A DNA stretch of 64,000 nt from Promethearchaeota archaeon (GTDB taxonomy: Archaea > Asgardarchaeota > Lokiarchaeia > Sigyniarchaeales > SOKP01): contig RDOA01000001.1 of the NCBI GenBank assembly GCA_011364925.1, forward strand, positions 29,997 to 93,996, in the 5' to 3' direction. Position 1 is the stretch's first letter, and the number at the start of each line of letters is the position of its first letter. Shown here piece after piece: positions 1 through 64,000 of this stretch. Under the pieces are notes generated by a model. It searched no databases and was not told the origin of the DNA. It worked only from the letters and a program-made list of their open reading frames with translations. The translations under genes were made by a program, and so were the position numbers.

Positions 1-1706
1 ACATTAAGGAGAATGTAAAAACCCCGATCGAGTTCCCACACAGTCTTCCAAGTATAATGATGAATTGCTATCCATGGAATCCAATCTTCATTAGCAATAA
101 TCTTTGGATTTCTATTTTGGATATCTTTCTCATTTAACAAACAGATGAGTGAATCCCCCGATTCAACGTACGCAAATATGTTGGGAAGGATTGAATAATT
201 GTAGATTCCTTTAGGGTTTAGATTTAGTAAGACTCCCTGAAAATGCTCTGAATTAACATCAAATCCCATAGGCATTATAGCTACAATTGTACAATGTATC
301 CAAAACAACTTTGTTTTAATTTCTTCGCTTAAATTAGTAAAATCCAAGAATGGTGTCTTAAGGATTGGGGGTTTCAGAACTTTAATGACATTTTTGAAGA
401 TAGCATTTAATTCTGAAATTGTAATAGCAAATACAGACTCAAGATCTATCCCGAACTCTCCTAACGGGTGGTTATGTTTTTGAATAAAAAATCGAACGCG
501 CTCTAAGATTTCTTTGTCCTGCCATGATTCCTCAGGGATATATACCATAAAATGGACGATAGCACAATTAAAGCGATAAAAATCTATATAAACCTCATCA
601 ATCCAACAATCTAAATATTTTCCATTACCAATTTTTATGTTAAAGTTTTTTGATTGAATTACTTCATTTAAATCAGCGCGTAAAAAGCTTCCCACTTTAG
701 GTGGTGAATAATTATCTACAGCACCCGAAGCTAAAATTCCCTCTCCTTTTGCTGACCATCGAAATTTAGGATAATTTTTTCTCAAATATAATAAAATTTT
801 ATTACGATATTCCCGTTCTTCCGCAATCGTATCAAAATCAAATATAAAGTCTGGACTAAACACACCTGTGCCGTAAAAATATAAATCTTCAGCCAATGGC
901 AGTTCTTTTGAGAATACAAATCCTTCTTTTTGTTTTTTCACTTTTGCAATTATTCTCACTCCAAATTCATAGTTTTCCTCTATTAAATCTAACAGCATGT
1001 TATGCCATGCGTCTGGAGTTTTAAGCTTTTTAGAAAATTCGTCGGCCATTTTTATCATATGATCTTTGTAAATTTCGCTTAAATCGTCAATTATGATATT
1101 GGTAAAACCTGCTGATAATAAATCATCAACAAATTCCTTTACCGAAAGGCGAGTCATTTCTGGGAAACCGGCTTCAATAGTTACTCGTTCAAAATATTTA
1201 ACTTTATCTTCTGGCATACTAGGGCAAGGAAGCCATAGCTGGAAAGCTAATACTCCTTGAGGTTTTAATACTCGAGCAATTTCTTTAAAAATTAACGATC
1301 TATCTTTATGAGCTAACCCATCGGCATCTTGACCATAAACAATATCAAACGCAGAATCTCTATAAGGCAATTCAAAAACGTCTGCGATCTTGAAATCAAC
1401 AAAATCTCCGACCCCTTTCTCTGTTGCGTGTTTTTTTGCTACTTCAATTGCACTGTCTAAAATATCCACACCTGAAACTTTCTTTTTGTATTTTTCTCCA
1501 AGCCATATCGCAGTTCCTCCTTCACCGCAACAAATATCTAACGCGCGATCTACTTTTTCTAGGCCAATTCTATCGATTAAATCGTAGGTAGCATTCCACC
1601 CTCCGAAATGTAATTGTTCTCGTGGCTCAGGCCAAAACTCAGCAAGCCGTTCAATGACAATTTTATCTACTTTAGTTCGGAATTTACTCTGTCTCCTCTT
1701 TTCCAT
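1..1706 (-). CDS. Class I SAM-dependent methyltransferase fused to a long C-terminal domain of unknown function (3' end runs off the window)
   Basis: Translated by hand from the ATG at 1706 (MEKRRQSKFRTK...). Open to the window edge for ~568 codons, so absent from the ORF track. Motifs ALDICCGEGG, VSGVDI, ADVFELPYRDSAFDIV, EIARVLKPQG. Confidence 0.85.
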   Translation of the reverse strand, partial: MEKRRQSKFRTKVDKIVIERLAEFWPEPREQLHFGGWNATYDLIDRIGLEKVDRALDICCGEGGTAIWLGEKYKKKVSGVDILDSAIEVAKKHATEKGVGDFVDFKIADVFELPYRDSAFDIVYGQDADGLAHKDRSLIFKEIARVLKPQGVLAFQLWLPCPSMPEDKVKYFERVTIEAGFPEMTRLSVKEFVDDLLSAGFTNIIIDDLSEIYKDHMIKMADEFSKKLKTPDAWHNMLLDLIEENYEFGVRIIAKVKKQKEGFVFSKELPLAEDLYFYGTGVFSPDFIFDFDTIAEEREYRNKILLYLRKNYPKFRWSAKGEGILASGAVDNYSPPKVGSFLRADLNEVIQSKNFNIKIGNGKYLDCWIDEVYIDFYRFNCAIVHFMVYIPEESWQDKEILERVRFFIQKHNHPLGEFGIDLESVFAITISELNAIFKNVIKVLKPPILKTPFLDFTNLSEEIKTKLFWIHCTIVAIMPMGFDVNSEHFQGVLLNLNPKGIYNYSILPNIFAYVESGDSLICLLNEKDIQNRNPKIIANEDWIPWIAIHHYTWKTVWELDRGFYILLN

Positions 1707-1873
1707 AAAAATAACTCCCTAAATTCTAAATATATAAACAACTAAAAATCTATCATTATTAAAATCACCCATTATAAGATTTTATGTCATGTAAACTCGA
1801 TTTTTTTATGAAAGATTTGATATAATATAATTAATTTTTAATTCTAACTATTTTATTAAAAAGAAGCAAAATC

Positions 1874-2854
1874 ATGTCTTATCTCGAAGTGGCAAAGTTA
1901 CATCCAAAATTAGGAAATCTTTTAGAAAAAAATTTTAAAACTAGCAATAATATTGCAGAAGAATTCGCGATTAAAAACGGTGTTAGTGTGGATGACATTA
2001 CTAGTATGAGAGTTAAACCAATTCTTTTGTTAGGTATGCACAGGTATATTGACAACATTATTGCTATCGAAGAAAATAGTTATATCCCAAATAATGTTCA
2101 ATTTATGCGTATTAAAACTGGAGATATCAAATCTGAATGGGTATATACTACAGATTTAGACGAACAAAAAATCCTGTTTCATTTGTTTGGCGGAGGCTAC
2201 ATTATGGGGACTCTAGATACTCGTCGCTGGATTGCATCTCTTTTTATGAGGGAAACTAATATTCGGTGTTTAAATGTTGGATATCGATTAGCACCAGAAC
2301 ATCCTTATCCTACTGCTTTAGAAGATTCAATTTCAGCATATAAGTGGTTATTAACTCAAAAATACGACCCAATGAAGATAATCTTCTGCGGAGAATCAGC
2401 GGGTGGAGGCTTAGCAATAGCAACGATGCTTAAAATCATAAAATTAGGGCTCCCGATGCCCGTGATGGCCGTTCTGATATCACCATGGGTAGATTTGGAG
2501 GGAAAAGGGAAATCTTTAAATACTAATTATAAATACGAACCAATTGTAGCTGATGGTGCGAAATTAATGGCTCAATTATACGCGGGAAAATACAATAAAA
2601 GTGACCCTTATATATCTCCTATTTACGCTGAATTAAGAGGATTGCCACCGCTTTTATTCCAAGCAGGAGGCATCGAAGTCATTCGGGATGAAGTAGAATT
2701 AATAGCGGAACAAGCAAAAAAATCTAGTGTGGAGGTAACATTAGAAATATACGATAGAATGACTCATGTGTTTCAAAGACTTGGTAATAGGTTAGAAGAA
2801 AGCATTGACGCGTGGAGAAGCATCCGGAATTTTATTAACAAGCATGTATCTTAA
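1874..2854 (+). CDS. Alpha/beta hydrolase, GDXG/HSL esterase-lipase family
   Basis: FGGGY oxyanion motif, YRLAPEHPYP, GESAGG nucleophile elbow, C-terminal E/D...MTHVF. Confidence 0.9.
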   Translation: MSYLEVAKLHPKLGNLLEKNFKTSNNIAEEFAIKNGVSVDDITSMRVKPILLLGMHRYIDNIIAIEENSYIPNNVQFMRIKTGDIKSEWVYTTDLDEQKILFHLFGGGYIMGTLDTRRWIASLFMRETNIRCLNVGYRLAPEHPYPTALEDSISAYKWLLTQKYDPMKIIFCGESAGGGLAIATMLKIIKLGLPMPVMAVLISPWVDLEGKGKSLNTNYKYEPIVADGAKLMAQLYAGKYNKSDPYISPIYAELRGLPPLLFQAGGIEVIRDEVELIAEQAKKSSVEVTLEIYDRMTHVFQRLGNRLEESIDAWRSIRNFINKHVS

Positions 2855-2855
2855 C

Positions 2856-3860
2856 CTATCTCTCTTCGATATCAAATGCTTTGAAACGCTGTCTATATTT
2901 AAAATTGAATCCGTGTTCAAGTATAAACTTCTCGATTGCACTCATGTGGGCTACTCCGTAAAAAACCAATATTTCCTGATGGTTTCTGATTAAGTTCAAA
3001 ATTTGGTCTTGAACCATTGAATTTCTTCCTTCTAGTAGATATTCGGGCGTAGTATCCTTGATCTCTCCAAATTGATCAGATAAGAAGTGGATTAAACCAT
3101 TTGCTAATAATTCTCTTCGTTTAGTAATCTCTTGGATTTTTTTAAAATCCAACATACCTAAAACATTAATTAAGAGTAAAGCGATTTGTTTCATGAGCAT
3201 ATTAAGTATTTCTGGTGAAGGTTCCGTTAGCATTTCTTCTACTAGCTCGTTAAGATCCACATTCTTTGTTACACTCCCAACATCCAAATCTGTATGTATC
3301 CAGTTAGACCGTCTAGGAATATCATATATATAATCGATTGCAATCATTTGATGGCTTAAATTCATACTTTCACATAGATATAATTGTACTGGATACAAAT
3401 TTTGAATTCCAAAACCAGTCTTTATACAACCATCATAAATTGCTTTAATTTTATCATCAAAATTTTTCGATTGCTTTTTAACCTTTTTACATAAAGATTT
3501 GACTTCTCGAGTAAGAAACTTCTTGTAAAACTTTTTTAAAAGCTCGTTATATTGTTGCCAAAAATCTTCTACCGATGGAGAGACTATTTCTAAATATTCG
3601 TTAAGGGATTTCGCGGATTTTTCCATTGAGACATCTGAAGGAGTGAGATTCATTTTCTCATATATACAAATTCGATCATGAATATAATCTAGTAAACTAG
3701 CATAATATTCTAAATCTCCGATGTGAATTACGGGTAACAAATGAATTTGAACTTTCTTATCGTTTTGATATACTAAACAATTAGAATACAACGAACTTCC
3801 GTCATAATCTAAGAATTTTAATTCCGTCAAGGTTTCTTTTTTCAATAGATTAAAAATCAA
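2856..3860 (-). CDS. Hypothetical protein, TraB/GumN-like
   Basis: LLPVIHIG near the N-terminus, then EGRN and LVFYGVAHM near the C-terminus, matching the H...RN...GxxH pattern of the TraB/PrgY/GumN superfamily. Confidence 0.55.
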   Translation of the reverse strand: MIFNLLKKETLTELKFLDYDGSSLYSNCLVYQNDKKVQIHLLPVIHIGDLEYYASLLDYIHDRICIYEKMNLTPSDVSMEKSAKSLNEYLEIVSPSVEDFWQQYNELLKKFYKKFLTREVKSLCKKVKKQSKNFDDKIKAIYDGCIKTGFGIQNLYPVQLYLCESMNLSHQMIAIDYIYDIPRRSNWIHTDLDVGSVTKNVDLNELVEEMLTEPSPEILNMLMKQIALLLINVLGMLDFKKIQEITKRRELLANGLIHFLSDQFGEIKDTTPEYLLEGRNSMVQDQILNLIRNHQEILVFYGVAHMSAIEKFILEHGFNFKYRQRFKAFDIEER

Positions 3861-3964
3861 TATTTTGATGTACCTAATAAAGAATTAAGAAAATAAATTG
3901 ATTTTTAATTACAATTATTTAGCTAGATTAATAGCTCAGTACAATAAGAAAATATTAAAAAATT

Positions 3965-4933
3965 TTAAATAAATGTCTCAATTGGGAAATAAAGTGCGAT
4001 GGAAATTAGAGCAGCTATTGGAAATGTGGCTAACCAAATTATCAGGATTTTCCATAATCCTTTTTTAGTCGGAGCTCTCCTAGCTTTTGCTAATCCAATC
4101 AAGGAAGCAACTAACATATGAGAGCCAGATAATGGAATTCCTAATAATGTTCCAAAAAATAATATTACTCCGATTGGAATTTCGCTGGCAAACGCGGTAC
4201 TCGGATGTAATTCCGTTATTGTACCCACATTTTTAATGACGCTACGACCCAATATTACAATACCGCTAGCAAAGCTTAATCCGGTGATTAGAAGCAAAAT
4301 ATTGGTATCTACACCTATTCCCACCCCCACCACGATTCCTACTGCATTAGAGCAATCGTTTCCTGCCCTAGAAAATGCAGTCCAACATATTACAGCAAGT
4401 AAAATATAGGAGAAATATTTTTCAGTTTTTATAAAGCTTTTAAAACCATTTAGTTTACTAATTACAAACTTATGAATTAGTTTATAAGTTCCATAAGTTA
4501 CTAGGTACCCTATAACAGGAGATAATATCCACCAAATCCCCATTTCTAAGATTGTTGACCAATTTACACCAAATCCTCCGCCTTTCAAAAAGCCTATTCC
4601 AATAATAGCACCTATAGTAGCATGAGTAGTGGAAATTGGTAATCCAAATGCAGATGATACTATTAACCAAATAGATGTTGATATTAAAATAGTCAAAACG
4701 ATTGAATTTGTTACTTCGATTGCTAATAGATCTTTTCCCACAGTTTCACTAACATTATTTCCTAATAATGTTGCTCCCAAAATCGCGAAGATTGTAGCTA
4801 ATATAAGTAATTCTTTCATCGATAGAGTTTTGGAACCATACAAAGTCGCCATTGTTTCGTCATTAGCGCCGATACCAAAGCTAATAATAATTGAAATTAT
4901 CAAAAAAATCATTATTATATATAATAAAGCCAT
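3965..4933 (-). CDS. pit: Inorganic phosphate transporter, PiT family
   Basis: GANDxxAT and AGNDCSNA signature repeats, GLPISTTH, PLSGSH; polytopic membrane protein. Confidence 0.92.
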   Translation of the reverse strand: MALLYIIMIFLIISIIISFGIGANDETMATLYGSKTLSMKELLILATIFAILGATLLGNNVSETVGKDLLAIEVTNSIVLTILISTSIWLIVSSAFGLPISTTHATIGAIIGIGFLKGGGFGVNWSTILEMGIWWILSPVIGYLVTYGTYKLIHKFVISKLNGFKSFIKTEKYFSYILLAVICWTAFSRAGNDCSNAVGIVVGVGIGVDTNILLLITGLSFASGIVILGRSVIKNVGTITELHPSTAFASEIPIGVILFFGTLLGIPLSGSHMLVASLIGLAKARRAPTKKGLWKILIIWLATFPIAALISIALYFPIETFI

Positions 4934-4955
4934 TTTAACTCTATACCTTTAATCT

Positions 4956-5609
4956 TTATCTACTTGGATACTTAATAATTAATCCTCTTAAATAATCTGA
5001 TGTTTCTTCTGTCCATGATGCTATTTCATATATATAAGTTACAAGTTTGGAAGTTAGGTAAACTTTAAGCGGATTATCCTCCATTTTGTATAACTTTTCT
5101 AAAAGATCAAATTTCGCAGTTCGAGCTTTTCTTTTTAAACCTTCTATTGTAAATGTTATTTTATAAGCTCCATCAAAATCTGTTTCGATGAGGATGACGC
5201 AATTAATCAATTCTTCAACTGATTTAGTACAAGCATTGCATAGTTCTCTAAACTCATCATTAATGTCTTCGTAAAGCTTGAAAGGATTCACTTTTAGGAA
5301 TCGAGCAAAAAATTCCATTTTATCATTAACAGTATCAATCATCATGAGGATATTATAGCGATCTTCTACTAAAAAAGGAAGTGCCCTTTTATCCTTAAAT
5401 AAAACTTGAGTAAATTTTTCTTTTAACTCGTCGCATTTTCTTTCTGATTGGATTACTCCGTCAAGTAATTCTTTACTTACCTTACCTTCAATAAAACTTG
5501 AGAGCGCTTCGTGTAATATCGCTGAACCGTTTAGTGTTTCGGCTAAAAACTCCTTGTTAATTTCATCAAGTTCATTTTTCTTATCTTTTAATAACTTCAA
5601 GACATTCAC
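4956..5609 (-). CDS. DUF47 / PhoU-like phosphate transport regulator
   Basis: Helical 217-aa protein with ERKCDELK...LPFLVEDR, directly upstream of PiT (the usual DUF47-PiT pair). Confidence 0.8.
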   Translation of the reverse strand: MNVLKLLKDKKNELDEINKEFLAETLNGSAILHEALSSFIEGKVSKELLDGVIQSERKCDELKEKFTQVLFKDKRALPFLVEDRYNILMMIDTVNDKMEFFARFLKVNPFKLYEDINDEFRELCNACTKSVEELINCVILIETDFDGAYKITFTIEGLKRKARTAKFDLLEKLYKMEDNPLKVYLTSKLVTYIYEIASWTEETSDYLRGLIIKYPSR

Positions 5610-5726
5610 CTTCCAAATTTAACGATTCTCTTTATGAGAATTGTTTATTTTTTTATATTCTATTTATTACTTTTTTTATAAAAAAGCTTATGCCTTTATT
5701 AAGACTAATAAAAGCTAGGCTAAGTT

Positions 5727-5761
5727 TTCCTAGATTTAGGAATAACCTAGACCTAAATCTA
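5727..5761. promoter_or_regulatory. Overlapping inverted repeats upstream of the DUF47-pit operon and downstream of purA
   Basis: TAGATTTAGG-N11-CCTAAATCTA (5731-5761) overlaps TTCCTA-GATT-TAGGAA (5727-5742). Confidence 0.4.
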
Positions 5762-5805
5762 AGTATTATTTTATTATTTTTATTAAAAAAAAAATGAAGA
5801 GTAAT

Positions 5806-7143
<1,338 letters not shown>

Positions 7144-7304
7144 CTAATGTATTTTATTTCAGTGGTTAGGAATTATAATTTCTAATTTTTATCAAAAAAG
7201 TAATCCAAAAAGGATTAATCATCAATCTTTATAAAATTTATCTCTGGAAATTTTGGTTATAGATTTATTTTTATAGTAGTATTTTTTTCACTTTTATAGA
7301 AAAA

Positions 7305-8177
7305 ATGCAGAGAAAAACGATTTTATTCGACTTAAATCATAACGAGATGCTTAACCTTAGTGAAGAATTTTCTGATTTTTTAAAAGTTCTTCAAAATCTT
7401 GATCTAAAGATTAAAAAAAACGAAGATAAAGATGTAACCAAGAAATTATTGGAAGATGTTGACGTATTAATATTAGGAAACCCAATTAACGATTATTTCT
7501 CGAACATAGAGATAAAGGACATCGTTAATTATGTGAGGTCAGGAGGTAATTTAATGCTTGTAAGTGAATATGGAGCTGACTACCTTCAAAAAACGAATCT
7601 CAACGATTTAGCGTCTAATTTTGGTATTATCTTTGAGAAGAACTTAATTAAAGAGCAGAATTCACATAATCAGAATTGTAGTAGTATTCTCCATATCCAG
7701 CAATTTCCCACCCATGACGTTGTTTCTGGACTTAGAGAAGTAATAATCGGCGGTGCCTGTTCCCTCTCTTTAAAAAAAGGTGCTAAAGCATTATTAAAAA
7801 CGAATAAAGACAACATATGGTCTGAAGTATATAACAGTAATTCTGAAGAATGGATAAAAAGCAAGAAAGAGCAGCATACATTAGCAGCCTATACAAATTT
7901 TGGACAGGGTAAAATAGTTGCTATTGGAGATATTGATATATTTTGTAGTGACGACAATATAGGGATTAATTCGCGAGACAATTACAAATTTTTACGAAAT
8001 GCCATTAACTGGTTAATTGAACCTATAAAAAGACCAGAAGTGATGTCATTTATCTTGGACCAATTAGGTGAACTGCAATCTGGAGTAAAAGAAGTTCAAA
8101 ATACCATTAATAATATCATTGAAACAATAAGCATTTTAGAAACGAGAATTTCCTTTTTGGAGGAAAAAAAAAGATAA
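7305..8177 (+). CDS. Soluble GIFT-domain (GldG/IFT52-like, DUF4350-like) protein with C-terminal coiled coil
   Basis: TILFD..., DVLILGNP...F...E...YVRSGGNL...TNLN...FGI and GKIVAIGDIDIF...DNYKFLRNAINWL; heptad-like tail LGELQSGVKEVQNTINNIIETISILETRISFLE. Confidence 0.75.
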   Translation: MQRKTILFDLNHNEMLNLSEEFSDFLKVLQNLDLKIKKNEDKDVTKKLLEDVDVLILGNPINDYFSNIEIKDIVNYVRSGGNLMLVSEYGADYLQKTNLNDLASNFGIIFEKNLIKEQNSHNQNCSSILHIQQFPTHDVVSGLREVIIGGACSLSLKKGAKALLKTNKDNIWSEVYNSNSEEWIKSKKEQHTLAAYTNFGQGKIVAIGDIDIFCSDDNIGINSRDNYKFLRNAINWLIEPIKRPEVMSFILDQLGELQSGVKEVQNTINNIIETISILETRISFLEEKKR

Positions 8178-8312
8178 ACAAATTTTAACATCCTATGAAG
8201 TTTTTTAATAAAAGTCGCATAGGAACTCGAGAACTAAACCTATATATTATTACATAAATTATCCTACCTATAATTTTAAGTAAAAATAATCTACTTAATT
8301 CTATTTAAATTA

Positions 8313-9704
8313 GTGAAACAGATGAGTAGTAAATCGTATGATGAAATCTTCTCTGATTTTGAAGAAATTTCTTCCCACTATAAACGGAGCGACCAATATT
8401 TTGACATTTTATACGATTCAATTTCATCAACAACCATAGCAAAAACGCCCTCTGCAGAAAATTTTTCAATAAATGCTAAAAAGTCAGGAATTGTTGCACG
8501 CACTTTTTTAGGAACGTGGAAAGAAGTAGCTATTGATGAAAACTATAAAGTTAGCGAAATTAAGCAAAGGATTCCGAAGTTGATTAACAAGGGTGATGCT
8601 ATAACAGAGTTTGAAAGCTGGGAGATGAATAAAGAGATTAAGCCCAAAATCGACTCATTGAACGTTCCAATCGATGAAAAAATCAAAAATGTGAGAGAAA
8701 TCTTTAATTACGTCAAGAATGTCGATGAAAGGATAATAAATGTTCAAATTAGGTATTTGGAATCATTAATTGAGCGAATTTTTGTTAATAACGAGGGATG
8801 TAAACTCCGACAAGTAATTCCTCGCTCTCGTCTTTATATCATTCCAATAGCTCGGGAGGGATCTGTAGTAGATTATGATTACCTCATTAAGTCCGGAGAA
8901 ATGGGATTCGAAATTTTTGATTTCATTGATAATGATGCATTGGATAAAGCTGTTCAAAATTCTCTTGATATGTTAAACGCGAAATTACCTCCATCAGGTA
9001 GAAACACGATAATTCTAGATCCTAAAATGGCGGGATTAATTGCTCACGAAAGTTTTGGCCACGGACTAGAAGCAGATCAAATATTAAGAGGGCGAAGCTA
9101 CCTGGAGCGACATTTAGGCAAACAAGTCGCGTCCGAAATTAGTACGATCTATGACACTCCTTCCTTAGACAAAAAACTTGGGTCTTACTTTTTTGATGAT
9201 GAGGGAATTAGAGCGGGTCACAATGTATTAGTTGAAAATGGAATATTAAAAAATTTTATCTACGATCGAAGGACAGCTTCTGAACTTAAAGCCATACCTC
9301 AAGGTAATGGGAGGCGAGAAAGTTTTGCCCACCCCGTAAATGTTCGCATGACAAATACCTATTTTGGTTCCGGAGATTATGATCTAAAGGAAATGATCTC
9401 GGAAGTAAAGGAAGGTGTAATGTTAGTGCATGGGTACTTTGGAATGGAGGACCCCCTAGGAGGAGGAATGCAATGTACATCGAAAAAAGCCTATTTAATT
9501 GAAAATGGAGAAAAAACAAAGACTCTTAAGGCTACTGCGTTAAGTGGGGATGTTCTGACTTTATTAAAAAATATAGACGCGATAAGTAAAGATGCTCTGA
9601 AACTCGACGGAGGGACATGTGGGAAAGGTACAGAAGACTATGTTCCCGTTACTTCAGGAGGTAGTTATCTTAGAGCTAAAAACGCGTTAGTAAGTCCGGG
9701 GTGA
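8313..9704 (+). CDS. tldD: TldD metalloprotease subunit
   Basis: HESFGHGLEAD zinc motif, DDEG, GNGRR, RMTNT, GTCGK. Confidence 0.93.
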   Translation: MKQMSSKSYDEIFSDFEEISSHYKRSDQYFDILYDSISSTTIAKTPSAENFSINAKKSGIVARTFLGTWKEVAIDENYKVSEIKQRIPKLINKGDAITEFESWEMNKEIKPKIDSLNVPIDEKIKNVREIFNYVKNVDERIINVQIRYLESLIERIFVNNEGCKLRQVIPRSRLYIIPIAREGSVVDYDYLIKSGEMGFEIFDFIDNDALDKAVQNSLDMLNAKLPPSGRNTIILDPKMAGLIAHESFGHGLEADQILRGRSYLERHLGKQVASEISTIYDTPSLDKKLGSYFFDDEGIRAGHNVLVENGILKNFIYDRRTASELKAIPQGNGRRESFAHPVNVRMTNTYFGSGDYDLKEMISEVKEGVMLVHGYFGMEDPLGGGMQCTSKKAYLIENGEKTKTLKATALSGDVLTLLKNIDAISKDALKLDGGTCGKGTEDYVPVTSGGSYLRAKNALVSPG

Positions 9705-11041
9705 ATGAAATAATGTCAAACGAAAGGTTAGAAGTTATAGAAAATGTATTGAAATCAAAAAAGATTGAAGATTACGAAATATATCTCGTCGATAAAGCCA
9801 TTTTTGAGACTATATTCCTAAAAGATAAATTAGAAAAGGAAAGAGAAGTAAGTTATTTCGAATATTTTATACGCACACTCTCTCAGAAGGGAGATCAAAC
9901 GGGTATAGGTGTAGTTAAAGGGAATTCCCTTGATCCTCGTCAAATCGAAAAAAGTGTCGAGATTAGTCAATTGTTATCTAAAAATAACGCGAGTTCTAAG
10001 TATCAATTTCCAATAAGTGCAAAAATTCAGGATATTAAAACAGCGGATGATAGAATTTTAAAAGATCCGTTAACTATTAAAAAAAACTTAGCTGAAGAAC
10101 TAATTGTAGAAGCCATTCAACAAAAACACGCAACTCCCACCTTTGGACGATTTCGAATTCATAGTTACAATAATTTTTTAAGAAATAGCAATGATTTAAA
10201 TTTAGAAGCCAAAAAGACATTCTTTTTCATTGAATTCGCCTTAAAGGCACAATCGGAGGGAAAATTGTCAGAATTTTGGGAAGTGGGGTATTTCAAAGAG
10301 AAAGAACATTTAAAGTTTAAGGAACGAGTATCTGAATGGGCGAGAAAAGCGAATGATACATTAAAAGCAGAAATTCCTAAACCTTCGAGCAGTGCGATCG
10401 TTGTTTTTCCACCTTCGGTGTTAAGACTTGCCCTTACGCCAGTACTTGGAACACACTCTCTCGGTAAGGCATATTTTGAAAAAATATCTCGATTTAACAT
10501 TGGAGACAAGGTAGCAAGCGATAATATCTCTTTATATGACGATGGATTATTAGAAGGAGGTTTAAATTCGAATTCTTGGGATTCAGAAGGGAATGCTCAT
10601 CAAACAACCGAGGTCATAAAGAATGGAGTCTTTCAAAATAGATTATTCGATCAAAAATACGCAATGTTAGAAGGAGTACAATCCACCGGTAACGCCAGAA
10701 GAGCTGAGAGTGGAACAATCGAAAATGGGTTTAGTAATTTTACGATATCACCTGGAGAGATCTCTTTTAAAGAAATGATTTCAAATATTAAAGAAGGCTA
10801 TTATATAGAACAGTTTTCTTGGCTTAATCCCGATGCAATTTCAGGAAATTTTGGAGCTGAGATTCGAAATGGATATTACATCAAGAATGGTGAGCTCCAA
10901 AATCCAATCAAATTAGGAAATGTGAGTGGGAATGTCCTTGAGATGGTAAAGAATTGCGTATGTATCTCAAAAGAACGCGAATTTACAGAAGATACTCTGT
11001 TTCCATACATGGCATTTAGAACTTTGAATGTATCTTCTTAA
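9701..11041 (+). CDS. pmbA: PmbA/TldE partner subunit
   Basis: WDSEG, STGNA, SGNFG, lacks HExxxH; overlaps tldD by GTGA. Confidence 0.9.
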   Translation: MNEIMSNERLEVIENVLKSKKIEDYEIYLVDKAIFETIFLKDKLEKEREVSYFEYFIRTLSQKGDQTGIGVVKGNSLDPRQIEKSVEISQLLSKNNASSKYQFPISAKIQDIKTADDRILKDPLTIKKNLAEELIVEAIQQKHATPTFGRFRIHSYNNFLRNSNDLNLEAKKTFFFIEFALKAQSEGKLSEFWEVGYFKEKEHLKFKERVSEWARKANDTLKAEIPKPSSSAIVVFPPSVLRLALTPVLGTHSLGKAYFEKISRFNIGDKVASDNISLYDDGLLEGGLNSNSWDSEGNAHQTTEVIKNGVFQNRLFDQKYAMLEGVQSTGNARRAESGTIENGFSNFTISPGEISFKEMISNIKEGYYIEQFSWLNPDAISGNFGAEIRNGYYIKNGELQNPIKLGNVSGNVLEMVKNCVCISKEREFTEDTLFPYMAFRTLNVSS

Positions 11042-11074
11042 GTTTTCTTTGACCCATACCAATTTTTTTCAATT

Positions 11075-12802
11075 CTATTTTTTTAGGTGGATAAAGTTAA
11101 ACCATCTTAACACCTCAATTTCAGGATTACTGAAGTGTTGGTATTCTTTCACTTCATTAAGAACTTTAATTAACTTATAAGCTTCGCTTAAATATTTCGT
11201 AAATTCAGAATTGTGGTCGATCAATTCCTCATCAAAACAATCATGCAATTCTGATGATACTATCGAATTGATATTTGGTTCGTTAATAAAATTTGAATCT
11301 TCAAATTGAAGATAGGTCCACTCACCTGAACAGATGTCAAAAGCATATTCACTTAGGAATAAATAACCATAATCTGCTACAAATTCAATCGTTTTACAGA
11401 TGAATTCAAACTCGATTTCAGTAAATAAGTAATGAAAATTGACGCGACACCAACCGGGTTTAAGTCCAAGCTTCCCTTCTTGCGTAATACATCGAAACCT
11501 TTGAGATTGTTCTTCAGTAATGTCAAGTAAAAGATGTCCATACGGTCCTGCACACATGCAGCCTGCTCGACTCTGAATTCCAAATAAATCGTTGAGTAAT
11601 TTTGTAATTAACTTGGGGTGTAAATACTTATCTTCATGCTTAATCATAAAAGATACGATAGAAATACGATTTTCTGGGTCTAGCGGTCCAAGAATTTTAA
11701 TCTTTGGATGTCTAGATAATCGATCCAAAGCTCTCGAAGTATATTCGAATTCTTTCGCTTCAATATTTTCAATCCCAACGGCATCTTTTAAATCGATAGC
11801 TAACGCGGCTTTAATGGTCTGTAATACGCCTGGAGTTCCGGCTTTTTCTCTTATTTCTATATCCTCGGAGTAATCTACCGTTGTCGGACTAACATAATCA
11901 ACAGTTCCTCCTCCAGCCGTTGTTGGAGATAATGCCTTTTTGTAAACCCGTTCGTTGAACACTAATATTCCCGACGATCCTGGGCCTCCAATGAACTTAT
12001 GCGGAGATATAAAAATCGCATCGAAAAATGAATTTAGGTCGTGATTCATGTCTATTTTAACATAGGGAGCGCTCGCAGCAAAATCAAAACAAACTAAACA
12101 ATTATATTTATGGAGAATGCGAGCAATTTTATACACAGGAGATTTTAATCCAGTTACATTAGATGCTGCAGAAAAAGAACCGATCTTTATTCTACCATTA
12201 TATTTAGGATCTGAAACTTGATGTTCCAAATCTACCAGATCAATATATCCTTCTGGAGTAAGTTTTATAGCAACAACCTCAGCGATCGCTTCACGCCACA
12301 TTATATCGTTGGAATGATGTTCGTATGGACCAATAAAAACCACTGGTTTCATTCTATTTAGTTCATTATTAAGTTTATTTAGGATATTTTGTTCTAAAAC
12401 ATTGTTTTTAACTGATTTATCCACTATCATCTTTAACAGTTCTTTCGTAGCTGGAGGGAGCCGTATACCTATAATTTCTTGGAATTTAACTATTGCTCCT
12501 GTTGCACCAGTACCTGTAGCTATGATGCGACAGTTCTCCTCTGCATTAAAAGCTTTCTTTATTATCATTTCTGCTTGGTTTAATATCGTAGTCATCTGCC
12601 GACCAGTTATATCGTCTTCTGTGTGGGTGTTTGCATATTCCCTTTGAACTTTTATTAAGAACTGCTCAATAAATTTTATAGATCTGCCAGACGCTGTGTA
12701 ATCAGCATAAAGTAAGAGCCGTTTTCCGTAAGGAGTTTGAAATGTAAAATTCTGACCAATTACCGCATCTCTTAATCTTTCAAATGTTAAAACAGATTCC
12801 AT
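11075..12802 (-). CDS. PLP-dependent class V aminotransferase (cysteine desulfurase-like)
   Basis: YADYTASGR, EHHSN, SNVTG, SPHKF (PLP lysine), RAGCMCAGPYG. Confidence 0.88.
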   Translation of the reverse strand: MESVLTFERLRDAVIGQNFTFQTPYGKRLLLYADYTASGRSIKFIEQFLIKVQREYANTHTEDDITGRQMTTILNQAEMIIKKAFNAEENCRIIATGTGATGAIVKFQEIIGIRLPPATKELLKMIVDKSVKNNVLEQNILNKLNNELNRMKPVVFIGPYEHHSNDIMWREAIAEVVAIKLTPEGYIDLVDLEHQVSDPKYNGRIKIGSFSAASNVTGLKSPVYKIARILHKYNCLVCFDFAASAPYVKIDMNHDLNSFFDAIFISPHKFIGGPGSSGILVFNERVYKKALSPTTAGGGTVDYVSPTTVDYSEDIEIREKAGTPGVLQTIKAALAIDLKDAVGIENIEAKEFEYTSRALDRLSRHPKIKILGPLDPENRISIVSFMIKHEDKYLHPKLITKLLNDLFGIQSRAGCMCAGPYGHLLLDITEEQSQRFRCITQEGKLGLKPGWCRVNFHYLFTEIEFEFICKTIEFVADYGYLFLSEYAFDICSGEWTYLQFEDSNFINEPNINSIVSSELHDCFDEELIDHNSEFTKYLSEAYKLIKVLNEVKEYQHFSNPEIEVLRWFNFIHLKK

Positions 12803-12910
12803 TGTTTTACCTCTATATCTAAAGAGACATTTTAGTTATATCTCTAATTTAAATTAGGATAAAAATTTTGTTAAATAAATTTAATAAAACAAAGATTCAA
12901 TGAATAAAAT

Positions 12911-14155
12911 TTAGTCCTTTTTCTTAGATTCTACAATCACTTCTATTAGATTGTAGTCTCGACTTCCTAATCCTATTTCTTCAGCAGCTTTTAATTGAGT
13001 CTCCCAGTGCTTAGACTCTTTTCCATTAGGATTCAAATCTAATTCGTGTGTTATTGCGTCAAATCTTGGGATATAGGAAAGCCAATCAGTTGTTTTATCT
13101 TTTGAAAGGTTTTCTATATTCCCCAAAATTGAATGCGGATTCATCAAGGATAAGTGTATCAAATCTACTGCACATTGATCAATCGCAACCGGATCTTTTG
13201 AGGATAATATCCCAATATCGCTTACGAATGGCACATCAGAACCGCCCGTGCAATCACATTGCCATGTCACATCAACTACATAATTTAAATAATAAATTTT
13301 ATCACTTCCGTAATAATCTACTACGCCTGCGGCATTATCGACCATCTGAACGATAAATTCTTGTTGTGTTGACGATCCTGTATCAATCACATTGTTTTTA
13401 CAAACAGATTTGCACATATAACAATATCTACATTTTTCCTCGTCACGTTTCAATTTTCCATCTAAACCTACACTCAAAGCTTTCGTTGGACAGATTTTTA
13501 AGCAGACTTCGTAATCAGAAATGGGAGCATTAAAGTCAAATTCAAACTTCTTCCCTACATGTGCTTGAGCTTTTCCACCTTTACTCACGCATCCTATTCC
13601 TAGATTTTTTATAGCACCACCAAATCCCGCTCCAGCGTGTCCTTTAAAGTGAGTGGCTAAGACCATATGATCGAATTCTTTCAATCTTCCAGCCACTAAG
13701 ACCTCACTAAATCGCTTACCCGCAATGCTATGTTTTATAATATTTGTTCCTACGCTCCCATCAAGCATAAGAATTTCTGCCCCCATAGTATCCGTTGTGA
13801 ACCCATGTATCTTAGCAATCTCTAAATACTCTTCTTCTGTAGCCCTTCCACTATACTCGGTATGAGCTCCAGAAACCTCCTCAGGAACACCCCACCCACA
13901 CGACTCTGCAACATATGGTGTCCCTCCTAAATCTTTTATGTGATCACACAAAAATCTAATGTAGCTTGGTCGTAAGTATCGTACATTCTCTAAAGCACCA
14001 AAATGTGTTTTGATGACGACTTTTTCTCCACTTTTAACTTTACTACTAAAGCCAATTTTTTCGAGTGCTAAAGGGCCCTTGACTTTACTTAAACTTTCTT
14101 GATGATTATAGGTCCGTGCAGTAAAAAAATACACATCTGATTTCAAATCTCTCAC
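12911..14155 (-). CDS. DUF362 family Fe-S protein with ferredoxin-like insert
   Basis: IKTHFG, HFKGH...GGAIKNLGIGC, CLKICP...CRYCYMCKSVC, CDC, DPVAID. Confidence 0.85.
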   Translation of the reverse strand: MRDLKSDVYFFTARTYNHQESLSKVKGPLALEKIGFSSKVKSGEKVVIKTHFGALENVRYLRPSYIRFLCDHIKDLGGTPYVAESCGWGVPEEVSGAHTEYSGRATEEEYLEIAKIHGFTTDTMGAEILMLDGSVGTNIIKHSIAGKRFSEVLVAGRLKEFDHMVLATHFKGHAGAGFGGAIKNLGIGCVSKGGKAQAHVGKKFEFDFNAPISDYEVCLKICPTKALSVGLDGKLKRDEEKCRYCYMCKSVCKNNVIDTGSSTQQEFIVQMVDNAAGVVDYYGSDKIYYLNYVVDVTWQCDCTGGSDVPFVSDIGILSSKDPVAIDQCAVDLIHLSLMNPHSILGNIENLSKDKTTDWLSYIPRFDAITHELDLNPNGKESKHWETQLKAAEEIGLGSRDYNLIEVIVESKKKD

Positions 14156-14310
14156 TGATTTTAAAATATAACTGCAATAAAATATTTTAATATCCTAATT
14201 TACCATTAAAAATAAATTTAAAGATTATATGATATACATTAATTATTTTAAATGTGTATAATTCTAATATAAATAGAAATTAGAAAAATTAACGAGTTAA
14301 TAGAAAAATA

Positions 14311-14541
14311 ATGTCACGTTGTCCTGAATGCGCAGGAAACATGAAATATAACCCCATCAATCGTCTTATGGTATGTAGTTCGTGTGGACTATCGTTGACT
14401 CGTAATGAGTTAGATCGTTATTGGTCTCGCATAAGAGATGAACGAGGATCAGATGCGGATGAGGTACAGAAAGCAAAAGATCGAAGAAAAGAATGGCTTG
14501 ATTGGTATAGTAAAAGTAAAGACGAAAAACAAAATTATTAG
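14311..14541 (+). CDS. Small zinc-ribbon protein (TFIIB-type CxxC...CxxC)
   Basis: CPEC-x14-CSSCG followed by a charged helix ending EWLDWY; clean ATG in an intergenic gap. Confidence 0.75.
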   Translation: MSRCPECAGNMKYNPINRLMVCSSCGLSLTRNELDRYWSRIRDERGSDADEVQKAKDRRKEWLDWYSKSKDEKQNY

Positions 14542-14625
14542 TTGAATCCTTAATAAGACCAGCAAATCGTTCTTATAATATAGTTTAAATTCTTCTAAGA
14601 TGAGTTAGTTTTTCTCATAATTATA

Positions 14626-15405
14626 ATGGAATTGGGGATAATTGCTATGAATGAACTCGTAATTTTCAACTTTTTGATGTTATTCTTTGGTATTGTAGGA
14701 GTTGGTGTATTTATTCTTCTGTTTTTTGTGGCAGCTCCTTATGGACAACATATTAGGAAAGGGTGGGGACCAAATATTAACAATAAATTAGGTTGGTTTT
14801 TAATGGAAATCCCAACGATCGTAATTTTTCTTGTTTTATATCTTCTAGGAGACAGAAAAACCAGTATTACCTCTATACTCTTTCTAATTATTTGGATGAC
14901 ACATTATGGTCAGCGAACACTTATTTTTCCTTTATTAATCAGAGGAAAACAACCAATGCCATTAACAATTATAACTTTTGGGTTTGTTTTCAACGGTATT
15001 AATACTTATCTCCAAGCTCGGTGGATTTATACTTTGTCCACACCCTATCCTAATGAGTGGATTATTTCCCCTTTTTTTATAATTGGAGTTATTATTTTTA
15101 TCCTTGGATTTATCATCAACCTTCATTCAGATAATATTGTGAGAGAATTACGCAAACCGGGAGAAATTGAATATAAGATACCGTACGGGGGTATGTTCAG
15201 ATGGGTCAGTTGCCCAAGCTATTTAGGTGAGATTACTGAATGGGCAGGGTGGGCGATCTTAACGTGGTCCTTTCCAGGATTACTATTTGTAGCTTGGACA
15301 TTTGCTAATCTAGGCCCAAGAGCTCTCTCTCATCATAAATGGTATCTTAAAACGTTCCCAGATTATCCAAAAAATAGAAAAGCACTAATTCCTTTTATTT
15401 ATTGA
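14626..15405 (+). CDS. Steroid 5-alpha-reductase (3-oxo-5-alpha-steroid 4-dehydrogenase, SRD5A/DET2 family)
   Basis: APYG, WFLMEIP, HYGQRT, NLHSD..RELRKPGE..YKIPYGG, YLGEITEW, NLGPRA..HHKWY...FPDYPKNRKALIPFIY. Confidence 0.9.
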   Translation: MELGIIAMNELVIFNFLMLFFGIVGVGVFILLFFVAAPYGQHIRKGWGPNINNKLGWFLMEIPTIVIFLVLYLLGDRKTSITSILFLIIWMTHYGQRTLIFPLLIRGKQPMPLTIITFGFVFNGINTYLQARWIYTLSTPYPNEWIISPFFIIGVIIFILGFIINLHSDNIVRELRKPGEIEYKIPYGGMFRWVSCPSYLGEITEWAGWAILTWSFPGLLFVAWTFANLGPRALSHHKWYLKTFPDYPKNRKALIPFIY

Positions 15406-15420
15406 TTAAAACCCGACTAT

Positions 15421-16308
15421 ATGCATGATAGAGATAACGAAATGTTAATCAAATCATACATTCTTTGTTTATTTTCTTATTTAATCGCCCTATTTACAGC
15501 GTTTATTGTTTTATTAATGTTAGTTCTTTATCCTCCCTTATTGGCGTTATTGATTGCAGATTTATCGGCTACGTTAGTAATTTTTCTTATTGGAACTTTA
15601 TATAAAAATGCTAGCTTTTACGATCCTTACTGGAGCGTGTTTCCTATTTTTATAGCCTTATTTTGGATAATACGCTCTGGAGGACTAGCATTAAGTTTTA
15701 CTCGCCAACTAGTCGTACTTCTGTTGGTTTTTACTTGGTCTGTTAGACTAACATATAATTGGATTCGACAATGGAAAGGAATAAAGCACGAGGATTGGCG
15801 TTATTCAAATTTAAGATTTAAAAAAGGAAAAACGTTTTGGCTAGTAAATCTCACAGGCATTCATTTCATGCCAACAATATTGGTGTTTCTAGGATCGCTA
15901 TCTTTATATCCTTCATTAGGGACAACTGCTACTCCTTTTAATTTTATTGATATTATAGCCACATTAATCACTTTCAGTGCCATTGCGATAGAAACAATCG
16001 CAGATCAACAATTGAATAAATTCATTAAAACTCGACAAGACATAGAGCAGATCATACAGCGAGGGTTATGGAAATACTCAAGGCATCCTAATTATTTTGG
16101 TGAAATTCTATTTTGGTGTGGTTTATACTTATTTGCACTAGCATCTGATATTTCTTATTGGTGGATGATAATTGGACCTATCTGCGTAATTATCCTGTTT
16201 CTGGGGGTGAGTATACCTTTAATGGAAAGGAGAATGCTGAAAAGACCAGGTTATGCTTTGTATAAAAGTAAAGTATCTAAATTAATCCCATGGCCTTCAA
16301 GAGATTAA
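15421..16308 (+). CDS. DUF1295 family membrane protein (steroid 5-alpha-reductase superfamily)
   Basis: NASFYDPYWS, EDWRY, ETIADQQL, GLWKYSRHPNYFGE, SIPLME. Confidence 0.88.
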   Translation: MHDRDNEMLIKSYILCLFSYLIALFTAFIVLLMLVLYPPLLALLIADLSATLVIFLIGTLYKNASFYDPYWSVFPIFIALFWIIRSGGLALSFTRQLVVLLLVFTWSVRLTYNWIRQWKGIKHEDWRYSNLRFKKGKTFWLVNLTGIHFMPTILVFLGSLSLYPSLGTTATPFNFIDIIATLITFSAIAIETIADQQLNKFIKTRQDIEQIIQRGLWKYSRHPNYFGEILFWCGLYLFALASDISYWWMIIGPICVIILFLGVSIPLMERRMLKRPGYALYKSKVSKLIPWPSRD

Positions 16309-17324
16309 AGCTTTTTTTTTCTTTTCCTTCTATAGTCTTGGTAAAATTCCGATCGTCTTAAAAAGTACCATCGGAGTAACGGTTTTACAATCGGAACTAA
16401 ATACTTTTTAATTCCAATCCACTTATTAACTTCTTTATAGAAATCCTCCAAAGTGAAATTCTGAAATTTCAAAATGCTCTGAATATAGTTCGTTTCTTGG
16501 GCATCATAAAAGCCGCAATGAGAATGAATTTTTGAATAAGCTTCTTCGGGTAAAAATCCTCTTCCAAAACCCATAATTTCGTACATATCGTCTATATTAT
16601 CTCGATAAGACATTTGACATTGCTTTCCTCCTCCTAGGTTAAATGTTTTGTACCAGACATCTTTCGATTCAATAGCATTCACTAACGCTAATCCAACATC
16701 TTTGGCATGGATAGATTCTACGCTAGTTTCTAAAGCAATATAAAACATAACCCTTCTGAATTTTAAAACATCTGTTGACAAAACAAACGGAAGTCTAAAA
16801 ATGCAATACTCAAGTTTTGATTCCCTAATTAGGTTTTCAGCTTGTATTTTAGTGGAAGCGTATAAGTCCTTTGTGTTTTTATCAACAGGATCAGATAGTT
16901 TAATAATGGGATTTTTCCGACGATCACCATAAATAGCCACGGAGGAGGTAAAGATAAGTTTGGGAGGATTTTTCTGGTTTTCCATCGCCTTTATTACATT
17001 TTGAGTCCCTCCCACATTAGTAGACACAACAATCTCGGGATTTTTAAACGCTATATCGGGTAAAGCGGCTGCAACGTGGATTACAACATCTTTTTCATTA
17101 ACAGCCTTTTCAACTTCTTGATAATTCTGTAGTGTACCCCAAACAATTCTAACTTTGTCTAGATATCGTTTAAATAGCTTTCTATTCTTTTTAGATCCTC
17201 TAAGAAACAGACTTACTTCATATTCGTTTGTTCTTTTTAACAATTCTTTAAAAACGTCTTTACCAACTGTACCAGATGCTCCTGTTAATAAAATTTTTTT
17301 CTCTACCATGGTACATTCAAACAT
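16305..17324 (-). CDS. Extended SDR, NAD-dependent epimerase / 3-beta-hydroxysteroid dehydrogenase-like
   Basis: TGASGTVG, VIHVAA, TNVGGT, TSSVAIYG, YASTK (YxxxK). Confidence 0.85.
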   Translation of the reverse strand: MFECTMVEKKILLTGASGTVGKDVFKELLKRTNEYEVSLFLRGSKKNRKLFKRYLDKVRIVWGTLQNYQEVEKAVNEKDVVIHVAAALPDIAFKNPEIVVSTNVGGTQNVIKAMENQKNPPKLIFTSSVAIYGDRRKNPIIKLSDPVDKNTKDLYASTKIQAENLIRESKLEYCIFRLPFVLSTDVLKFRRVMFYIALETSVESIHAKDVGLALVNAIESKDVWYKTFNLGGGKQCQMSYRDNIDDMYEIMGFGRGFLPEEAYSKIHSHCGFYDAQETNYIQSILKFQNFTLEDFYKEVNKWIGIKKYLVPIVKPLLRWYFLRRSEFYQDYRRKRKKKL

Positions 17325-17408
17325 TTATAAATTCAATTAGCTAAAAATATCCCTTAGGTAATTGAATATAAAGGATCATTAATAGTTATTACTATTTAAA
17401 AAAAGAAT

Positions 17409-18602
17409 TCAAGAGCCAAATTTTTTGTTAAAAATCTGAATTAGAAATTCTTCCAATTTAACAGCGGGGATGTCTAAAAGAGTAATTTCCAAGTGTCTTC
17501 CTCTTTCTGCTTCTTCGATTCTAACTGTTTTCGACGCAATTATCTTAAGTTGATTAAGCGTTCTGATGTATTTCCGAAAACTCATCTTTACATGAGGTTC
17601 TATTGAATAAGTTTCGCTAATTGTTTGATATTCTTCGAACGCTTCGTCAACTAATGTAAAAGGTTCATCCTTATTAATTAAAGCTCTAGCAATTCCAAAT
17701 AATGCTAAAAGTTCCTGATCGTTAAGTTGATCCACGATTTCTGCTCTAAACGTGGGATACACATCGTTTGAGGCCTCCCTAATGATGTCGGCATTAATTC
17801 TATCTAAACCTTCTTTATCGGCGTATAACCCACTCTTTCTTAAAATTTCGATTCCGTGTCGCATGTCTTGGTGATCTGTAACTATTTGACTGACCATACT
17901 TAGAATGTCATCGTCTACAACGTACTCTTTAAATGCTAGGTCTGCCCTATATTCTAAAATTTGTTTTGCCTCTTCGTACTTGTAAGGCTTTAGTTTAATT
18001 TTCTCGTTTATCCTACTTAATATTCGTTCGGTCTCGATTCTCATCCAATCTTTATTTCTAGAGATAAGGATTATAGAAAGTTTTGCGTTTTGATGTCCAT
18101 AAGTTTCGGCGATATCTAAAAAAGCTAAAATTTCGTCAGGTCTTAATAAGTGAACTTCGTCGATTACTAAGAGCATATAACTCTTTTCTCTGATTAACTG
18201 CTTAAGAATCAGTTTAAGGGCTTCATCATCTGAAAATCCTCGACCACTTCCATGAGTATGTTTAGCTAAAAGTTCACGGATTATCTTGCTCTTCGAGCGA
18301 AAGTTTATACAATTATAATATTCAGTAAACAAGTTAACATCTTTTTCTAGTGCTACATTTTTGAAGTTTTTCCCAAACCATCTAGCGGTGCAAGTTTTTC
18401 CAACTCCTCCTTGTCCTAAAATTAAGCAGTTAACCGAAGGTTGCTCTTCTTCGTCAAGGATCCTTCTAAAGTTGAAAATCAACTTATTTATTGCCTCATC
18501 ACGACAATATAAATTCTCGGGCACATAACTCATATCCAACGAGCTAGCGCTTTTGAATATTGACTTTTTCATGAAAGGTTTTCTAAAATCATTCTCATCC
18601 AT
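17409..18602 (-). CDS. cdc6: Cdc6/Orc1 AAA+ replication initiator family protein
   Basis: LDMSYVPENLYCRD, Walker A GQGGVGKT, YNC, Walker B LVIDEVH, PY...L..R, C-terminal winged helix ending RGR. Confidence 0.92.
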   Translation of the reverse strand: MDENDFRKPFMKKSIFKSASSLDMSYVPENLYCRDEAINKLIFNFRRILDEEEQPSVNCLILGQGGVGKTCTARWFGKNFKNVALEKDVNLFTEYYNCINFRSKSKIIRELLAKHTHGSGRGFSDDEALKLILKQLIREKSYMLLVIDEVHLLRPDEILAFLDIAETYGHQNAKLSIILISRNKDWMRIETERILSRINEKIKLKPYKYEEAKQILEYRADLAFKEYVVDDDILSMVSQIVTDHQDMRHGIEILRKSGLYADKEGLDRINADIIREASNDVYPTFRAEIVDQLNDQELLALFGIARALINKDEPFTLVDEAFEEYQTISETYSIEPHVKMSFRKYIRTLNQLKIIASKTVRIEEAERGRHLEITLLDIPAVKLEEFLIQIFNKKFGS

Positions 18603-18751
18603 GATAGGCTGGCTCCTAATTGAAATTTTTAGTATTATATAAGTAATTATAGAACAAATTAAGTTTAAACTTTCTTATACATTTAACTTTATTCTAGAAT
18701 GTTAATAGATTTATGACTTAAGATAATATATATAAATTTTCGATTAACAAC

Positions 18752-19681
18752 TTATTGAAGTTTGAACTCGTCATTATTTAATGGATGCATCTCAGAATAT
18801 GATTCTTTAATTTTAGTTATATCGTTCTTAGCATAGATACGGGTTGTGTTTGGAGAACTGTGTCCTAAGATGTCTTGCAATTCGCTTATATCCATTCCAG
18901 AACGTCTAAGGTGCGTAGCTCCAGTATGCCTGAACACGTGGGGCGTGATAATTTTAGAATCGGGGAAATCGCACTTTTCTTTGATTAATTTTATGTCTGC
19001 TTGAACCACACGAGGATTTAATTTCTGATTTCTTGTATTAACTAAAAGGTAATCTTCAGTACTATAAGATAATCGATCACTAAGATATTCATTAAAAAGA
19101 TGTAATGTGTTAAAGTCAACGGGAACTATTCTTTCTTTACTCCCTTTACCCCTTAATCTTATGTAGCCATTATCAAAATCGATGTCTTTGATTTGTATGT
19201 CGCATAACTCGCTTACTCGAGCCATCGTAGAGTAAAGTAACCGTACAATCAAATAGTATCTCTGGCTTTTTTTAGAGTTGAATAGTTTCTTGTCCTTTAG
19301 CTTATTAAATATTACTTCAATATCAGAAACATCAAGAAATTTTGGTAGACTCTCTTCTATTTTGATTTTAGGAGATTTAATCGTAGTCATTGGATTTTTC
19401 GATATAAATTCATTTAACGTTAAAAACTTGAAAAAAGACCTCAATGAAGCAATTTTTCTACTAATCCCTTTCTTCGTATAATTTAAATCCTTAAGTTGTT
19501 TTAAAAAAAACCTGATCCGTTGTCTAAGCATAGGCGATTCAAGGCTCAAATCTCCCACAAGGTTGATGAATTTTTCAAGGTCGTATCGATACGCTTTTAT
19601 TGTCGAAGGGGCACATCCTTCCTCCACCTCCTTTGATATTAAAAAGTCATCGATGAAATCAGAAACCTTATAATCTACCAT
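18752..19681 (-). CDS. xerA: XerA/XerC-D type tyrosine recombinase
   Basis: N-terminal TIKAYRYDL...RKIASLRSFFKFL; catalytic R (ARVSE), K (GKGSKER), HxxR (PHVFRH), H (LGH), Y (TTRIY). Confidence 0.9.
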   Translation of the reverse strand: MVDYKVSDFIDDFLISKEVEEGCAPSTIKAYRYDLEKFINLVGDLSLESPMLRQRIRFFLKQLKDLNYTKKGISRKIASLRSFFKFLTLNEFISKNPMTTIKSPKIKIEESLPKFLDVSDIEVIFNKLKDKKLFNSKKSQRYYLIVRLLYSTMARVSELCDIQIKDIDFDNGYIRLRGKGSKERIVPVDFNTLHLFNEYLSDRLSYSTEDYLLVNTRNQKLNPRVVQADIKLIKEKCDFPDSKIITPHVFRHTGATHLRRSGMDISELQDILGHSSPNTTRIYAKNDITKIKESYSEMHPLNNDEFKLQ

Positions 19682-19695
19682 AATAGAAAAAATAA

Positions 19696-19733
19696 CATCG
19701 TGATATTACATAATAGAGTGTAATATGCAGATG
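19696..19733. promoter_or_regulatory. Inverted repeat immediately upstream of xerA; candidate Xer-binding (dif-like) or autoregulatory site
   Basis: CATCgtgATATTACA-TAATAGAG-TGTAATATgcaGATG: perfect 8-bp inner arms, 12 of 15 positions paired over the extended arms. Confidence 0.5.
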
Positions 19734-19782
19734 ATACTGGAAATATTTTTAAAAATTATAGGGGATATTCCTTGTGAGGATT

Positions 19783-20724
19783 TTAACTCAATCCTTCTCC
19801 ATACCATCCTTGTTTTATGAAAAGATACGCATTCATAGCGGCGGTGGTTGCCTCTCCCGTAGCAGTGGTTACTTGTCGTATTCCACCAGTGACATCTCCT
19901 GCGGCATATATTCCAGAGAAGTTAGTTTGTTGATTTCTATCAACTTTAATATTATTCTCCTCGTCAAGCTCGATTCCCGCATTTTTCGCTAGTTCGCTCT
20001 GGGGTTCAACTCCTATTGCAATAAAAAGCGCATTTATATCTAATTTTGTTATTTCGCCAGTTTCAACGTTCTTAACCTTTATTTCTGATAATTTTTCATC
20101 TTTAGATATAGCTTCTTCAATAGTGCAATTATACATTGGTTCCACATTCGGTAATGAATCGACTTCATCTACAATGCAGGCTTCTGCTCTCATGCAATGT
20201 CGTCTATGAATAAGATACACTTTTTTTGCTACTCCTGAAAGAAAAATCACTTCTAAACCCGCAGCATTACTACCACCAACCGTTGCTACTACTTGATCTC
20301 GAAATAACGGACCATCACAAGTAGCGCAGTAAGAAATTCCGTTACCTACTAATTCGTATTCATTCGGTAGTCCAAGAGTTAGGTGCTTTGAACCAGTTGC
20401 AATTATTATAGCCCTCGCTTTTGTTTTCCCTTTTCCAGAAGTTATAGTTAAATCTTTTGGATTAATTGATGTAACTTCGTTATAAAAAAAGGTGGTCCCC
20501 CAATTTTCTGCTTGTTTTCTCATTCTTTCTGTTAATTCAAGACCATTAATGCTCTCGATCCCAGGGTAATTTTCGATTTTAGGCGCTGTGCCGGCTAAAC
20601 CTCCAAACGCCTTATACTCAAACAACGCAGTTTTTAAACCCATTCTTCCCGCATAAAGAGCCGCTGTTAATCCTGCGGGACCACCACCAATGATTACTAG
20701 ATCAAATTCATTCTTCTCAGACAA
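19783..20724 (-). CDS. trxB: Thioredoxin reductase
   Basis: GGGPAG, IENYPG, GISYCATCDG, AAGDV. Confidence 0.93.
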   Translation of the reverse strand: MSEKNEFDLVIIGGGPAGLTAALYAGRMGLKTALFEYKAFGGLAGTAPKIENYPGIESINGLELTERMRKQAENWGTTFFYNEVTSINPKDLTITSGKGKTKARAIIIATGSKHLTLGLPNEYELVGNGISYCATCDGPLFRDQVVATVGGSNAAGLEVIFLSGVAKKVYLIHRRHCMRAEACIVDEVDSLPNVEPMYNCTIEEAISKDEKLSEIKVKNVETGEITKLDINALFIAIGVEPQSELAKNAGIELDEENNIKVDRNQQTNFSGIYAAGDVTGGIRQVTTATGEATTAAMNAYLFIKQGWYGEGLS

Positions 20725-21007
20725 TTCTTCTCTCCACTCTTGTGTAGGGTGATTCGATTTTATGAATGATAATTATAATAAAAGTTTAAATTTTTTTAAG
20801 GAAATTATTTTGAATCATAAATTTTTCCAATTTAATCCATCTTTAATTTCTATATTAAAAATAATGTTCAAAGATTACCGTTATAACTAAATTGATTGCA
20901 CATTATTAATGGTGAGTTTTATTTTAAATAATTTGAACATTTATTATTGACTCTGAATTATCTTTGATCAAATTGCAAAATTTATATTATCACATCTTTA
21001 TAATTAA

Positions 21008-23530
21008 TTGAAATTAGTAGGAACTATAATGAGCGACCTAAAGCAGAAAACAGAAATTAATAAGGAACCACCAAAGTACCCTATCGCTGAACCTCACCAT
21101 TTATCCAAAAGATCTAAATGGTTAAGAGATTATTATTTTAAAGGAGTTGAACGCGAGTGGAATAACGAATACATGTCATTCACCACTGGCACTGATTGGG
21201 ATTTAATTTGGACCGAATCTGATTATTATGTCACCCCTGAAGTTCACTTCTACATCGGTAATAAAGGTAAAGGCGTCTTTGAAGGGTGTTTGAGGTCTAT
21301 TGCAATTCCAGTAACTTTACCTGAGGGTTTCTGGGATTTATCGCTACCAGAACGGCGGGTTAAATTCTTTGAAACCGTTATGTTGGATTACGTGCCACAC
21401 GAGATTATTTCAGAACACGACTTAATCGCTGGAGGTCGATTTAATACTCAACTAAGCCACTGTTTAACTAAAGAAGAAACTAAGAAATTTTGGAAGAGAA
21501 ATCTAAAAAACAGAAAAACTTTTTACGCATATCATAAAAAAGGATTTGGAAACTGTGGTGCTACTGGAGGTCATTTAATAGTTTCGCATGAAACCATAAT
21601 CAACAAAGGATTTAAACATATTAATGAAAAAATAAAAACCAGATACTCTCAATTATCACAAAAAGAACGGAAAGGACCTAAAGGTCAAGAATTAAAAGCT
21701 ATGTTGGAAGCATCAGAACTTCCACGAAGATTTGCGAAAAAATACGCTGACGAATGTCGAAGGCTTAAGGCTATGGCGTTGACACCTGAAAGAGCAGAAG
21801 AATTAGAACAGATGGCTAAAAATCTTGAGAAGGTTCCATGGGAACCCGCTGAAACTTTTTGGCAAGGACTTCAAGCGATCTGGATAACTCACATGCTTAT
21901 AATGGCAGAAGAGTCTTATCCCGGTCCTGGTACGTCGTTTGGTCGCACGGATCAACACCTCTGGAATTTATACAAAAAAGACGTTATTGACGAAAAGAAT
22001 ATCTCAAAAGAGTTCGCTAAGGATCTCTTAGGTAGTTTCTGGTTCCATTGCAACACTGCTTACGATGCACAAATAATGGTTGGAAAACAGGGTATTACTT
22101 CAGCGTTCGGTCAGTTAATGACTCTTAGTGGTTGTGGACCTAATGGAGAGGATCTCACAAATGAGTTAACATATACGATTTTAGAAGTCATTGACGAATG
22201 GTCTCCAATATTAGAACCAAAACCAAATGTGCGGCTCCATAGAAATTCACCCGATAAACTTTTAGATGCTATTATTGATATGATTTCGCGCTCTCAGGGA
22301 GCACCATTTCTTATTAATTTCGACGAGAGGAGCATTGCTGGAATGATTGAGGAAGGAATACCTCTTGAAGACGCTTGGGATTATGCATGCGTTGGATGCT
22401 TAGAAAACACGATGCAAGGGAACGATCGATCAGGAACTGTTAATTGTAATCCAAATTTAACAAAGAGCGTTGAGTTAACTCTCTGGAATGGCAAAAACAT
22501 GCCTGGGAACGATGTCGTTACTAAAAAAGATGAACAAGTTGGACCAAAAACAGGTGATACTGAGCAATTTCTTACGTGGGAAGAATTTTGGAATGCATGG
22601 AAGAAACAAATTGAATTTCTAATTAAATACACAGTAGAAATATATAATTTAACAGAAGCTCTTAGAGCAGAATACTTACCTACTCCGTACTTATCAACTT
22701 TAGTTCATGGGTGTATTGAAAGAGGGTTAGATATTAGAGCTGGCGGTCCTGAGTTAAGATTTATAACTGTTGAGGGTGTTGGATTCGCAACTACTGTGGA
22801 CTCCTTACTAGCGATAAAGAAGCTGGTATACGAAGACAAAAAGTATAAGATTTCTCAAATTAAAGATGCATTGATTAACAATTTCGAGGGAGAAAAATAC
22901 GCTTTAATGCAAACCTTTCTAAAAAATAGAGCTCCTAAATATGGAAACGATTCAGACGAAGCTGACGATTTAGCTCGAAAAGTTATGAAAGTGTGGGCAG
23001 ATGAAACGTGGAAATATAAAACACCAACAGATTTTCAATTTCGACCTGGAATGCTCTCATGGAACTATTGGGCGGGAGCAGACGCGGGTTTGACGATTGC
23101 TACTCCTAATGGTCGAAATATGGGCACATTTCTATCGAACGCAATTTGTCCCACAAGCGGAGCTGATCTTAAAGGTCCAACTGCAGTTACCAATTCAGTA
23201 GGTATCGCCTTAGGGGGAAAAACAGAAGACGGCGAATATATTAATTATCTACCTAACGGTGCAAGCCACACTATTACATTTAATCCCGCTATTATCAAAA
23301 ATACTGAACACAAAGAAAAGTTCAAATCTTATCTAAGAGGATATATTGAAAACGGAGGAACCTGCTTACAAGTTAACATGCTCGATGTCAACATGTTAAG
23401 GGACGCCCAATTACATCCAGAAAACTACACTAATCTTTTGGTTCGAATTACAGGTTATAACGCTTACTTCAATGCAATTGGAAAGGAATTACAAGACGAA
23501 ATAATCGCTCGTGAATCGCATTCAATGTAG
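21008..23530 (+). CDS. Glycyl radical enzyme (PFL2/eliminase-like), substrate unknown
   Basis: Cys loop YACVGCLE, Gly loop VRITGYNAYF, GRTDQ, PKYGND. The start may be the ATG about 7 codons in (MSDLK). Confidence 0.9.
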   Translation: MKLVGTIMSDLKQKTEINKEPPKYPIAEPHHLSKRSKWLRDYYFKGVEREWNNEYMSFTTGTDWDLIWTESDYYVTPEVHFYIGNKGKGVFEGCLRSIAIPVTLPEGFWDLSLPERRVKFFETVMLDYVPHEIISEHDLIAGGRFNTQLSHCLTKEETKKFWKRNLKNRKTFYAYHKKGFGNCGATGGHLIVSHETIINKGFKHINEKIKTRYSQLSQKERKGPKGQELKAMLEASELPRRFAKKYADECRRLKAMALTPERAEELEQMAKNLEKVPWEPAETFWQGLQAIWITHMLIMAEESYPGPGTSFGRTDQHLWNLYKKDVIDEKNISKEFAKDLLGSFWFHCNTAYDAQIMVGKQGITSAFGQLMTLSGCGPNGEDLTNELTYTILEVIDEWSPILEPKPNVRLHRNSPDKLLDAIIDMISRSQGAPFLINFDERSIAGMIEEGIPLEDAWDYACVGCLENTMQGNDRSGTVNCNPNLTKSVELTLWNGKNMPGNDVVTKKDEQVGPKTGDTEQFLTWEEFWNAWKKQIEFLIKYTVEIYNLTEALRAEYLPTPYLSTLVHGCIERGLDIRAGGPELRFITVEGVGFATTVDSLLAIKKLVYEDKKYKISQIKDALINNFEGEKYALMQTFLKNRAPKYGNDSDEADDLARKVMKVWADETWKYKTPTDFQFRPGMLSWNYWAGADAGLTIATPNGRNMGTFLSNAICPTSGADLKGPTAVTNSVGIALGGKTEDGEYINYLPNGASHTITFNPAIIKNTEHKEKFKSYLRGYIENGGTCLQVNMLDVNMLRDAQLHPENYTNLLVRITGYNAYFNAIGKELQDEIIARESHSM

Positions 23531-23601
23531 GAACATTTAGAAGGACGCAACTATTACTTTTTAAATCTTTTATATTTTAATTTTATCTAACTTTTTCACA
23601 T

Positions 23602-23613
23602 TGCAATATAATT
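23602..23613 (+). promoter_or_regulatory. Candidate operator TGCAATATAATT upstream of the FabK/NMO gene
   Basis: Identical 12-mer lies upstream of thiolase 1 in the same gene-relative orientation (27080-27091). Confidence 0.35.
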
Positions 23614-23665
23614 TATTAATTCTGTTTAATTTATGTCAATAATTAAATTTCATTAAACCTAAAAT

Positions 23666-24727
23666 GTGAACAATATGGTATTAGAAACCAATATAACAAA
23701 AATGTTTGGAATTAAACACCCAATTGTCGCAGCGCCAATGGGCCCCTTTTATACAACCAAATTGACAATTGCTGTTTCTGAAGCGGGAGGTTTAGGAGTA
23801 CTGAGCCATTCGGCTTTAGTAAGCGATTATCTAAGCGGAAGAAGTGCCATTCAAATTATGAAAGATAATATGATGGAAGTTATTGAGCACACAGACAAGC
23901 CATTTGGATTCAACATAAGAACATCGAGAAGAGAAGCTGATGCGTTAGAATTGGTGAAAGAGATCCCTAAATTCATCATGTCTAATCAGAGATTAAAAGA
24001 ACAGTGCATTTATGCTATTACTAGTGCAGGATCTTCAAAAATGTTACCTGAATCTCAAGACTATAAAAAATTAAAAGAGAGTGGATCGCAAATAAAGCAC
24101 TTCCATGTTGCTCCCGCTTTATGGCTAGCAGATAAATGCGTAGCATCGAACGTAGATGGGGTTGTTGTCACCGGCAACGAAGGTGGAGGGCATCAATCCT
24201 ATGAAAAAGTAAGTACGTTAGTGGTGCTTCAACAAATTTTGAACAAACATCCTGATCTTCCGGTAATTGCATGTGGTGGCTTTGCTACTGGAGAGGGTCT
24301 CGCTGCAGCGCTATCTATGGGTGCGGGCGCTATTGCGATGGGTTCCCGTTTTATTGCATCAGAAGAAAGCGAATTTTCAATTGAATATAAATCAGTTCCT
24401 CCCAAAGCTAAAGCTCAAGACACTATTTTAGTAACTGGTGCACTTGGACCTATAAGATTATGGCAGAATGAGTATTCGCTACATCATGGTCTCGTTGCAG
24501 ATAAGGATGCAAAGATAGCTCAAGAAACAGCTATGACCCAGGAAGATATTATCGCTGAAGGAAGAGCTTACGAAGCAGCGTATAAAGGGGACACAAATTC
24601 TGGTGCTGTCTTACTCGGTCAAAGTATTGGCATAATTGAAAGCCTGAAAAAAGTTAAAGATATAATCGAAGATATCGTATCTGGTGCCGAGAAACGATTA
24701 AAAAAAGCAGCAGGCTATATTAGTTAA
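23666..24727 (+). CDS. FabK / nitronate monooxygenase-family flavoprotein (probable enoyl-thioester reductase)
   Basis: T..FGIKHPIVAAPM, AVSEAGGLGVL, KPFGFNI, GNEGGGH, GGFATG, MGSRFIASEE, GQSIG. Confidence 0.85.
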   Translation: MNNMVLETNITKMFGIKHPIVAAPMGPFYTTKLTIAVSEAGGLGVLSHSALVSDYLSGRSAIQIMKDNMMEVIEHTDKPFGFNIRTSRREADALELVKEIPKFIMSNQRLKEQCIYAITSAGSSKMLPESQDYKKLKESGSQIKHFHVAPALWLADKCVASNVDGVVVTGNEGGGHQSYEKVSTLVVLQQILNKHPDLPVIACGGFATGEGLAAALSMGAGAIAMGSRFIASEESEFSIEYKSVPPKAKAQDTILVTGALGPIRLWQNEYSLHHGLVADKDAKIAQETAMTQEDIIAEGRAYEAAYKGDTNSGAVLLGQSIGIIESLKKVKDIIEDIVSGAEKRLKKAAGYIS

Positions 24728-24827
24728 AAAATTAAGAATGAATTTTTTTTATTCCTTTAAATTTACTTTTTTCTTTTATCTCTATTGGAATTTCATTCCT
24801 AATTCATTTTAGGTAGTTTATTGTAAA

Positions 24828-25709
24828 TTAAATGAATCCGCTTCTCTTTAAACCTTCTACAAGCCATTTCATCTGCTGTTCTAAAATTCCAATATATCCC
24901 AATTTAATGATTTTTGAATTAGGAATGAATTTTTCGTGAAATTTAAGAGCTAAATAATTGAACGAAGGATTTTCTTTATACCACTTTATTATTGAATTTT
25001 TAGTATTGAAATGTAACTCTTCCATATTATCTATAATGTTTACACAATCCTCGCCCGTCCAAACACCATAATGAGCCAACGAAATTGAATTAAGTTTATT
25101 TTTCATGTTCCTCAACCTTTGAAAAGTCCCTAATAATGCGTCTTCGTGGAAATCCGGAGGCATATAGGTTGGTTGGAAATAATGTATGCTCGATTTATCG
25201 ATAATTGCATCACCAGTGAATATGTTTTTGTTTTTACTGTCAAACAAAGCGATAGAATCCATAGTATGCCCAAAAAAATTTAAAACCTCTAATTTTAAGC
25301 CGTTTAAATCGATCACATCATGGTCTTTCAAAGGAGTAACATCTTCTATAGGTTCTGTTTCAGCTTCAAATACAGCATTAATATTGCTTGGATTTTTCAG
25401 ATTCTTGATTGCGTTCTCTGACGCCAAAACTTCAATGTTAGTGTCATTCATTAATTTCTGTAATAAATTAACCCCATCAACATGATCAAAGTGAGAATGT
25501 GTAAGCAAAATTTTATTTATGGGATATATTTTAAACTTTTTCAACTTATCAATAATTTTGGGTATTGACGTTTTTTCAGAAGCATCTATCATCATTCTTT
25601 CACCCTCATTTTCGATTATGTAAATTGATAGGGTTCCTTTTCCACCAAATAAATATCCATCGATCATCCAGGTATTATCGTTAACTTTACCTTCTTTATT
25701 AATATACAT
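24828..25709 (-). CDS. Metallo-beta-lactamase-fold hydrolase
   Basis: THSHFDHVDG, GHT, TGDA, AHYG. Confidence 0.88.
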   Translation of the reverse strand: MYINKEGKVNDNTWMIDGYLFGGKGTLSIYIIENEGERMMIDASEKTSIPKIIDKLKKFKIYPINKILLTHSHFDHVDGVNLLQKLMNDTNIEVLASENAIKNLKNPSNINAVFEAETEPIEDVTPLKDHDVIDLNGLKLEVLNFFGHTMDSIALFDSKNKNIFTGDAIIDKSSIHYFQPTYMPPDFHEDALLGTFQRLRNMKNKLNSISLAHYGVWTGEDCVNIIDNMEELHFNTKNSIIKWYKENPSFNYLALKFHEKFIPNSKIIKLGYIGILEQQMKWLVEGLKRSGFI

Positions 25710-25773
25710 CTTTACGCAGCTATTTTCAGAAATTATATCAATTAATTAATTAAAAAAAAAGTATTAAACAACT

Positions 25774-27054
25774 TCAGACATTTATATTTTCAATTACAGT
25801 TGCAACTCCTTGTCCGCCACCTACACAGGCATTTGCGACACCATATTTTGCATTCTTTTCCTTTAAAATACGAGCTAAAGTACCTGTGAGTCTCACCATC
25901 GTTGAGCCTAAAGGATGTCCTATTGCAGTAGACCCTCCTTTAATGTTAACTTTCTCCTCAGGAATGTTAAGCTTATCCATACAATTTAATGCAACGATAC
26001 AGAAAGCTTCGTTTATTTCCCAGAAATCAATCTCATCAGCTGTTAATCCTACAATCTTCAAGGCTTTTTGAGTAGCTGGTACTGGACCTCTTCCCATTAC
26101 AGTAGGATCGACCCCCGCCCATCCAATTGATAGGATCTTTGCCATAGGTTCAATCCCTCGCTTTTTGGCCTCTTCCGCTTCCATGATTACTGCTGCAGTA
26201 GCTCCTGCGTTTAAAGGCGACGAATTTCCCGCAGTTATTACTCCTTCTTCTGTTCCCTCTCGTTTCATATACCCTTCTTTACCACCATTTTTCTCTAAAT
26301 AAAAAGGAATCGATATTCGACGCAACTGGGAAACGGCTTCTAAAGTTGACTTCCTTGCATTCATGTCTCTATCAATCATCATCTTCTCATCGACATTCCC
26401 TTCAACGTGACCTTCAATGGGTATGATTTCTCCCTTGAAATACCCCTCCTCTTGACTCTTAATAGTCAAATTGTGGCTTCTCACCCCGAATTTATCTAAA
26501 TCTTCTTTTGTAAATCTAGGGACTTCTTCTTCGTATAGTTTCTGAGCAGTCTGTAGCATATTAAATGTAGTTTGTAAGTCCAATTCGGGCCGATAAAACT
26601 TACTTTCCTTGTTTTCAGTGGAATAATTACGATCTATACCAATCCCGCGAACGCGAGTCATGTGTTCAAACCCGGTGGCTAACATACACTTACTGTTACC
26701 GGTCATGATCTCCATAATTCCTACGTGCATCCCTGAGCCTGCTGAGCCGCATTGTCGATCAATGAAGAACGATGGAACTTTGTAAGGAAATCCCGCTAGG
26801 AATAAAGGACCGCGACCCCCGTAAGTCCAATTCTCTAACACTCCTGCCGCAACACCGATTGATACTTCCTCCATATCCTTTTTCTCAATTCCTTTATCAG
26901 CTAAACTCCCATCAAAAAATTTCATTAATAGTTCAGCAAGAAGTTCGTCACCCCGAATTTCACCAAACACGTCACGTTCAGGTTGGGTAGGCCTTGAACG
27001 GGAAAAAGCCGTTCGAGCATAATCAATTAACCATACTTCTTTCACACTAATCAC
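25774..27054 (-). CDS. Acetyl-CoA C-acyltransferase (thiolase), copy 1
   Basis: DRQCGS, EINEAF, GHPLGST, ACVGGGQG. Confidence 0.93.
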   Translation of the reverse strand: MISVKEVWLIDYARTAFSRSRPTQPERDVFGEIRGDELLAELLMKFFDGSLADKGIEKKDMEEVSIGVAAGVLENWTYGGRGPLFLAGFPYKVPSFFIDRQCGSAGSGMHVGIMEIMTGNSKCMLATGFEHMTRVRGIGIDRNYSTENKESKFYRPELDLQTTFNMLQTAQKLYEEEVPRFTKEDLDKFGVRSHNLTIKSQEEGYFKGEIIPIEGHVEGNVDEKMMIDRDMNARKSTLEAVSQLRRISIPFYLEKNGGKEGYMKREGTEEGVITAGNSSPLNAGATAAVIMEAEEAKKRGIEPMAKILSIGWAGVDPTVMGRGPVPATQKALKIVGLTADEIDFWEINEAFCIVALNCMDKLNIPEEKVNIKGGSTAIGHPLGSTMVRLTGTLARILKEKNAKYGVANACVGGGQGVATVIENINV

Positions 27055-27079
27055 ACTTATAATTTTGAGTTTTATTAGT

Positions 27080-27091
27080 AATTATATTGCA
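27080..27091 (-). promoter_or_regulatory. Candidate operator TGCAATATAATT upstream of thiolase 1
   Basis: Identical to 23602-23613 and related to TGCAATAAATAGAC at 42780 and 57371. Confidence 0.35.
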
Positions 27092-27149
27092 TCATTTTAA
27101 AAACTTAGAATAAAGAATAAAAAAATTATATTTTGATTATTTAATATTT

Positions 27150-29456
27150 CTATAGAATTCTCTTTTTTCTCATCAGATTGACGGCAATTCCGATTAAAGT
27201 TATTAATGAAGCAGATAGCATAAATCCAATTGAAAATCCTGGAATTCCTGGCACTGGAGCAGTAGGACTATACTTCACTGAATCAAAACGCAGTATCCAA
27301 TTCCAATTCCAAGCAGTGACCCAATCCTTACTTATCGCACGTCCGGTTAAATCATTTCCTAAATAGAGCATGGGATATTGATAATTCTGAGCCCAATCTG
27401 CTAATTCACTATAATATTGTTGGCGTCCAGTATCGTTTTGGAACCATAGTTTTGCTATCAGACTATCACATGTAGCGTTGTAATTAAAACCCATATTCGA
27501 TCCCGCTTTATATGGGAATGCATAAGGATAGGAATTGTAATCAGCTATGTATCTAGAATAGCCTATAAATGGAAAGGTACCAGCGGTCGGAATTCGCTCA
27601 ATAATGCCAGTGCTTTGATAATATGCTTGAATGTATCCAAGATCATTAATATCGCTGTGATAAGGTTTAAGCGCAAAACCATCGCAGGATAATAAAGGAA
27701 GTGTACCAGCCAATATTGCAGGATAGGTACCGCCTTGCGGCGTGTCGTCAGTAGCATCTATATCACACCCAATATCAGCAAGAGAGGATATCAATACAGA
27801 ATAAGATTCAAGATGGGCACCATCGTAATGATCTTCAAATGTGTAGATAGGATTGCTAACTGCTACAGCATTCCAGTCATCTGTTGTGCTAGTTAATCCA
27901 CGAGCTGCACAAATTGGACCCCAGAATGGATCATCCAGAAGCGTCTGTCGCGCTATAGTAAGATCTCTAGTTGGCAAGTTTACAGCTGGGTTATAATATT
28001 CGTGAGTCCCTGCTAATAATCCCCCAGAACGTACTACCCGACCTCCATATAATGCGATATATGCATCGTAATCAAACGCGTATGAAAGCGCTTTCCTAAA
28101 AGCACGATCAACTCCATTTGTAGGTTTTAAAGTTCCATCTGCTTCTTTAATATTAGAGGAGGATAAAATTGGGTATGTATATGGTGACCCTACGGGTTGG
28201 GACAAATTAAAACTTACATCATACCAATAACGTAAATATGTCTCATTAACGCAATTTAAAACCATAACTTCACCGTAATTTTCTTGCCCCATGTCTATAT
28301 ATTCCAAGTTAGGAGCAGCAGCTACATCACTATAACCTAAAGGTTCCCAGGAGTGATCATATGCAAAGTCAATATCCCCTGTCACTATCGCTGTTGTCCT
28401 TGCAGCATATCCTGCTGTTGAGTGACTAAAAGTGACTACTGATACACTTGGAACTTTATGCCATCCTTTAGCCTGTTGAGCTGAAGCGTTCCACCAATTG
28501 TCAAATCTTGTCATTGTACCTGTATCTATAGAAAATCCATCGAACATATAGGGTCCCGTACCGATTAAATGTCCAGGGAAAGTTAAAGGATCATCTTGTG
28601 GAAAACCTGGAACATCTCCATATCCCATTATTGGCACGTCAAAATAGTCCTTATAAGTATCCATGGAGATAAATCTCACCCACGCATTCGATAAATATTG
28701 TGGACCGGTGCCCCAATCATTAAAGAAGACTCTAACTGTTCCTCCTGATTGCTTACCATCCAATATGGTTACATTTGTAAATCGAGGGAAACGATTAATA
28801 CCATACGGTTGATCCGCTACACTGGAATATCCGAATCCAGGGTATTCATTAAGATAAGTAGTTCCTCCAAGAAAGGGCCCCCGATAATTTGTTACATCCC
28901 AGGATGCAGTTCTATAAGGATACCAATCAGCTACGCTCAACCAATAAATCGGTCTATTACCGGACACAGCGGAATCAATTGTTGCTGGACTACCCAGACA
29001 ATAATTGATACTTCCCAAGGTGTACATGAGCCTATCAAGATTCCATTTGCACACTGTGGCGTTCCAATCACTCCCATCGTGAAATAGAACGTTTTCTCTG
29101 AGAGTGATATCCATATAATCAACTCCACCGTAATTCATAAAACCTGCAGCGTTCATTTCATCTGGTCGAGAATGTATTGTCCAGTTGGTTGCAAGTACTG
29201 GTACTAAATTACTATAATCTCCGGAATCCGCACTATATGGTAAATCAAATAATCCTTCAAGAGCATTATACCTGAAATAATCACCAGTAGTAGCTCCAAA
29301 ACTTATACCATCCCAATTACCTATGGGGGCAGGTCCGCAAGCTCCTACAGTAAAAGTGGGTATCGTATTTTGCGCTTTGACACCGATGGGTATAAGCGGA
29401 AATAACATGGACATAACAAATAGAGAAAAAATTAAACTTATCGACAATTTTCTCAT
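27150..29456 (-). CDS. ABC transporter substrate-binding protein (family 5, DppA-like) with Loki-CTERM-type tail, copy 1
   Basis: Signal peptide, LVPVLATNW, LRENVLFHDGSDWNA, IGTGPY, FRKALSYAFDY; tail IPGF + hydrophobic helix + RKKR. Confidence 0.88.
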   Translation of the reverse strand: MRKLSISLIFSLFVMSMLFPLIPIGVKAQNTIPTFTVGACGPAPIGNWDGISFGATTGDYFRYNALEGLFDLPYSADSGDYSNLVPVLATNWTIHSRPDEMNAAGFMNYGGVDYMDITLRENVLFHDGSDWNATVCKWNLDRLMYTLGSINYCLGSPATIDSAVSGNRPIYWLSVADWYPYRTASWDVTNYRGPFLGGTTYLNEYPGFGYSSVADQPYGINRFPRFTNVTILDGKQSGGTVRVFFNDWGTGPQYLSNAWVRFISMDTYKDYFDVPIMGYGDVPGFPQDDPLTFPGHLIGTGPYMFDGFSIDTGTMTRFDNWWNASAQQAKGWHKVPSVSVVTFSHSTAGYAARTTAIVTGDIDFAYDHSWEPLGYSDVAAAPNLEYIDMGQENYGEVMVLNCVNETYLRYWYDVSFNLSQPVGSPYTYPILSSSNIKEADGTLKPTNGVDRAFRKALSYAFDYDAYIALYGGRVVRSGGLLAGTHEYYNPAVNLPTRDLTIARQTLLDDPFWGPICAARGLTSTTDDWNAVAVSNPIYTFEDHYDGAHLESYSVLISSLADIGCDIDATDDTPQGGTYPAILAGTLPLLSCDGFALKPYHSDINDLGYIQAYYQSTGIIERIPTAGTFPFIGYSRYIADYNSYPYAFPYKAGSNMGFNYNATCDSLIAKLWFQNDTGRQQYYSELADWAQNYQYPMLYLGNDLTGRAISKDWVTAWNWNWILRFDSVKYSPTAPVPGIPGFSIGFMLSASLITLIGIAVNLMRKKRIL

Positions 29457-29683
29457 TTTAACGATTCGCCTTATTTTTCTTTAAATTAATTTTAATTTTT
29501 TAGTAAAATTTTTGTATTAAATTAATTTACGATGTAAATTTATTTAAAGCTTGTGTAATTATATATTTAAACATTTGTGAACCTTATAACTAATGGTAAC
29601 AAAATTGTGGAATTTAGAAGGACTATACGGAAATTTGAATCGTTTAAGTTAAATTTATTATTAAAAAATCTCAATTTACGATA

Positions 29684-30223
29684 ATGTTGCAAGAAGAGGA
29701 AAATCACTCTAGAGTTGAGACTAACGAGAAAAAAGGCCATCTAAAAATAGATTTTGGGCGCCAAGGAGGTCTTGTGTTAGCGTATATTATAGTCTTGTTG
29801 GGATATTATGGTATTGTCGTCAATATCGTTATGGTTAAGGATTGGATATCTCTTACAACACAAACCTGGATATCTTTTACTGAATTGGATAGAACGATAT
29901 TATTTTGGACGTATGAGGCGTATGTAGACACATTCTTTTTACCGTTCATATTATTATTTGTTACTTGTTTTTTATTAACATATAAAGAGGAAATTCCGCA
30001 CTATGGAATAAAAGCGTCAATCTGGCTTGTTCCTTTTATAATTATTGAAGCCTTTATTTTTTATACAATCATGTTTGGTTTTAGCTTAGAGCCGATTATC
30101 TTACAATTTGGTAATTGGCAGGGATATATACATATAATCATACTATTTGCAACTACACTTTCTGGTGCCATATGTGGTATGAAAGTCAAACAATTAATTG
30201 AATCAAAAAGAAAAATTCAATAA
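29684..30223 (+). CDS. Conserved ~4-TM membrane protein leading the dpp-like operon, copy 1
   Basis: Hydrophobic segments; GRQGG, LGYYGI, RTIL.WTY, LTYKE.IPHYGI.ASIWL shared with the paralog at 55179-55715. Confidence 0.8.
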   Translation: MLQEEENHSRVETNEKKGHLKIDFGRQGGLVLAYIIVLLGYYGIVVNIVMVKDWISLTTQTWISFTELDRTILFWTYEAYVDTFFLPFILLFVTCFLLTYKEEIPHYGIKASIWLVPFIIIEAFIFYTIMFGFSLEPIILQFGNWQGYIHIIILFATTLSGAICGMKVKQLIESKRKIQ

Positions 30224-30265
30224 AAATTTTTAAAGCATCATATTATTTGAAAAAGGAGAAAGAAG

Positions 30266-31336
30266 ATGGCTAAACAACCAAAAAACATGATAAAATACAT
30301 CATTAAACGGATATTAATGATGATTCCGATGTTGTTTCTTGTTTTAACCGTTAGCTGGCTTATATCGAAAGTGATGGTTGAACTAAATTTAGTTAGCCCG
30401 GTTGCCGGTAGATTGGGTGATACACTCGATCCTGATATTATTGATGCAGAATTAAGGAGAATTGGATATTACGATCCTTGGTATATTCAACTTGCTGTAT
30501 ATTTTAAGAATTTCTTCACCGGAAACTGGGGTACTTCTTATTTAATCATCCGGGATAAACCGGTAATAGATTTTATTTCGGAAATATTTCCAAGAACAAT
30601 AGAGTTAATGATAATCCCAATAATATTAAGTCCTATTATCGCTGTTAAACTTGGGATATCATCTGCTACCCATAAAGATAAGATAAAAGATGTAGGTGTT
30701 AGAACTATTGCTATTTTAGGGGCAGGATTCCCGATCTTTTGGATTGCTGACATGCTCCAACGCATTTTTGGTTTTTACTTAAGTAACTTTACATACTCAA
30801 GCTTCGATATCCCCGCTTTTTTCGCAAATTCACCTGGATTAAAAAATCCTCCAATATCTATAACGGGATTTCGGCTTATTGATAGTATATTAGGCAATAA
30901 CCAAGTTTATTTATGGGACACAATTGTCCATTTGATCCTTCCCGCTATATGTATAACTTTTGTTTCATTGGCGAGTATGACAAGGCAAACGCGATCCAGT
31001 ATGTTGGATGTTTTAAATCAAGATTATATTAGAACCGCTCGAGCTAAAGGTGTTTTAGAACACGATGTCATAAATAATCACGCTATTCGTAACGCTTTGT
31101 TGCCTGTTAGTAATCTTATCGTAGGGGGTACAGCAACAGCGTTATTAGGTTCTTTTTTTATCGAAGTAACTTTTAATTATAAAGGTTATGGTTATTACAT
31201 GGTTAGTTCTATATTAACAGGAGATTACCTCGTTACCCTTGGGCTCTTAGTTTTTGCTACAATAATAATCCTATCAGGGACATTAATCGCAGATGTTTTA
31301 TATACTATAATTGACCCTAGAATTGTTTATAGATAA
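30266..31336 (+). CDS. dppB: Peptide/nickel-type ABC permease DppB, copy 1
   Basis: YIIKRIL, GNWGTS, FPRTIEL, RSSMLDVLNQDYIRTARAKG, DPRI. Confidence 0.92.
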   Translation: MAKQPKNMIKYIIKRILMMIPMLFLVLTVSWLISKVMVELNLVSPVAGRLGDTLDPDIIDAELRRIGYYDPWYIQLAVYFKNFFTGNWGTSYLIIRDKPVIDFISEIFPRTIELMIIPIILSPIIAVKLGISSATHKDKIKDVGVRTIAILGAGFPIFWIADMLQRIFGFYLSNFTYSSFDIPAFFANSPGLKNPPISITGFRLIDSILGNNQVYLWDTIVHLILPAICITFVSLASMTRQTRSSMLDVLNQDYIRTARAKGVLEHDVINNHAIRNALLPVSNLIVGGTATALLGSFFIEVTFNYKGYGYYMVSSILTGDYLVTLGLLVFATIIILSGTLIADVLYTIIDPRIVYR

Positions 31337-31348
31337 GAAGGTGTTAAA

Positions 31349-32344
31349 ATGCTGGTTAAACAAAAATATATAGGAAAAGCTGAAAAACAAGCTCAAATAT
31401 CAAAAAAGCTAAAGTTTTTTCGTTATTTAAAGTTCTATTTAATTCCTGGATGGCGGGATCCCGAATTTTCCGCGCAAGAATATGAGATTGAAAAAATAAA
31501 ATCTAAAAGGAGATTGTTTCGGCACCTTCTTAAACCCCTTACAATGATAGGATTAATAATGATTTTATTTATTTTTGTGTTAGCTATATTTGCACCTATC
31601 CTTACTATATATCCATTACAAGGCTTAGTAGTACCAAATTACCCCCCTAATCCAGATCCTTTTGCTCTCCCATCGGTGGAACATCCCTTAGGGACAACGT
31701 ATCATGGATTTGATGTTTTAGCCAGAATTATTTGGGGAGCTAGAACTACAATTTTGTCGTCGTTAATCCCCGTAACAATATCTATAGGTGGAGGCCTTAT
31801 TATAGGCATTATTTCTGCTTATTTCGGTGGGGTTGTTGACTATCTCATCATGCGCTTTGTAGATTTATTCTACGCTTTTCCAACATTGATACTCGTTATC
31901 ATAGTTACACCACTATTTGGTCAAGATTTATTTAGCATTCTTATTATCTACGGACTTCTATTTATACCATATAATATTCGGTTCATGCGATCACTTGTTT
32001 TCCAAGTAAAGCAGCTTGAATACGTTCAAGCAGCGAAAGTGGGTGGTGCATCACGGTTTATAGTAATGTTTAAACACATATTACCAAACGCAATATCACC
32101 AATGTTAGTATCTTTTTTTGGAGGTGCTGCAGTTGCAATTATAGGTTTAGCAGGCCTTGCATTTATCGGATTTGCAGATGATAGTGTCGCAAGCTGGGGT
32201 ATTGATATTTTATGGGCTCGAGGAAAGTATACTAATATTAGCGCTGCTATTTTACCGGGAGTGTTTATTGGAATTGCTGCCATCGGCTTTATACTTCTTG
32301 GAGATGGATTTCGCGATGCGTTAGATCCACGATTAAAATTATAA
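31349..32344 (+). CDS. dppC: Peptide/nickel-type ABC permease DppC with conserved N-terminal extension, copy 1
   Basis: HPLGT..G.DVLARIIWGAR, EYVQAA, KHILPN, GDGFRDALDPR. Confidence 0.92.
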   Translation: MLVKQKYIGKAEKQAQISKKLKFFRYLKFYLIPGWRDPEFSAQEYEIEKIKSKRRLFRHLLKPLTMIGLIMILFIFVLAIFAPILTIYPLQGLVVPNYPPNPDPFALPSVEHPLGTTYHGFDVLARIIWGARTTILSSLIPVTISIGGGLIIGIISAYFGGVVDYLIMRFVDLFYAFPTLILVIIVTPLFGQDLFSILIIYGLLFIPYNIRFMRSLVFQVKQLEYVQAAKVGGASRFIVMFKHILPNAISPMLVSFFGGAAVAIIGLAGLAFIGFADDSVASWGIDILWARGKYTNISAAILPGVFIGIAAIGFILLGDGFRDALDPRLKL

Positions 32345-32354
32345 AAAAGAGGGA

Positions 32355-34331
32355 TTGAAAGTTTTAAATACATTATATCAGACTGTCTTTGGATTAAATT
32401 ACGGAAAAGCATTAATTGAAGCAATTATACTTGTTATTGTTTTATATTTAATTTTAAACTTCATTAATAATCAAATTCCTGAGGATCAACAACTTTTAAA
32501 GAAAGTATTTAAGAGAAGGTCAGCAATAATTTGTTTTGCCATATTATTACCGATTATCATTGGCGTTAAATCTATCTTTGAAACCTTATGGGTTTTTAAT
32601 TCCACATTTTTGGCGTTCAATAATAATGCTGTCTCGTTCGCAATTATAACTACTCTCTTTTACTTCTTCTCCAAAATACTACTATTAAACGATAAGAGAA
32701 TTAGAGCTTCAAGGGAGGTGCATTTAAAGAACCCATTTATCAAAATATTTAAGATATTTATTGTAATAACTTGGATAATTGCCATAATATTTATTTCAAT
32801 TCCTCTCTTAGGACTTGAAAGGCTTGAAGGGGAACATCCGGTATTAGTGGATATATTTTACCTTGGATTTATATGGGCGGGTTTTACTGTCGGATGTAAT
32901 ACACTTCTCACAATTCTAATTAATAGAATTATTCCAATTAAGTACCGGATTCCTAAGAGACCTTTAAAATATTCCATGTTTGCTGGTGGACTAATCTCAT
33001 TTGGAATTTGGTCAATCCAATTAATTATCGTTGAATTATATTTGAAAAGATTATTTGGAATAACGATCTATAATCAAGACATTAGGATATTAATTTTTGT
33101 TGTTAGCCAACTTTATGGCATCATATTTTACATATCGTGGGATAAGAGATTCATGCCAAAAGCTAAAGAAAGAAGTACTTTAAAACTCCAGAGAGCGTTA
33201 GAATTGGTTGAAGAACAATCCTTAGAAAGTTCTAAATTAACTGGCAATCAGATTATTCTTGATGTAAAAGACCTCACTACGTATTTTTATACAGAAGAGG
33301 GTGTAGTGCGTGCAGTAGAAGATGTTTCTTTTAAAATATATGAAGGTGAAGTTCTTGGTCTTGTAGGCGAAACCGGTTGTGGAAAATCTGTTACCGCATT
33401 ATCGATCGTTCAACTAATTCGTCCTCCAGGAAAAAGAATAAAAGGGAATATCATTTTTAGCGGAGAAGATTTATCTTTAAAATCTGAATCAGAAATGTTG
33501 AAATATCGTGGAAAAGACATTACAATGATTTTTCAAGACCCGCTTAATTCGCTCAATCCAGTTTTTAAAGTAGGTAAACAAATTTCTGAAGTATTTTTAC
33601 TACATATGGAAAACGAAATGCTGGTCGAGACTTCTAAATTTCCTAATAAGAGTTTATATAGCGTTGCTCAGGAATGGAGTATCGCTCTTTTAAAAGATTT
33701 AAATATCCCCTTCCCTGGAATAATTTTTGATAGATATCCCCACGAACTAAGCGGTGGGATGCGACAAAGAGTTCAGATTGCAATGGCATTGGCATGTAGA
33801 CCTAAATTACTAATCGCAGATGAACCGACTACCGCTTTAGATGTTACAATCCAAAATCAAATTCTTAAACTGATGAAAGAACTTCGCAAGAAATACAACA
33901 CTAGTATTTTATATATCACCCACGATTTAGGTCTTATCTCTAAAATGTGTAATCGTGTTGCTGTTATGTACAGTGGATCAATTGTCGAATATGGAGATAT
34001 AAAAAGATTATTAACTAATCCCTATCACCCATATACCCGAGGACTTATTGCTTCTGTTCCAGTAATTGAAAAACAAAAACCAAGGCTAGAAGTTATACCG
34101 GGAACGGTCCCAAATTTAATTTATCCGCCATCGGGATGTAGATTTCATCCTAGATGCAAATATTGTTTCGAACCATGTGATTCAGTAGTTCCAAAACAAA
34201 ATGAGGTTGATAAAGATTATTTTGTAGCGTGTCATCTCTATAATCCAGAATATAAACGTTTAGCAGAAATTTCTATAAAGAATGTAGAAGAACCAAACAC
34301 ATATGCAAATAAAAATGAGGTTATGTCGTAA
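32355..34331 (+). CDS. dppD: DppD-type ABC ATPase fused to a ~300-aa N-terminal polytopic membrane domain, copy 1
   Basis: GETGCGKS, LSGGMRQR, IADEPTTALD, HPYT and a Cys-rich tail; residues 1-~270 hydrophobic multi-TM. Confidence 0.9.
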   Translation: MKVLNTLYQTVFGLNYGKALIEAIILVIVLYLILNFINNQIPEDQQLLKKVFKRRSAIICFAILLPIIIGVKSIFETLWVFNSTFLAFNNNAVSFAIITTLFYFFSKILLLNDKRIRASREVHLKNPFIKIFKIFIVITWIIAIIFISIPLLGLERLEGEHPVLVDIFYLGFIWAGFTVGCNTLLTILINRIIPIKYRIPKRPLKYSMFAGGLISFGIWSIQLIIVELYLKRLFGITIYNQDIRILIFVVSQLYGIIFYISWDKRFMPKAKERSTLKLQRALELVEEQSLESSKLTGNQIILDVKDLTTYFYTEEGVVRAVEDVSFKIYEGEVLGLVGETGCGKSVTALSIVQLIRPPGKRIKGNIIFSGEDLSLKSESEMLKYRGKDITMIFQDPLNSLNPVFKVGKQISEVFLLHMENEMLVETSKFPNKSLYSVAQEWSIALLKDLNIPFPGIIFDRYPHELSGGMRQRVQIAMALACRPKLLIADEPTTALDVTIQNQILKLMKELRKKYNTSILYITHDLGLISKMCNRVAVMYSGSIVEYGDIKRLLTNPYHPYTRGLIASVPVIEKQKPRLEVIPGTVPNLIYPPSGCRFHPRCKYCFEPCDSVVPKQNEVDKDYFVACHLYNPEYKRLAEISIKNVEEPNTYANKNEVMS

Positions 34332-34386
34332 TTATGTCTTTCTTAATTAAAATTGTCAATTATTTCAATAAAGTGGGGGAGAAACT

Positions 34387-35685
34387 ATGATTTTTCAACT
34401 GGAAATTATAACATTATTAGTCGCAAAATACATATTTTTTTTTCCTGTAGCTTTTATTATTTCAATCTTTATTATTAGTTGGGATCCACGATCCCAATTA
34501 GTGAGATTAAGGTTCCGTTTATACCTAATATCAGCGTTTAATAGTAATCTTTTTATTTTTATCCCTTTAGGAACAAGTTTCTTAGGAAACATTTGGATGT
34601 ATATAATTATCTACGTATTAATAGCAGCGATTGTTAGTTTTGTTGTTAAACTTATTACGTATAAAATAGTTGGAATTGAAAAATTTGGTCAAATTAAAAC
34701 TCTTGAAAGAAGCAAGAATTTGCTTGAAGTTAAAAATCTTAAGGTGCATTATCCACTTGTAGGGGGAATTTTAAAAAGAAAAATAGGAGCAGTTAAAGCA
34801 GTTGATGGTGTGTCGTTTGATGTAGAGTTTGGGGAAACTCTTGGATTAGTAGGAGAGAGTGGGTGTGGAAAAACAACCATAGCAAAAGCTATATTAGGTT
34901 TACTTGAAAAAACCGAAGGAGAAATAATTTTTCAAGAAAAGGTAATTCCTCGCAAGTTTTCACCTTATTTAAGACAAAAGATTCAAATGATTTTCCAAGA
35001 CCCTGACGCCTCCCTGAATCCCCGTAAAAAAGTTGTTGATATTATAGCCGATCCTCTGAAAAATTTACTTGGTATAACTAATGAAATAGAAATCAGAAAA
35101 AGGGTTTTAGAGTTGTTAGACCAAGTATCGTTAAAGCGAGAACATCTGGATCGTTATCCTCACGAGTTTTCAGGCGGACAAAAGCAAAGAATTGTCATAG
35201 CTAGAGCATTAGCATGCAATCCGGGGTTGATAATTTTAGACGAACCTACTTCTGCTCTTGACGTATCAGTACAAGCGCAAATTCTTAACCTACTTAAAGA
35301 TTTACAGATTGAATATGGCTATGGATTTTTGTTTATTACCCATAATTTAGCTGTGGTCTCCCATGTAGCAGATCGCGTAGCTGTTATGTATCTTGGTAAA
35401 TTTGTGGAAGTTGGAAGTAAAAATCAAATCTTTTCGAATCCAACTCATCCTTACACTAAAGCTCTCCTCGCTTCGCGCAGTACAATCGATCCTTACAACC
35501 AAGAAATCAAATTTGTTATAAAAGGTGAAGTTCCAAGCCCTATTGCTCCACCACCAGGATGCACTTATAATCCACGCTGTGTTTCTGAATTTCGTACAAA
35601 AGATTGTGAATTAAACCTTCCTCATAAGATTAAAATCGACGAAGGTCACTTTATATGGTGTAATAATCCACCAACCTCTAAGTAG
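34387..35685 (+). CDS. dppF: DppF-type ABC ATPase fused to a ~110-aa N-terminal membrane domain, copy 1
   Basis: GESGCGKT, FSGGQKQR, LDEPTSALD, HPYT and a Cys tail; about three hydrophobic segments at the N-terminus. Confidence 0.9.
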   Translation: MIFQLEIITLLVAKYIFFFPVAFIISIFIISWDPRSQLVRLRFRLYLISAFNSNLFIFIPLGTSFLGNIWMYIIIYVLIAAIVSFVVKLITYKIVGIEKFGQIKTLERSKNLLEVKNLKVHYPLVGGILKRKIGAVKAVDGVSFDVEFGETLGLVGESGCGKTTIAKAILGLLEKTEGEIIFQEKVIPRKFSPYLRQKIQMIFQDPDASLNPRKKVVDIIADPLKNLLGITNEIEIRKRVLELLDQVSLKREHLDRYPHEFSGGQKQRIVIARALACNPGLIILDEPTSALDVSVQAQILNLLKDLQIEYGYGFLFITHNLAVVSHVADRVAVMYLGKFVEVGSKNQIFSNPTHPYTKALLASRSTIDPYNQEIKFVIKGEVPSPIAPPPGCTYNPRCVSEFRTKDCELNLPHKIKIDEGHFIWCNNPPTSK

Positions 35686-35846
35686 TTAGGAAAATCAATT
35701 GTTAAAAGAGGATTGGTATTAATTATAAGAACAGAGTTTTTAATTGAAAATAACAATCTATAATAAAGTATAAATATTTTATTAGCGATATATATAAATA
35801 AATTTACTGTGTAAATTTAATTAATAACATACAAAATTGTTGAATT

Positions 35847-38294
35847 ATGGTTGTTCAAGATTTGAAAATGACTCCTCTTCAAGGAATCCCTTCAGAGCGA
35901 GTTAGAAAGATTAGAGATAGAATGCTCTCTATGCCAAGAGAACTTGATCTTGAGCGTGCTCGGTGTTATACGAGAATATACAAACAAATGGAAGATGCTC
36001 CGCCCTGCATGAAAAATGTGAAAGCATTAGAGGAATTTTTACGGTGTCTTCCAATCAGAATTGATGAAGACGAGCTTCTTGTAGGCGTAAAATCTAGTAA
36101 AATCAGAGCTGATCCAATTGAAATAGAACGTGGAATGCGGTCTAAACTTTTAGGTCTAGTCGTGAGCGAATCTATAAATAAACAAGTAAAAGATATGATT
36201 ATTTCAAAAATCTCATTTATTAATCGGTATGTTCCTTTAACAGAAGAAGAACAAGATGAGTTGAGGAATGAGATTCTACCCTTCTGGAAGGGAAGAACTG
36301 TCGCAGATCGAAAGGAAGAAGCCTATAAAGAGGCAGGTTTATATATGCAACAGAAGGGACCTTTGCCCTCAATGCTCCTCGTTAGTTTTGGGAGCGGTAC
36401 TGATATGTTTGCTGGTGCTATGGGTCAAGGACATGTCGTTCCAGGCTATAGACGAGTACTCAAAATGGGCTTTAGAGGTATCGAAAAGATGGCGAAAGAA
36501 GGGCTTGCAAAACTTAAGGAATCGGACGAAAAATTTGACCAACGCAAGGACTTTTATGAATCAGTCATAGTAGCTGCAAACGCCGTCTGTGATTATTCCA
36601 ATCGATACGCTGATCTCGCAATGGAAATGGCAAAAACTGCTTCAGAAACAAGAAAGGCAGAGCTTTTAGATATAGCAGAAAGAATTCGAAGAGTGCCGGC
36701 TTATCCTCCAAGGAGCTTTATGGAAGCACTTCAATCAGTTTGGATGACCAATGTCGTTATGGAAATGAGTTATGGTGAAGGAAACATATTCTCTCAAGGA
36801 CGCGTAGACCAATATCTTTATCCATTTTACGAAGCTGATTTGGCAGAGGGTCGGATTACTTACGAGGAAGCTGTAGAAGCAATTGAGGAATATTTAGTTA
36901 AACTTTCTTCTGTCGTTATAGCTGGACAGAACAATATAACTATCGGAGGATTAGATCATGATGGAAGTGATGCCACGAATGATGTTTCCTATATGTTTCT
37001 TGAAGCTATTTCAAATGTAAAAAGCTTATTAAACACATTATCGATAAGAATTTCTTCCAAGAGTCCCCGTGATTTTTTGAAAAGAACTCTTGAAGCTTTT
37101 AAATATACAGCCGGAATGGGAATTCATAACGATGAGGTGTTAGTGCCACAACTTCACGATACGGGATATTCGTTAGAAGATGCCCGAGATTATTCAATCG
37201 TCGGTTGTGTAGAACCACATGGTACGGGGAACGACTTCTCTTATACTGCAGGTAATGCCGTCCAGATTTCAATTCTTCTTAATATGGCATTAAATGAAGG
37301 GCGTACGATTCTTTCAGGAAAAGAAACCATGGGAGCAAAAACACCCCCAGCCAGTACTTTTAAAACTTTTGAAGATGTGAAGAACGCGTTTGTAGACCAA
37401 CTTAAATTTGCTATAGACCTAACTGTAAGAAAGGCTGAGATAAAAGATAAAACATTTGCTAAGTACTTACCTTCTCCGTTGCTTTCTTCTTCAATAGAAG
37501 GATGTCTCGAAAGCGGAATGGACGCAACTCGAAACGGTGCTAAATATAATAATAACCCAATGGGCTCACAAGGGCTTGGTACTGTGGTAGATTCATTAGC
37601 AGCAATACGTTGGGCAGTATTTGAAGAGAAATTAGTAACCATGGAAGAATTGGTTAACCATATGAATAATAATTTCAAGGGAGCCGAAGAACTTCGCGAA
37701 AAATTACGAAATAAATCACCCAAATATGGAAATGGTGATGAAAGAACCGATGAACTAGGGAGATGGGTAGCAAGTACTTTATGCGATATCACAAGAAAAT
37801 ATAAAGCGAGAGGCGGTGATGGCATATATCATAATTGCCTTGTATCTTCTGGAACTCAGGTTATAGAGGGTAAATCATTAGGTGCAACTGCAGATGGAAG
37901 ATTGAAAGGTGAACCCGTAGCGAACGGTATCTCTCCTTCAAATGGCACTGAAAAGAATGGTCTTACCATGACACTCAAATCCGTAGCTTATGCGACAGCT
38001 GATCCTCATCTAACAAACGGAGCATCATTTAATATTAGACTTAATCCGAGTATACTACAAACTGACGAAGGACTCGATCAATTTACTTCTATAGTAGAAG
38101 CGTATTTAGATTTAGGCGGTCGAGAGCTTCAAATAAATCCAATAAGCTCAGAAACCCTTAGAGACGCGCAAGCTCATCCCGAAAATTATCCCGACTTATC
38201 CGTTAAAGTGACAGGTTACTCTGCCAGATTTATAGATCTAACAAAAGAGCTTCAGGACGATATTATAGCAAGAACAGTATTCAACGAATTATAA
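35847..38294 (+). CDS. Glycyl radical enzyme, eliminase/dehydratase-like, substrate unknown
   Basis: Cys loop YSIVGCVEP, Gly loop VKVTGYSARF, GRVDQYLYPFY, PKYGN, ATADGR. Confidence 0.9.
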   Translation: MVVQDLKMTPLQGIPSERVRKIRDRMLSMPRELDLERARCYTRIYKQMEDAPPCMKNVKALEEFLRCLPIRIDEDELLVGVKSSKIRADPIEIERGMRSKLLGLVVSESINKQVKDMIISKISFINRYVPLTEEEQDELRNEILPFWKGRTVADRKEEAYKEAGLYMQQKGPLPSMLLVSFGSGTDMFAGAMGQGHVVPGYRRVLKMGFRGIEKMAKEGLAKLKESDEKFDQRKDFYESVIVAANAVCDYSNRYADLAMEMAKTASETRKAELLDIAERIRRVPAYPPRSFMEALQSVWMTNVVMEMSYGEGNIFSQGRVDQYLYPFYEADLAEGRITYEEAVEAIEEYLVKLSSVVIAGQNNITIGGLDHDGSDATNDVSYMFLEAISNVKSLLNTLSIRISSKSPRDFLKRTLEAFKYTAGMGIHNDEVLVPQLHDTGYSLEDARDYSIVGCVEPHGTGNDFSYTAGNAVQISILLNMALNEGRTILSGKETMGAKTPPASTFKTFEDVKNAFVDQLKFAIDLTVRKAEIKDKTFAKYLPSPLLSSSIEGCLESGMDATRNGAKYNNNPMGSQGLGTVVDSLAAIRWAVFEEKLVTMEELVNHMNNNFKGAEELREKLRNKSPKYGNGDERTDELGRWVASTLCDITRKYKARGGDGIYHNCLVSSGTQVIEGKSLGATADGRLKGEPVANGISPSNGTEKNGLTMTLKSVAYATADPHLTNGASFNIRLNPSILQTDEGLDQFTSIVEAYLDLGGRELQINPISSETLRDAQAHPENYPDLSVKVTGYSARFIDLTKELQDDIIARTVFNEL

Positions 38295-38427
38295 ATTCTT
38301 ATTTATCATTCTTTTTATTTTTTAAATTTGATTTTTCTTTCTAGCTTCAATTTTTAAAATTAGTAGAGATTAAGATATTTTTATATAAAAATTAAGAAAA
38401 ACAGAATTTGATTATTGTTCTCTGAAC

Positions 38428-39372
38428 TTATCGAGTTAAACCTGACCACTTAACATTAGTAACGCCTGTTCCTTTAGCAATTTCAACAAAATGTTCCATC
38501 TCCTCCTTTGTCATTAATGGCTCATCTTTTAAAGACCATGACATATCTAATTGTGTATATTTAATATCACAGAGTTTATTAAAGCTCAATAAATCCCATT
38601 TATCCGGGATATTATCTAATTCATTTACAATGAATTCTCCGATTCCTTGAACATTCTCTTCCGTGGCAGTATAGTTTGGAATTAACGGTGTCCTTATCCA
38701 CATAATTTTCTTATTTTCCTGGATATATTTGGACATCCATATAGCATTTTCCAAGATTGCTTTATTTGAAACGCCTGTGAATTGTTTGTGCTTTTCAGGA
38801 TCAATCTCTTTAATATCTAACAACACGATATCAAGGTAGGGTAATAATTCTTGATAGACTTTTTTACTTGAAATTCCGCACGTATCTAAAGCCGTAGTAA
38901 TACCATTTTCCTTGCATAATTTCAAGATTTTCAAGAGAAAATCCGGTTGTAAAGTAGGTTCACCACCAGAAACGGTGATGCCTCCTTTTGCTTTATCAAA
39001 AAATATCTTTTCTTTTTCTATTTCGTGAAAAAGCTCTTTTACATCCCACCATTTTCCATACATGCTTAATGCCGTACTAGGACAAGCTTCCACGCAATCT
39101 CCACAACTAGTACATCGTTCTCTATTAATGTGTAATCCGTCATCTTCAAAAGTCAAGACGTCCTCTTGACAAGCATCTATACAACTATCACATTTAATAC
39201 ATTTACGTTCTGTCCAATAAAGTTGAGGTTTTTTTGGAATTGATTCGGGATTGTGACACCAGACGCAATTTAACAGACAATTATTAAAAAAAATTGTTGT
39301 ACGCACGCCAGGGCCATCGTCAGTGGCCATTCTTTCTATTTTGAAGATTAATCCTCGAGTTGTTGCTTCTAT
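38428..39372 (-). CDS. Glycyl-radical activating enzyme (radical SAM with 2x[4Fe-4S] insert); probable ATA start at 39372 (first ATG at 39330)
   Basis: DGPGVRT, CLLNCVWCHNPES, two CxxCxxCxxxC motifs, SGGEP. The family motif GLIFKIER lies in frame upstream of the ATG. Confidence 0.9.
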   Translation of the reverse strand: MEATTRGLIFKIERMATDDGPGVRTTIFFNNCLLNCVWCHNPESIPKKPQLYWTERKCIKCDSCIDACQEDVLTFEDDGLHINRERCTSCGDCVEACPSTALSMYGKWWDVKELFHEIEKEKIFFDKAKGGITVSGGEPTLQPDFLLKILKLCKENGITTALDTCGISSKKVYQELLPYLDIVLLDIKEIDPEKHKQFTGVSNKAILENAIWMSKYIQENKKIMWIRTPLIPNYTATEENVQGIGEFIVNELDNIPDKWDLLSFNKLCDIKYTQLDMSWSLKDEPLMTKEEMEHFVEIAKGTGVTNVKWSGLTR

Positions 39373-39502
39373 CTTAAACCACTTTATCCATCTTGAATTT
39401 ATTTTAAAATGAAAATAAACTTAATTATTAAAATTAAGAAATTTTTAAAAAGATTGTTAATAGCTATCGTAAATTTATTTTTATTTCGAACAATAATTTA
39501 AT

Positions 39503-41386
39503 CTAAGATATTATTTCTAATTCTTTCAATTTTTCCTCAGTTGGTCTTCCAGTTTCCCAATCCCATCCGCGAATATTATAATATTTCTTCAAATTATCTT
39601 CTAAATCGAGTTTTACATTTTTTAATCTTCCTGATGATAATACTTTCATATTGTGATTGGGTAATCTATCGTCTTTCCTTGAAATTCCTAAATTGCAGCT
39701 AATTAACCGTTTCAAATTATTTATTCGTTCTCCAACCTTCATCAGCGATTTTCGATCGTAATTAAAACCTGTAGCAGCGTTTATATAGCCAAGAATATGT
39801 TCGAATTTGGGGGTTGCAAAATTGCAATTTACTGCCGAATCATCAATAGCCCTAAGGTCTTGAAGATTTACTACACCTTTTTCTCTTCCTGAGGCATCAA
39901 ATCTGTCTTTACTTCTTTTAATGTGGAGAATTCTATCGTTAATTGTTCCTGCTTCCGCTGAATACCAATCGCATTTGTTATGGTTTGCTCCAACGCATCC
40001 AGTCATATAACTTAATGCTTGACCGGCAAACGCTCTAGGTTCATGCATAGGGATTTCTAAACCTTTTACGTGTGCTGCTAATTCAGGATCAACTTCAAAT
40101 TTCAAAGCCATAGCTCTCACGCCTTCTGCAAGAACATCACCGATACCTTCTCGCTGGCTTATTTTTTCAATAAGTTTGCAGACTAGTTCTCCATTTCCCC
40201 ACTTAATATCTTCTACAGGGATTTCGTCCAAAAATTCCTTTATTCTGTTGATTCCTAAACTATTTTCTACTAAATAAGTTAGAAACGCAATTGAGACTCC
40301 ACAAGAAATAGTATCGACGCCAAATTTATTACAAAGATGATTTGCGAGAACTACTGGTTTTGAATCAAAAACTCCACATAAACTACCTAATGCAGCAACA
40401 GATTCATATTCTGGTCCATCGCTTTCAATTTCAATTTCCCCTGTGTTAATGACAGTTGATTTACCGCACTTTATCGTACAACCTGCGCACCCGTAACTGA
40501 ACATGGGATATTCTTCTCTCAGAGTTTTTCCTGTTAAATTCTCGGCAATAAACTCCGTTTCTGTAAAGTAATACCCAGGAGTATCACCATTAACCATCCC
40601 TAGATCGAGATACATATTAGTACCATATAAATTAAAAAGTAGGGATCCTACTTCTCCCATCGGGTTTGCTTCCCTTTCAAGTTGTGCTTGTTTTCTTAAT
40701 GTTTTCCCTAGTTCGTTATCTGCGAGATCAATCTTTTCTTTTCCATGGACTACTAAAGCTTTTAGATTCTTCGAACCCATAAGAGCTCCTAACCCACACC
40801 TACCAACTACTCTCCCTTCATCGTTCAATATAACGCTATATTTAACGAGGTTTTCTCCCCCTGGACCAATACAAGCTATCCGAGTGTTTGGAGCATTTAA
40901 TTCATCTTTAATTAGTTTTTGAGTTTCGTAGCAATCTTTACCCTGAAGTTCTGAAGCATCTTTAAACTCTATTTTTCCATCATGGATATATAAATAACTT
41001 AATTTGTTTAATTTTCCGAAGAGAACAACAGCATCAAATCCACTATTTCTTAAAGCAATGCAAAACAAACCTCCCGAAGAACCTTCACCCCAGATACCCG
41101 TTAAAGGTGATATTCCGCTCACAGTATAACGACCCGAATTGGGGCGAATAGTGCCTGTAATTGGACCAGTAGCAAATATTAAAGGATTAATTTCTGAGTA
41201 AGGATTTCCTCTTAATTTATTGTAATCTTCTTCTGAAAGTAGATCGTACGTTAATTTAGCGCTTAATCCCGTTCCTCCTAAATATTTTTGCGCAGTTTCA
41301 GGACTTAAATCTTTCACTTCAGAAGTTTCTCTGCTTAAATCCACATAAAGGACTTTTCCATTATAACCGTATAATTTATCATTCAT
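39503..41386 (-). CDS. aor: Tungsten aldehyde:ferredoxin oxidoreductase family
   Basis: GYNGKVLYVDLS, SPLTG, IGPGGE, GR.GLGALMGSKNLKA, CAGCTIKC, GPEYE, DTIS, VKGLE, RGWD. Confidence 0.92.
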   Translation of the reverse strand: MNDKLYGYNGKVLYVDLSRETSEVKDLSPETAQKYLGGTGLSAKLTYDLLSEEDYNKLRGNPYSEINPLIFATGPITGTIRPNSGRYTVSGISPLTGIWGEGSSGGLFCIALRNSGFDAVVLFGKLNKLSYLYIHDGKIEFKDASELQGKDCYETQKLIKDELNAPNTRIACIGPGGENLVKYSVILNDEGRVVGRCGLGALMGSKNLKALVVHGKEKIDLADNELGKTLRKQAQLEREANPMGEVGSLLFNLYGTNMYLDLGMVNGDTPGYYFTETEFIAENLTGKTLREEYPMFSYGCAGCTIKCGKSTVINTGEIEIESDGPEYESVAALGSLCGVFDSKPVVLANHLCNKFGVDTISCGVSIAFLTYLVENSLGINRIKEFLDEIPVEDIKWGNGELVCKLIEKISQREGIGDVLAEGVRAMALKFEVDPELAAHVKGLEIPMHEPRAFAGQALSYMTGCVGANHNKCDWYSAEAGTINDRILHIKRSKDRFDASGREKGVVNLQDLRAIDDSAVNCNFATPKFEHILGYINAATGFNYDRKSLMKVGERINNLKRLISCNLGISRKDDRLPNHNMKVLSSGRLKNVKLDLEDNLKKYYNIRGWDWETGRPTEEKLKELEIIS

Positions 41387-41409
41387 TTTTTTAAATCACT
41401 CCAAATATC

Positions 41410-42705
41410 TTAAAAATCAATAGTTTTACCATCCCAAGCATATTCAAATATTCTTTTAATAACTTCGCTATCAATATACCGAGTAACCATGTACGCTACA
41501 GGATCAGTTTCAGCATAATTTACTAAAAGATCTAGATTTTTATTGTAGTCCTCCTCAGTAATAACAGGGTTCTTTATTTCTTTTATACTTACTGGACCGT
41601 CTATTGAATGTATGAAGTCCTTAAGACTTTTAAGAAATTCAGCAGCTAGCTCATTATCGCTTTTATTTTTTGGATCAACTCCAAAAAGTGGACATAAATC
41701 TTTCCATCTTTCAGAAATTTTCATTTGGAACGCAATTGTGTACGGTAGAAACATACCCACACAAAGTCCATGATGAACATTGAGTACTTTACCCAAACTA
41801 TGGCCCAAGGCGTGATCAATTCCCACACGAGAGTGAATAAATCCAAGTCCAGCCATACTCGCTGCAATTTGCATATGTGCTCTAGCTTCTATATCTTTGG
41901 CTCCATATTTGACTGCGCGAGGTAAATATTTAATTGTTTCTTTAACAGCGTAAAAGTTCATTGCATCCGCAAACGGAGTTCCTATGTTTGATACGTAAGA
42001 TCCTGCTGCGTGAGCCAATGCATCAAGACCTGTAGCCATGGTTAAAAATGGCGGCATATCTTTTACAAAATCTGTAATTAAAACTGCATAATCAGGGATT
42101 AACTCTGGATGAGAGACGGTAAATTTTTTCGGAGGATCACGAGATATATCGGTTAACATCGAAGCGAGAGTAACTTCAGATCCAGTTCCTGATGTTGTTG
42201 GAATAGCAACAAAATATTTGATTTTTTTCCTCAAACCAAGCGGCTCTAAAGCAGACACCGTAAATAAATTAGTTTCAGGCTTTTCGAATTTTATCATTAA
42301 AGCTTTTGTTGTATCAAGTACACTCCCTCCACCAATTGCTACAAATACTCTAGGTTTAAAATCGTTACATATTTTTACTGCTTCATCAATAGTATCAATT
42401 GGTACCTCTGGCTTCACTCCAGACCATACTCTTGATTCTATATTTATTTTACCCAGTATACTACTTATTGGGCTAGCAAACTTCTCAGTAAAATCGTCTG
42501 TAATTATTAGAACTCTTCTATCTCCTTCTTCAAGATTACCATCTAAGTAATTCTTTATCCTGTTTAACGCTGTCATTCCAAATATAATCTGTGGTGTTCG
42601 AAAAGCAGTCAATAATCCTCCAGGTGCTCTCCCTTTTAATAAATTCATAAGAGCTTTTAATTGTTCACTTACTAGGTCTTGTGTTTGTTCGATTTTTTTT
42701 TCCAA
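41410..42705 (-). CDS. Iron-containing alcohol dehydrogenase
   Basis: GGGSVLD, PTTSGTGSEVT, DALAH, HALGH...HHG metal ligands. Confidence 0.92.
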   Translation of the reverse strand: MEKKIEQTQDLVSEQLKALMNLLKGRAPGGLLTAFRTPQIIFGMTALNRIKNYLDGNLEEGDRRVLIITDDFTEKFASPISSILGKINIESRVWSGVKPEVPIDTIDEAVKICNDFKPRVFVAIGGGSVLDTTKALMIKFEKPETNLFTVSALEPLGLRKKIKYFVAIPTTSGTGSEVTLASMLTDISRDPPKKFTVSHPELIPDYAVLITDFVKDMPPFLTMATGLDALAHAAGSYVSNIGTPFADAMNFYAVKETIKYLPRAVKYGAKDIEARAHMQIAASMAGLGFIHSRVGIDHALGHSLGKVLNVHHGLCVGMFLPYTIAFQMKISERWKDLCPLFGVDPKNKSDNELAAEFLKSLKDFIHSIDGPVSIKEIKNPVITEEDYNKNLDLLVNYAETDPVAYMVTRYIDSEVIKRIFEYAWDGKTIDF

Positions 42706-42779
42706 AAAAAACCACTTTTTATTTTTAAATTTAAGATAAATATTGTTTTACTTTTTTAAAAAGGTTTTTAATAGCTGTC

Positions 42780-42793
42780 GTCTATTTATTGCA
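42780..42793 (-). promoter_or_regulatory. Candidate operator TGCAATAAATAGAC in the adh/tetR divergent promoter
   Basis: Exact 14-bp match to 57371-57384. Confidence 0.45.
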
Positions 42794-42925
42794 TAGTGTT
42801 GCCCTACAACACTCGAATGTAGAATTTTAAATCAAAGAAAAGATTTTTCTAAATAGTAGAAAAGTAATTTAAAGACCAAAATGAGTAAATACCTTTAACT
42901 AATTATTTAGGATTTGAAATAAAAA

Positions 42926-43660
42926 ATGGTGAAACAAGAACAAGCTCAATCTAATACTGTAAAGAGGAGAATGCGATCGCCAGAAAAAAAAGCTCAGCAA
43001 TTTGAAAAAATTCTGGAAGTAGGCAAACAATTATTTGAAACTAGTGGACGCGATGGTTTTACCTTATCAGCGTTAGCAAAAAAATTAGATATGAATAAAA
43101 ATAATCTTTACAATTATATTGAGAGTAAACGAGAATTATGGATTGCAATAAGAAAGAAATGCTATGAACAGTATCGCGATGAGAACCGTAAGATCATAAA
43201 AGAAACTAGTGGTACTAATGTCGACGTTTTATTGAAAATCTTTGAGCACTTTTTTGAGTTTGCAGAAAATGATTATGCTGCTTTCCGAATCATGCACACC
43301 ATACGCTCTCCACCGTCGGATAAAGTCGGTCCATTTGAAAAAGAATATAAGCAATTTAGCTTTTTAGATGGAACTACTCGTTTAATTCAAAAGGCTATTG
43401 ATAACGGAGAGATTAAAGAAAATAACGCTGCTTTACTCTCATTCTTTATGTTTAGCTTATTATTAGGATCAACTATGATAGAATGGGCGATGAGGGATAT
43501 TGAAAATACAACTGATAAAGAAGGGAAAAAAATAGACGAATACTTACAATTCGGAAGTCAAAAGTTTACAAGCAAGGAATTTCGGAAATATACATTACAA
43601 AAGATTCAAAAAGGCTTTACCGAGCCGAATATGGCAGTAAATGAATTTGAGTATAAATAA
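42926..43660 (+). CDS. TetR/AcrR family transcriptional regulator, copy 1
   Basis: ILEVGKQLF...GFTLSALAKKLDM.KNNLYNY.ESKREL HTH; close paralog at 60018. Confidence 0.9.
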   Translation: MVKQEQAQSNTVKRRMRSPEKKAQQFEKILEVGKQLFETSGRDGFTLSALAKKLDMNKNNLYNYIESKRELWIAIRKKCYEQYRDENRKIIKETSGTNVDVLLKIFEHFFEFAENDYAAFRIMHTIRSPPSDKVGPFEKEYKQFSFLDGTTRLIQKAIDNGEIKENNAALLSFFMFSLLLGSTMIEWAMRDIENTTDKEGKKIDEYLQFGSQKFTSKEFRKYTLQKIQKGFTEPNMAVNEFEYK

Positions 43661-43741
43661 AATCAATTATTTCTATTTTTGAATTTCTCTTGCCTTAAAA
43701 AATTGAATAAACTTTATATAATAAATCAAAGATGATATTGA

Positions 43742-44773
43742 ATGTTTGGAGGAAGAAAACCACAGTACCGATTTAAAACTTATAAATCCGATGCAGCACC
43801 CTTTTTCTTCTTTATCGATATCTTTCCGCTTGATCTTAACCTTTTTGATACTCCTCACTCATTAGCGTTAGCTAAGCATATTAAAAACAATCCAATAATG
43901 CCTTTACCAATGAGAATTGATCGCGTTTACAACGGAGTAAGTTCGATCCTTATTCGACCTAATTCTCCAGTATCATTTCCCTTGAACGAATCGATTGTAG
44001 CTTTAGTTAATCCGGTTCCCTTTCTCCAATTGGGAATTGAGAATTTGCTTTTTTTTACAGAAATTCGATCTCAACAACGATTGTTACGCTCCGTTAGGAA
44101 AGAAAAAGTTAAGGAATGGTGGGAAAATACACGACACCTTTATGGCAATCTACACCAGGTCGAAGAAGATTTTGCTGCTTTTCTAAAAGCATATTTATAT
44201 ACTATAGTTAATGCAAAAATCAATGAAGAGGATATTACAGGTGCTGCTTTAGAATATTGTGAAATTGTTAATAATATTTGTAAACAGAGAATGCTTAAAA
44301 ATAAGATTTTAGTGGAGATCAAAAATGCTCAAAAGCATGTAAAACTATATCGAGAAAAAACAGCCAAAAGGAGAGAAAAGCTAACTATAGTCAAAAAACT
44401 CGAATATCACCCAGATCTCATCGATATTGAAGTATTTAATTTTTCAGATACTGGTTTTCCAAAGCAGATGGATTTTAAAAATTCTAATTTGAAAAACTAT
44501 GGAAGTATTGTAGCGAAGTATATTCCATTGCTATTATATGATGATTTACAGGAATGTATGCTACAAAATATGAAATTACTTGAAACGAATGAAATTTCGT
44601 TATTAAATCCATCATTTCTTTTGGAAAATAATGTTATTATTCTTTTAAGCTCAGAAAAAGCAGAAGATAGTGATTTGAACAAATATATATGGTTATCGGA
44701 TTTAAATGAAGTAGATATTGAAGGAATTTTAAATTCCATAACTCAATCTTTAATCTCTATAAGTAATATCTAG
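43742..44773 (+). CDS. Hypothetical protein
   Basis: 343-codon ORF filling the gap; no motif recognised. Confidence 0.7.
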   Translation: MFGGRKPQYRFKTYKSDAAPFFFFIDIFPLDLNLFDTPHSLALAKHIKNNPIMPLPMRIDRVYNGVSSILIRPNSPVSFPLNESIVALVNPVPFLQLGIENLLFFTEIRSQQRLLRSVRKEKVKEWWENTRHLYGNLHQVEEDFAAFLKAYLYTIVNAKINEEDITGAALEYCEIVNNICKQRMLKNKILVEIKNAQKHVKLYREKTAKRREKLTIVKKLEYHPDLIDIEVFNFSDTGFPKQMDFKNSNLKNYGSIVAKYIPLLLYDDLQECMLQNMKLLETNEISLLNPSFLLENNVIILLSSEKAEDSDLNKYIWLSDLNEVDIEGILNSITQSLISISNI

Positions 44774-44943
44774 AATATGGGATAATAATCATCGTTGATC
44801 TATCTTACACTAGAAAAGCGATCTTCTTGAGAATCTCTTAAATTAGGGCATTCAAAGATTCTCTTGGCTGATTTGTTAAATATTCAAATTTCACCTTGAA
44901 AAAGAAACAAGAATGAAAAGTTTAAATACTCTCGTATCGTATG

Positions 44944-44976
44944 ATAGACTAAGTATGTTTAATACATACTGTCTAT
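44944..44976. promoter_or_regulatory. Palindromic operator candidate upstream of SBP copy 2
   Basis: AGTATGT-TTAAT-ACATACT flanked by ATAGAC/GTCTAT; 24 of 27 nt shared with 48607-48633. Confidence 0.6.
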
Positions 44977-45021
44977 TTAAAAAAAAAAACTAAAAAATAA
45001 TAAACAAGGGAAAGAATAAGA

Positions 45022-47154
45022 ATGAGAAAATTTACAAAAATATTAGTCATGATACTTCTCTTTAGTTCTTTTGTTATCTCATTTATTCCAGTCATAGCAG
45101 AACCTAAACCCGCACAAGCTGATCCATTAATTTTTAGGTTTGGAGTTCAATCAACTGCCGGAGATTGGGATCCAGCAATTCGGTATGCTGCTCCAGCTGA
45201 TGTGGCCCGATTCCCTACCCTCGAGGGCTTTGTAACATATCCTGCTTATTGGAATGGCGATGTCAATTCATTAATACCATGTCTTGCAACCGATTGGGTT
45301 TTCGAATATTGGCCAGTAGAACAAAATTCAAAAGGATATTATAATAGCGGAGGTATAAAGTCGACTACTTTAACATTGCGAGAAAATGTAACCTTCCATG
45401 ATGGTTCTCAATGGAACGCTACAGTAGCAAAATGGAATCTGGATCGAATAATGATTGTTTCTGGTAATTTGACAGGAAGGGGTAATACTAAATATCTAGC
45501 TGATTTTTGGGAAGATGCAAGCGATTACTTACCTTTTTATACTCAAAGTTGGAACTTTTCATCTGCTATTGGCCAGATGCCTTCCTATAATGGCATGACT
45601 GCAACGATTCCTGCATTAAACGGTACTTTTCCTAAAATCAATAATGTAACTATCTTAGACGCGGGAGGACCGAATGGAGGGGGCATAATTAAAATCAATT
45701 ATAATGATTGGGCTTCTTTTTCAGTTTGGGAGATTTTAGCAGGTAATCCTCAACATTATGTATTGATGATATCGATGGCGGCTTATGCGGATTATTGGGA
45801 TAGAGCAATTTATGGTTTTGGAGAAGTTCCTGGCTTTCCTCAGGACGCTACCTTCAAACACTTGGTTGGAACGGGGCCTTATATATTTGATCATTGGACG
45901 ACCACAGGACCGACAACGGGAGGCTTAATAGTAAAAAACGAGAATTATTGGAATAAAACAGCCCTTGAAGCTGCTGGTTGGTTCGGGATTGATGAAGTAC
46001 AATTTGTGTTATTTACTCCCGACGATGCTGGTACACAAGCACGTAATTTGGCAATGAAGACTGGAGCTATAGACTTTTCTTCCGATGTCAGTGGTTTTAA
46101 TTTTGTTTACGATGAAGTTATTTCTCAAGCTGACTTAACATATTTTACCAACCCGATTGGAGATTATCCATTCTGTCTTATATTGAATTGCATCAATGAG
46201 ACCGCCTGGAAGACGCTTTACGACGGTGGAATGTTTCCATATAAGACCAATGGACTCCCGCGCTTATTCCGGAAAGCAATATCATACGCATTCGACTATG
46301 AAGCATTTTTACAGACAGCTTATAATGGACGTGCGACGCGTATGAATAGTTATCTTGGTAACGATAATCTCTATGCTAATCCAAGCATTCCTATGCCATA
46401 CTTAAATCTTTCCATCGCACGAGAGGCTATACTTGCTCAATATCCAACTGAATGCGCTGCTAGAGGTCTTGATGCAAATAGTCCCGATCAAGATTGGATA
46501 AATGTTGCAAACTCAAATCCTATTTACAGGGTTAGTTTCTATTGGGATATATCTTCGGTTCAGCAGGTTTTAAAAGATTATATAGAAACTGCTCTTAAAA
46601 GTATTGGGATGGCTTATTATGACGATGCTGATCATCAAGCGACACCTACTATATGGGCAAAAATATTTCAACCAGGAATCATGTTTTCTGCACAAATGTG
46701 GGGATCGACTTGGGCTATAGCACCAAATGATATCGGTCACGCACACATTAACGCGTACTTCAAGTATCCAGGCCCAGGTACGGTATATTATAACTTAGCC
46801 TTCTGTTATCTCAATAATGTCACAGACTGGATAGACCAAATTTATTTTTCAAACAGTACTACACGACAAGAATACTACGATGATATAGGCGTCACTCTAC
46901 AAGAATACGAGTACCCATGGATGTGGATAGGTCATGGTCAATTTGGTTATGTCTATAGGAGAGAATGGGAAGTGCGCGAGTTTGAGCGCTATTTTGGTAT
47001 GCCAACAATTGTTGGAGATCTTACCCATATAAAGTGGGTTGGATGGGAGCCACCCATACCTGGAATACCCGGATATTCGATGTATATCACCTTGTCTGTT
47101 TCAGCAGCTGCAACTGTCGGAATTATTTATGTAATGATGAAAAAAAGAAAGTAA
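45022..47154 (+). CDS. ABC transporter substrate-binding protein (family 5, DppA-like) with Loki-CTERM-type tail, copy 2
   Basis: Signal peptide, LIPCLATDW, LRENVTFHDGSQWNA, VGTGPY, FRKAISYAFDY; tail IPGY + TM + KKRK. Confidence 0.88.
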   Translation: MRKFTKILVMILLFSSFVISFIPVIAEPKPAQADPLIFRFGVQSTAGDWDPAIRYAAPADVARFPTLEGFVTYPAYWNGDVNSLIPCLATDWVFEYWPVEQNSKGYYNSGGIKSTTLTLRENVTFHDGSQWNATVAKWNLDRIMIVSGNLTGRGNTKYLADFWEDASDYLPFYTQSWNFSSAIGQMPSYNGMTATIPALNGTFPKINNVTILDAGGPNGGGIIKINYNDWASFSVWEILAGNPQHYVLMISMAAYADYWDRAIYGFGEVPGFPQDATFKHLVGTGPYIFDHWTTTGPTTGGLIVKNENYWNKTALEAAGWFGIDEVQFVLFTPDDAGTQARNLAMKTGAIDFSSDVSGFNFVYDEVISQADLTYFTNPIGDYPFCLILNCINETAWKTLYDGGMFPYKTNGLPRLFRKAISYAFDYEAFLQTAYNGRATRMNSYLGNDNLYANPSIPMPYLNLSIAREAILAQYPTECAARGLDANSPDQDWINVANSNPIYRVSFYWDISSVQQVLKDYIETALKSIGMAYYDDADHQATPTIWAKIFQPGIMFSAQMWGSTWAIAPNDIGHAHINAYFKYPGPGTVYYNLAFCYLNNVTDWIDQIYFSNSTTRQEYYDDIGVTLQEYEYPWMWIGHGQFGYVYRREWEVREFERYFGMPTIVGDLTHIKWVGWEPPIPGIPGYSMYITLSVSAAATVGIIYVMMKKRK

Positions 47155-47296
47155 CAACATCAAAAATTACCTTTTAATATACTTTTTTTTTATTTTTATG
47201 TATTATACCAATTCTTCAAGAATATAGAGATAAGAGTCTTTAGCTAACTTCTTAATAATTAAAAAAAAAGAATCTATAAGCAGATTTTTACGCTCT

Positions 47297-48550
47297 CTAA
47301 ATGGGAACTATACGTATTTCATTGACAGGATATTTATTAAAATTTTCATAACCATTGTGTGTAAAGACACCTGAGGAACCTACCCAAAGAGCTTTTTTTG
47401 TATTAGGAATCCTAACCCATATATGTAAAGTAACCGTGTTACCCGGTTTAAACTCAAAATTTTGATACAATTGTGCCCATGCTGCGCTATTAGTACCGGG
47501 TGTTGCCCCTGCTACCGGTGGTTGCATCATAAAACACCAACCAGCAATTAATATACTTGGTACTTGCTCAAGACCAGCGTCATAAATTGGCTTAAGAAAC
47601 TGATCTATATCTTTTCCTTTCATTCCAGGCTTTAGTTCAGAAACCATATTATCATGAACCATAGCTGCAACATTGAACATTTTTTCATATTCAGGTGTTG
47701 GATTACCAACAAACCAAGTTCCCCAGAGCTTTCCCCAATAATTACCGTATCCTAAACAAAATTCGGACATTAGAAAATCACCTACTTTCACTCGTTTTCC
47801 TGTTGAATAAGGCGTAGGATAAAAGTAATCAGGATTTTCCATTGAAAAGGAACTGACATGACCGAACGGAAATGTTCCATAATGGCGAACTGCTGTCAAA
47901 TTCATTGCTCGTTGTAAGTCTTTGTGTTTTATTCCGGGACGGGTTAATTGAAAAACCTCTTCTTGAGCCAGATCCGTTAAAGCTCCTGCCCTTCTAAGGA
48001 GCGCTATTTCTTCTTCGCTTTTAATAAGTTGTAGATCCTGCAACCAAGGATTAGCGCTGACAATTTTTGCATCCGGAAAGTTTTTATCTATAAGCTGACG
48101 TTGTTCAGTGAATAAGGTGATATCACCATATTGAGCTCCTCCAGGACCAACAAGTCCAATCGTTCCTTTTTCGTATCCAAGATCTTTGATTTTTTGAATT
48201 GCATTTGATAATGGTTCTCCATCTTTTATATCTTTCACGTAGGAAATGGTAGCCGCGTTTACGCAATGATAATCTAAATTAATAAACATTGTAGGTTCGC
48301 CTTCTACTGGAACAGTAAGATATGTTTCAAAAACATTTGCGAAACGGGTAAGATACTGGAGGTGTATCTGACCAGGACTATTTCCTATCCCCACATGCCC
48401 ATAAACTAAAAGTACATCTATTCCTCTTTCCTTCATCTCCTTTCGAACATATTTGTAGCGTTGAGCCATTTCTTTATCTGAAAAATATGGAAGAAAGTTA
48501 TTATCAGCGTCTTCAGGTATTACATCATAAATTTCTTTACTCATTTTCAT
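47297..48550 (-). CDS. M24 (Xaa-Pro peptidase/creatinase) fold protein lacking canonical metal ligands
   Basis: Creatinase_N-like N-terminus, IKSEEEIALLRRA, GD...F.G.P, KPG.K, FKPG.TVT. Confidence 0.8.
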   Translation of the reverse strand: MKMSKEIYDVIPEDADNNFLPYFSDKEMAQRYKYVRKEMKERGIDVLLVYGHVGIGNSPGQIHLQYLTRFANVFETYLTVPVEGEPTMFINLDYHCVNAATISYVKDIKDGEPLSNAIQKIKDLGYEKGTIGLVGPGGAQYGDITLFTEQRQLIDKNFPDAKIVSANPWLQDLQLIKSEEEIALLRRAGALTDLAQEEVFQLTRPGIKHKDLQRAMNLTAVRHYGTFPFGHVSSFSMENPDYFYPTPYSTGKRVKVGDFLMSEFCLGYGNYWGKLWGTWFVGNPTPEYEKMFNVAAMVHDNMVSELKPGMKGKDIDQFLKPIYDAGLEQVPSILIAGWCFMMQPPVAGATPGTNSAAWAQLYQNFEFKPGNTVTLHIWVRIPNTKKALWVGSSGVFTHNGYENFNKYPVNEIRIVPI

Positions 48551-48606
48551 CTCTCTAATTAATTTTATTACTATAAAATTCTAACCACAAATGAGAATTT
48601 TTTTTA

Positions 48607-48633
48607 ATATACAGTATGCATTAAACATATTTA
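48607..48633 (-). promoter_or_regulatory. Operator candidate upstream of the M24-fold gene
   Basis: Minus strand TAAATATGTTTAATGCATACTGTATAT versus TAAGTATGTTTAATACATACTGTCTAT at 44950-44976. Confidence 0.6.
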
Positions 48634-48750
48634 TAACTTTTCATAATTTAAAGCGTTTCAATCAAAGTTCTTCAAATACAGTTAAAACTCAGATACTCTC
48701 TCTTTATTCCACAAATAATTGACTTACTTAAACGCTTTTTACAAAAGAAA

Positions 48751-50055
48751 TCACTGTTTTGGGGGATTTACACACCAAATATAATGATCCTCCTCAATTT
48801 TTATCTTATGAGGCAAATCAAATTCACATTCCTTAGTTCGCACATCTGAGGAGCAGCGAGGGTGAAAAGTACATCCCGTAGGTGGGGTTATAGGGCTTGG
48901 AACTTCACCGCGAATAATAAACTTTATATCCCTATTTTTCATGTCTACTTCGGATCTCGACGCTAATAGCGCTCGGGTGTAAGGATGCGTGGGTTTCGAA
49001 AAAATTTGTTCGGTATCCCCAATTTCAACGATCTGACCGAGATACATAACTGCGATTCGATCAGCAATATGATTTACTGCAGCTAAATTGTGTGTAATAA
49101 ATAAATACCCATAACCGTAATTTTTCTGTAATCTTTTTAATAAGTTTAGGATTTGTGCTTGTACTGATACATCAAGGGCAGATGTTGGTTCGTCAAGAAT
49201 TATAAGTTCTGGATTGGTTGCGAGTGCTCGAGCAATAACAATTCTTTGCTTTTGGCCACCTGAAAATTCATGTGGATAGCGATCCATATGTTCTCGCTTC
49301 AAGGCAACCTCTTTCATTAATCCTAAAACTCTTTTTCTTAGTTCATCTTTTTTAGTGATGCCTAACAAGTTTTTCAGAGGTTCAGCAATAATCTCAAATA
49401 CTTTTAAGCGAGGATTTAAAGAAGCATCTGGATCCTGATAAACAATTTGAATTTTCTGTCTTAAATTAGATGGATATTTACGATGAATTGCCCTGTCTTG
49501 GAATCGAATATTTCCATCAGTTTTCTTTACTAAACCTAAAATCGAAAGAGCTACCGTTGTTTTCCCACAACCGCTTTCTCCGACTAATCCAAGGGTTTGA
49601 CCTGAATTAATTTCAAAAGATATACCATTAACAGCTTTAATGACCCCTATTTGTCTTCTAAACATTCCTCCAATGAGAGGATAAAAAACTTTCAAATCCT
49701 TAACATCTAATAGATTCTTCCCTCTTTCAAGAGTTTTCATTTGACCAAATTTATCAACTCTAAGAACATTAAATCTAATATATCTAACAGCAAAACTCGT
49801 AATAATTCGTATTAGAAGATAAATTAGCCAAAAATTAGTTAAGAAAATTTCTGGTAGAGGAAAGAAGATAAAAAGAATACCTGAAATTGATGAAATAAAA
49901 TATAAATGAACTTTTACCCTAACTAATTGGGATCTAGCATCCGATTTAATGATAAAAAACGAAAGAAAAAATCCTATCCAAAAAAGAAGTAAAAAAACAA
50001 TTATAAATACGTTTAAATCAAAGATGTTAAAGATATAATTATATTGAAAAATCAT
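48751..50055 (-). CDS. dppF: DppF-type ABC ATPase fused to an N-terminal membrane domain, copy 2
   Basis: GESGCGKT, FSGGQKQR, HPYT; N-terminal TM domain with DARSQLVR homologous to copy 1. Confidence 0.9.
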   Translation of the reverse strand: MIFQYNYIFNIFDLNVFIIVFLLLFWIGFFLSFFIIKSDARSQLVRVKVHLYFISSISGILFIFFPLPEIFLTNFWLIYLLIRIITSFAVRYIRFNVLRVDKFGQMKTLERGKNLLDVKDLKVFYPLIGGMFRRQIGVIKAVNGISFEINSGQTLGLVGESGCGKTTVALSILGLVKKTDGNIRFQDRAIHRKYPSNLRQKIQIVYQDPDASLNPRLKVFEIIAEPLKNLLGITKKDELRKRVLGLMKEVALKREHMDRYPHEFSGGQKQRIVIARALATNPELIILDEPTSALDVSVQAQILNLLKRLQKNYGYGYLFITHNLAAVNHIADRIAVMYLGQIVEIGDTEQIFSKPTHPYTRALLASRSEVDMKNRDIKFIIRGEVPSPITPPTGCTFHPRCSSDVRTKECEFDLPHKIKIEEDHYIWCVNPPKQ

Positions 50056-50082
50056 ACTCGTTCACTCTATTCTATTTCTTTT

Positions 50083-53025
50083 TTAATTCTTCTTATTAAA
50101 CGGTACCTCGTCTTTATATTGAGGATCATAAAGATGGCAAGCCACGAAATACTCTGGTTCAACTTCTATGCTTTTCGGTATTATAGAATTACATGGTTTA
50201 AAGCGATATTGACAACGAGGGTGAAATCGACATCCTGAGGGGGGATATATTAGATTTGGCACGAGTCCAGGGATAACTTCAAGTTCCTCTTTCTTTTTTC
50301 CTATAACAGGTATCGACGCAATAAGACCCTTTGTATACGGATGAGATGGGCTCTCGAAGATTCTATAAACATCTCCATATTCAACTATAAACCCACTATA
50401 CATAACTGCGACTCTATCACACATTTTTGATATGATTCCAAGATCATGCGTGATAAAAAGAATTGAGGTATTGTATTTTTGCTTAAGATTCTTCATTAAT
50501 TGAAGAATTTGATTCTGGATTGTTACATCCAATGCGGTTGTAGGCTCATCTGCGATTAATAATTTAGGACTACACGCAAGCGCCATAGCAACTTGAATTC
50601 TTTGGCGCATCCCCCCACTTAATTCGTGGGGATATAGGTTATAAACGCGTCCTGGGGCGGGAATGTTAAGGTCTCTTAGTAATTGCTCACTCAACTCTCG
50701 AGCAATACTGTATATACTTTCGTCGGGATGTTTCATTGCTTCGACGAGAAGTTCATTTTCCATGTGTAGGAGAAATACTTCCGAGATCTGTCTACCTACT
50801 TTAAAAACTGGATTTAGAGAATTAAGAGGGTCTTGAAATATCATCGTGATCTTGTTTCCGCGATAACTTAATATTTCCTTTTCAGATTTTTGGAGTAAAT
50901 TTTCACCTTCAAATATCACTCTTCCACTCTCAATTTTCCCGGGAGGTCGAACGACCTGAAGTATAGATAAAGCAGTAACTGATTTCCCACAACCTGTTTC
51001 TCCTACAAGGCCAAGAGTTTCCCCTTCATAAATTTTAAAAGAAACTCCTTCTACTGCGCGTACAACTCCTTCTTCACTGTAGAAATAAGTCGTTAGACCA
51101 TTCACATCCAAGATAACTTTTCTTTCTTCAATCTTTATAGGTTGAACTTGAGTTTCCGCCACTGAAGTTAATATTTTTTGGCTTTTTCTCATTTCTTCCT
51201 TGAAGTATTCTGGACGGAACTTAACTCTTAAAGAAACGGCAAAAGAAATGAGAAATATAAATATATCGATAATAAGATGCACACGTATGTCCTGAACATT
51301 AAAATGATAATTTGGTAAAATTCTTAGAAAGACACTTGACAAGATTTCAATAATAATTATACCTACGAAAAATGTGATAATTTCAACACTGAACACGAAA
51401 TTTAAGGAGCGTCTAAACTTTTTATTATAAAGCTTCATAACGATAACTGACCCAATAACGATGTCTATAGCTAGAATAAGAAGATCGTTTAGAAGATTAT
51501 TACCAAAGTTATAGACGAACAATAATTTAAGTGGTAAATTTATAATCAACCATAATGAATTAATAACAACTGCCTTTCTAAGAGAAGCGTCAAAATCTCT
51601 TTTACTTGAAAGCCATTTCGTAATATATACTCCTAATAGAAAAGTCGTAATCAAAAAAACTATTATAGAGAAAAAATCAGAACTGATGGTTTTGTAGATA
51701 CCTGTAAAAAAATAATAATAAATAAAGAAGAGCGGAACTACCCAGACCCAAAGTAGAACTATTCCACCAAAGTAACTGGAATCTCTAAGAAATTTTTTAG
51801 AGATCTGGTTCTCGCTAGGGATAAGTCTGTTAAAAATGAAATTAATGGAAATGTCGATAAGAATCATAAAAAAAGCAAACTGAACACTAAGAGTAAATAT
51901 ATCAAAAACAGGACTTAAGTTAGGTAATAATTGTAATAAATTAATGAATACAATGACCAAAACGACGATCCACAGAAGTCCTACGATGATATACTTGTAT
52001 ATCTTTCTGTTTCTTCTTGTCGGATGAGCGTTTTCGTCTAAAAAACGAAATTTTCTAAGTTTTTTCAATATAAAGAAGTAAATATTATTAGAAACACTTT
52101 CTGCAAGATAAACAATATTTTCTTGCTCGTTATAACTAACATCAAGATCTTGAGCGCCTACTACAGAATCCTTTTCTTTAAATTGCTGAATTTGTAACGA
52201 TTTGTCGTTCTCTTTCATTACCGCTTCTAGAATCTTTTTCTTACTTCTTATAGCTGCTTCTGGTAAAAATTTAGTTCGTAATAGATTGAAATAACTCACA
52301 ATAAATACACCCAAGATAATTACAATTATCACACGAAGGTCTTGTTTTATAATAGTTAATCCGAAGAGGCGAGATAAATACATTTCAAAAATTATAAATT
52401 GAACGAACCAGATCCCAAACGAGATGATTCCACTTGCGATCAATGAATTTCTAAGTTCAATGTTTGGAATTTGTTTCTCAATAGGTTTAGCTTTGTTAAT
52501 TAAATAGGTTAGTACTATAAGAAGAAGGACGGTTAAAAAAGCCGTGAAAACCCCAATATATAACATATCGTAATTCGCATACTTTATATCCCATACCAAG
52601 TGAAGTCCTAATATCTCAAACGAGAGAAATACTGCTGCTATACTCCAAACTACACCATCTATTATTAAGAATTTTTTTTTGTGTCTTTTAAATAATAGAT
52701 CGCCATCTTTGGAAGAAAATGATTTGTTAAATATTCTAAAAAAGGCTTTGTATAGGGGAAAATATATGGTTATTACTATTGCAAAAAAGAGATAATAGTT
52801 ATTCAAATATCCAATTATCGGATAATAATATTCTATACTTTCAATAACAGCTCCGATGCCGTATATAGTGCCAAAGACTATTATTAAGCTTAAAACTAAG
52901 CTTTTTGTATTTGTTAGTATCCTTTTATCCTTTGGGAGTAGTTTATTTATTAAACTAATAATCAAGCTTAATATTAACAAAATGACAACATCTTCAACCA
53001 GAAGAAATCGATAATTAAAAGCCAT
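50083..53025 (-). CDS. dppD: DppD-type ABC ATPase fused to a ~635-aa internally repeated membrane domain, copy 2
   Basis: ATPase begins near residue 637 (VILDVNGLTTYF; GETGCGKS; LSGGMRQR); the upstream part is a long hydrophobic region. Confidence 0.9.
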   Translation of the reverse strand: MAFNYRFLLVEDVVILLILSLIISLINKLLPKDKRILTNTKSLVLSLIIVFGTIYGIGAVIESIEYYYPIIGYLNNYYLFFAIVITIYFPLYKAFFRIFNKSFSSKDGDLLFKRHKKKFLIIDGVVWSIAAVFLSFEILGLHLVWDIKYANYDMLYIGVFTAFLTVLLLIVLTYLINKAKPIEKQIPNIELRNSLIASGIISFGIWFVQFIIFEMYLSRLFGLTIIKQDLRVIIVIILGVFIVSYFNLLRTKFLPEAAIRSKKKILEAVMKENDKSLQIQQFKEKDSVVGAQDLDVSYNEQENIVYLAESVSNNIYFFILKKLRKFRFLDENAHPTRRNRKIYKYIIVGLLWIVVLVIVFINLLQLLPNLSPVFDIFTLSVQFAFFMILIDISINFIFNRLIPSENQISKKFLRDSSYFGGIVLLWVWVVPLFFIYYYFFTGIYKTISSDFFSIIVFLITTFLLGVYITKWLSSKRDFDASLRKAVVINSLWLIINLPLKLLFVYNFGNNLLNDLLILAIDIVIGSVIVMKLYNKKFRRSLNFVFSVEIITFFVGIIIIEILSSVFLRILPNYHFNVQDIRVHLIIDIFIFLISFAVSLRVKFRPEYFKEEMRKSQKILTSVAETQVQPIKIEERKVILDVNGLTTYFYSEEGVVRAVEGVSFKIYEGETLGLVGETGCGKSVTALSILQVVRPPGKIESGRVIFEGENLLQKSEKEILSYRGNKITMIFQDPLNSLNPVFKVGRQISEVFLLHMENELLVEAMKHPDESIYSIARELSEQLLRDLNIPAPGRVYNLYPHELSGGMRQRIQVAMALACSPKLLIADEPTTALDVTIQNQILQLMKNLKQKYNTSILFITHDLGIISKMCDRVAVMYSGFIVEYGDVYRIFESPSHPYTKGLIASIPVIGKKKEELEVIPGLVPNLIYPPSGCRFHPRCQYRFKPCNSIIPKSIEVEPEYFVACHLYDPQYKDEVPFNKKN

Positions 53026-53058
53026 AGAATTAATCCTTTTTTAACGTATTTTTATTTT

Positions 53059-54054
53059 TTATATATGTAATCGTGGATCTAATGCATCTCTCAATCCATC
53101 ACCAATTAGTATACATCCAATTGCGGTAATTCCTATGAACAATCCAGGCCAAAGAGATGCTCCTGGAGTATTGAAATGACCTTGAGCATACATGATATCT
53201 GCTCCCCAATTAGCTACTCGTGGGTCCCCCAAGCCTATAAAAGCAAGACCTGCTAGACCTATTACAGTAATACCCATTGCTCCAAAAAAGGATATAATAA
53301 TGGGAGAAATTGTATTTGGAAAAATATGTTTAAACATTACCCTAAATTTATCTCCACCACTACTTATTGCAGCTCTAACATAATCGTTTTGTTTTACTTG
53401 TAAAACTAAAGATCGCATAAATCTAATGTTAAAAGGTATAAAAAGAACGCCATAAATTCCAAGAACGCTATACAAATTTTTTCCAACCAAAGGAGCAAGA
53501 ACTATAACAATTATCAACATTGGTAAACTTAGGAATATATCACAGACACGCATAATGATAGTATCAACCCAACCTCCAAAATATCCCGAAATTGTTCCAA
53601 ATAAAATTCCTCCACCTATAGAAATTGCAACTGGGAACACTGCTGCTTGTAAAGTTGTCCTAGCTCCCCAGAGCAATCTCCCAAGAATATCCCATCCATA
53701 TTGCGTCGTACCTAACGGGTGTTCTGGTGATGGCGGTTGAAACGCTGCTTCTCCGGGATAAAGCGGTGGAGTTACATTCTCTAAAGTAAGTTCAGTAAGC
53801 CAGGGAGCATAAACGGCTATAAACGCTACAATTAAAACCATCAAAAAACCAACCAATGTTAATGGTGTAAGAAGTCGACGGAATAGTCTCCTCTTTGATT
53901 TTATTTTTTCAATCTGATATTCTCGAGCAGAAAACTCAGGATTTCGCCAACCAGGCATTAAATAAAATTTGATTAGATTTTTTGTGCTACTCTTCTTTCT
54001 TGAAAATTCTTCAATTTTTTCTTCTTCGCTATAAACTTGCATTATCCATATCAC
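53059..54054 (-). CDS. dppC: ABC permease DppC, copy 2
   Basis: HPLGTTQYGWDILGRLLWGAR, KHIFPN, GDGLRDALDPR. Confidence 0.92.
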   Translation of the reverse strand: MIWIMQVYSEEEKIEEFSRKKSSTKNLIKFYLMPGWRNPEFSAREYQIEKIKSKRRLFRRLLTPLTLVGFLMVLIVAFIAVYAPWLTELTLENVTPPLYPGEAAFQPPSPEHPLGTTQYGWDILGRLLWGARTTLQAAVFPVAISIGGGILFGTISGYFGGWVDTIIMRVCDIFLSLPMLIIVIVLAPLVGKNLYSVLGIYGVLFIPFNIRFMRSLVLQVKQNDYVRAAISSGGDKFRVMFKHIFPNTISPIIISFFGAMGITVIGLAGLAFIGLGDPRVANWGADIMYAQGHFNTPGASLWPGLFIGITAIGCILIGDGLRDALDPRLHI

Positions 54055-54067
54055 GCTCTATAAATCA

Positions 54068-55138
54068 TTAATTATAAGTTATCCTCGGATCGATAATTGT
54101 ATATATAACATCAGTAGCTAATGTTCCTCCAATTATAATTAAACACGAACATACTAAAAATCCATTAATAACTAAATAATCACCTAAAAATACAGCCCGA
54201 ACAAAGTAATATCCAAATCCTAAATACTGAAAAGTTGCTTCTAAGAAAATAGATCCTAAAAGTGAAGTTGTTATCGTGGTTATTATGAGATTACTTGAAG
54301 GAATTAAAGCATTCCGTAGAGCGTGAGAGTTGACGATCCTTTTTTCCGGAACTCCCTTAGCTCGCGCTGTCCGAATATAATCCTGATCCATAACATCTAG
54401 CATACTAGATCGAGTTTGTCTGGTGATACCGGCCAAAGAAGCGAAAGATATGCAAATTACTGGAATAAGTAAATGGAGGACGGTATCAAAAAAGAATCTT
54501 GGGTCGTTATTTAAAATAGAATCAATAAGGCGAAATCCAGTATAATATTCACCGTTTAATTCAAGTCCAGATGTATTCGAAAACATAATCGGGATTTGAA
54601 TTTCATTATATGTAAATCCTTTTAGAAAATCGCCAAAAAATAGTTGCAAGAGGTTACCAATAAAAAATATTGGAAATCCAGCACCTAGAACAGCAAGAAA
54701 ACGAATAGAGGTATCTTTTAATTTATCCTTGTTCGTTGAGGACACAACACCAAGCTTAACAGCTAGGATAGGTACTATAATTATCGGAACTATCATTAAT
54801 TCAAGCGTTTTAGGAAAAACCAAACTGAAAACATCGACTACAGGGGTACCTCGCATAATAATATAGGAATCACCCCAGTTTCCCGTGAAAAAATTTTGAA
54901 GATAAATAACTAACTGAACAAATACTGGTTTGTCATATCCCATTCTTCTCTCCTCCTCTTCAATCATTCTCTGGATTTGTTCAACATTTTCACCTACTGC
55001 ATTCCGTACTATGACGGGGAACACGTTCATGGATTTTGATAAAAGAAAAGTGAGTATTAAAACTATGAGTAATATTGGAACCATCATAAATATACGCTTG
55101 ACAATATATTTAATCATATTCTGAGATTGACGAGCCAT
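54068..55138 (-). CDS. dppB: ABC permease DppB, copy 2
   Basis: YIVKRIF, GNWGDS, RSSMLDVMDQDYIRTARAKG, DPRI. Confidence 0.92.
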   Translation of the reverse strand: MARQSQNMIKYIVKRIFMMVPILLIVLILTFLLSKSMNVFPVIVRNAVGENVEQIQRMIEEEERRMGYDKPVFVQLVIYLQNFFTGNWGDSYIIMRGTPVVDVFSLVFPKTLELMIVPIIIVPILAVKLGVVSSTNKDKLKDTSIRFLAVLGAGFPIFFIGNLLQLFFGDFLKGFTYNEIQIPIMFSNTSGLELNGEYYTGFRLIDSILNNDPRFFFDTVLHLLIPVICISFASLAGITRQTRSSMLDVMDQDYIRTARAKGVPEKRIVNSHALRNALIPSSNLIITTITTSLLGSIFLEATFQYLGFGYYFVRAVFLGDYLVINGFLVCSCLIIIGGTLATDVIYTIIDPRITYN

Positions 55139-55178
55139 ACTTTCTTCCTTCTCAAATTATATATTTACTTTTATCCAT

Positions 55179-55715
55179 TTATTTCGAATATTTTTCTTTT
55201 TTTCGTTCTACTGATTGTTTTAATTTCATACCTAATAAAGAACCACTTAGAGTTAATCCGATTAAGATTAAAATGTTAAGATATCCCTCGATATGAGCAA
55301 ATTGCAAAACAAAGGGCTCCAAACTGAACCCAAACATAACAAAATAAAATATAAACCCTTCCACGATTATAGTAGGAATTAACCAAATCGATGCTCTAAT
55401 TCCATAATGAGGAATGTCTTCCTTGTAGGTCAATATAAAACACACGATAAATACTAAAATTGCTCCTAGAAAAAAACTACGAATATAAGCAGTATAAGTC
55501 CATATTAAAATTGTCCTATTCATATCTAAAAAAGAAATCCAATTGCCATTCTCGTCTATAAGCATAGTATTTGCGATAATTCCATAGTATCCTAAAAGTA
55601 TTATTACATAACCTAATATAACGCCTCCTTGCCTACCCCAATTAACTTTAAAATGAGCAGGAAAATCCGTCTTATCTTGAAGTTCTTCTTCTTGAACCCT
55701 AATAGGTTTATTAAT
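55179..55715 (-). CDS. Conserved ~4-TM membrane protein leading the dpp-like operon, copy 2; probable ATT start at 55715 (first ATG at 55565)
   Basis: In-frame upstream translation INKPIRVQEEELQDKTDFPAHFKVNWGRQGGVILGYVIILLGYYGII aligns with the N-terminus of 29684-30223. Confidence 0.78.
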   Translation of the reverse strand: MNKPIRVQEEELQDKTDFPAHFKVNWGRQGGVILGYVIILLGYYGIIANTMLIDENGNWISFLDMNRTILIWTYTAYIRSFFLGAILVFIVCFILTYKEDIPHYGIRASIWLIPTIIVEGFIFYFVMFGFSLEPFVLQFAHIEGYLNILILIGLTLSGSLLGMKLKQSVERKKEKYSK

Positions 55716-55936
55716 TATTGCTCACTCAGTTTGGTTTAAACTCTATGATTCTATATTATTTTTTATCTTTATAAATGTTTGATTTGTAAATGTTTAATGT
55801 ATATTTAAACTTTTTTTTGTTTAGTTCATTGTACTATCAAATATGTATGAATAAAATGTTGATGGAAACAAATCTATGTTGTATTCAAATCGTTCTTGTT
55901 AAGCATTAAATAAATTAAAAAAAATTTAAAGCGATT

Positions 55937-57214
55937 TTAGGCATCAAGATTTTCAATTATAGTTGCCACACCTTGTCCACCACCACAACAAGCATTAGCA
56001 ACACCATATTTTGCTTTATTGTCCTTTAGGATACGTGCTAAAGTGCCAGTAAGGCGAACCATTGTTGATGCTAGAGGGTGCCCGATAGCAGTTGATCCCC
56101 CCATTACGTTTACCTTCTCTTCTGGAATTTTAAACTTATCCATACAATTCAACGTAACGATGCAAAATGCCTCGTTAATCTCCCAAAAGTCGATATCTTC
56201 CGCTTTAAGATTAGCATATTCTAAAGCTTTACGCGTTGCGGGTACTGGACCTCTCCCCATGGTATGAGGATCTACACCTGCCCACCCTATAGAAACAATT
56301 CGTGCCATTGGTTCAAGTCCCCTTCTCTTAGCTTCTTCAGCTTCCATTAAAACTGCCGCAGTTGCTCCAGCGTTTAAAGGAGAAGAATTAGCAGCAGTTA
56401 TGACCCCTTCATCTGTCCCTTCTCTTTTAATATATCCTTCTTTTCCGCCATTTTTTTCTAAGAAAAATGGTTTGGTCAAACGAGGTAATTTTGATACTGT
56501 TTCTAATGTGGACTTTCTAGGGTTGATGTCCTTATCAACTATCATTTTCTCCTCTACGTTACCGGGTACATGACCTTCAATTGGAACTATTTCACCTTTA
56601 AACCACCCAGATTCTTGGTTTTCAATAGTTAGGTTATGGCTTCTCACTCCAAATTTGTCGAGATCTTCTTTCGTAAAGGTTGGGATTTCTTCTTCGTATA
56701 ATAGTTGAGCAGTATTTAGCATATTGAAAACATTAGCTAAATTCATCTCTGGTCGATAATATATGCTATTTTTATAAGCAACTTTTATATTGGGATCCGC
56801 ACCCTTTCCATATACTCTTGTCATATGTTCAAATCCAGTAGATAGAACAGTTTTACTGTTGCCTGTCATGATCTCCATGATTCCTACGTGCATCCCTGAG
56901 CCTGCTGACCCACATTGCCTATCAATGGAAAACGCGGGAACGCTATATGGGAACCCTGCCATAAAGAGGGGAATACGGCCTCCGTAAGTCCAATTTTCTA
57001 GTACTCCCGCAGCACATCCTACAGAGAACTCGTCGATGTCTTTTCTTTCGATTCCTTTATCTGCTAATCTTTTATCAAACATGTGCAACAAAAGCTGGGC
57101 TAATAGTTCATCTCCTCTAATTTCACCAAATACATCACTTTCAGGTTGATTTGGTCGAGATCGTGAGAATGCGGTGCGTGTGTAATCAATTAACCATACA
57201 TCTTTATTTTTCAC
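55937..57214 (-). CDS. Acetyl-CoA C-acyltransferase (thiolase), copy 2
   Basis: DRQCGS, EINEAF, GHPLAST, ACCGGGQG; close paralog of 25774-27054. Confidence 0.93.
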   Translation of the reverse strand: MKNKDVWLIDYTRTAFSRSRPNQPESDVFGEIRGDELLAQLLLHMFDKRLADKGIERKDIDEFSVGCAAGVLENWTYGGRIPLFMAGFPYSVPAFSIDRQCGSAGSGMHVGIMEIMTGNSKTVLSTGFEHMTRVYGKGADPNIKVAYKNSIYYRPEMNLANVFNMLNTAQLLYEEEIPTFTKEDLDKFGVRSHNLTIENQESGWFKGEIVPIEGHVPGNVEEKMIVDKDINPRKSTLETVSKLPRLTKPFFLEKNGGKEGYIKREGTDEGVITAANSSPLNAGATAAVLMEAEEAKRRGLEPMARIVSIGWAGVDPHTMGRGPVPATRKALEYANLKAEDIDFWEINEAFCIVTLNCMDKFKIPEEKVNVMGGSTAIGHPLASTMVRLTGTLARILKDNKAKYGVANACCGGGQGVATIIENLDA

Positions 57215-57370
57215 TTCTAATCTTCACCAGTAATATATTTAAATCTACATTGTATATTATTTCTTTTAAATTTTGCCTAGGTTATATATGTGAAAATTCA
57301 CTATTTAGTAGCATAAAAGCTAGTATTTCATTAGAAGTGCTATTTTTAAAAAACATTTTTAATGAGTGCT

Positions 57371-57384
57371 GTCTATTTATTGCA
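57371..57384 (-). promoter_or_regulatory. Candidate operator TGCAATAAATAGAC in the thiolase/3-hydroxyacyl-CoA dehydrogenase divergent promoter
   Basis: Exact 14-bp match to 42780-42793; here embedded in TGC-N12-GCA. Confidence 0.45.
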
Positions 57385-57416
57385 CATCATTAAAACTTAA
57401 AACAGAGTGATAAAAA

Positions 57417-58589
57417 GTGGAAGTAAAAAAGATTGTAATGCTTGGATTTGGGGATATGGGAAAGGGCATTGCCCAAGTATGTTTAATGGCAGGCTATAAC
57501 GTTACCGCGGTGGATGTGATTGATAAGATCATCCAACAGGGGTTAGAGTACAATAAGACTGGTTTTGAGAAGTTAGAAGAGAAAGGTAAATTACCTAAAG
57601 GTGTAACAGCAGCAACGATGATGGAAAGATTACAAGTGAATAAAAACTTAAGCGATGCGGTAAAAGACGCTGATCTTCTTATAGAAGCGGTATCAGAGAA
57701 ACCCGATCTCAAACAGCAATTATGTAGAGAGGTAATCGATAATTCACCCGAGCATTGTATATTTGCTTCGAATACATCTTCTATTAGCATAACAGAAATT
57801 GCTCAAGGTTGCGATAAACCGGAAAATGTTGTTGGAATGCATTTCTTTAATCCTGCTCCTTTGATGCGCTTGACAGAAGTGATAAAAGGAGATAAAACTT
57901 CAGAAGATACGATGGAAACTGTTGTGAAAGTCGCTAAGACCTTGCCTTGTCTTAGAGGAGAGAGATTCGTTGCGCAAGTTTTAAAAGATCGCCCTGGATT
58001 TATTGTAAATAGGGTTTTAGCACCCAATGCTATTTACACTAATTACATTGTGGATTTAGCACATGAGAAGGGAATACCGTGGGAACAGGTTGATGCTGAT
58101 TTATCTAATCCGAATGCTCCAATGTCATCGTTAACCTTAGCCGATTTTACTGGTAGAGATATAGCATATAACGCTGGTTTATATTATGCAGAGAAAATAT
58201 CAGCCGATTTCAAGCCTGGGAAAGTATTAACAATGCAATATAACGCTGGTACTTTAGGTAAAAAAACAGGAAAAGGATACTATGATTGGTCCAAAGGGAG
58301 ACCGCAGCCTGATTTATCTAAAAAAGCCGGATTAGTCGATCGTCGAGTTTTTGCGGCCATTTCTGCTAACGAAGGTTGTAGGATTTTAGAGGAAGGTGTC
58401 GTAAAGAGTTGGAAGGTTATAGATGAAGCGATTTTAGCGGGCATGAACTTTCCAGGCCCAATGCAGTATGCTACAACTAACTATAAAGAACTTAGCGATC
58501 TATTAGAAGAATACTCAGCGAAATTAGGAAAAAATTATTTAAAACCATGTGATTTACTCAAAACTGGAAAATTCGTAGAGATGCAATAA
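57417..58589 (+). CDS. 3-hydroxyacyl-CoA dehydrogenase
   Basis: GFGDMGKGIAQ, IEAVSE, SNTSS, GMHFFNP, PGFIVNR, LGKKTGKGYY. Confidence 0.93.
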   Translation: MEVKKIVMLGFGDMGKGIAQVCLMAGYNVTAVDVIDKIIQQGLEYNKTGFEKLEEKGKLPKGVTAATMMERLQVNKNLSDAVKDADLLIEAVSEKPDLKQQLCREVIDNSPEHCIFASNTSSISITEIAQGCDKPENVVGMHFFNPAPLMRLTEVIKGDKTSEDTMETVVKVAKTLPCLRGERFVAQVLKDRPGFIVNRVLAPNAIYTNYIVDLAHEKGIPWEQVDADLSNPNAPMSSLTLADFTGRDIAYNAGLYYAEKISADFKPGKVLTMQYNAGTLGKKTGKGYYDWSKGRPQPDLSKKAGLVDRRVFAAISANEGCRILEEGVVKSWKVIDEAILAGMNFPGPMQYATTNYKELSDLLEEYSAKLGKNYLKPCDLLKTGKFVEMQ

Positions 58590-58641
58590 AAATTAAAAAA
58601 AAATCAAAAAAATTTATTTTTAGTATTTTCTTCTTGGTTTT

Positions 58642-59478
58642 TTATTCACCAGTGAACTTGGGTTCTCGTTTCTGTAGAAATGCGGTAACGCCCTCAATTA
58701 CATCTTTAGATTGGGAATTAATACCATACCCTAAATACTCAAATTGAAGCCCTATATTCAAAGGTGTTTGAGATCCGTAATCAATAGCCTTTTTTATAAC
58801 AAAAAGACTCTTTGTTGGTGCATTCCCTAACCAAGAAGCTTTTTGGTAGATAAATTCTTCAAACTTATCGTCGTCTACAAGGAAAGAGATTACTCCCCAG
58901 TTATACATTTCCTCAGCTGAATAATGTTCGCCAAAAAAAATAACAGTTTTCGTTCTTATTTTTCCAAGATTTCTAATTAGCCTCTGCGTCCCTCCATTGA
59001 ATGGAGCGATTCCTCTCTTTATTTCAGGGAAGCCGAATGTAGATCGCTTCGACGCAATAATAATATCGCAGACTAACGCGAGTTCAAATCCTCCTCCTAA
59101 AGCGTATCCATCTACAGCTGCTATTAACGGTTTGGGAAATCTCTCGATGATGTCATAATATTTTTGTCGTACATACATTGCATTACTTTGGTCCATCAAG
59201 TTTTTAGGATCTAACTCTTGGTCACCACGGCTGGACAAATCTGCACCTGCAGAAAATGCGGGCTTTTTTGTATAATCTTTAGTCCCTCTTAGCACTACGC
59301 ACCTCACAGACTTCTTGAAAGCCATACTTTCTAGCGCATCAGCGATCTCTTTTAAAGTGATATTGTGTAAAGCGTTTAGTTTATCCGGTCTATTTATTGA
59401 GACGACTGCATAATTATTATCACTATCTAATTCGACTTTTATATGTTCAAATTGCTTTTCAGACATAATATTCCTCAC
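58642..59478 (-). CDS. Enoyl-CoA hydratase (crotonase)
   Basis: NRPDKLNAL, FSAGADL, GYALGGGFEL, FGFPE (both catalytic Glu present). Confidence 0.92.
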   Translation of the reverse strand: MRNIMSEKQFEHIKVELDSDNNYAVVSINRPDKLNALHNITLKEIADALESMAFKKSVRCVVLRGTKDYTKKPAFSAGADLSSRGDQELDPKNLMDQSNAMYVRQKYYDIIERFPKPLIAAVDGYALGGGFELALVCDIIIASKRSTFGFPEIKRGIAPFNGGTQRLIRNLGKIRTKTVIFFGEHYSAEEMYNWGVISFLVDDDKFEEFIYQKASWLGNAPTKSLFVIKKAIDYGSQTPLNIGLQFEYLGYGINSQSKDVIEGVTAFLQKREPKFTGE

Positions 59479-60017
59479 TTTATTATAGTAATAATCTTTT
59501 TAGTAATATATTAAATTAATAACATACAAAAATATTTTTTAATAAATATACAATATCTATTCGCACAAAGAACATCGAAAATTTATTGGGAAGAGAAGAA
59601 ACCAAGAAATTAAATTTGTTTTTAAAAAATATTGCAATGATAGTATTTTAGACTTTTTAAATAAGAGAAATTGAAGCTTTGAACCTAAATTTTCATCAAA
59701 TTTCTTTTAAAATGACCTTTAATTTAACAATTCGAAAAAAAATCAAGGCGAAAACCACACAAATCTACAGTGTCTATTAATTTAATATAACGCTTAAAAG
59801 TATCGATCTATCGTAAGTTCAATTATATTTAATTAAACACTCTAGTAAATTCTCAATTAAGAGATGTAGAATTCATTTTCTAATTTCTTATACATTCTTT
59901 CGTAGAACTATTTCACATTTGTCAAAATCTTTAAATAAAATAAAGATAAATTAGTATTTGAGATATTAATACTATTTAGATTCCTTAAAGAGATTATTTT
60001 ATTAAAAAAATTTTGTA

Positions 60018-60761
60018 ATGGTGAAAATAATGAGTAATAAAAATAAAACTAAAGTTAAACAGACAAGAAGTAGATCCCCCGAAAAGAAAGCTCAACAATT
60101 TGAACGGATAATCGATGCAGGAAAGCAACTTTTTCAGCAAAAAGGACGAGAAGGGTTTAGTTTAAGAGGTTTAGCAAAAATACTCAATATGAATCAAAAT
60201 AATGTTTACAATTATGTTGAAAGTAAACGAGAACTTTGGCTTTGTATTCGAAAAAAGTTTTACGAGCAATACAGGAATGAAAATAGAGTTATAATTAAAG
60301 ATCATCATGGATCTACCGTTGATTTATTAGTAGATTTATTTGATCACTTCTTTAAGTTTGCTGAAGAAGATTACGGAGCATTTGCGATGATGCATATTAT
60401 TCCATCACCTCCTTCAGATAAGGTAGGACCTTTTGAGAAGCAATACAAGCCATTCCATTTTCTTGATGGAACAACTAGAGTTATACAAAAAGCCATAGAC
60501 GAGGGTGAGATTAAAGAAAATAACGCAGCCTTACTCTCATTCTTCATATTCAGTTTAGTTTTAGGATCGACCATTGTAGAAAACGTAATGAGATCTATTG
60601 AGGAAAATAATGATAATATAGGCACAGAAGCAGAGGAAAAAATTCAATTTGGTACTCAACAGTTTACTAGCAAGGAATTTCGTAGATACGTACTACGTAA
60701 AATTCAATTAGGGTTAACAGATCCCAATCTTATCGTAGATGAATTAGATTACAAAAAATAA
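60018..60761 (+). CDS. TetR/AcrR family transcriptional regulator, copy 2
   Basis: RSPEKKAQQFE..., GFSLRGLAK.L.M...NVYNYVESKREL; paralog of 42926-43660. Confidence 0.9.
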   Translation: MVKIMSNKNKTKVKQTRSRSPEKKAQQFERIIDAGKQLFQQKGREGFSLRGLAKILNMNQNNVYNYVESKRELWLCIRKKFYEQYRNENRVIIKDHHGSTVDLLVDLFDHFFKFAEEDYGAFAMMHIIPSPPSDKVGPFEKQYKPFHFLDGTTRVIQKAIDEGEIKENNAALLSFFIFSLVLGSTIVENVMRSIEENNDNIGTEAEEKIQFGTQQFTSKEFRRYVLRKIQLGLTDPNLIVDELDYKK

Positions 60762-60819
60762 CTAAATAAAATTCAACATATTTTCTAAATTAATAAAAAA
60801 ATATAGGTGAAGTAGAAAA

Positions 60820-61572
60820 TTGGCAGAAAAGGAATTTGAGACTGTTTTATACGAAAGAAAGAAAAATGTAGGTTATATTACACTTAATCGCCCAGAAAAG
60901 CATAACGCTTTGAGTTATCAATTACTGGACGATATAGATGCTGTCTTTGATTATGCTGAGGCAGATACCCATGCAAAAGTAATAGTTTTAAAAGGAGCCG
61001 GTAAAAGTTTTTGTTCTGGCTTTGATCTCAAGCAATCTTATTATATAACACCTCCGGAAGGGGGATGGGAATATCAAAATTCCTATGATATTTTGAACAA
61101 GAAAATATACGCGAAATATCCAAGAATTTGGAATTTTCCTAGACCAACTATTGCTCAAGTTCATGGATATTGTACTGACGCAGGCTGCTATTTGCAATTA
61201 TTGTGTGACATTACGGTAGCTGCTGACGATGCCGTTTTAGGCCATCCTGCTCAACTATGGGGTGGATCACAGAGCTTACCATTATGGCAACTCTATTTAG
61301 GAGTTAAAAAAGCACGATATCTTCTTATGAGTGGAAGGAGAATTTCTGGAAAGGAAGCGGCAGAAATGGGACTTGTGAGTATTAGCGTGCCTCGAGAAAA
61401 TCTTGAAGCCGAAGTTGAGAAGTTAGCCGCGGAGATCGCTCAAGTACCCGCCGTAGGAGCTTTACACAATAAGATCGCTCTTAACACTGATCTTAAGATG
61501 AAAGGGATTGACGCTTTATTCGATTATTACGGTCAAATGAATCGATACTGGAGATTATTTCAGAAAAGGTAA
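60820..61572 (+). CDS. Crotonase-superfamily protein lacking the catalytic glutamates
   Basis: ITLNRPEKHNAL, FCSGFDL, PTIAQVHGYC; DAGCYL and GHPA in place of GGGxEL and GxPE. Confidence 0.85.
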   Translation: MAEKEFETVLYERKKNVGYITLNRPEKHNALSYQLLDDIDAVFDYAEADTHAKVIVLKGAGKSFCSGFDLKQSYYITPPEGGWEYQNSYDILNKKIYAKYPRIWNFPRPTIAQVHGYCTDAGCYLQLLCDITVAADDAVLGHPAQLWGGSQSLPLWQLYLGVKKARYLLMSGRRISGKEAAEMGLVSISVPRENLEAEVEKLAAEIAQVPAVGALHNKIALNTDLKMKGIDALFDYYGQMNRYWRLFQKR

Positions 61573-61598
61573 TAGTGGTCTCAAAAAAATAAAGAGAT

Positions 61599-62102
61599 TT
61601 AAAGTAAGGGAGACTCCTCTCTTGATGCTCGATTTCTAAAACCGATTGCAAACAAAACTCCAATTATTATCCCCATCATTGCGTACATTATTCCCGAGGA
61701 GATTAGAAAAACTAATAGGGTACTAATAAAATCAAATCCTCTCGGTAATAGATAAAAAATCCAGAAAAGGAGTGCGTTGAGTATTAAGGCAAAGATGGAG
61801 CCGGTAAATCCAACTATTACACCTAATTTAATATATTTTTGCGTTTCTTTCCTAGTTTTGAAGGTAAAATACTCTCCAATACAGGTTCCTGCTAACAAAT
61901 GGATATCTCCCCAAAAAAAGAAACCTGTAGGAAAAATAACAAACAAGACGCTAGTTATTAAAGTAATAATTAGAATTCCAAAAAAGGTATTTTTTTCCCC
62001 ACCTACTAATCCAATGACCACTCCTACTAATACAATGACCACACATACCAATCCAATGACCACACCTACTAATCCAAAGATAGTGTAAAACTCAGAAACC
62101 AT
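61599..62102 (-). CDS. Hypothetical membrane protein
   Basis: 167 aa, almost entirely hydrophobic Gly-rich helices. Confidence 0.7.
   Translation of the reverse strand: MVSEFYTIFGLVGVVIGLVCVVIVLVGVVIGLVGGEKNTFFGILIITLITSVLFVIFPTGFFFWGDIHLLAGTCIGEYFTFKTRKETQKYIKLGVIVGFTGSIFALILNALLFWIFYLLPRGFDFISTLLVFLISSGIMYAMMGIIIGVLFAIGFRNRASREESPLL
62002..62077. repeat. 21-nt coding tandem repeat, ~3.6 copies
   Basis: CCTACTAATCCAATGACCACT / CCTACTAATACAATGACCACA / CATACCAATCCAATGACCACA / CCTACTAATCCAA. Confidence 0.85.
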
Positions 62103-62227
62103 ATATTTCTCAATTCCTTCTTTAATTAATATGATAATAAATTTCCGTTCTAATAAAGAGTTTTTGATTACAGTTAAATTTTAAGAAAAACTAATTTAGC
62201 CAGCTGTTAATAGAGAGAGATGATTTT

Positions 62228-64000
62228 ATGGGAACTCCAGAAAATAATACCGTAAAAAAGGATTATAAAATCGTACGAACTGCTACTGCGTTTGATTGTG
62301 GGGGGAGATGCCCTCTACGATTTCACGTTAAAGAAGGAAAGGTCATTCGTATCGAAGGTGATGATTTTGAAGATAAAGACAATCAGCTTAGATCTTGTTT
62401 AAGATGTCGCGCTTTACGACAATATATATATCACCCGGATCGTTTAAAGTTTCCGCTAAAAAGGGACGGACCAAAAGGTTCGGGAAAATTTAAACGAATT
62501 TCATGGGACGAAGCCTTGTCTGAAATTGCTGGTAAACTTAAAGAAGTGAAGGAAAAATATGGAAACTCAAGCATTTTTCTAGCGATGGGTGGTGGATACC
62601 AAGCCGCGTTACACGACGGGATGTTCGCGATGATAAGATTGTTCACGCATTTTGGAGGATTCTCGACGCATTATGGCAACGTATCTTCTGAGGGTGCTGT
62701 GTACGCAACTCAAACGCAATATACATCTCCATTCGTTGGGCATAGTCGTCCAGATTTAAAAAATTCAAAACTCATCATTATGTGGGGTTGGGATCCTGCG
62801 AGAATGATCTCGGGTTCAGACACGATATATAACTTAATTCAAGCTAAAGAGATGGGCATAAGAATTGTTTGTATTGATCCAAGATATACGGACTCCGCAG
62901 TTGTGCTCGCGGATCAATGGATACCAATAATTCCAGGGACTGATACGGCGATGATGGTTGCTATGGCCTATGTTATGATTAAGGAAAACCTTTACGATCA
63001 AGCGTTTTTAGATAAATACACTATAGGATTTAATAAATTTGCTGAATATGTAATAGGAAAAGAAGATGGGATTCCTAAAACTCCAGAATGGGCAGAGGAA
63101 ATTACCTCAGTTCCTGCAGAAACGATAAGAGATCTTGCTCGAGAATACGCGACCGCCAAACCTGCGGCCCTTATGGATTGTCAAGGTCCCGCTCGAAGTG
63201 CTACTGGAGAATTATACAATCGATGTGCGATGACTTTAACTGCCATGACCGGAAACGTAGGAAGGCATGGTGGAAGCGCTGCTGGAGGATTAATGGGAAT
63301 TCCTTACGGACACATGTTTTTTGCCTCTCGAATTCCGCCTCCCTATCGGAATCCTGTTGAGACTGGTTTGAAGTCAGTTAGAGGTTCTTTGGATCTACAG
63401 CTAAGATTCCAAGCTAGATGTCATATTAACAAAATTTTCGATGCAATTCTAAAAGGAAAAGAGGGAGGATATCCCTTTGACGTTAAATTCGCTTGGTTTG
63501 TAAACAATAACTTCTTGAACCAGCTTGGAAACGCGAATAAAGCAGCTGAAGCGCTTAAAAAGCTGGATTATATGGTTTGTGCGGAATTGTGGCTTACTCC
63601 AACGGCAAGATACGCTGACATTATATTACCTGTTGCGAGCACCGCAGAAAAAACCGATTTTACTAGACCTTGGCCTTCCGGTCCATATTTCCTCGCAATA
63701 AATCAGGTAATAGAACCGTTAGGAGAGTGTAAGTCTGATTTAAGGATTGCTGAAGAATTGGCTGACAAGCTAGGGTTGGAAGAATTCGAAAAATACCAAG
63801 ATGAAGAGAAAGCATTAAAATTTTTAATCAAGTTGCGCGAAGACTCAAGAAAAAATATTAGAAATACGAAGGAATTTTGGGAAAAAGGAATCCATAGACT
63901 TGATATTGGGGAACCTTATGTAGCTTTCAAAGAACAAATTGAAGATATTGAAAACAAGCCTTTCGCTACACCATCTGGTAAAATCGAGATATTTTCTCAA
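62228..64000 (+). CDS. DmsA-like molybdopterin oxidoreductase catalytic subunit (3' end runs off the window)
   Basis: Translated by hand from the ATG at 62228: FDCGGRCPL, RSCLRC, HPDRLKFPLKR..KGSGKFKRISWDEA, IDPRYTDS, ADQWIPIIPGTD, TPTARYADIILP, TPSGKIEI; no Tat signal. Confidence 0.9.
   Translation, partial: MGTPENNTVKKDYKIVRTATAFDCGGRCPLRFHVKEGKVIRIEGDDFEDKDNQLRSCLRCRALRQYIYHPDRLKFPLKRDGPKGSGKFKRISWDEALSEIAGKLKEVKEKYGNSSIFLAMGGGYQAALHDGMFAMIRLFTHFGGFSTHYGNVSSEGAVYATQTQYTSPFVGHSRPDLKNSKLIIMWGWDPARMISGSDTIYNLIQAKEMGIRIVCIDPRYTDSAVVLADQWIPIIPGTDTAMMVAMAYVMIKENLYDQAFLDKYTIGFNKFAEYVIGKEDGIPKTPEWAEEITSVPAETIRDLAREYATAKPAALMDCQGPARSATGELYNRCAMTLTAMTGNVGRHGGSAAGGLMGIPYGHMFFASRIPPPYRNPVETGLKSVRGSLDLQLRFQARCHINKIFDAILKGKEGGYPFDVKFAWFVNNNFLNQLGNANKAAEALKKLDYMVCAELWLTPTARYADIILPVASTAEKTDFTRPWPSGPYFLAINQVIEPLGECKSDLRIAEELADKLGLEEFEKYQDEEKALKFLIKLREDSRKNIRNTKEFWEKGIHRLDIGEPYVAFKEQIEDIENKPFATPSGKIEIFSQ

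Follow-up and report, generated by a model that had tools for sequence, protein, structure and literature searches.

Opp/Dpp-type ABC importers with membrane-fused ATPase subunits in a Lokiarchaeial archaeon

ABC importers of the PepT family have recorded cargoes that include peptides, opines, nickel, and oligosaccharides, all of which are hydrophilic (PMC7997004). In E. coli DppABCDF and OppABCDF and in M. tuberculosis OppABCD (TC 3.A.1.5; PDB 8z1v, 8z21, 8j5q; PMC12136057), a family-5 solute-binding protein (SBP) accompanies a pair of BPD_transp_1 permeases and two ATPases that combine ABC_tran with oligo_HPY and carry a four-Cys [4Fe-4S] motif; the cluster ligands of E. coli DppD are Cys284/290/297/315 (PMC12136057). 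Among Asgard members, TCDB 3.A.1.5.45 from Lokiarchaeum sp. GC14_75 (KKK40959-KKK40963) is encoded by five consecutive genes with 2, 6, 6, 14, and 8 TMSs (Table S1, PMC7997004), although the text of that paper passes over the TMSs in the ATPases without remark. The Heimdallarchaeial TC 3.A.1.5.46 (OLS22413-16) is likewise an Asgard PepT importer with an enlarged membrane sector, but its listed TMS pattern sets it apart, with the extra helices on the permeases (13 and 15 TMSs) rather than on the ATPases.

The window analyzed here, a 64,000-nucleotide stretch from a Lokiarchaeial (Asgard) archaeon, encodes two copies of an Opp/Dpp-type importer in which both ATPase subunits carry multi-helix membrane domains. 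Copy 1 (27150-35685) consists of an SBP, a 179-aa four-helix membrane (4-TM) protein, DppB, DppC, a 658-aa DppD, and a 432-aa DppF, and all six open reading frames lie where the original prediction placed them. Copy 2 (43742-55721) repeats this layout with a 980-aa DppD, and each departure from the canonical system seen in copy 1 recurs there. Between copies, identity is 30% for the DppD N-terminal domains, 62% for the 4-TM proteins, and 65% for DppF over its full length, including the TM part. The core is conventional: the B-C-D-F order is that of the E. coli and M. tuberculosis systems, and the mechanism is presumably shared as well. DppB (356 aa; 30266..31336, forward strand; PF00528, E 1.5e-31) and DppC (331 aa; 31349..32344, forward; PF00528, E 1.9e-27, with OppC_N) have reverse-strand counterparts in DppB2 (54068-55138) and DppC2 (53059-54054). 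The DppD NBD finds its best solved-structure match in M. tuberculosis OppD (8j5q, E 1e-109), followed by E. coli DppD and OppD, and its C-x5-C-x6-C-x17-C motif reproduces the spacing of the E. coli cluster ligands. The Pfam and NCBIfam matches of the five core proteins, the nearest solved ATPases, and this Cys spacing assign the importer to the PepT family.

Relative to those systems, the ATPases gain N-terminal membrane domains of 7 or about 14 helices (DppD) and 3 to 7 helices (DppF). Pfam assigns ABC_tran and oligo_HPY to aa 322-608 of DppD, where the NBD, oligo_HPY tail, and Cys motif (33255..34331, forward) follow a seven-helix domain of no recognized family (aa 1-290; 32355..33224, forward). 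Hydropathy and AF2 place seven helices within aa 16-289; the AF2 model of the domain contains seven long helices (pLDDT 76), and the full-length model is poor (pLDDT 58.6). A single long helix (aa 243-289/293) joins TM7 to the NBD in the AF2 prediction, and the topology is probably N-out/C-in. Thirteen residues are invariant across 23 sequences, with the domain retained down to 32% identity. With the AF2 helices oriented by the positive-inside rule, the loop between TM6 and TM7 and the outward-facing ends of TM2 and TM6 hold the invariant polar residues (E76, E227, Y229, Q241, D242, and R244); the intramembrane residues W219, Q222, T186, and N190 are strongly conserved. The domain matched nothing in Pfam, NCBIfam, or PDB, by sequence or by fold. 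In DppD2 (50083..53025, reverse), a first 7-TM module (aa 1-~316) is followed by a second membrane region of mosaic composition (aa ~340-600) and then the NBD; the ~300 aa of membrane sequence originally ascribed to DppD is correct for copy 1, but copy 2 carries ~640 aa in two modules, not one.

The ~110-aa, roughly three-TM extension predicted for DppF was confirmed by hydropathy and AF2, which place about three TMs in aa 1-98. This N-terminal membrane domain (aa 1-115; 34387..34731, forward) has no Pfam match and corresponds to the C-terminal half of a ~240-aa, 6-7-TM domain present in most relatives. The remainder (34732..35685, forward) is an NBD with an oligo_HPY tail and four Cys (ABC_tran, E 2.5e-35; oligo_HPY, E 2.9e-15; NCBIfam DppF/OppF models), the two Pfam domains covering aa 140-399. 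DppF2 (434 aa; 48751..50055, reverse) has the same short form of TM domain.

Could the fusions be only apparent, with soluble ATPases translated from internal starts and the hydrophobic frame ahead of them being a protein of its own, a relic that is not translated, or a product of misannotation? Start-like in-frame codons do occur near the junctions (ATG at aa 267 and TTG at aa 284 of DppD; TTG at aa 112 of DppF), but Shine-Dalgarno-like sites precede the upstream starts (GAGGG before the DppD TTG; GGGGGAG before the DppF ATG), and no such site is apparent ahead of the internal codons. Both fusions are continuous open frames, no stop separates TM domain from NBD in more than 60 genomic copies, and a relic at 33% GC would have gained stops; at this composition, base frequencies give a 300-codon open frame a chance of ~1e-10. 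Conservation of the DppD N-domain begins at residue 2 in 23 aligned sequences, and its dN/dS of 0.24-0.47, against 0.08-0.19 for the NBD, indicates purifying selection; the domain is conserved to 32% identity, with invariant motifs. With gene order also preserved at 21 related loci, spanning several genera and a second family, these observations establish that the membrane-fused design is real and conserved in the lineage, show that the departures are not assembly artifacts, as had been judged likely, and leave almost no credence for the internal-start explanation.

Across 400 genomes of the phylum, the DppD N-domain is encoded in at least 43, chiefly from one family, and its carriers form 62 clusters among 1.84e9 representative proteins. 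Nearly all of 211 protein clusters with the domain also contain ABC_tran and oligo_HPY, and the domain was never seen without an ATPase in the lineage. The Asgard importer with an enlarged membrane sector that had been proposed is supported, but calling it new was an overstatement: TCDB 3.A.1.5.45 already lists a Lokiarchaeum system with 14- and 8-TMS ATPase components, even if the accompanying paper does not discuss them. By TMS counts and lengths (~830, 354, 329, 1008, and 584 aa, as inferred from coverage fractions), that entry shows the pattern of double-module operons (e.g., locus L049 at 818, 354, 336, 1008, and 585 aa) and of copy 2. The 4-TM protein is missing from its five components. 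Copy 1 represents the single-module form.

The 4-TM protein (29684..30223, forward), which precedes DppB and has no equivalent in the E. coli and M. tuberculosis operons, has no Pfam or NCBIfam match; TM prediction gives the four helices expected, and 15 orthologs share 35 invariant columns, including GRQG and LTYKE-I-HYGI-AS-W. Its family comprises at least 568 clusters, every one named "hypothetical," and is present in 100 of 400 genomes. It leads the operon as predicted, but the family also heads soluble-ATPase operons. In copy 2 (55179..55721, reverse), the sole ATG comes only after the conserved first helix (WGRQGGVILGYVIILLGYYGI), and no in-frame ATG, GTG, or TTG occurs between the preceding TGA and this helix. 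The additional cytoplasmic N-terminal motif of DppC (KFYLIPGWRDPEFS..E.EIEKIKSKRR) is likewise real and conserved but not confined to the fused form, as a diverged version is common to related soluble-ATPase operons.

SBP1 (768 aa; 27150..29456, reverse; PF00496, SBP_bac_5, E 2e-20) has TM segments spanning aa 3-28 and 737-763, consistent with an N-terminal signal or anchor and a C-terminal hydrophobic tail of the Loki-CTERM type (PGIPGFS-hydrophobic-KKR). SBP2 (710 aa; 45022..47154, forward; PF00496, E 9e-25) ends in a tail scoring 21.1 bits against NF033507 (Loki-CTERM; cut-off 19.9). The oversized, C-terminally anchored SBP was correctly described, but it is a known archaeal feature rather than a novelty. 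At 710-840 aa with this anchor, the SBPs of these importers differ from their E. coli and M. tuberculosis counterparts and are too diverged for ligand assignment; SBP1 aligned to characterized SBPs only in short local stretches. The anchor was found in 14/14 SBPs examined from TM-fused operons and 0/3 from soluble-ATPase operons, a correlation drawn from one clade that does not constitute independent evidence.

Genomic context offers a clue to cargo. Directly downstream of DppF lies a glycyl radical enzyme (GRE) of the PFL2/glycerol-dehydratase (eliminase) class (35847..38294, forward; PFL-like, E 4e-162, with Gly_radical), which scores under all NCBIfam equivalog cut-offs and has the Cys loop SIVGCVEP. 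A GRE with 69-96% identity occupies this position in 10 of 20 loci, a conserved linkage that is new here, and the GRE activase (38428-39330, reverse) and aldehyde:ferredoxin oxidoreductase (39503-41386, reverse) are also found beside the importer-GRE pair in close relatives. Given this linkage, the copy-1 cargo probably feeds the GRE, and a non-standard cargo stays compatible with the data. Adjacency is no proof of a shared substrate, and copy 2 lacks a GRE. In its place, downstream of DppF2, is an M24-family (prolidase/creatinase-type) hydrolase (47297..48550, reverse; Peptidase_M24, E 1.6e-17, with Creatinase_N), which is not conserved at other importer loci. Upstream of SBP2, a conserved 343-aa protein (43742..44773, forward) has no Pfam, NCBIfam, or PDB match; homologs adjoin SBPs at loci L040, L041, L047, and L052, and distant ones lie between SBP and 4-TM genes at L053 and L056. 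The suggestion of lipid-like cargo destined for neighboring beta-oxidation genes has in its favor paralogous thiolases (77% identical) flanking both copies and a 3-hydroxyacyl-CoA dehydrogenase near copy 2. No thiolase, 3HCDH, MBL, or NMO homolog occurs near the operon at any of 24 related loci, and the known cargoes of the family are hydrophilic, making lipid uptake very improbable.

We favor, with a probability of roughly 55% for the explanation as a whole, a type I binding-protein-dependent importer of the PepT (peptide/opine/nickel/oligosaccharide; Opp/Dpp) family with accessory membrane modules and GRE-linked cargo. By homology to solved Opp/Dpp systems, the family-5 SBP, tethered at the surface by its Loki-CTERM tail, would deliver cargo to a DppB/DppC heterodimer forming the translocation path, and ATP hydrolysis by a DppD/DppF heterodimer, each subunit with a C-terminal four-Cys [4Fe-4S]-type motif, would power transport. 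The added domains may flank the B/C core as accessory modules rather than forming a second substrate path: DppB and DppC are complete, the DppD N-domain, DppF N-domain, and 4-TM families show neither mutual homology nor a transporter fold match, the DppD domain in this lineage always accompanies an ATPase, and module size and number vary (3 versus 6-7 TMs in DppF; one versus two modules in DppD) while DppB, DppC, and the NBDs stay constant. In the anchor or scaffold role that we prefer for these domains, they could keep the ATPases membrane-bound at all times and widen an outer-face platform for docking of the large anchored SBP, as suggested by the outward invariant polar residues and the anchor in all 14 fused-operon SBPs. 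The copy-1 cargo may be the substrate, or a substrate precursor, of the downstream eliminase and need not be an ordinary peptide. Counting against this reading, the 4-TM protein also works with soluble ATPases and so has no fixed tie to the fused domains.

ABC exporter half-transporters place an N-terminal TMD before the NBD and can pair two different chains, and the Lokiarchaeial DppD and DppF, which form a heterodimer and each carry such a domain, resemble them in this respect. A second transport path on the same ATPases, built from these domains and perhaps the 4-TM protein, might export a product of the GRE pathway or conduct ions in a bifunctional ABC machine, and conserved charged residues in or at the ends of helices would suit it. 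Such a machine is nevertheless improbable: the NBDs belong to the oligo_HPY type that is specific to importers, the operon has separate permeases that are complete and include coupling regions, no profile or fold likeness to any exporter TMD was found, and the two domains are unrelated and unequal, with just three helices in DppF here. Somewhat less doubtful, though still unlikely, are regulatory sensors of ligand, ion, or membrane state that gate ATP hydrolysis, a membrane-embedded counterpart to the C-terminal regulatory domains of MetN, ModC, or MalK. The rigid helix from TM7 to the NBD could transmit such a signal, the domain is always on the ATPase and never on a permease, and T186, N190, W219, Q222, E227, and Y229 are invariant polar or aromatic residues inside helices. 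The conserved intramembrane W219, Q222, T186, and N190 also fit a ligand or ion site, as in a sensor or transporter, and so count against the scaffold reading. No sensor fold resembles the domain, however; weak Foldseek rows to 7-TM receptors are background (E 0.4 or worse). Shrinkage of the DppF domain from 6-7 to 3 helices and doubling of the DppD domain would be unusual for a tuned sensor; double-module DppD forms of 976-1103 aa occur in at least 14 genomes.

The region at 27150-35685 (GC content of the window, 33-40%) contains six long open reading frames, one on the minus strand (768 aa) and five running divergently from it on the plus strand (179, 356, 331, 658, and 432 aa; gaps of 10-55 nt). 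Pfam assigns the minus-strand binding protein (SBP1, 27150-29456) to SBP_bac_5, the 356-aa DppB to BPD_transp_1, the 331-aa DppC to BPD_transp_1 and OppC_N, and the ATPases DppD (658 aa) and DppF (432 aa) to ABC_tran plus oligo_HPY at residues 322-608 and 140-399, respectively. The first ~300 aa of DppD, the first ~115 aa of DppF, and the 179-aa protein have no Pfam match; hydropathy indicates about seven hydrophobic segments in DppD residues 10-263, about three in DppF residues 1-98, and four in the 179-aa protein, hereafter the 4-TM protein. A second copy on the minus strand (48751-55721) follows the same gene order, adjoined by genes for a binding protein (SBP2, 45022-47154) and an M24-family hydrolase (47297-48550). 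Between the copies, DppF is 65% identical over its full length, including the membrane part, and the 4-TM proteins are 62% identical, while residues 1-316 of the 980-aa DppD2 share 30% identity with the copy-1 N-terminal domain. The original prediction was correct in what it observed, namely ATPases with N-terminal hydrophobic domains and a layout repeated in copy 2.

Around these additions, the core proteins are those of a known transporter family. Both binding proteins match the family-5 (Cluster C) domain PF00496 (E 2.2e-20 for SBP1, 9.2e-25 for SBP2), and all four permeases match PF00528 (E 1e-27 to 1e-31), with the extra OppC_N domain in DppC of copy 1 and BPD_transp_1_N in DppB2. PF00005 and PF08352 score above cut-off in both DppD and both DppF proteins, for which NCBIfam OppD/DppD/DppF models are the best matches, though below their equivalog cut-offs. 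The ATPase domains are nearest to Mycobacterium tuberculosis OppD (8j5q, E 1e-109) and Escherichia coli DppD/OppD. In the DppD tail, a C-x5-C-x6-C-x17-C motif (C595, C601, C608, C626) is invariant in 49 sequences; the four residues align to the M. tuberculosis OppD cysteines and have the spacing of Cys284/290/297/315 in E. coli DppD, where the motif binds a [4Fe-4S] cluster (PMC12136057). The DppD tail thus carries a putative [4Fe-4S] motif, as in E. coli DppD/F and M. tuberculosis OppD, and DppF has a similar four-cysteine tail. Because DppB and DppC are complete and the ATPases resemble those of solved Opp/Dpp systems, translocation most likely proceeds through DppB/DppC, which would make the additions accessory.

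The fusions are real and conserved, and the system is a lineage-restricted variant of this family. Shine-Dalgarno-like motifs precede both upstream starts (GAGGG before TTG 32355 and GGGGGAG before ATG 34387). Searching with DppD residues 1-300 alone retrieved 211 protein clusters from Promethearchaeota and other Asgard bins, nearly all 620-670 aa in length with ABC_tran and oligo_HPY. Of 400 genomes of the phylum, 43-44 carry the N-terminal membrane domain of DppD (D-N), a lower bound, and they are concentrated in the window's own family (39 of 134 genomes). A diverged version, detected only by local profile search, is present in Ca. Harpocratesius repetitus, a member of another family (A1, E 3e-6 for D; A2, E 4e-15 for F). 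Whole genomes contain open frames for single-module (~625-685 aa) and double-module (~976-1103 aa) DppD, and no internal stop was found in them. Alignment of 23 D-N sequences, with identity down to 32%, revealed 13 invariant residues and a conserved block, GGLISFGIWSIQLIIFELYL-RLFG-x-EQDIR. Pairwise dN/dS was 0.24-0.47 for D-N and 0.08-0.19 for the nucleotide-binding domain (NBD). D-N is thus translated and under constraint, though it changes more quickly than the NBD. Start-like codons lie in frame near the junctions between membrane domain and NBD, making an additional soluble ATPase product possible. Across 20 loci taken around DppD homologues, all that are long enough share a divergent binding protein gene, DppB, DppC, DppD with its N-domain, and DppF with an N-terminal extension, and fused-ATPase operons are present in multiple copies in Lokiarchaeia.

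The N-terminal domain of DppF (F-N) varies in size. The three-helix domain of copy 1 corresponds to the C-terminal half of a longer form, with most relatives having a DppF of 560-590 aa that bears a ~240-aa domain of six to seven helices. At one locus (L044, G130:C106, 4532-6852), DppF appears as two frames, the first of 669 aa with about 11 hydrophobic segments and the second, of 104 aa, containing the end of the NBD. Either the gene is broken, or the F domain has grown further there and a frameshift has occurred. DppD2 (50083-53025) has a second hydrophobic region at residues ~340-600 that aligns partially to copy-1 residues 130-262 and, by BLAST, also to the first half of the longer DppF domain present in relatives (E down to 6e-11). 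The region is a mosaic, in part like D-N helices 4-6 and in part like the first half of the long F domain, and this pattern suggests that membrane segments have been exchanged between the two ATPase genes.

The D-N profile matched 62 of 1.84 billion representative proteins (630-1008 aa where full length, the others resembling fragments), and no relative was detected beyond these ATPases. Neither Pfam nor NCBIfam has a match to the N-domains or the 4-TM protein, an HMM profile of the 23 D-N sequences reached a best E of 0.06 against PDB sequences, and hhalign comparison of the D-N, F-N, and 4-TM profiles with one another detected no relation. The AlphaFold 2 (AF2) model of D-N (pLDDT 76, pTM 0.67) has seven long helices. 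Searched with this model, Foldseek returned nothing above background (best E 0.41, 7-TM receptor rows with TM-scores of ~0.2) and VIA-align reached a Z of 7.9 at best, a background value among helical bundles; such a lack of matches does not demonstrate a new fold. ESM Atlas gave no usable match for D-N and only its own cluster for the 4-TM protein. The full-length DppD model, built from a 49-sequence alignment, had a pLDDT of 58.6, too low to read domain contacts. We derived a D-N topology from the AF2 helices by the positive-inside rule. Taking the K/R-rich loops (residues ~48-55, 112-126, 193-205, and after 265) as cytoplasmic yields a predicted seven-helix, N-out/C-in arrangement with the NBD in the cytoplasm, joined through one continuous helix at residues 243-289. 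The invariant polar residues E76, E227, Y229, Q241, D242, and R244 would then lie at the outer face.

Of the additions, the 4-TM protein shows the strongest conservation, with 35 invariant columns. Its gene is present in most of the 20 loci, having been relocated in two, and was not found as an open frame of at least 90 aa in four. The 4-TM family ranges more widely than the fused ATPases (100 of 400 genomes) and comprises at least 568 clusters, every one named "hypothetical"; its diverged members head operons with soluble ATPases. A third Opp operon of this type is encoded in the same genome (contig C47, locus L053, 2512-10200) and consists of a binding protein, a 281-aa protein, a 4-TM-like protein, DppB, DppC, and soluble DppD and DppF. 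The binding protein of this operon has 589 aa and no C-terminal anchor, and the operon offers a natural comparison system inside one organism. In the copy-2 4-TM gene (55566-55721, minus strand), the conserved N-terminal part and first helix (…FKVNWGRQGGVILGYVIILLGYYGI) lie upstream of the sole ATG. No in-frame ATG, GTG, or TTG occurs between the preceding TGA and the conserved first helix, and ATA and ATT codons immediately follow the stop. Translation may therefore start non-canonically, or the product of this copy may lack helix 1.

Large, C-terminally anchored binding proteins are a known archaeal feature. The oversized, anchored binding protein, put forward earlier as one of the departures from the canonical system, does carry such a tail and is, on that background, ordinary. 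The SBP2 tail scores 21.1 bits against the Loki-CTERM model NF033507 (cut-off 19.9); SBP1, absent from the NF033507 matches at E ≤ 0.001, has by eye a PGIPGFS-hydrophobic-KKR tail. An IPG[YF]S-hydrophobic-K/R tail is found in SBP1 and in all 14 examined binding proteins of fused operons, and is absent from three binding proteins of soluble-ATPase operons. This distribution hints that anchoring of the binding protein and enlargement of the membrane sector are linked, although shared ancestry confounds the correlation. Matches of the binding proteins to NikA, GsiB, and CntA models are all short and local, one weak PDB match was obtained, and the sequences are too diverged for ligand prediction. 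P. syntrophicum, a relative in culture, has a family-5 binding protein (DSAG12_03090) that exceeds all its other proteins in both abundance and degree of glycosylation (PMC11284389); what it shares with those described here is family-5 membership.

The gene neighborhood offers a lead on cargo. In 10 of the 20 loci, the gene immediately downstream of DppF encodes a glycyl radical enzyme (GRE, 35847-38294 in the window; 69-96% identity). The DppD of these loci is of the single-module form closest to copy 1, and the GRE is often in tandem there. An activase and an aldehyde:ferredoxin oxidoreductase likewise recur near the importer-GRE pair (35847-41386 in the window; loci L033-L044). The enzyme is a PFL2/glycerol-dehydratase-class eliminase with the Cys loop SIVGCVEP, and scores far under every NCBIfam equivalog cut-off (sulfopropanediol dehydratase, 496/1000; hydroxyproline dehydratase, 490/1100; choline lyase, 475/1050). 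We infer that the copy-1-type importer supplies the GRE substrate or its precursor; the conserved link provides a concrete route to both the importer cargo and the enzyme substrate. Copy 2 lacks a GRE and has the M24 hydrolase, which fits a peptide-like cargo and is not conserved in other loci. The beta-oxidation neighbors are peculiar to this genome. The proposal of a lipid-like cargo, which had been drawn in part from them, is unsupported, as the 24 other loci contain no thiolase, 3HCDH, MBL, or NMO homologues, and no related locus places a thiolase next to the importer. The thiolase paralogues of the window (25774-27054 and 55937-57214; 77% identical) flank the importer copies in differing relative positions.

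As to novelty, no discussion of membrane-fused Opp/Dpp ATPases, of TCDB entry 3.A.1.5.45, or of Loki-CTERM was found in the literature, although one example had already been catalogued. Table S1 of the Saier-lab survey of Asgard transporters (PMC7997004) lists 3.A.1.5.45 from Lokiarchaeum as five consecutive proteins with 2/6/6/14/8 TMSs, and coverage fractions imply lengths of ~830, 354, 329, 1008, and 584 aa. Matched on TMS counts and implied lengths alone, this entry (KKK40959-KKK40963) resembles the double-module operons (L049; cluster P0126, 1008 aa). It is listed as a five-component peptide importer lacking the 4-TM protein, with no comment on the TMS-bearing ATPases. The same table includes a Heimdall system, 3.A.1.5.46, with permeases of 13 and 15 TMSs; Asgard archaea thus seem to have enlarged the membrane sector of Opp systems more than once. 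Relative to the original prediction, this analysis adds the TCDB precedent, the wider range of the 4-TM family, and the association of the binding protein anchor with fused ATPases, together with the variation in F-domain size, the conserved GRE link, and the lack of support for lipid cargo.

We favor, with a probability of roughly 0.55 for the whole of it, cargo inference included, the reading in which this variant transports through DppB/DppC and its extra membrane parts serve in anchoring or scaffolding. That these parts act as a sensor ranks lower and seems unlikely; the 7-TM receptor rows retrieved with D-N were at background. A second transport path is more improbable still. In the comparison with ABC exporter half-transporters (type IV/V TMD-NBD), the Foldseek rows included no exporter chain (best E 0.41), VIA-align rows stayed at background (Z of 7.9 or lower), and the profile search of PDB sequences gave nothing under E 0.06. 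A more elaborate, and doubtful, proposal is that D-N (7-TM), F-N (3-7-TM), and the 4-TM protein form a distinct functional ring around DppB/DppC that catches the binding protein by its C-terminal anchor, or senses an external or membrane signal, and couples this to ATP hydrolysis. These systems would then be a structural subclass of their own among type I ABC importers, one devoted to supplying an uncharacterized GRE pathway. The ATPases of type I ABC importers are soluble in the textbook account, Lokiarchaeia presumably feed on organic matter that they import, and Asgard archaea are the archaeal lineage closest to eukaryotes. A conserved importer with both ATPases integral to the membrane and an extra subunit would extend known architectures, and could also reveal how cells that have no periplasm keep a tethered binding protein close to the translocator.

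Next to SBP2 lies a plus-strand gene for a 343-aa soluble protein (43742-44773) that has no match in Pfam, NCBIfam, or PDB. Homologues also lie beside binding protein genes at four other loci (L040, L041, L047, and L052), and distant homologues of 281-285 aa sit between the binding protein and 4-TM genes in soluble-ATPase operons (L053 and L056); the protein may have a regulatory role or be one more conserved part of the system. Upstream of SBP2 lies a near-palindrome, AGTATGTTTAATACATACT (44952-44970), with no copy in the copy-1 intergenic region. It recurs with two mismatches at 48613-48631, upstream of the M24 hydrolase gene, against a chance expectation of 0.03 matches.
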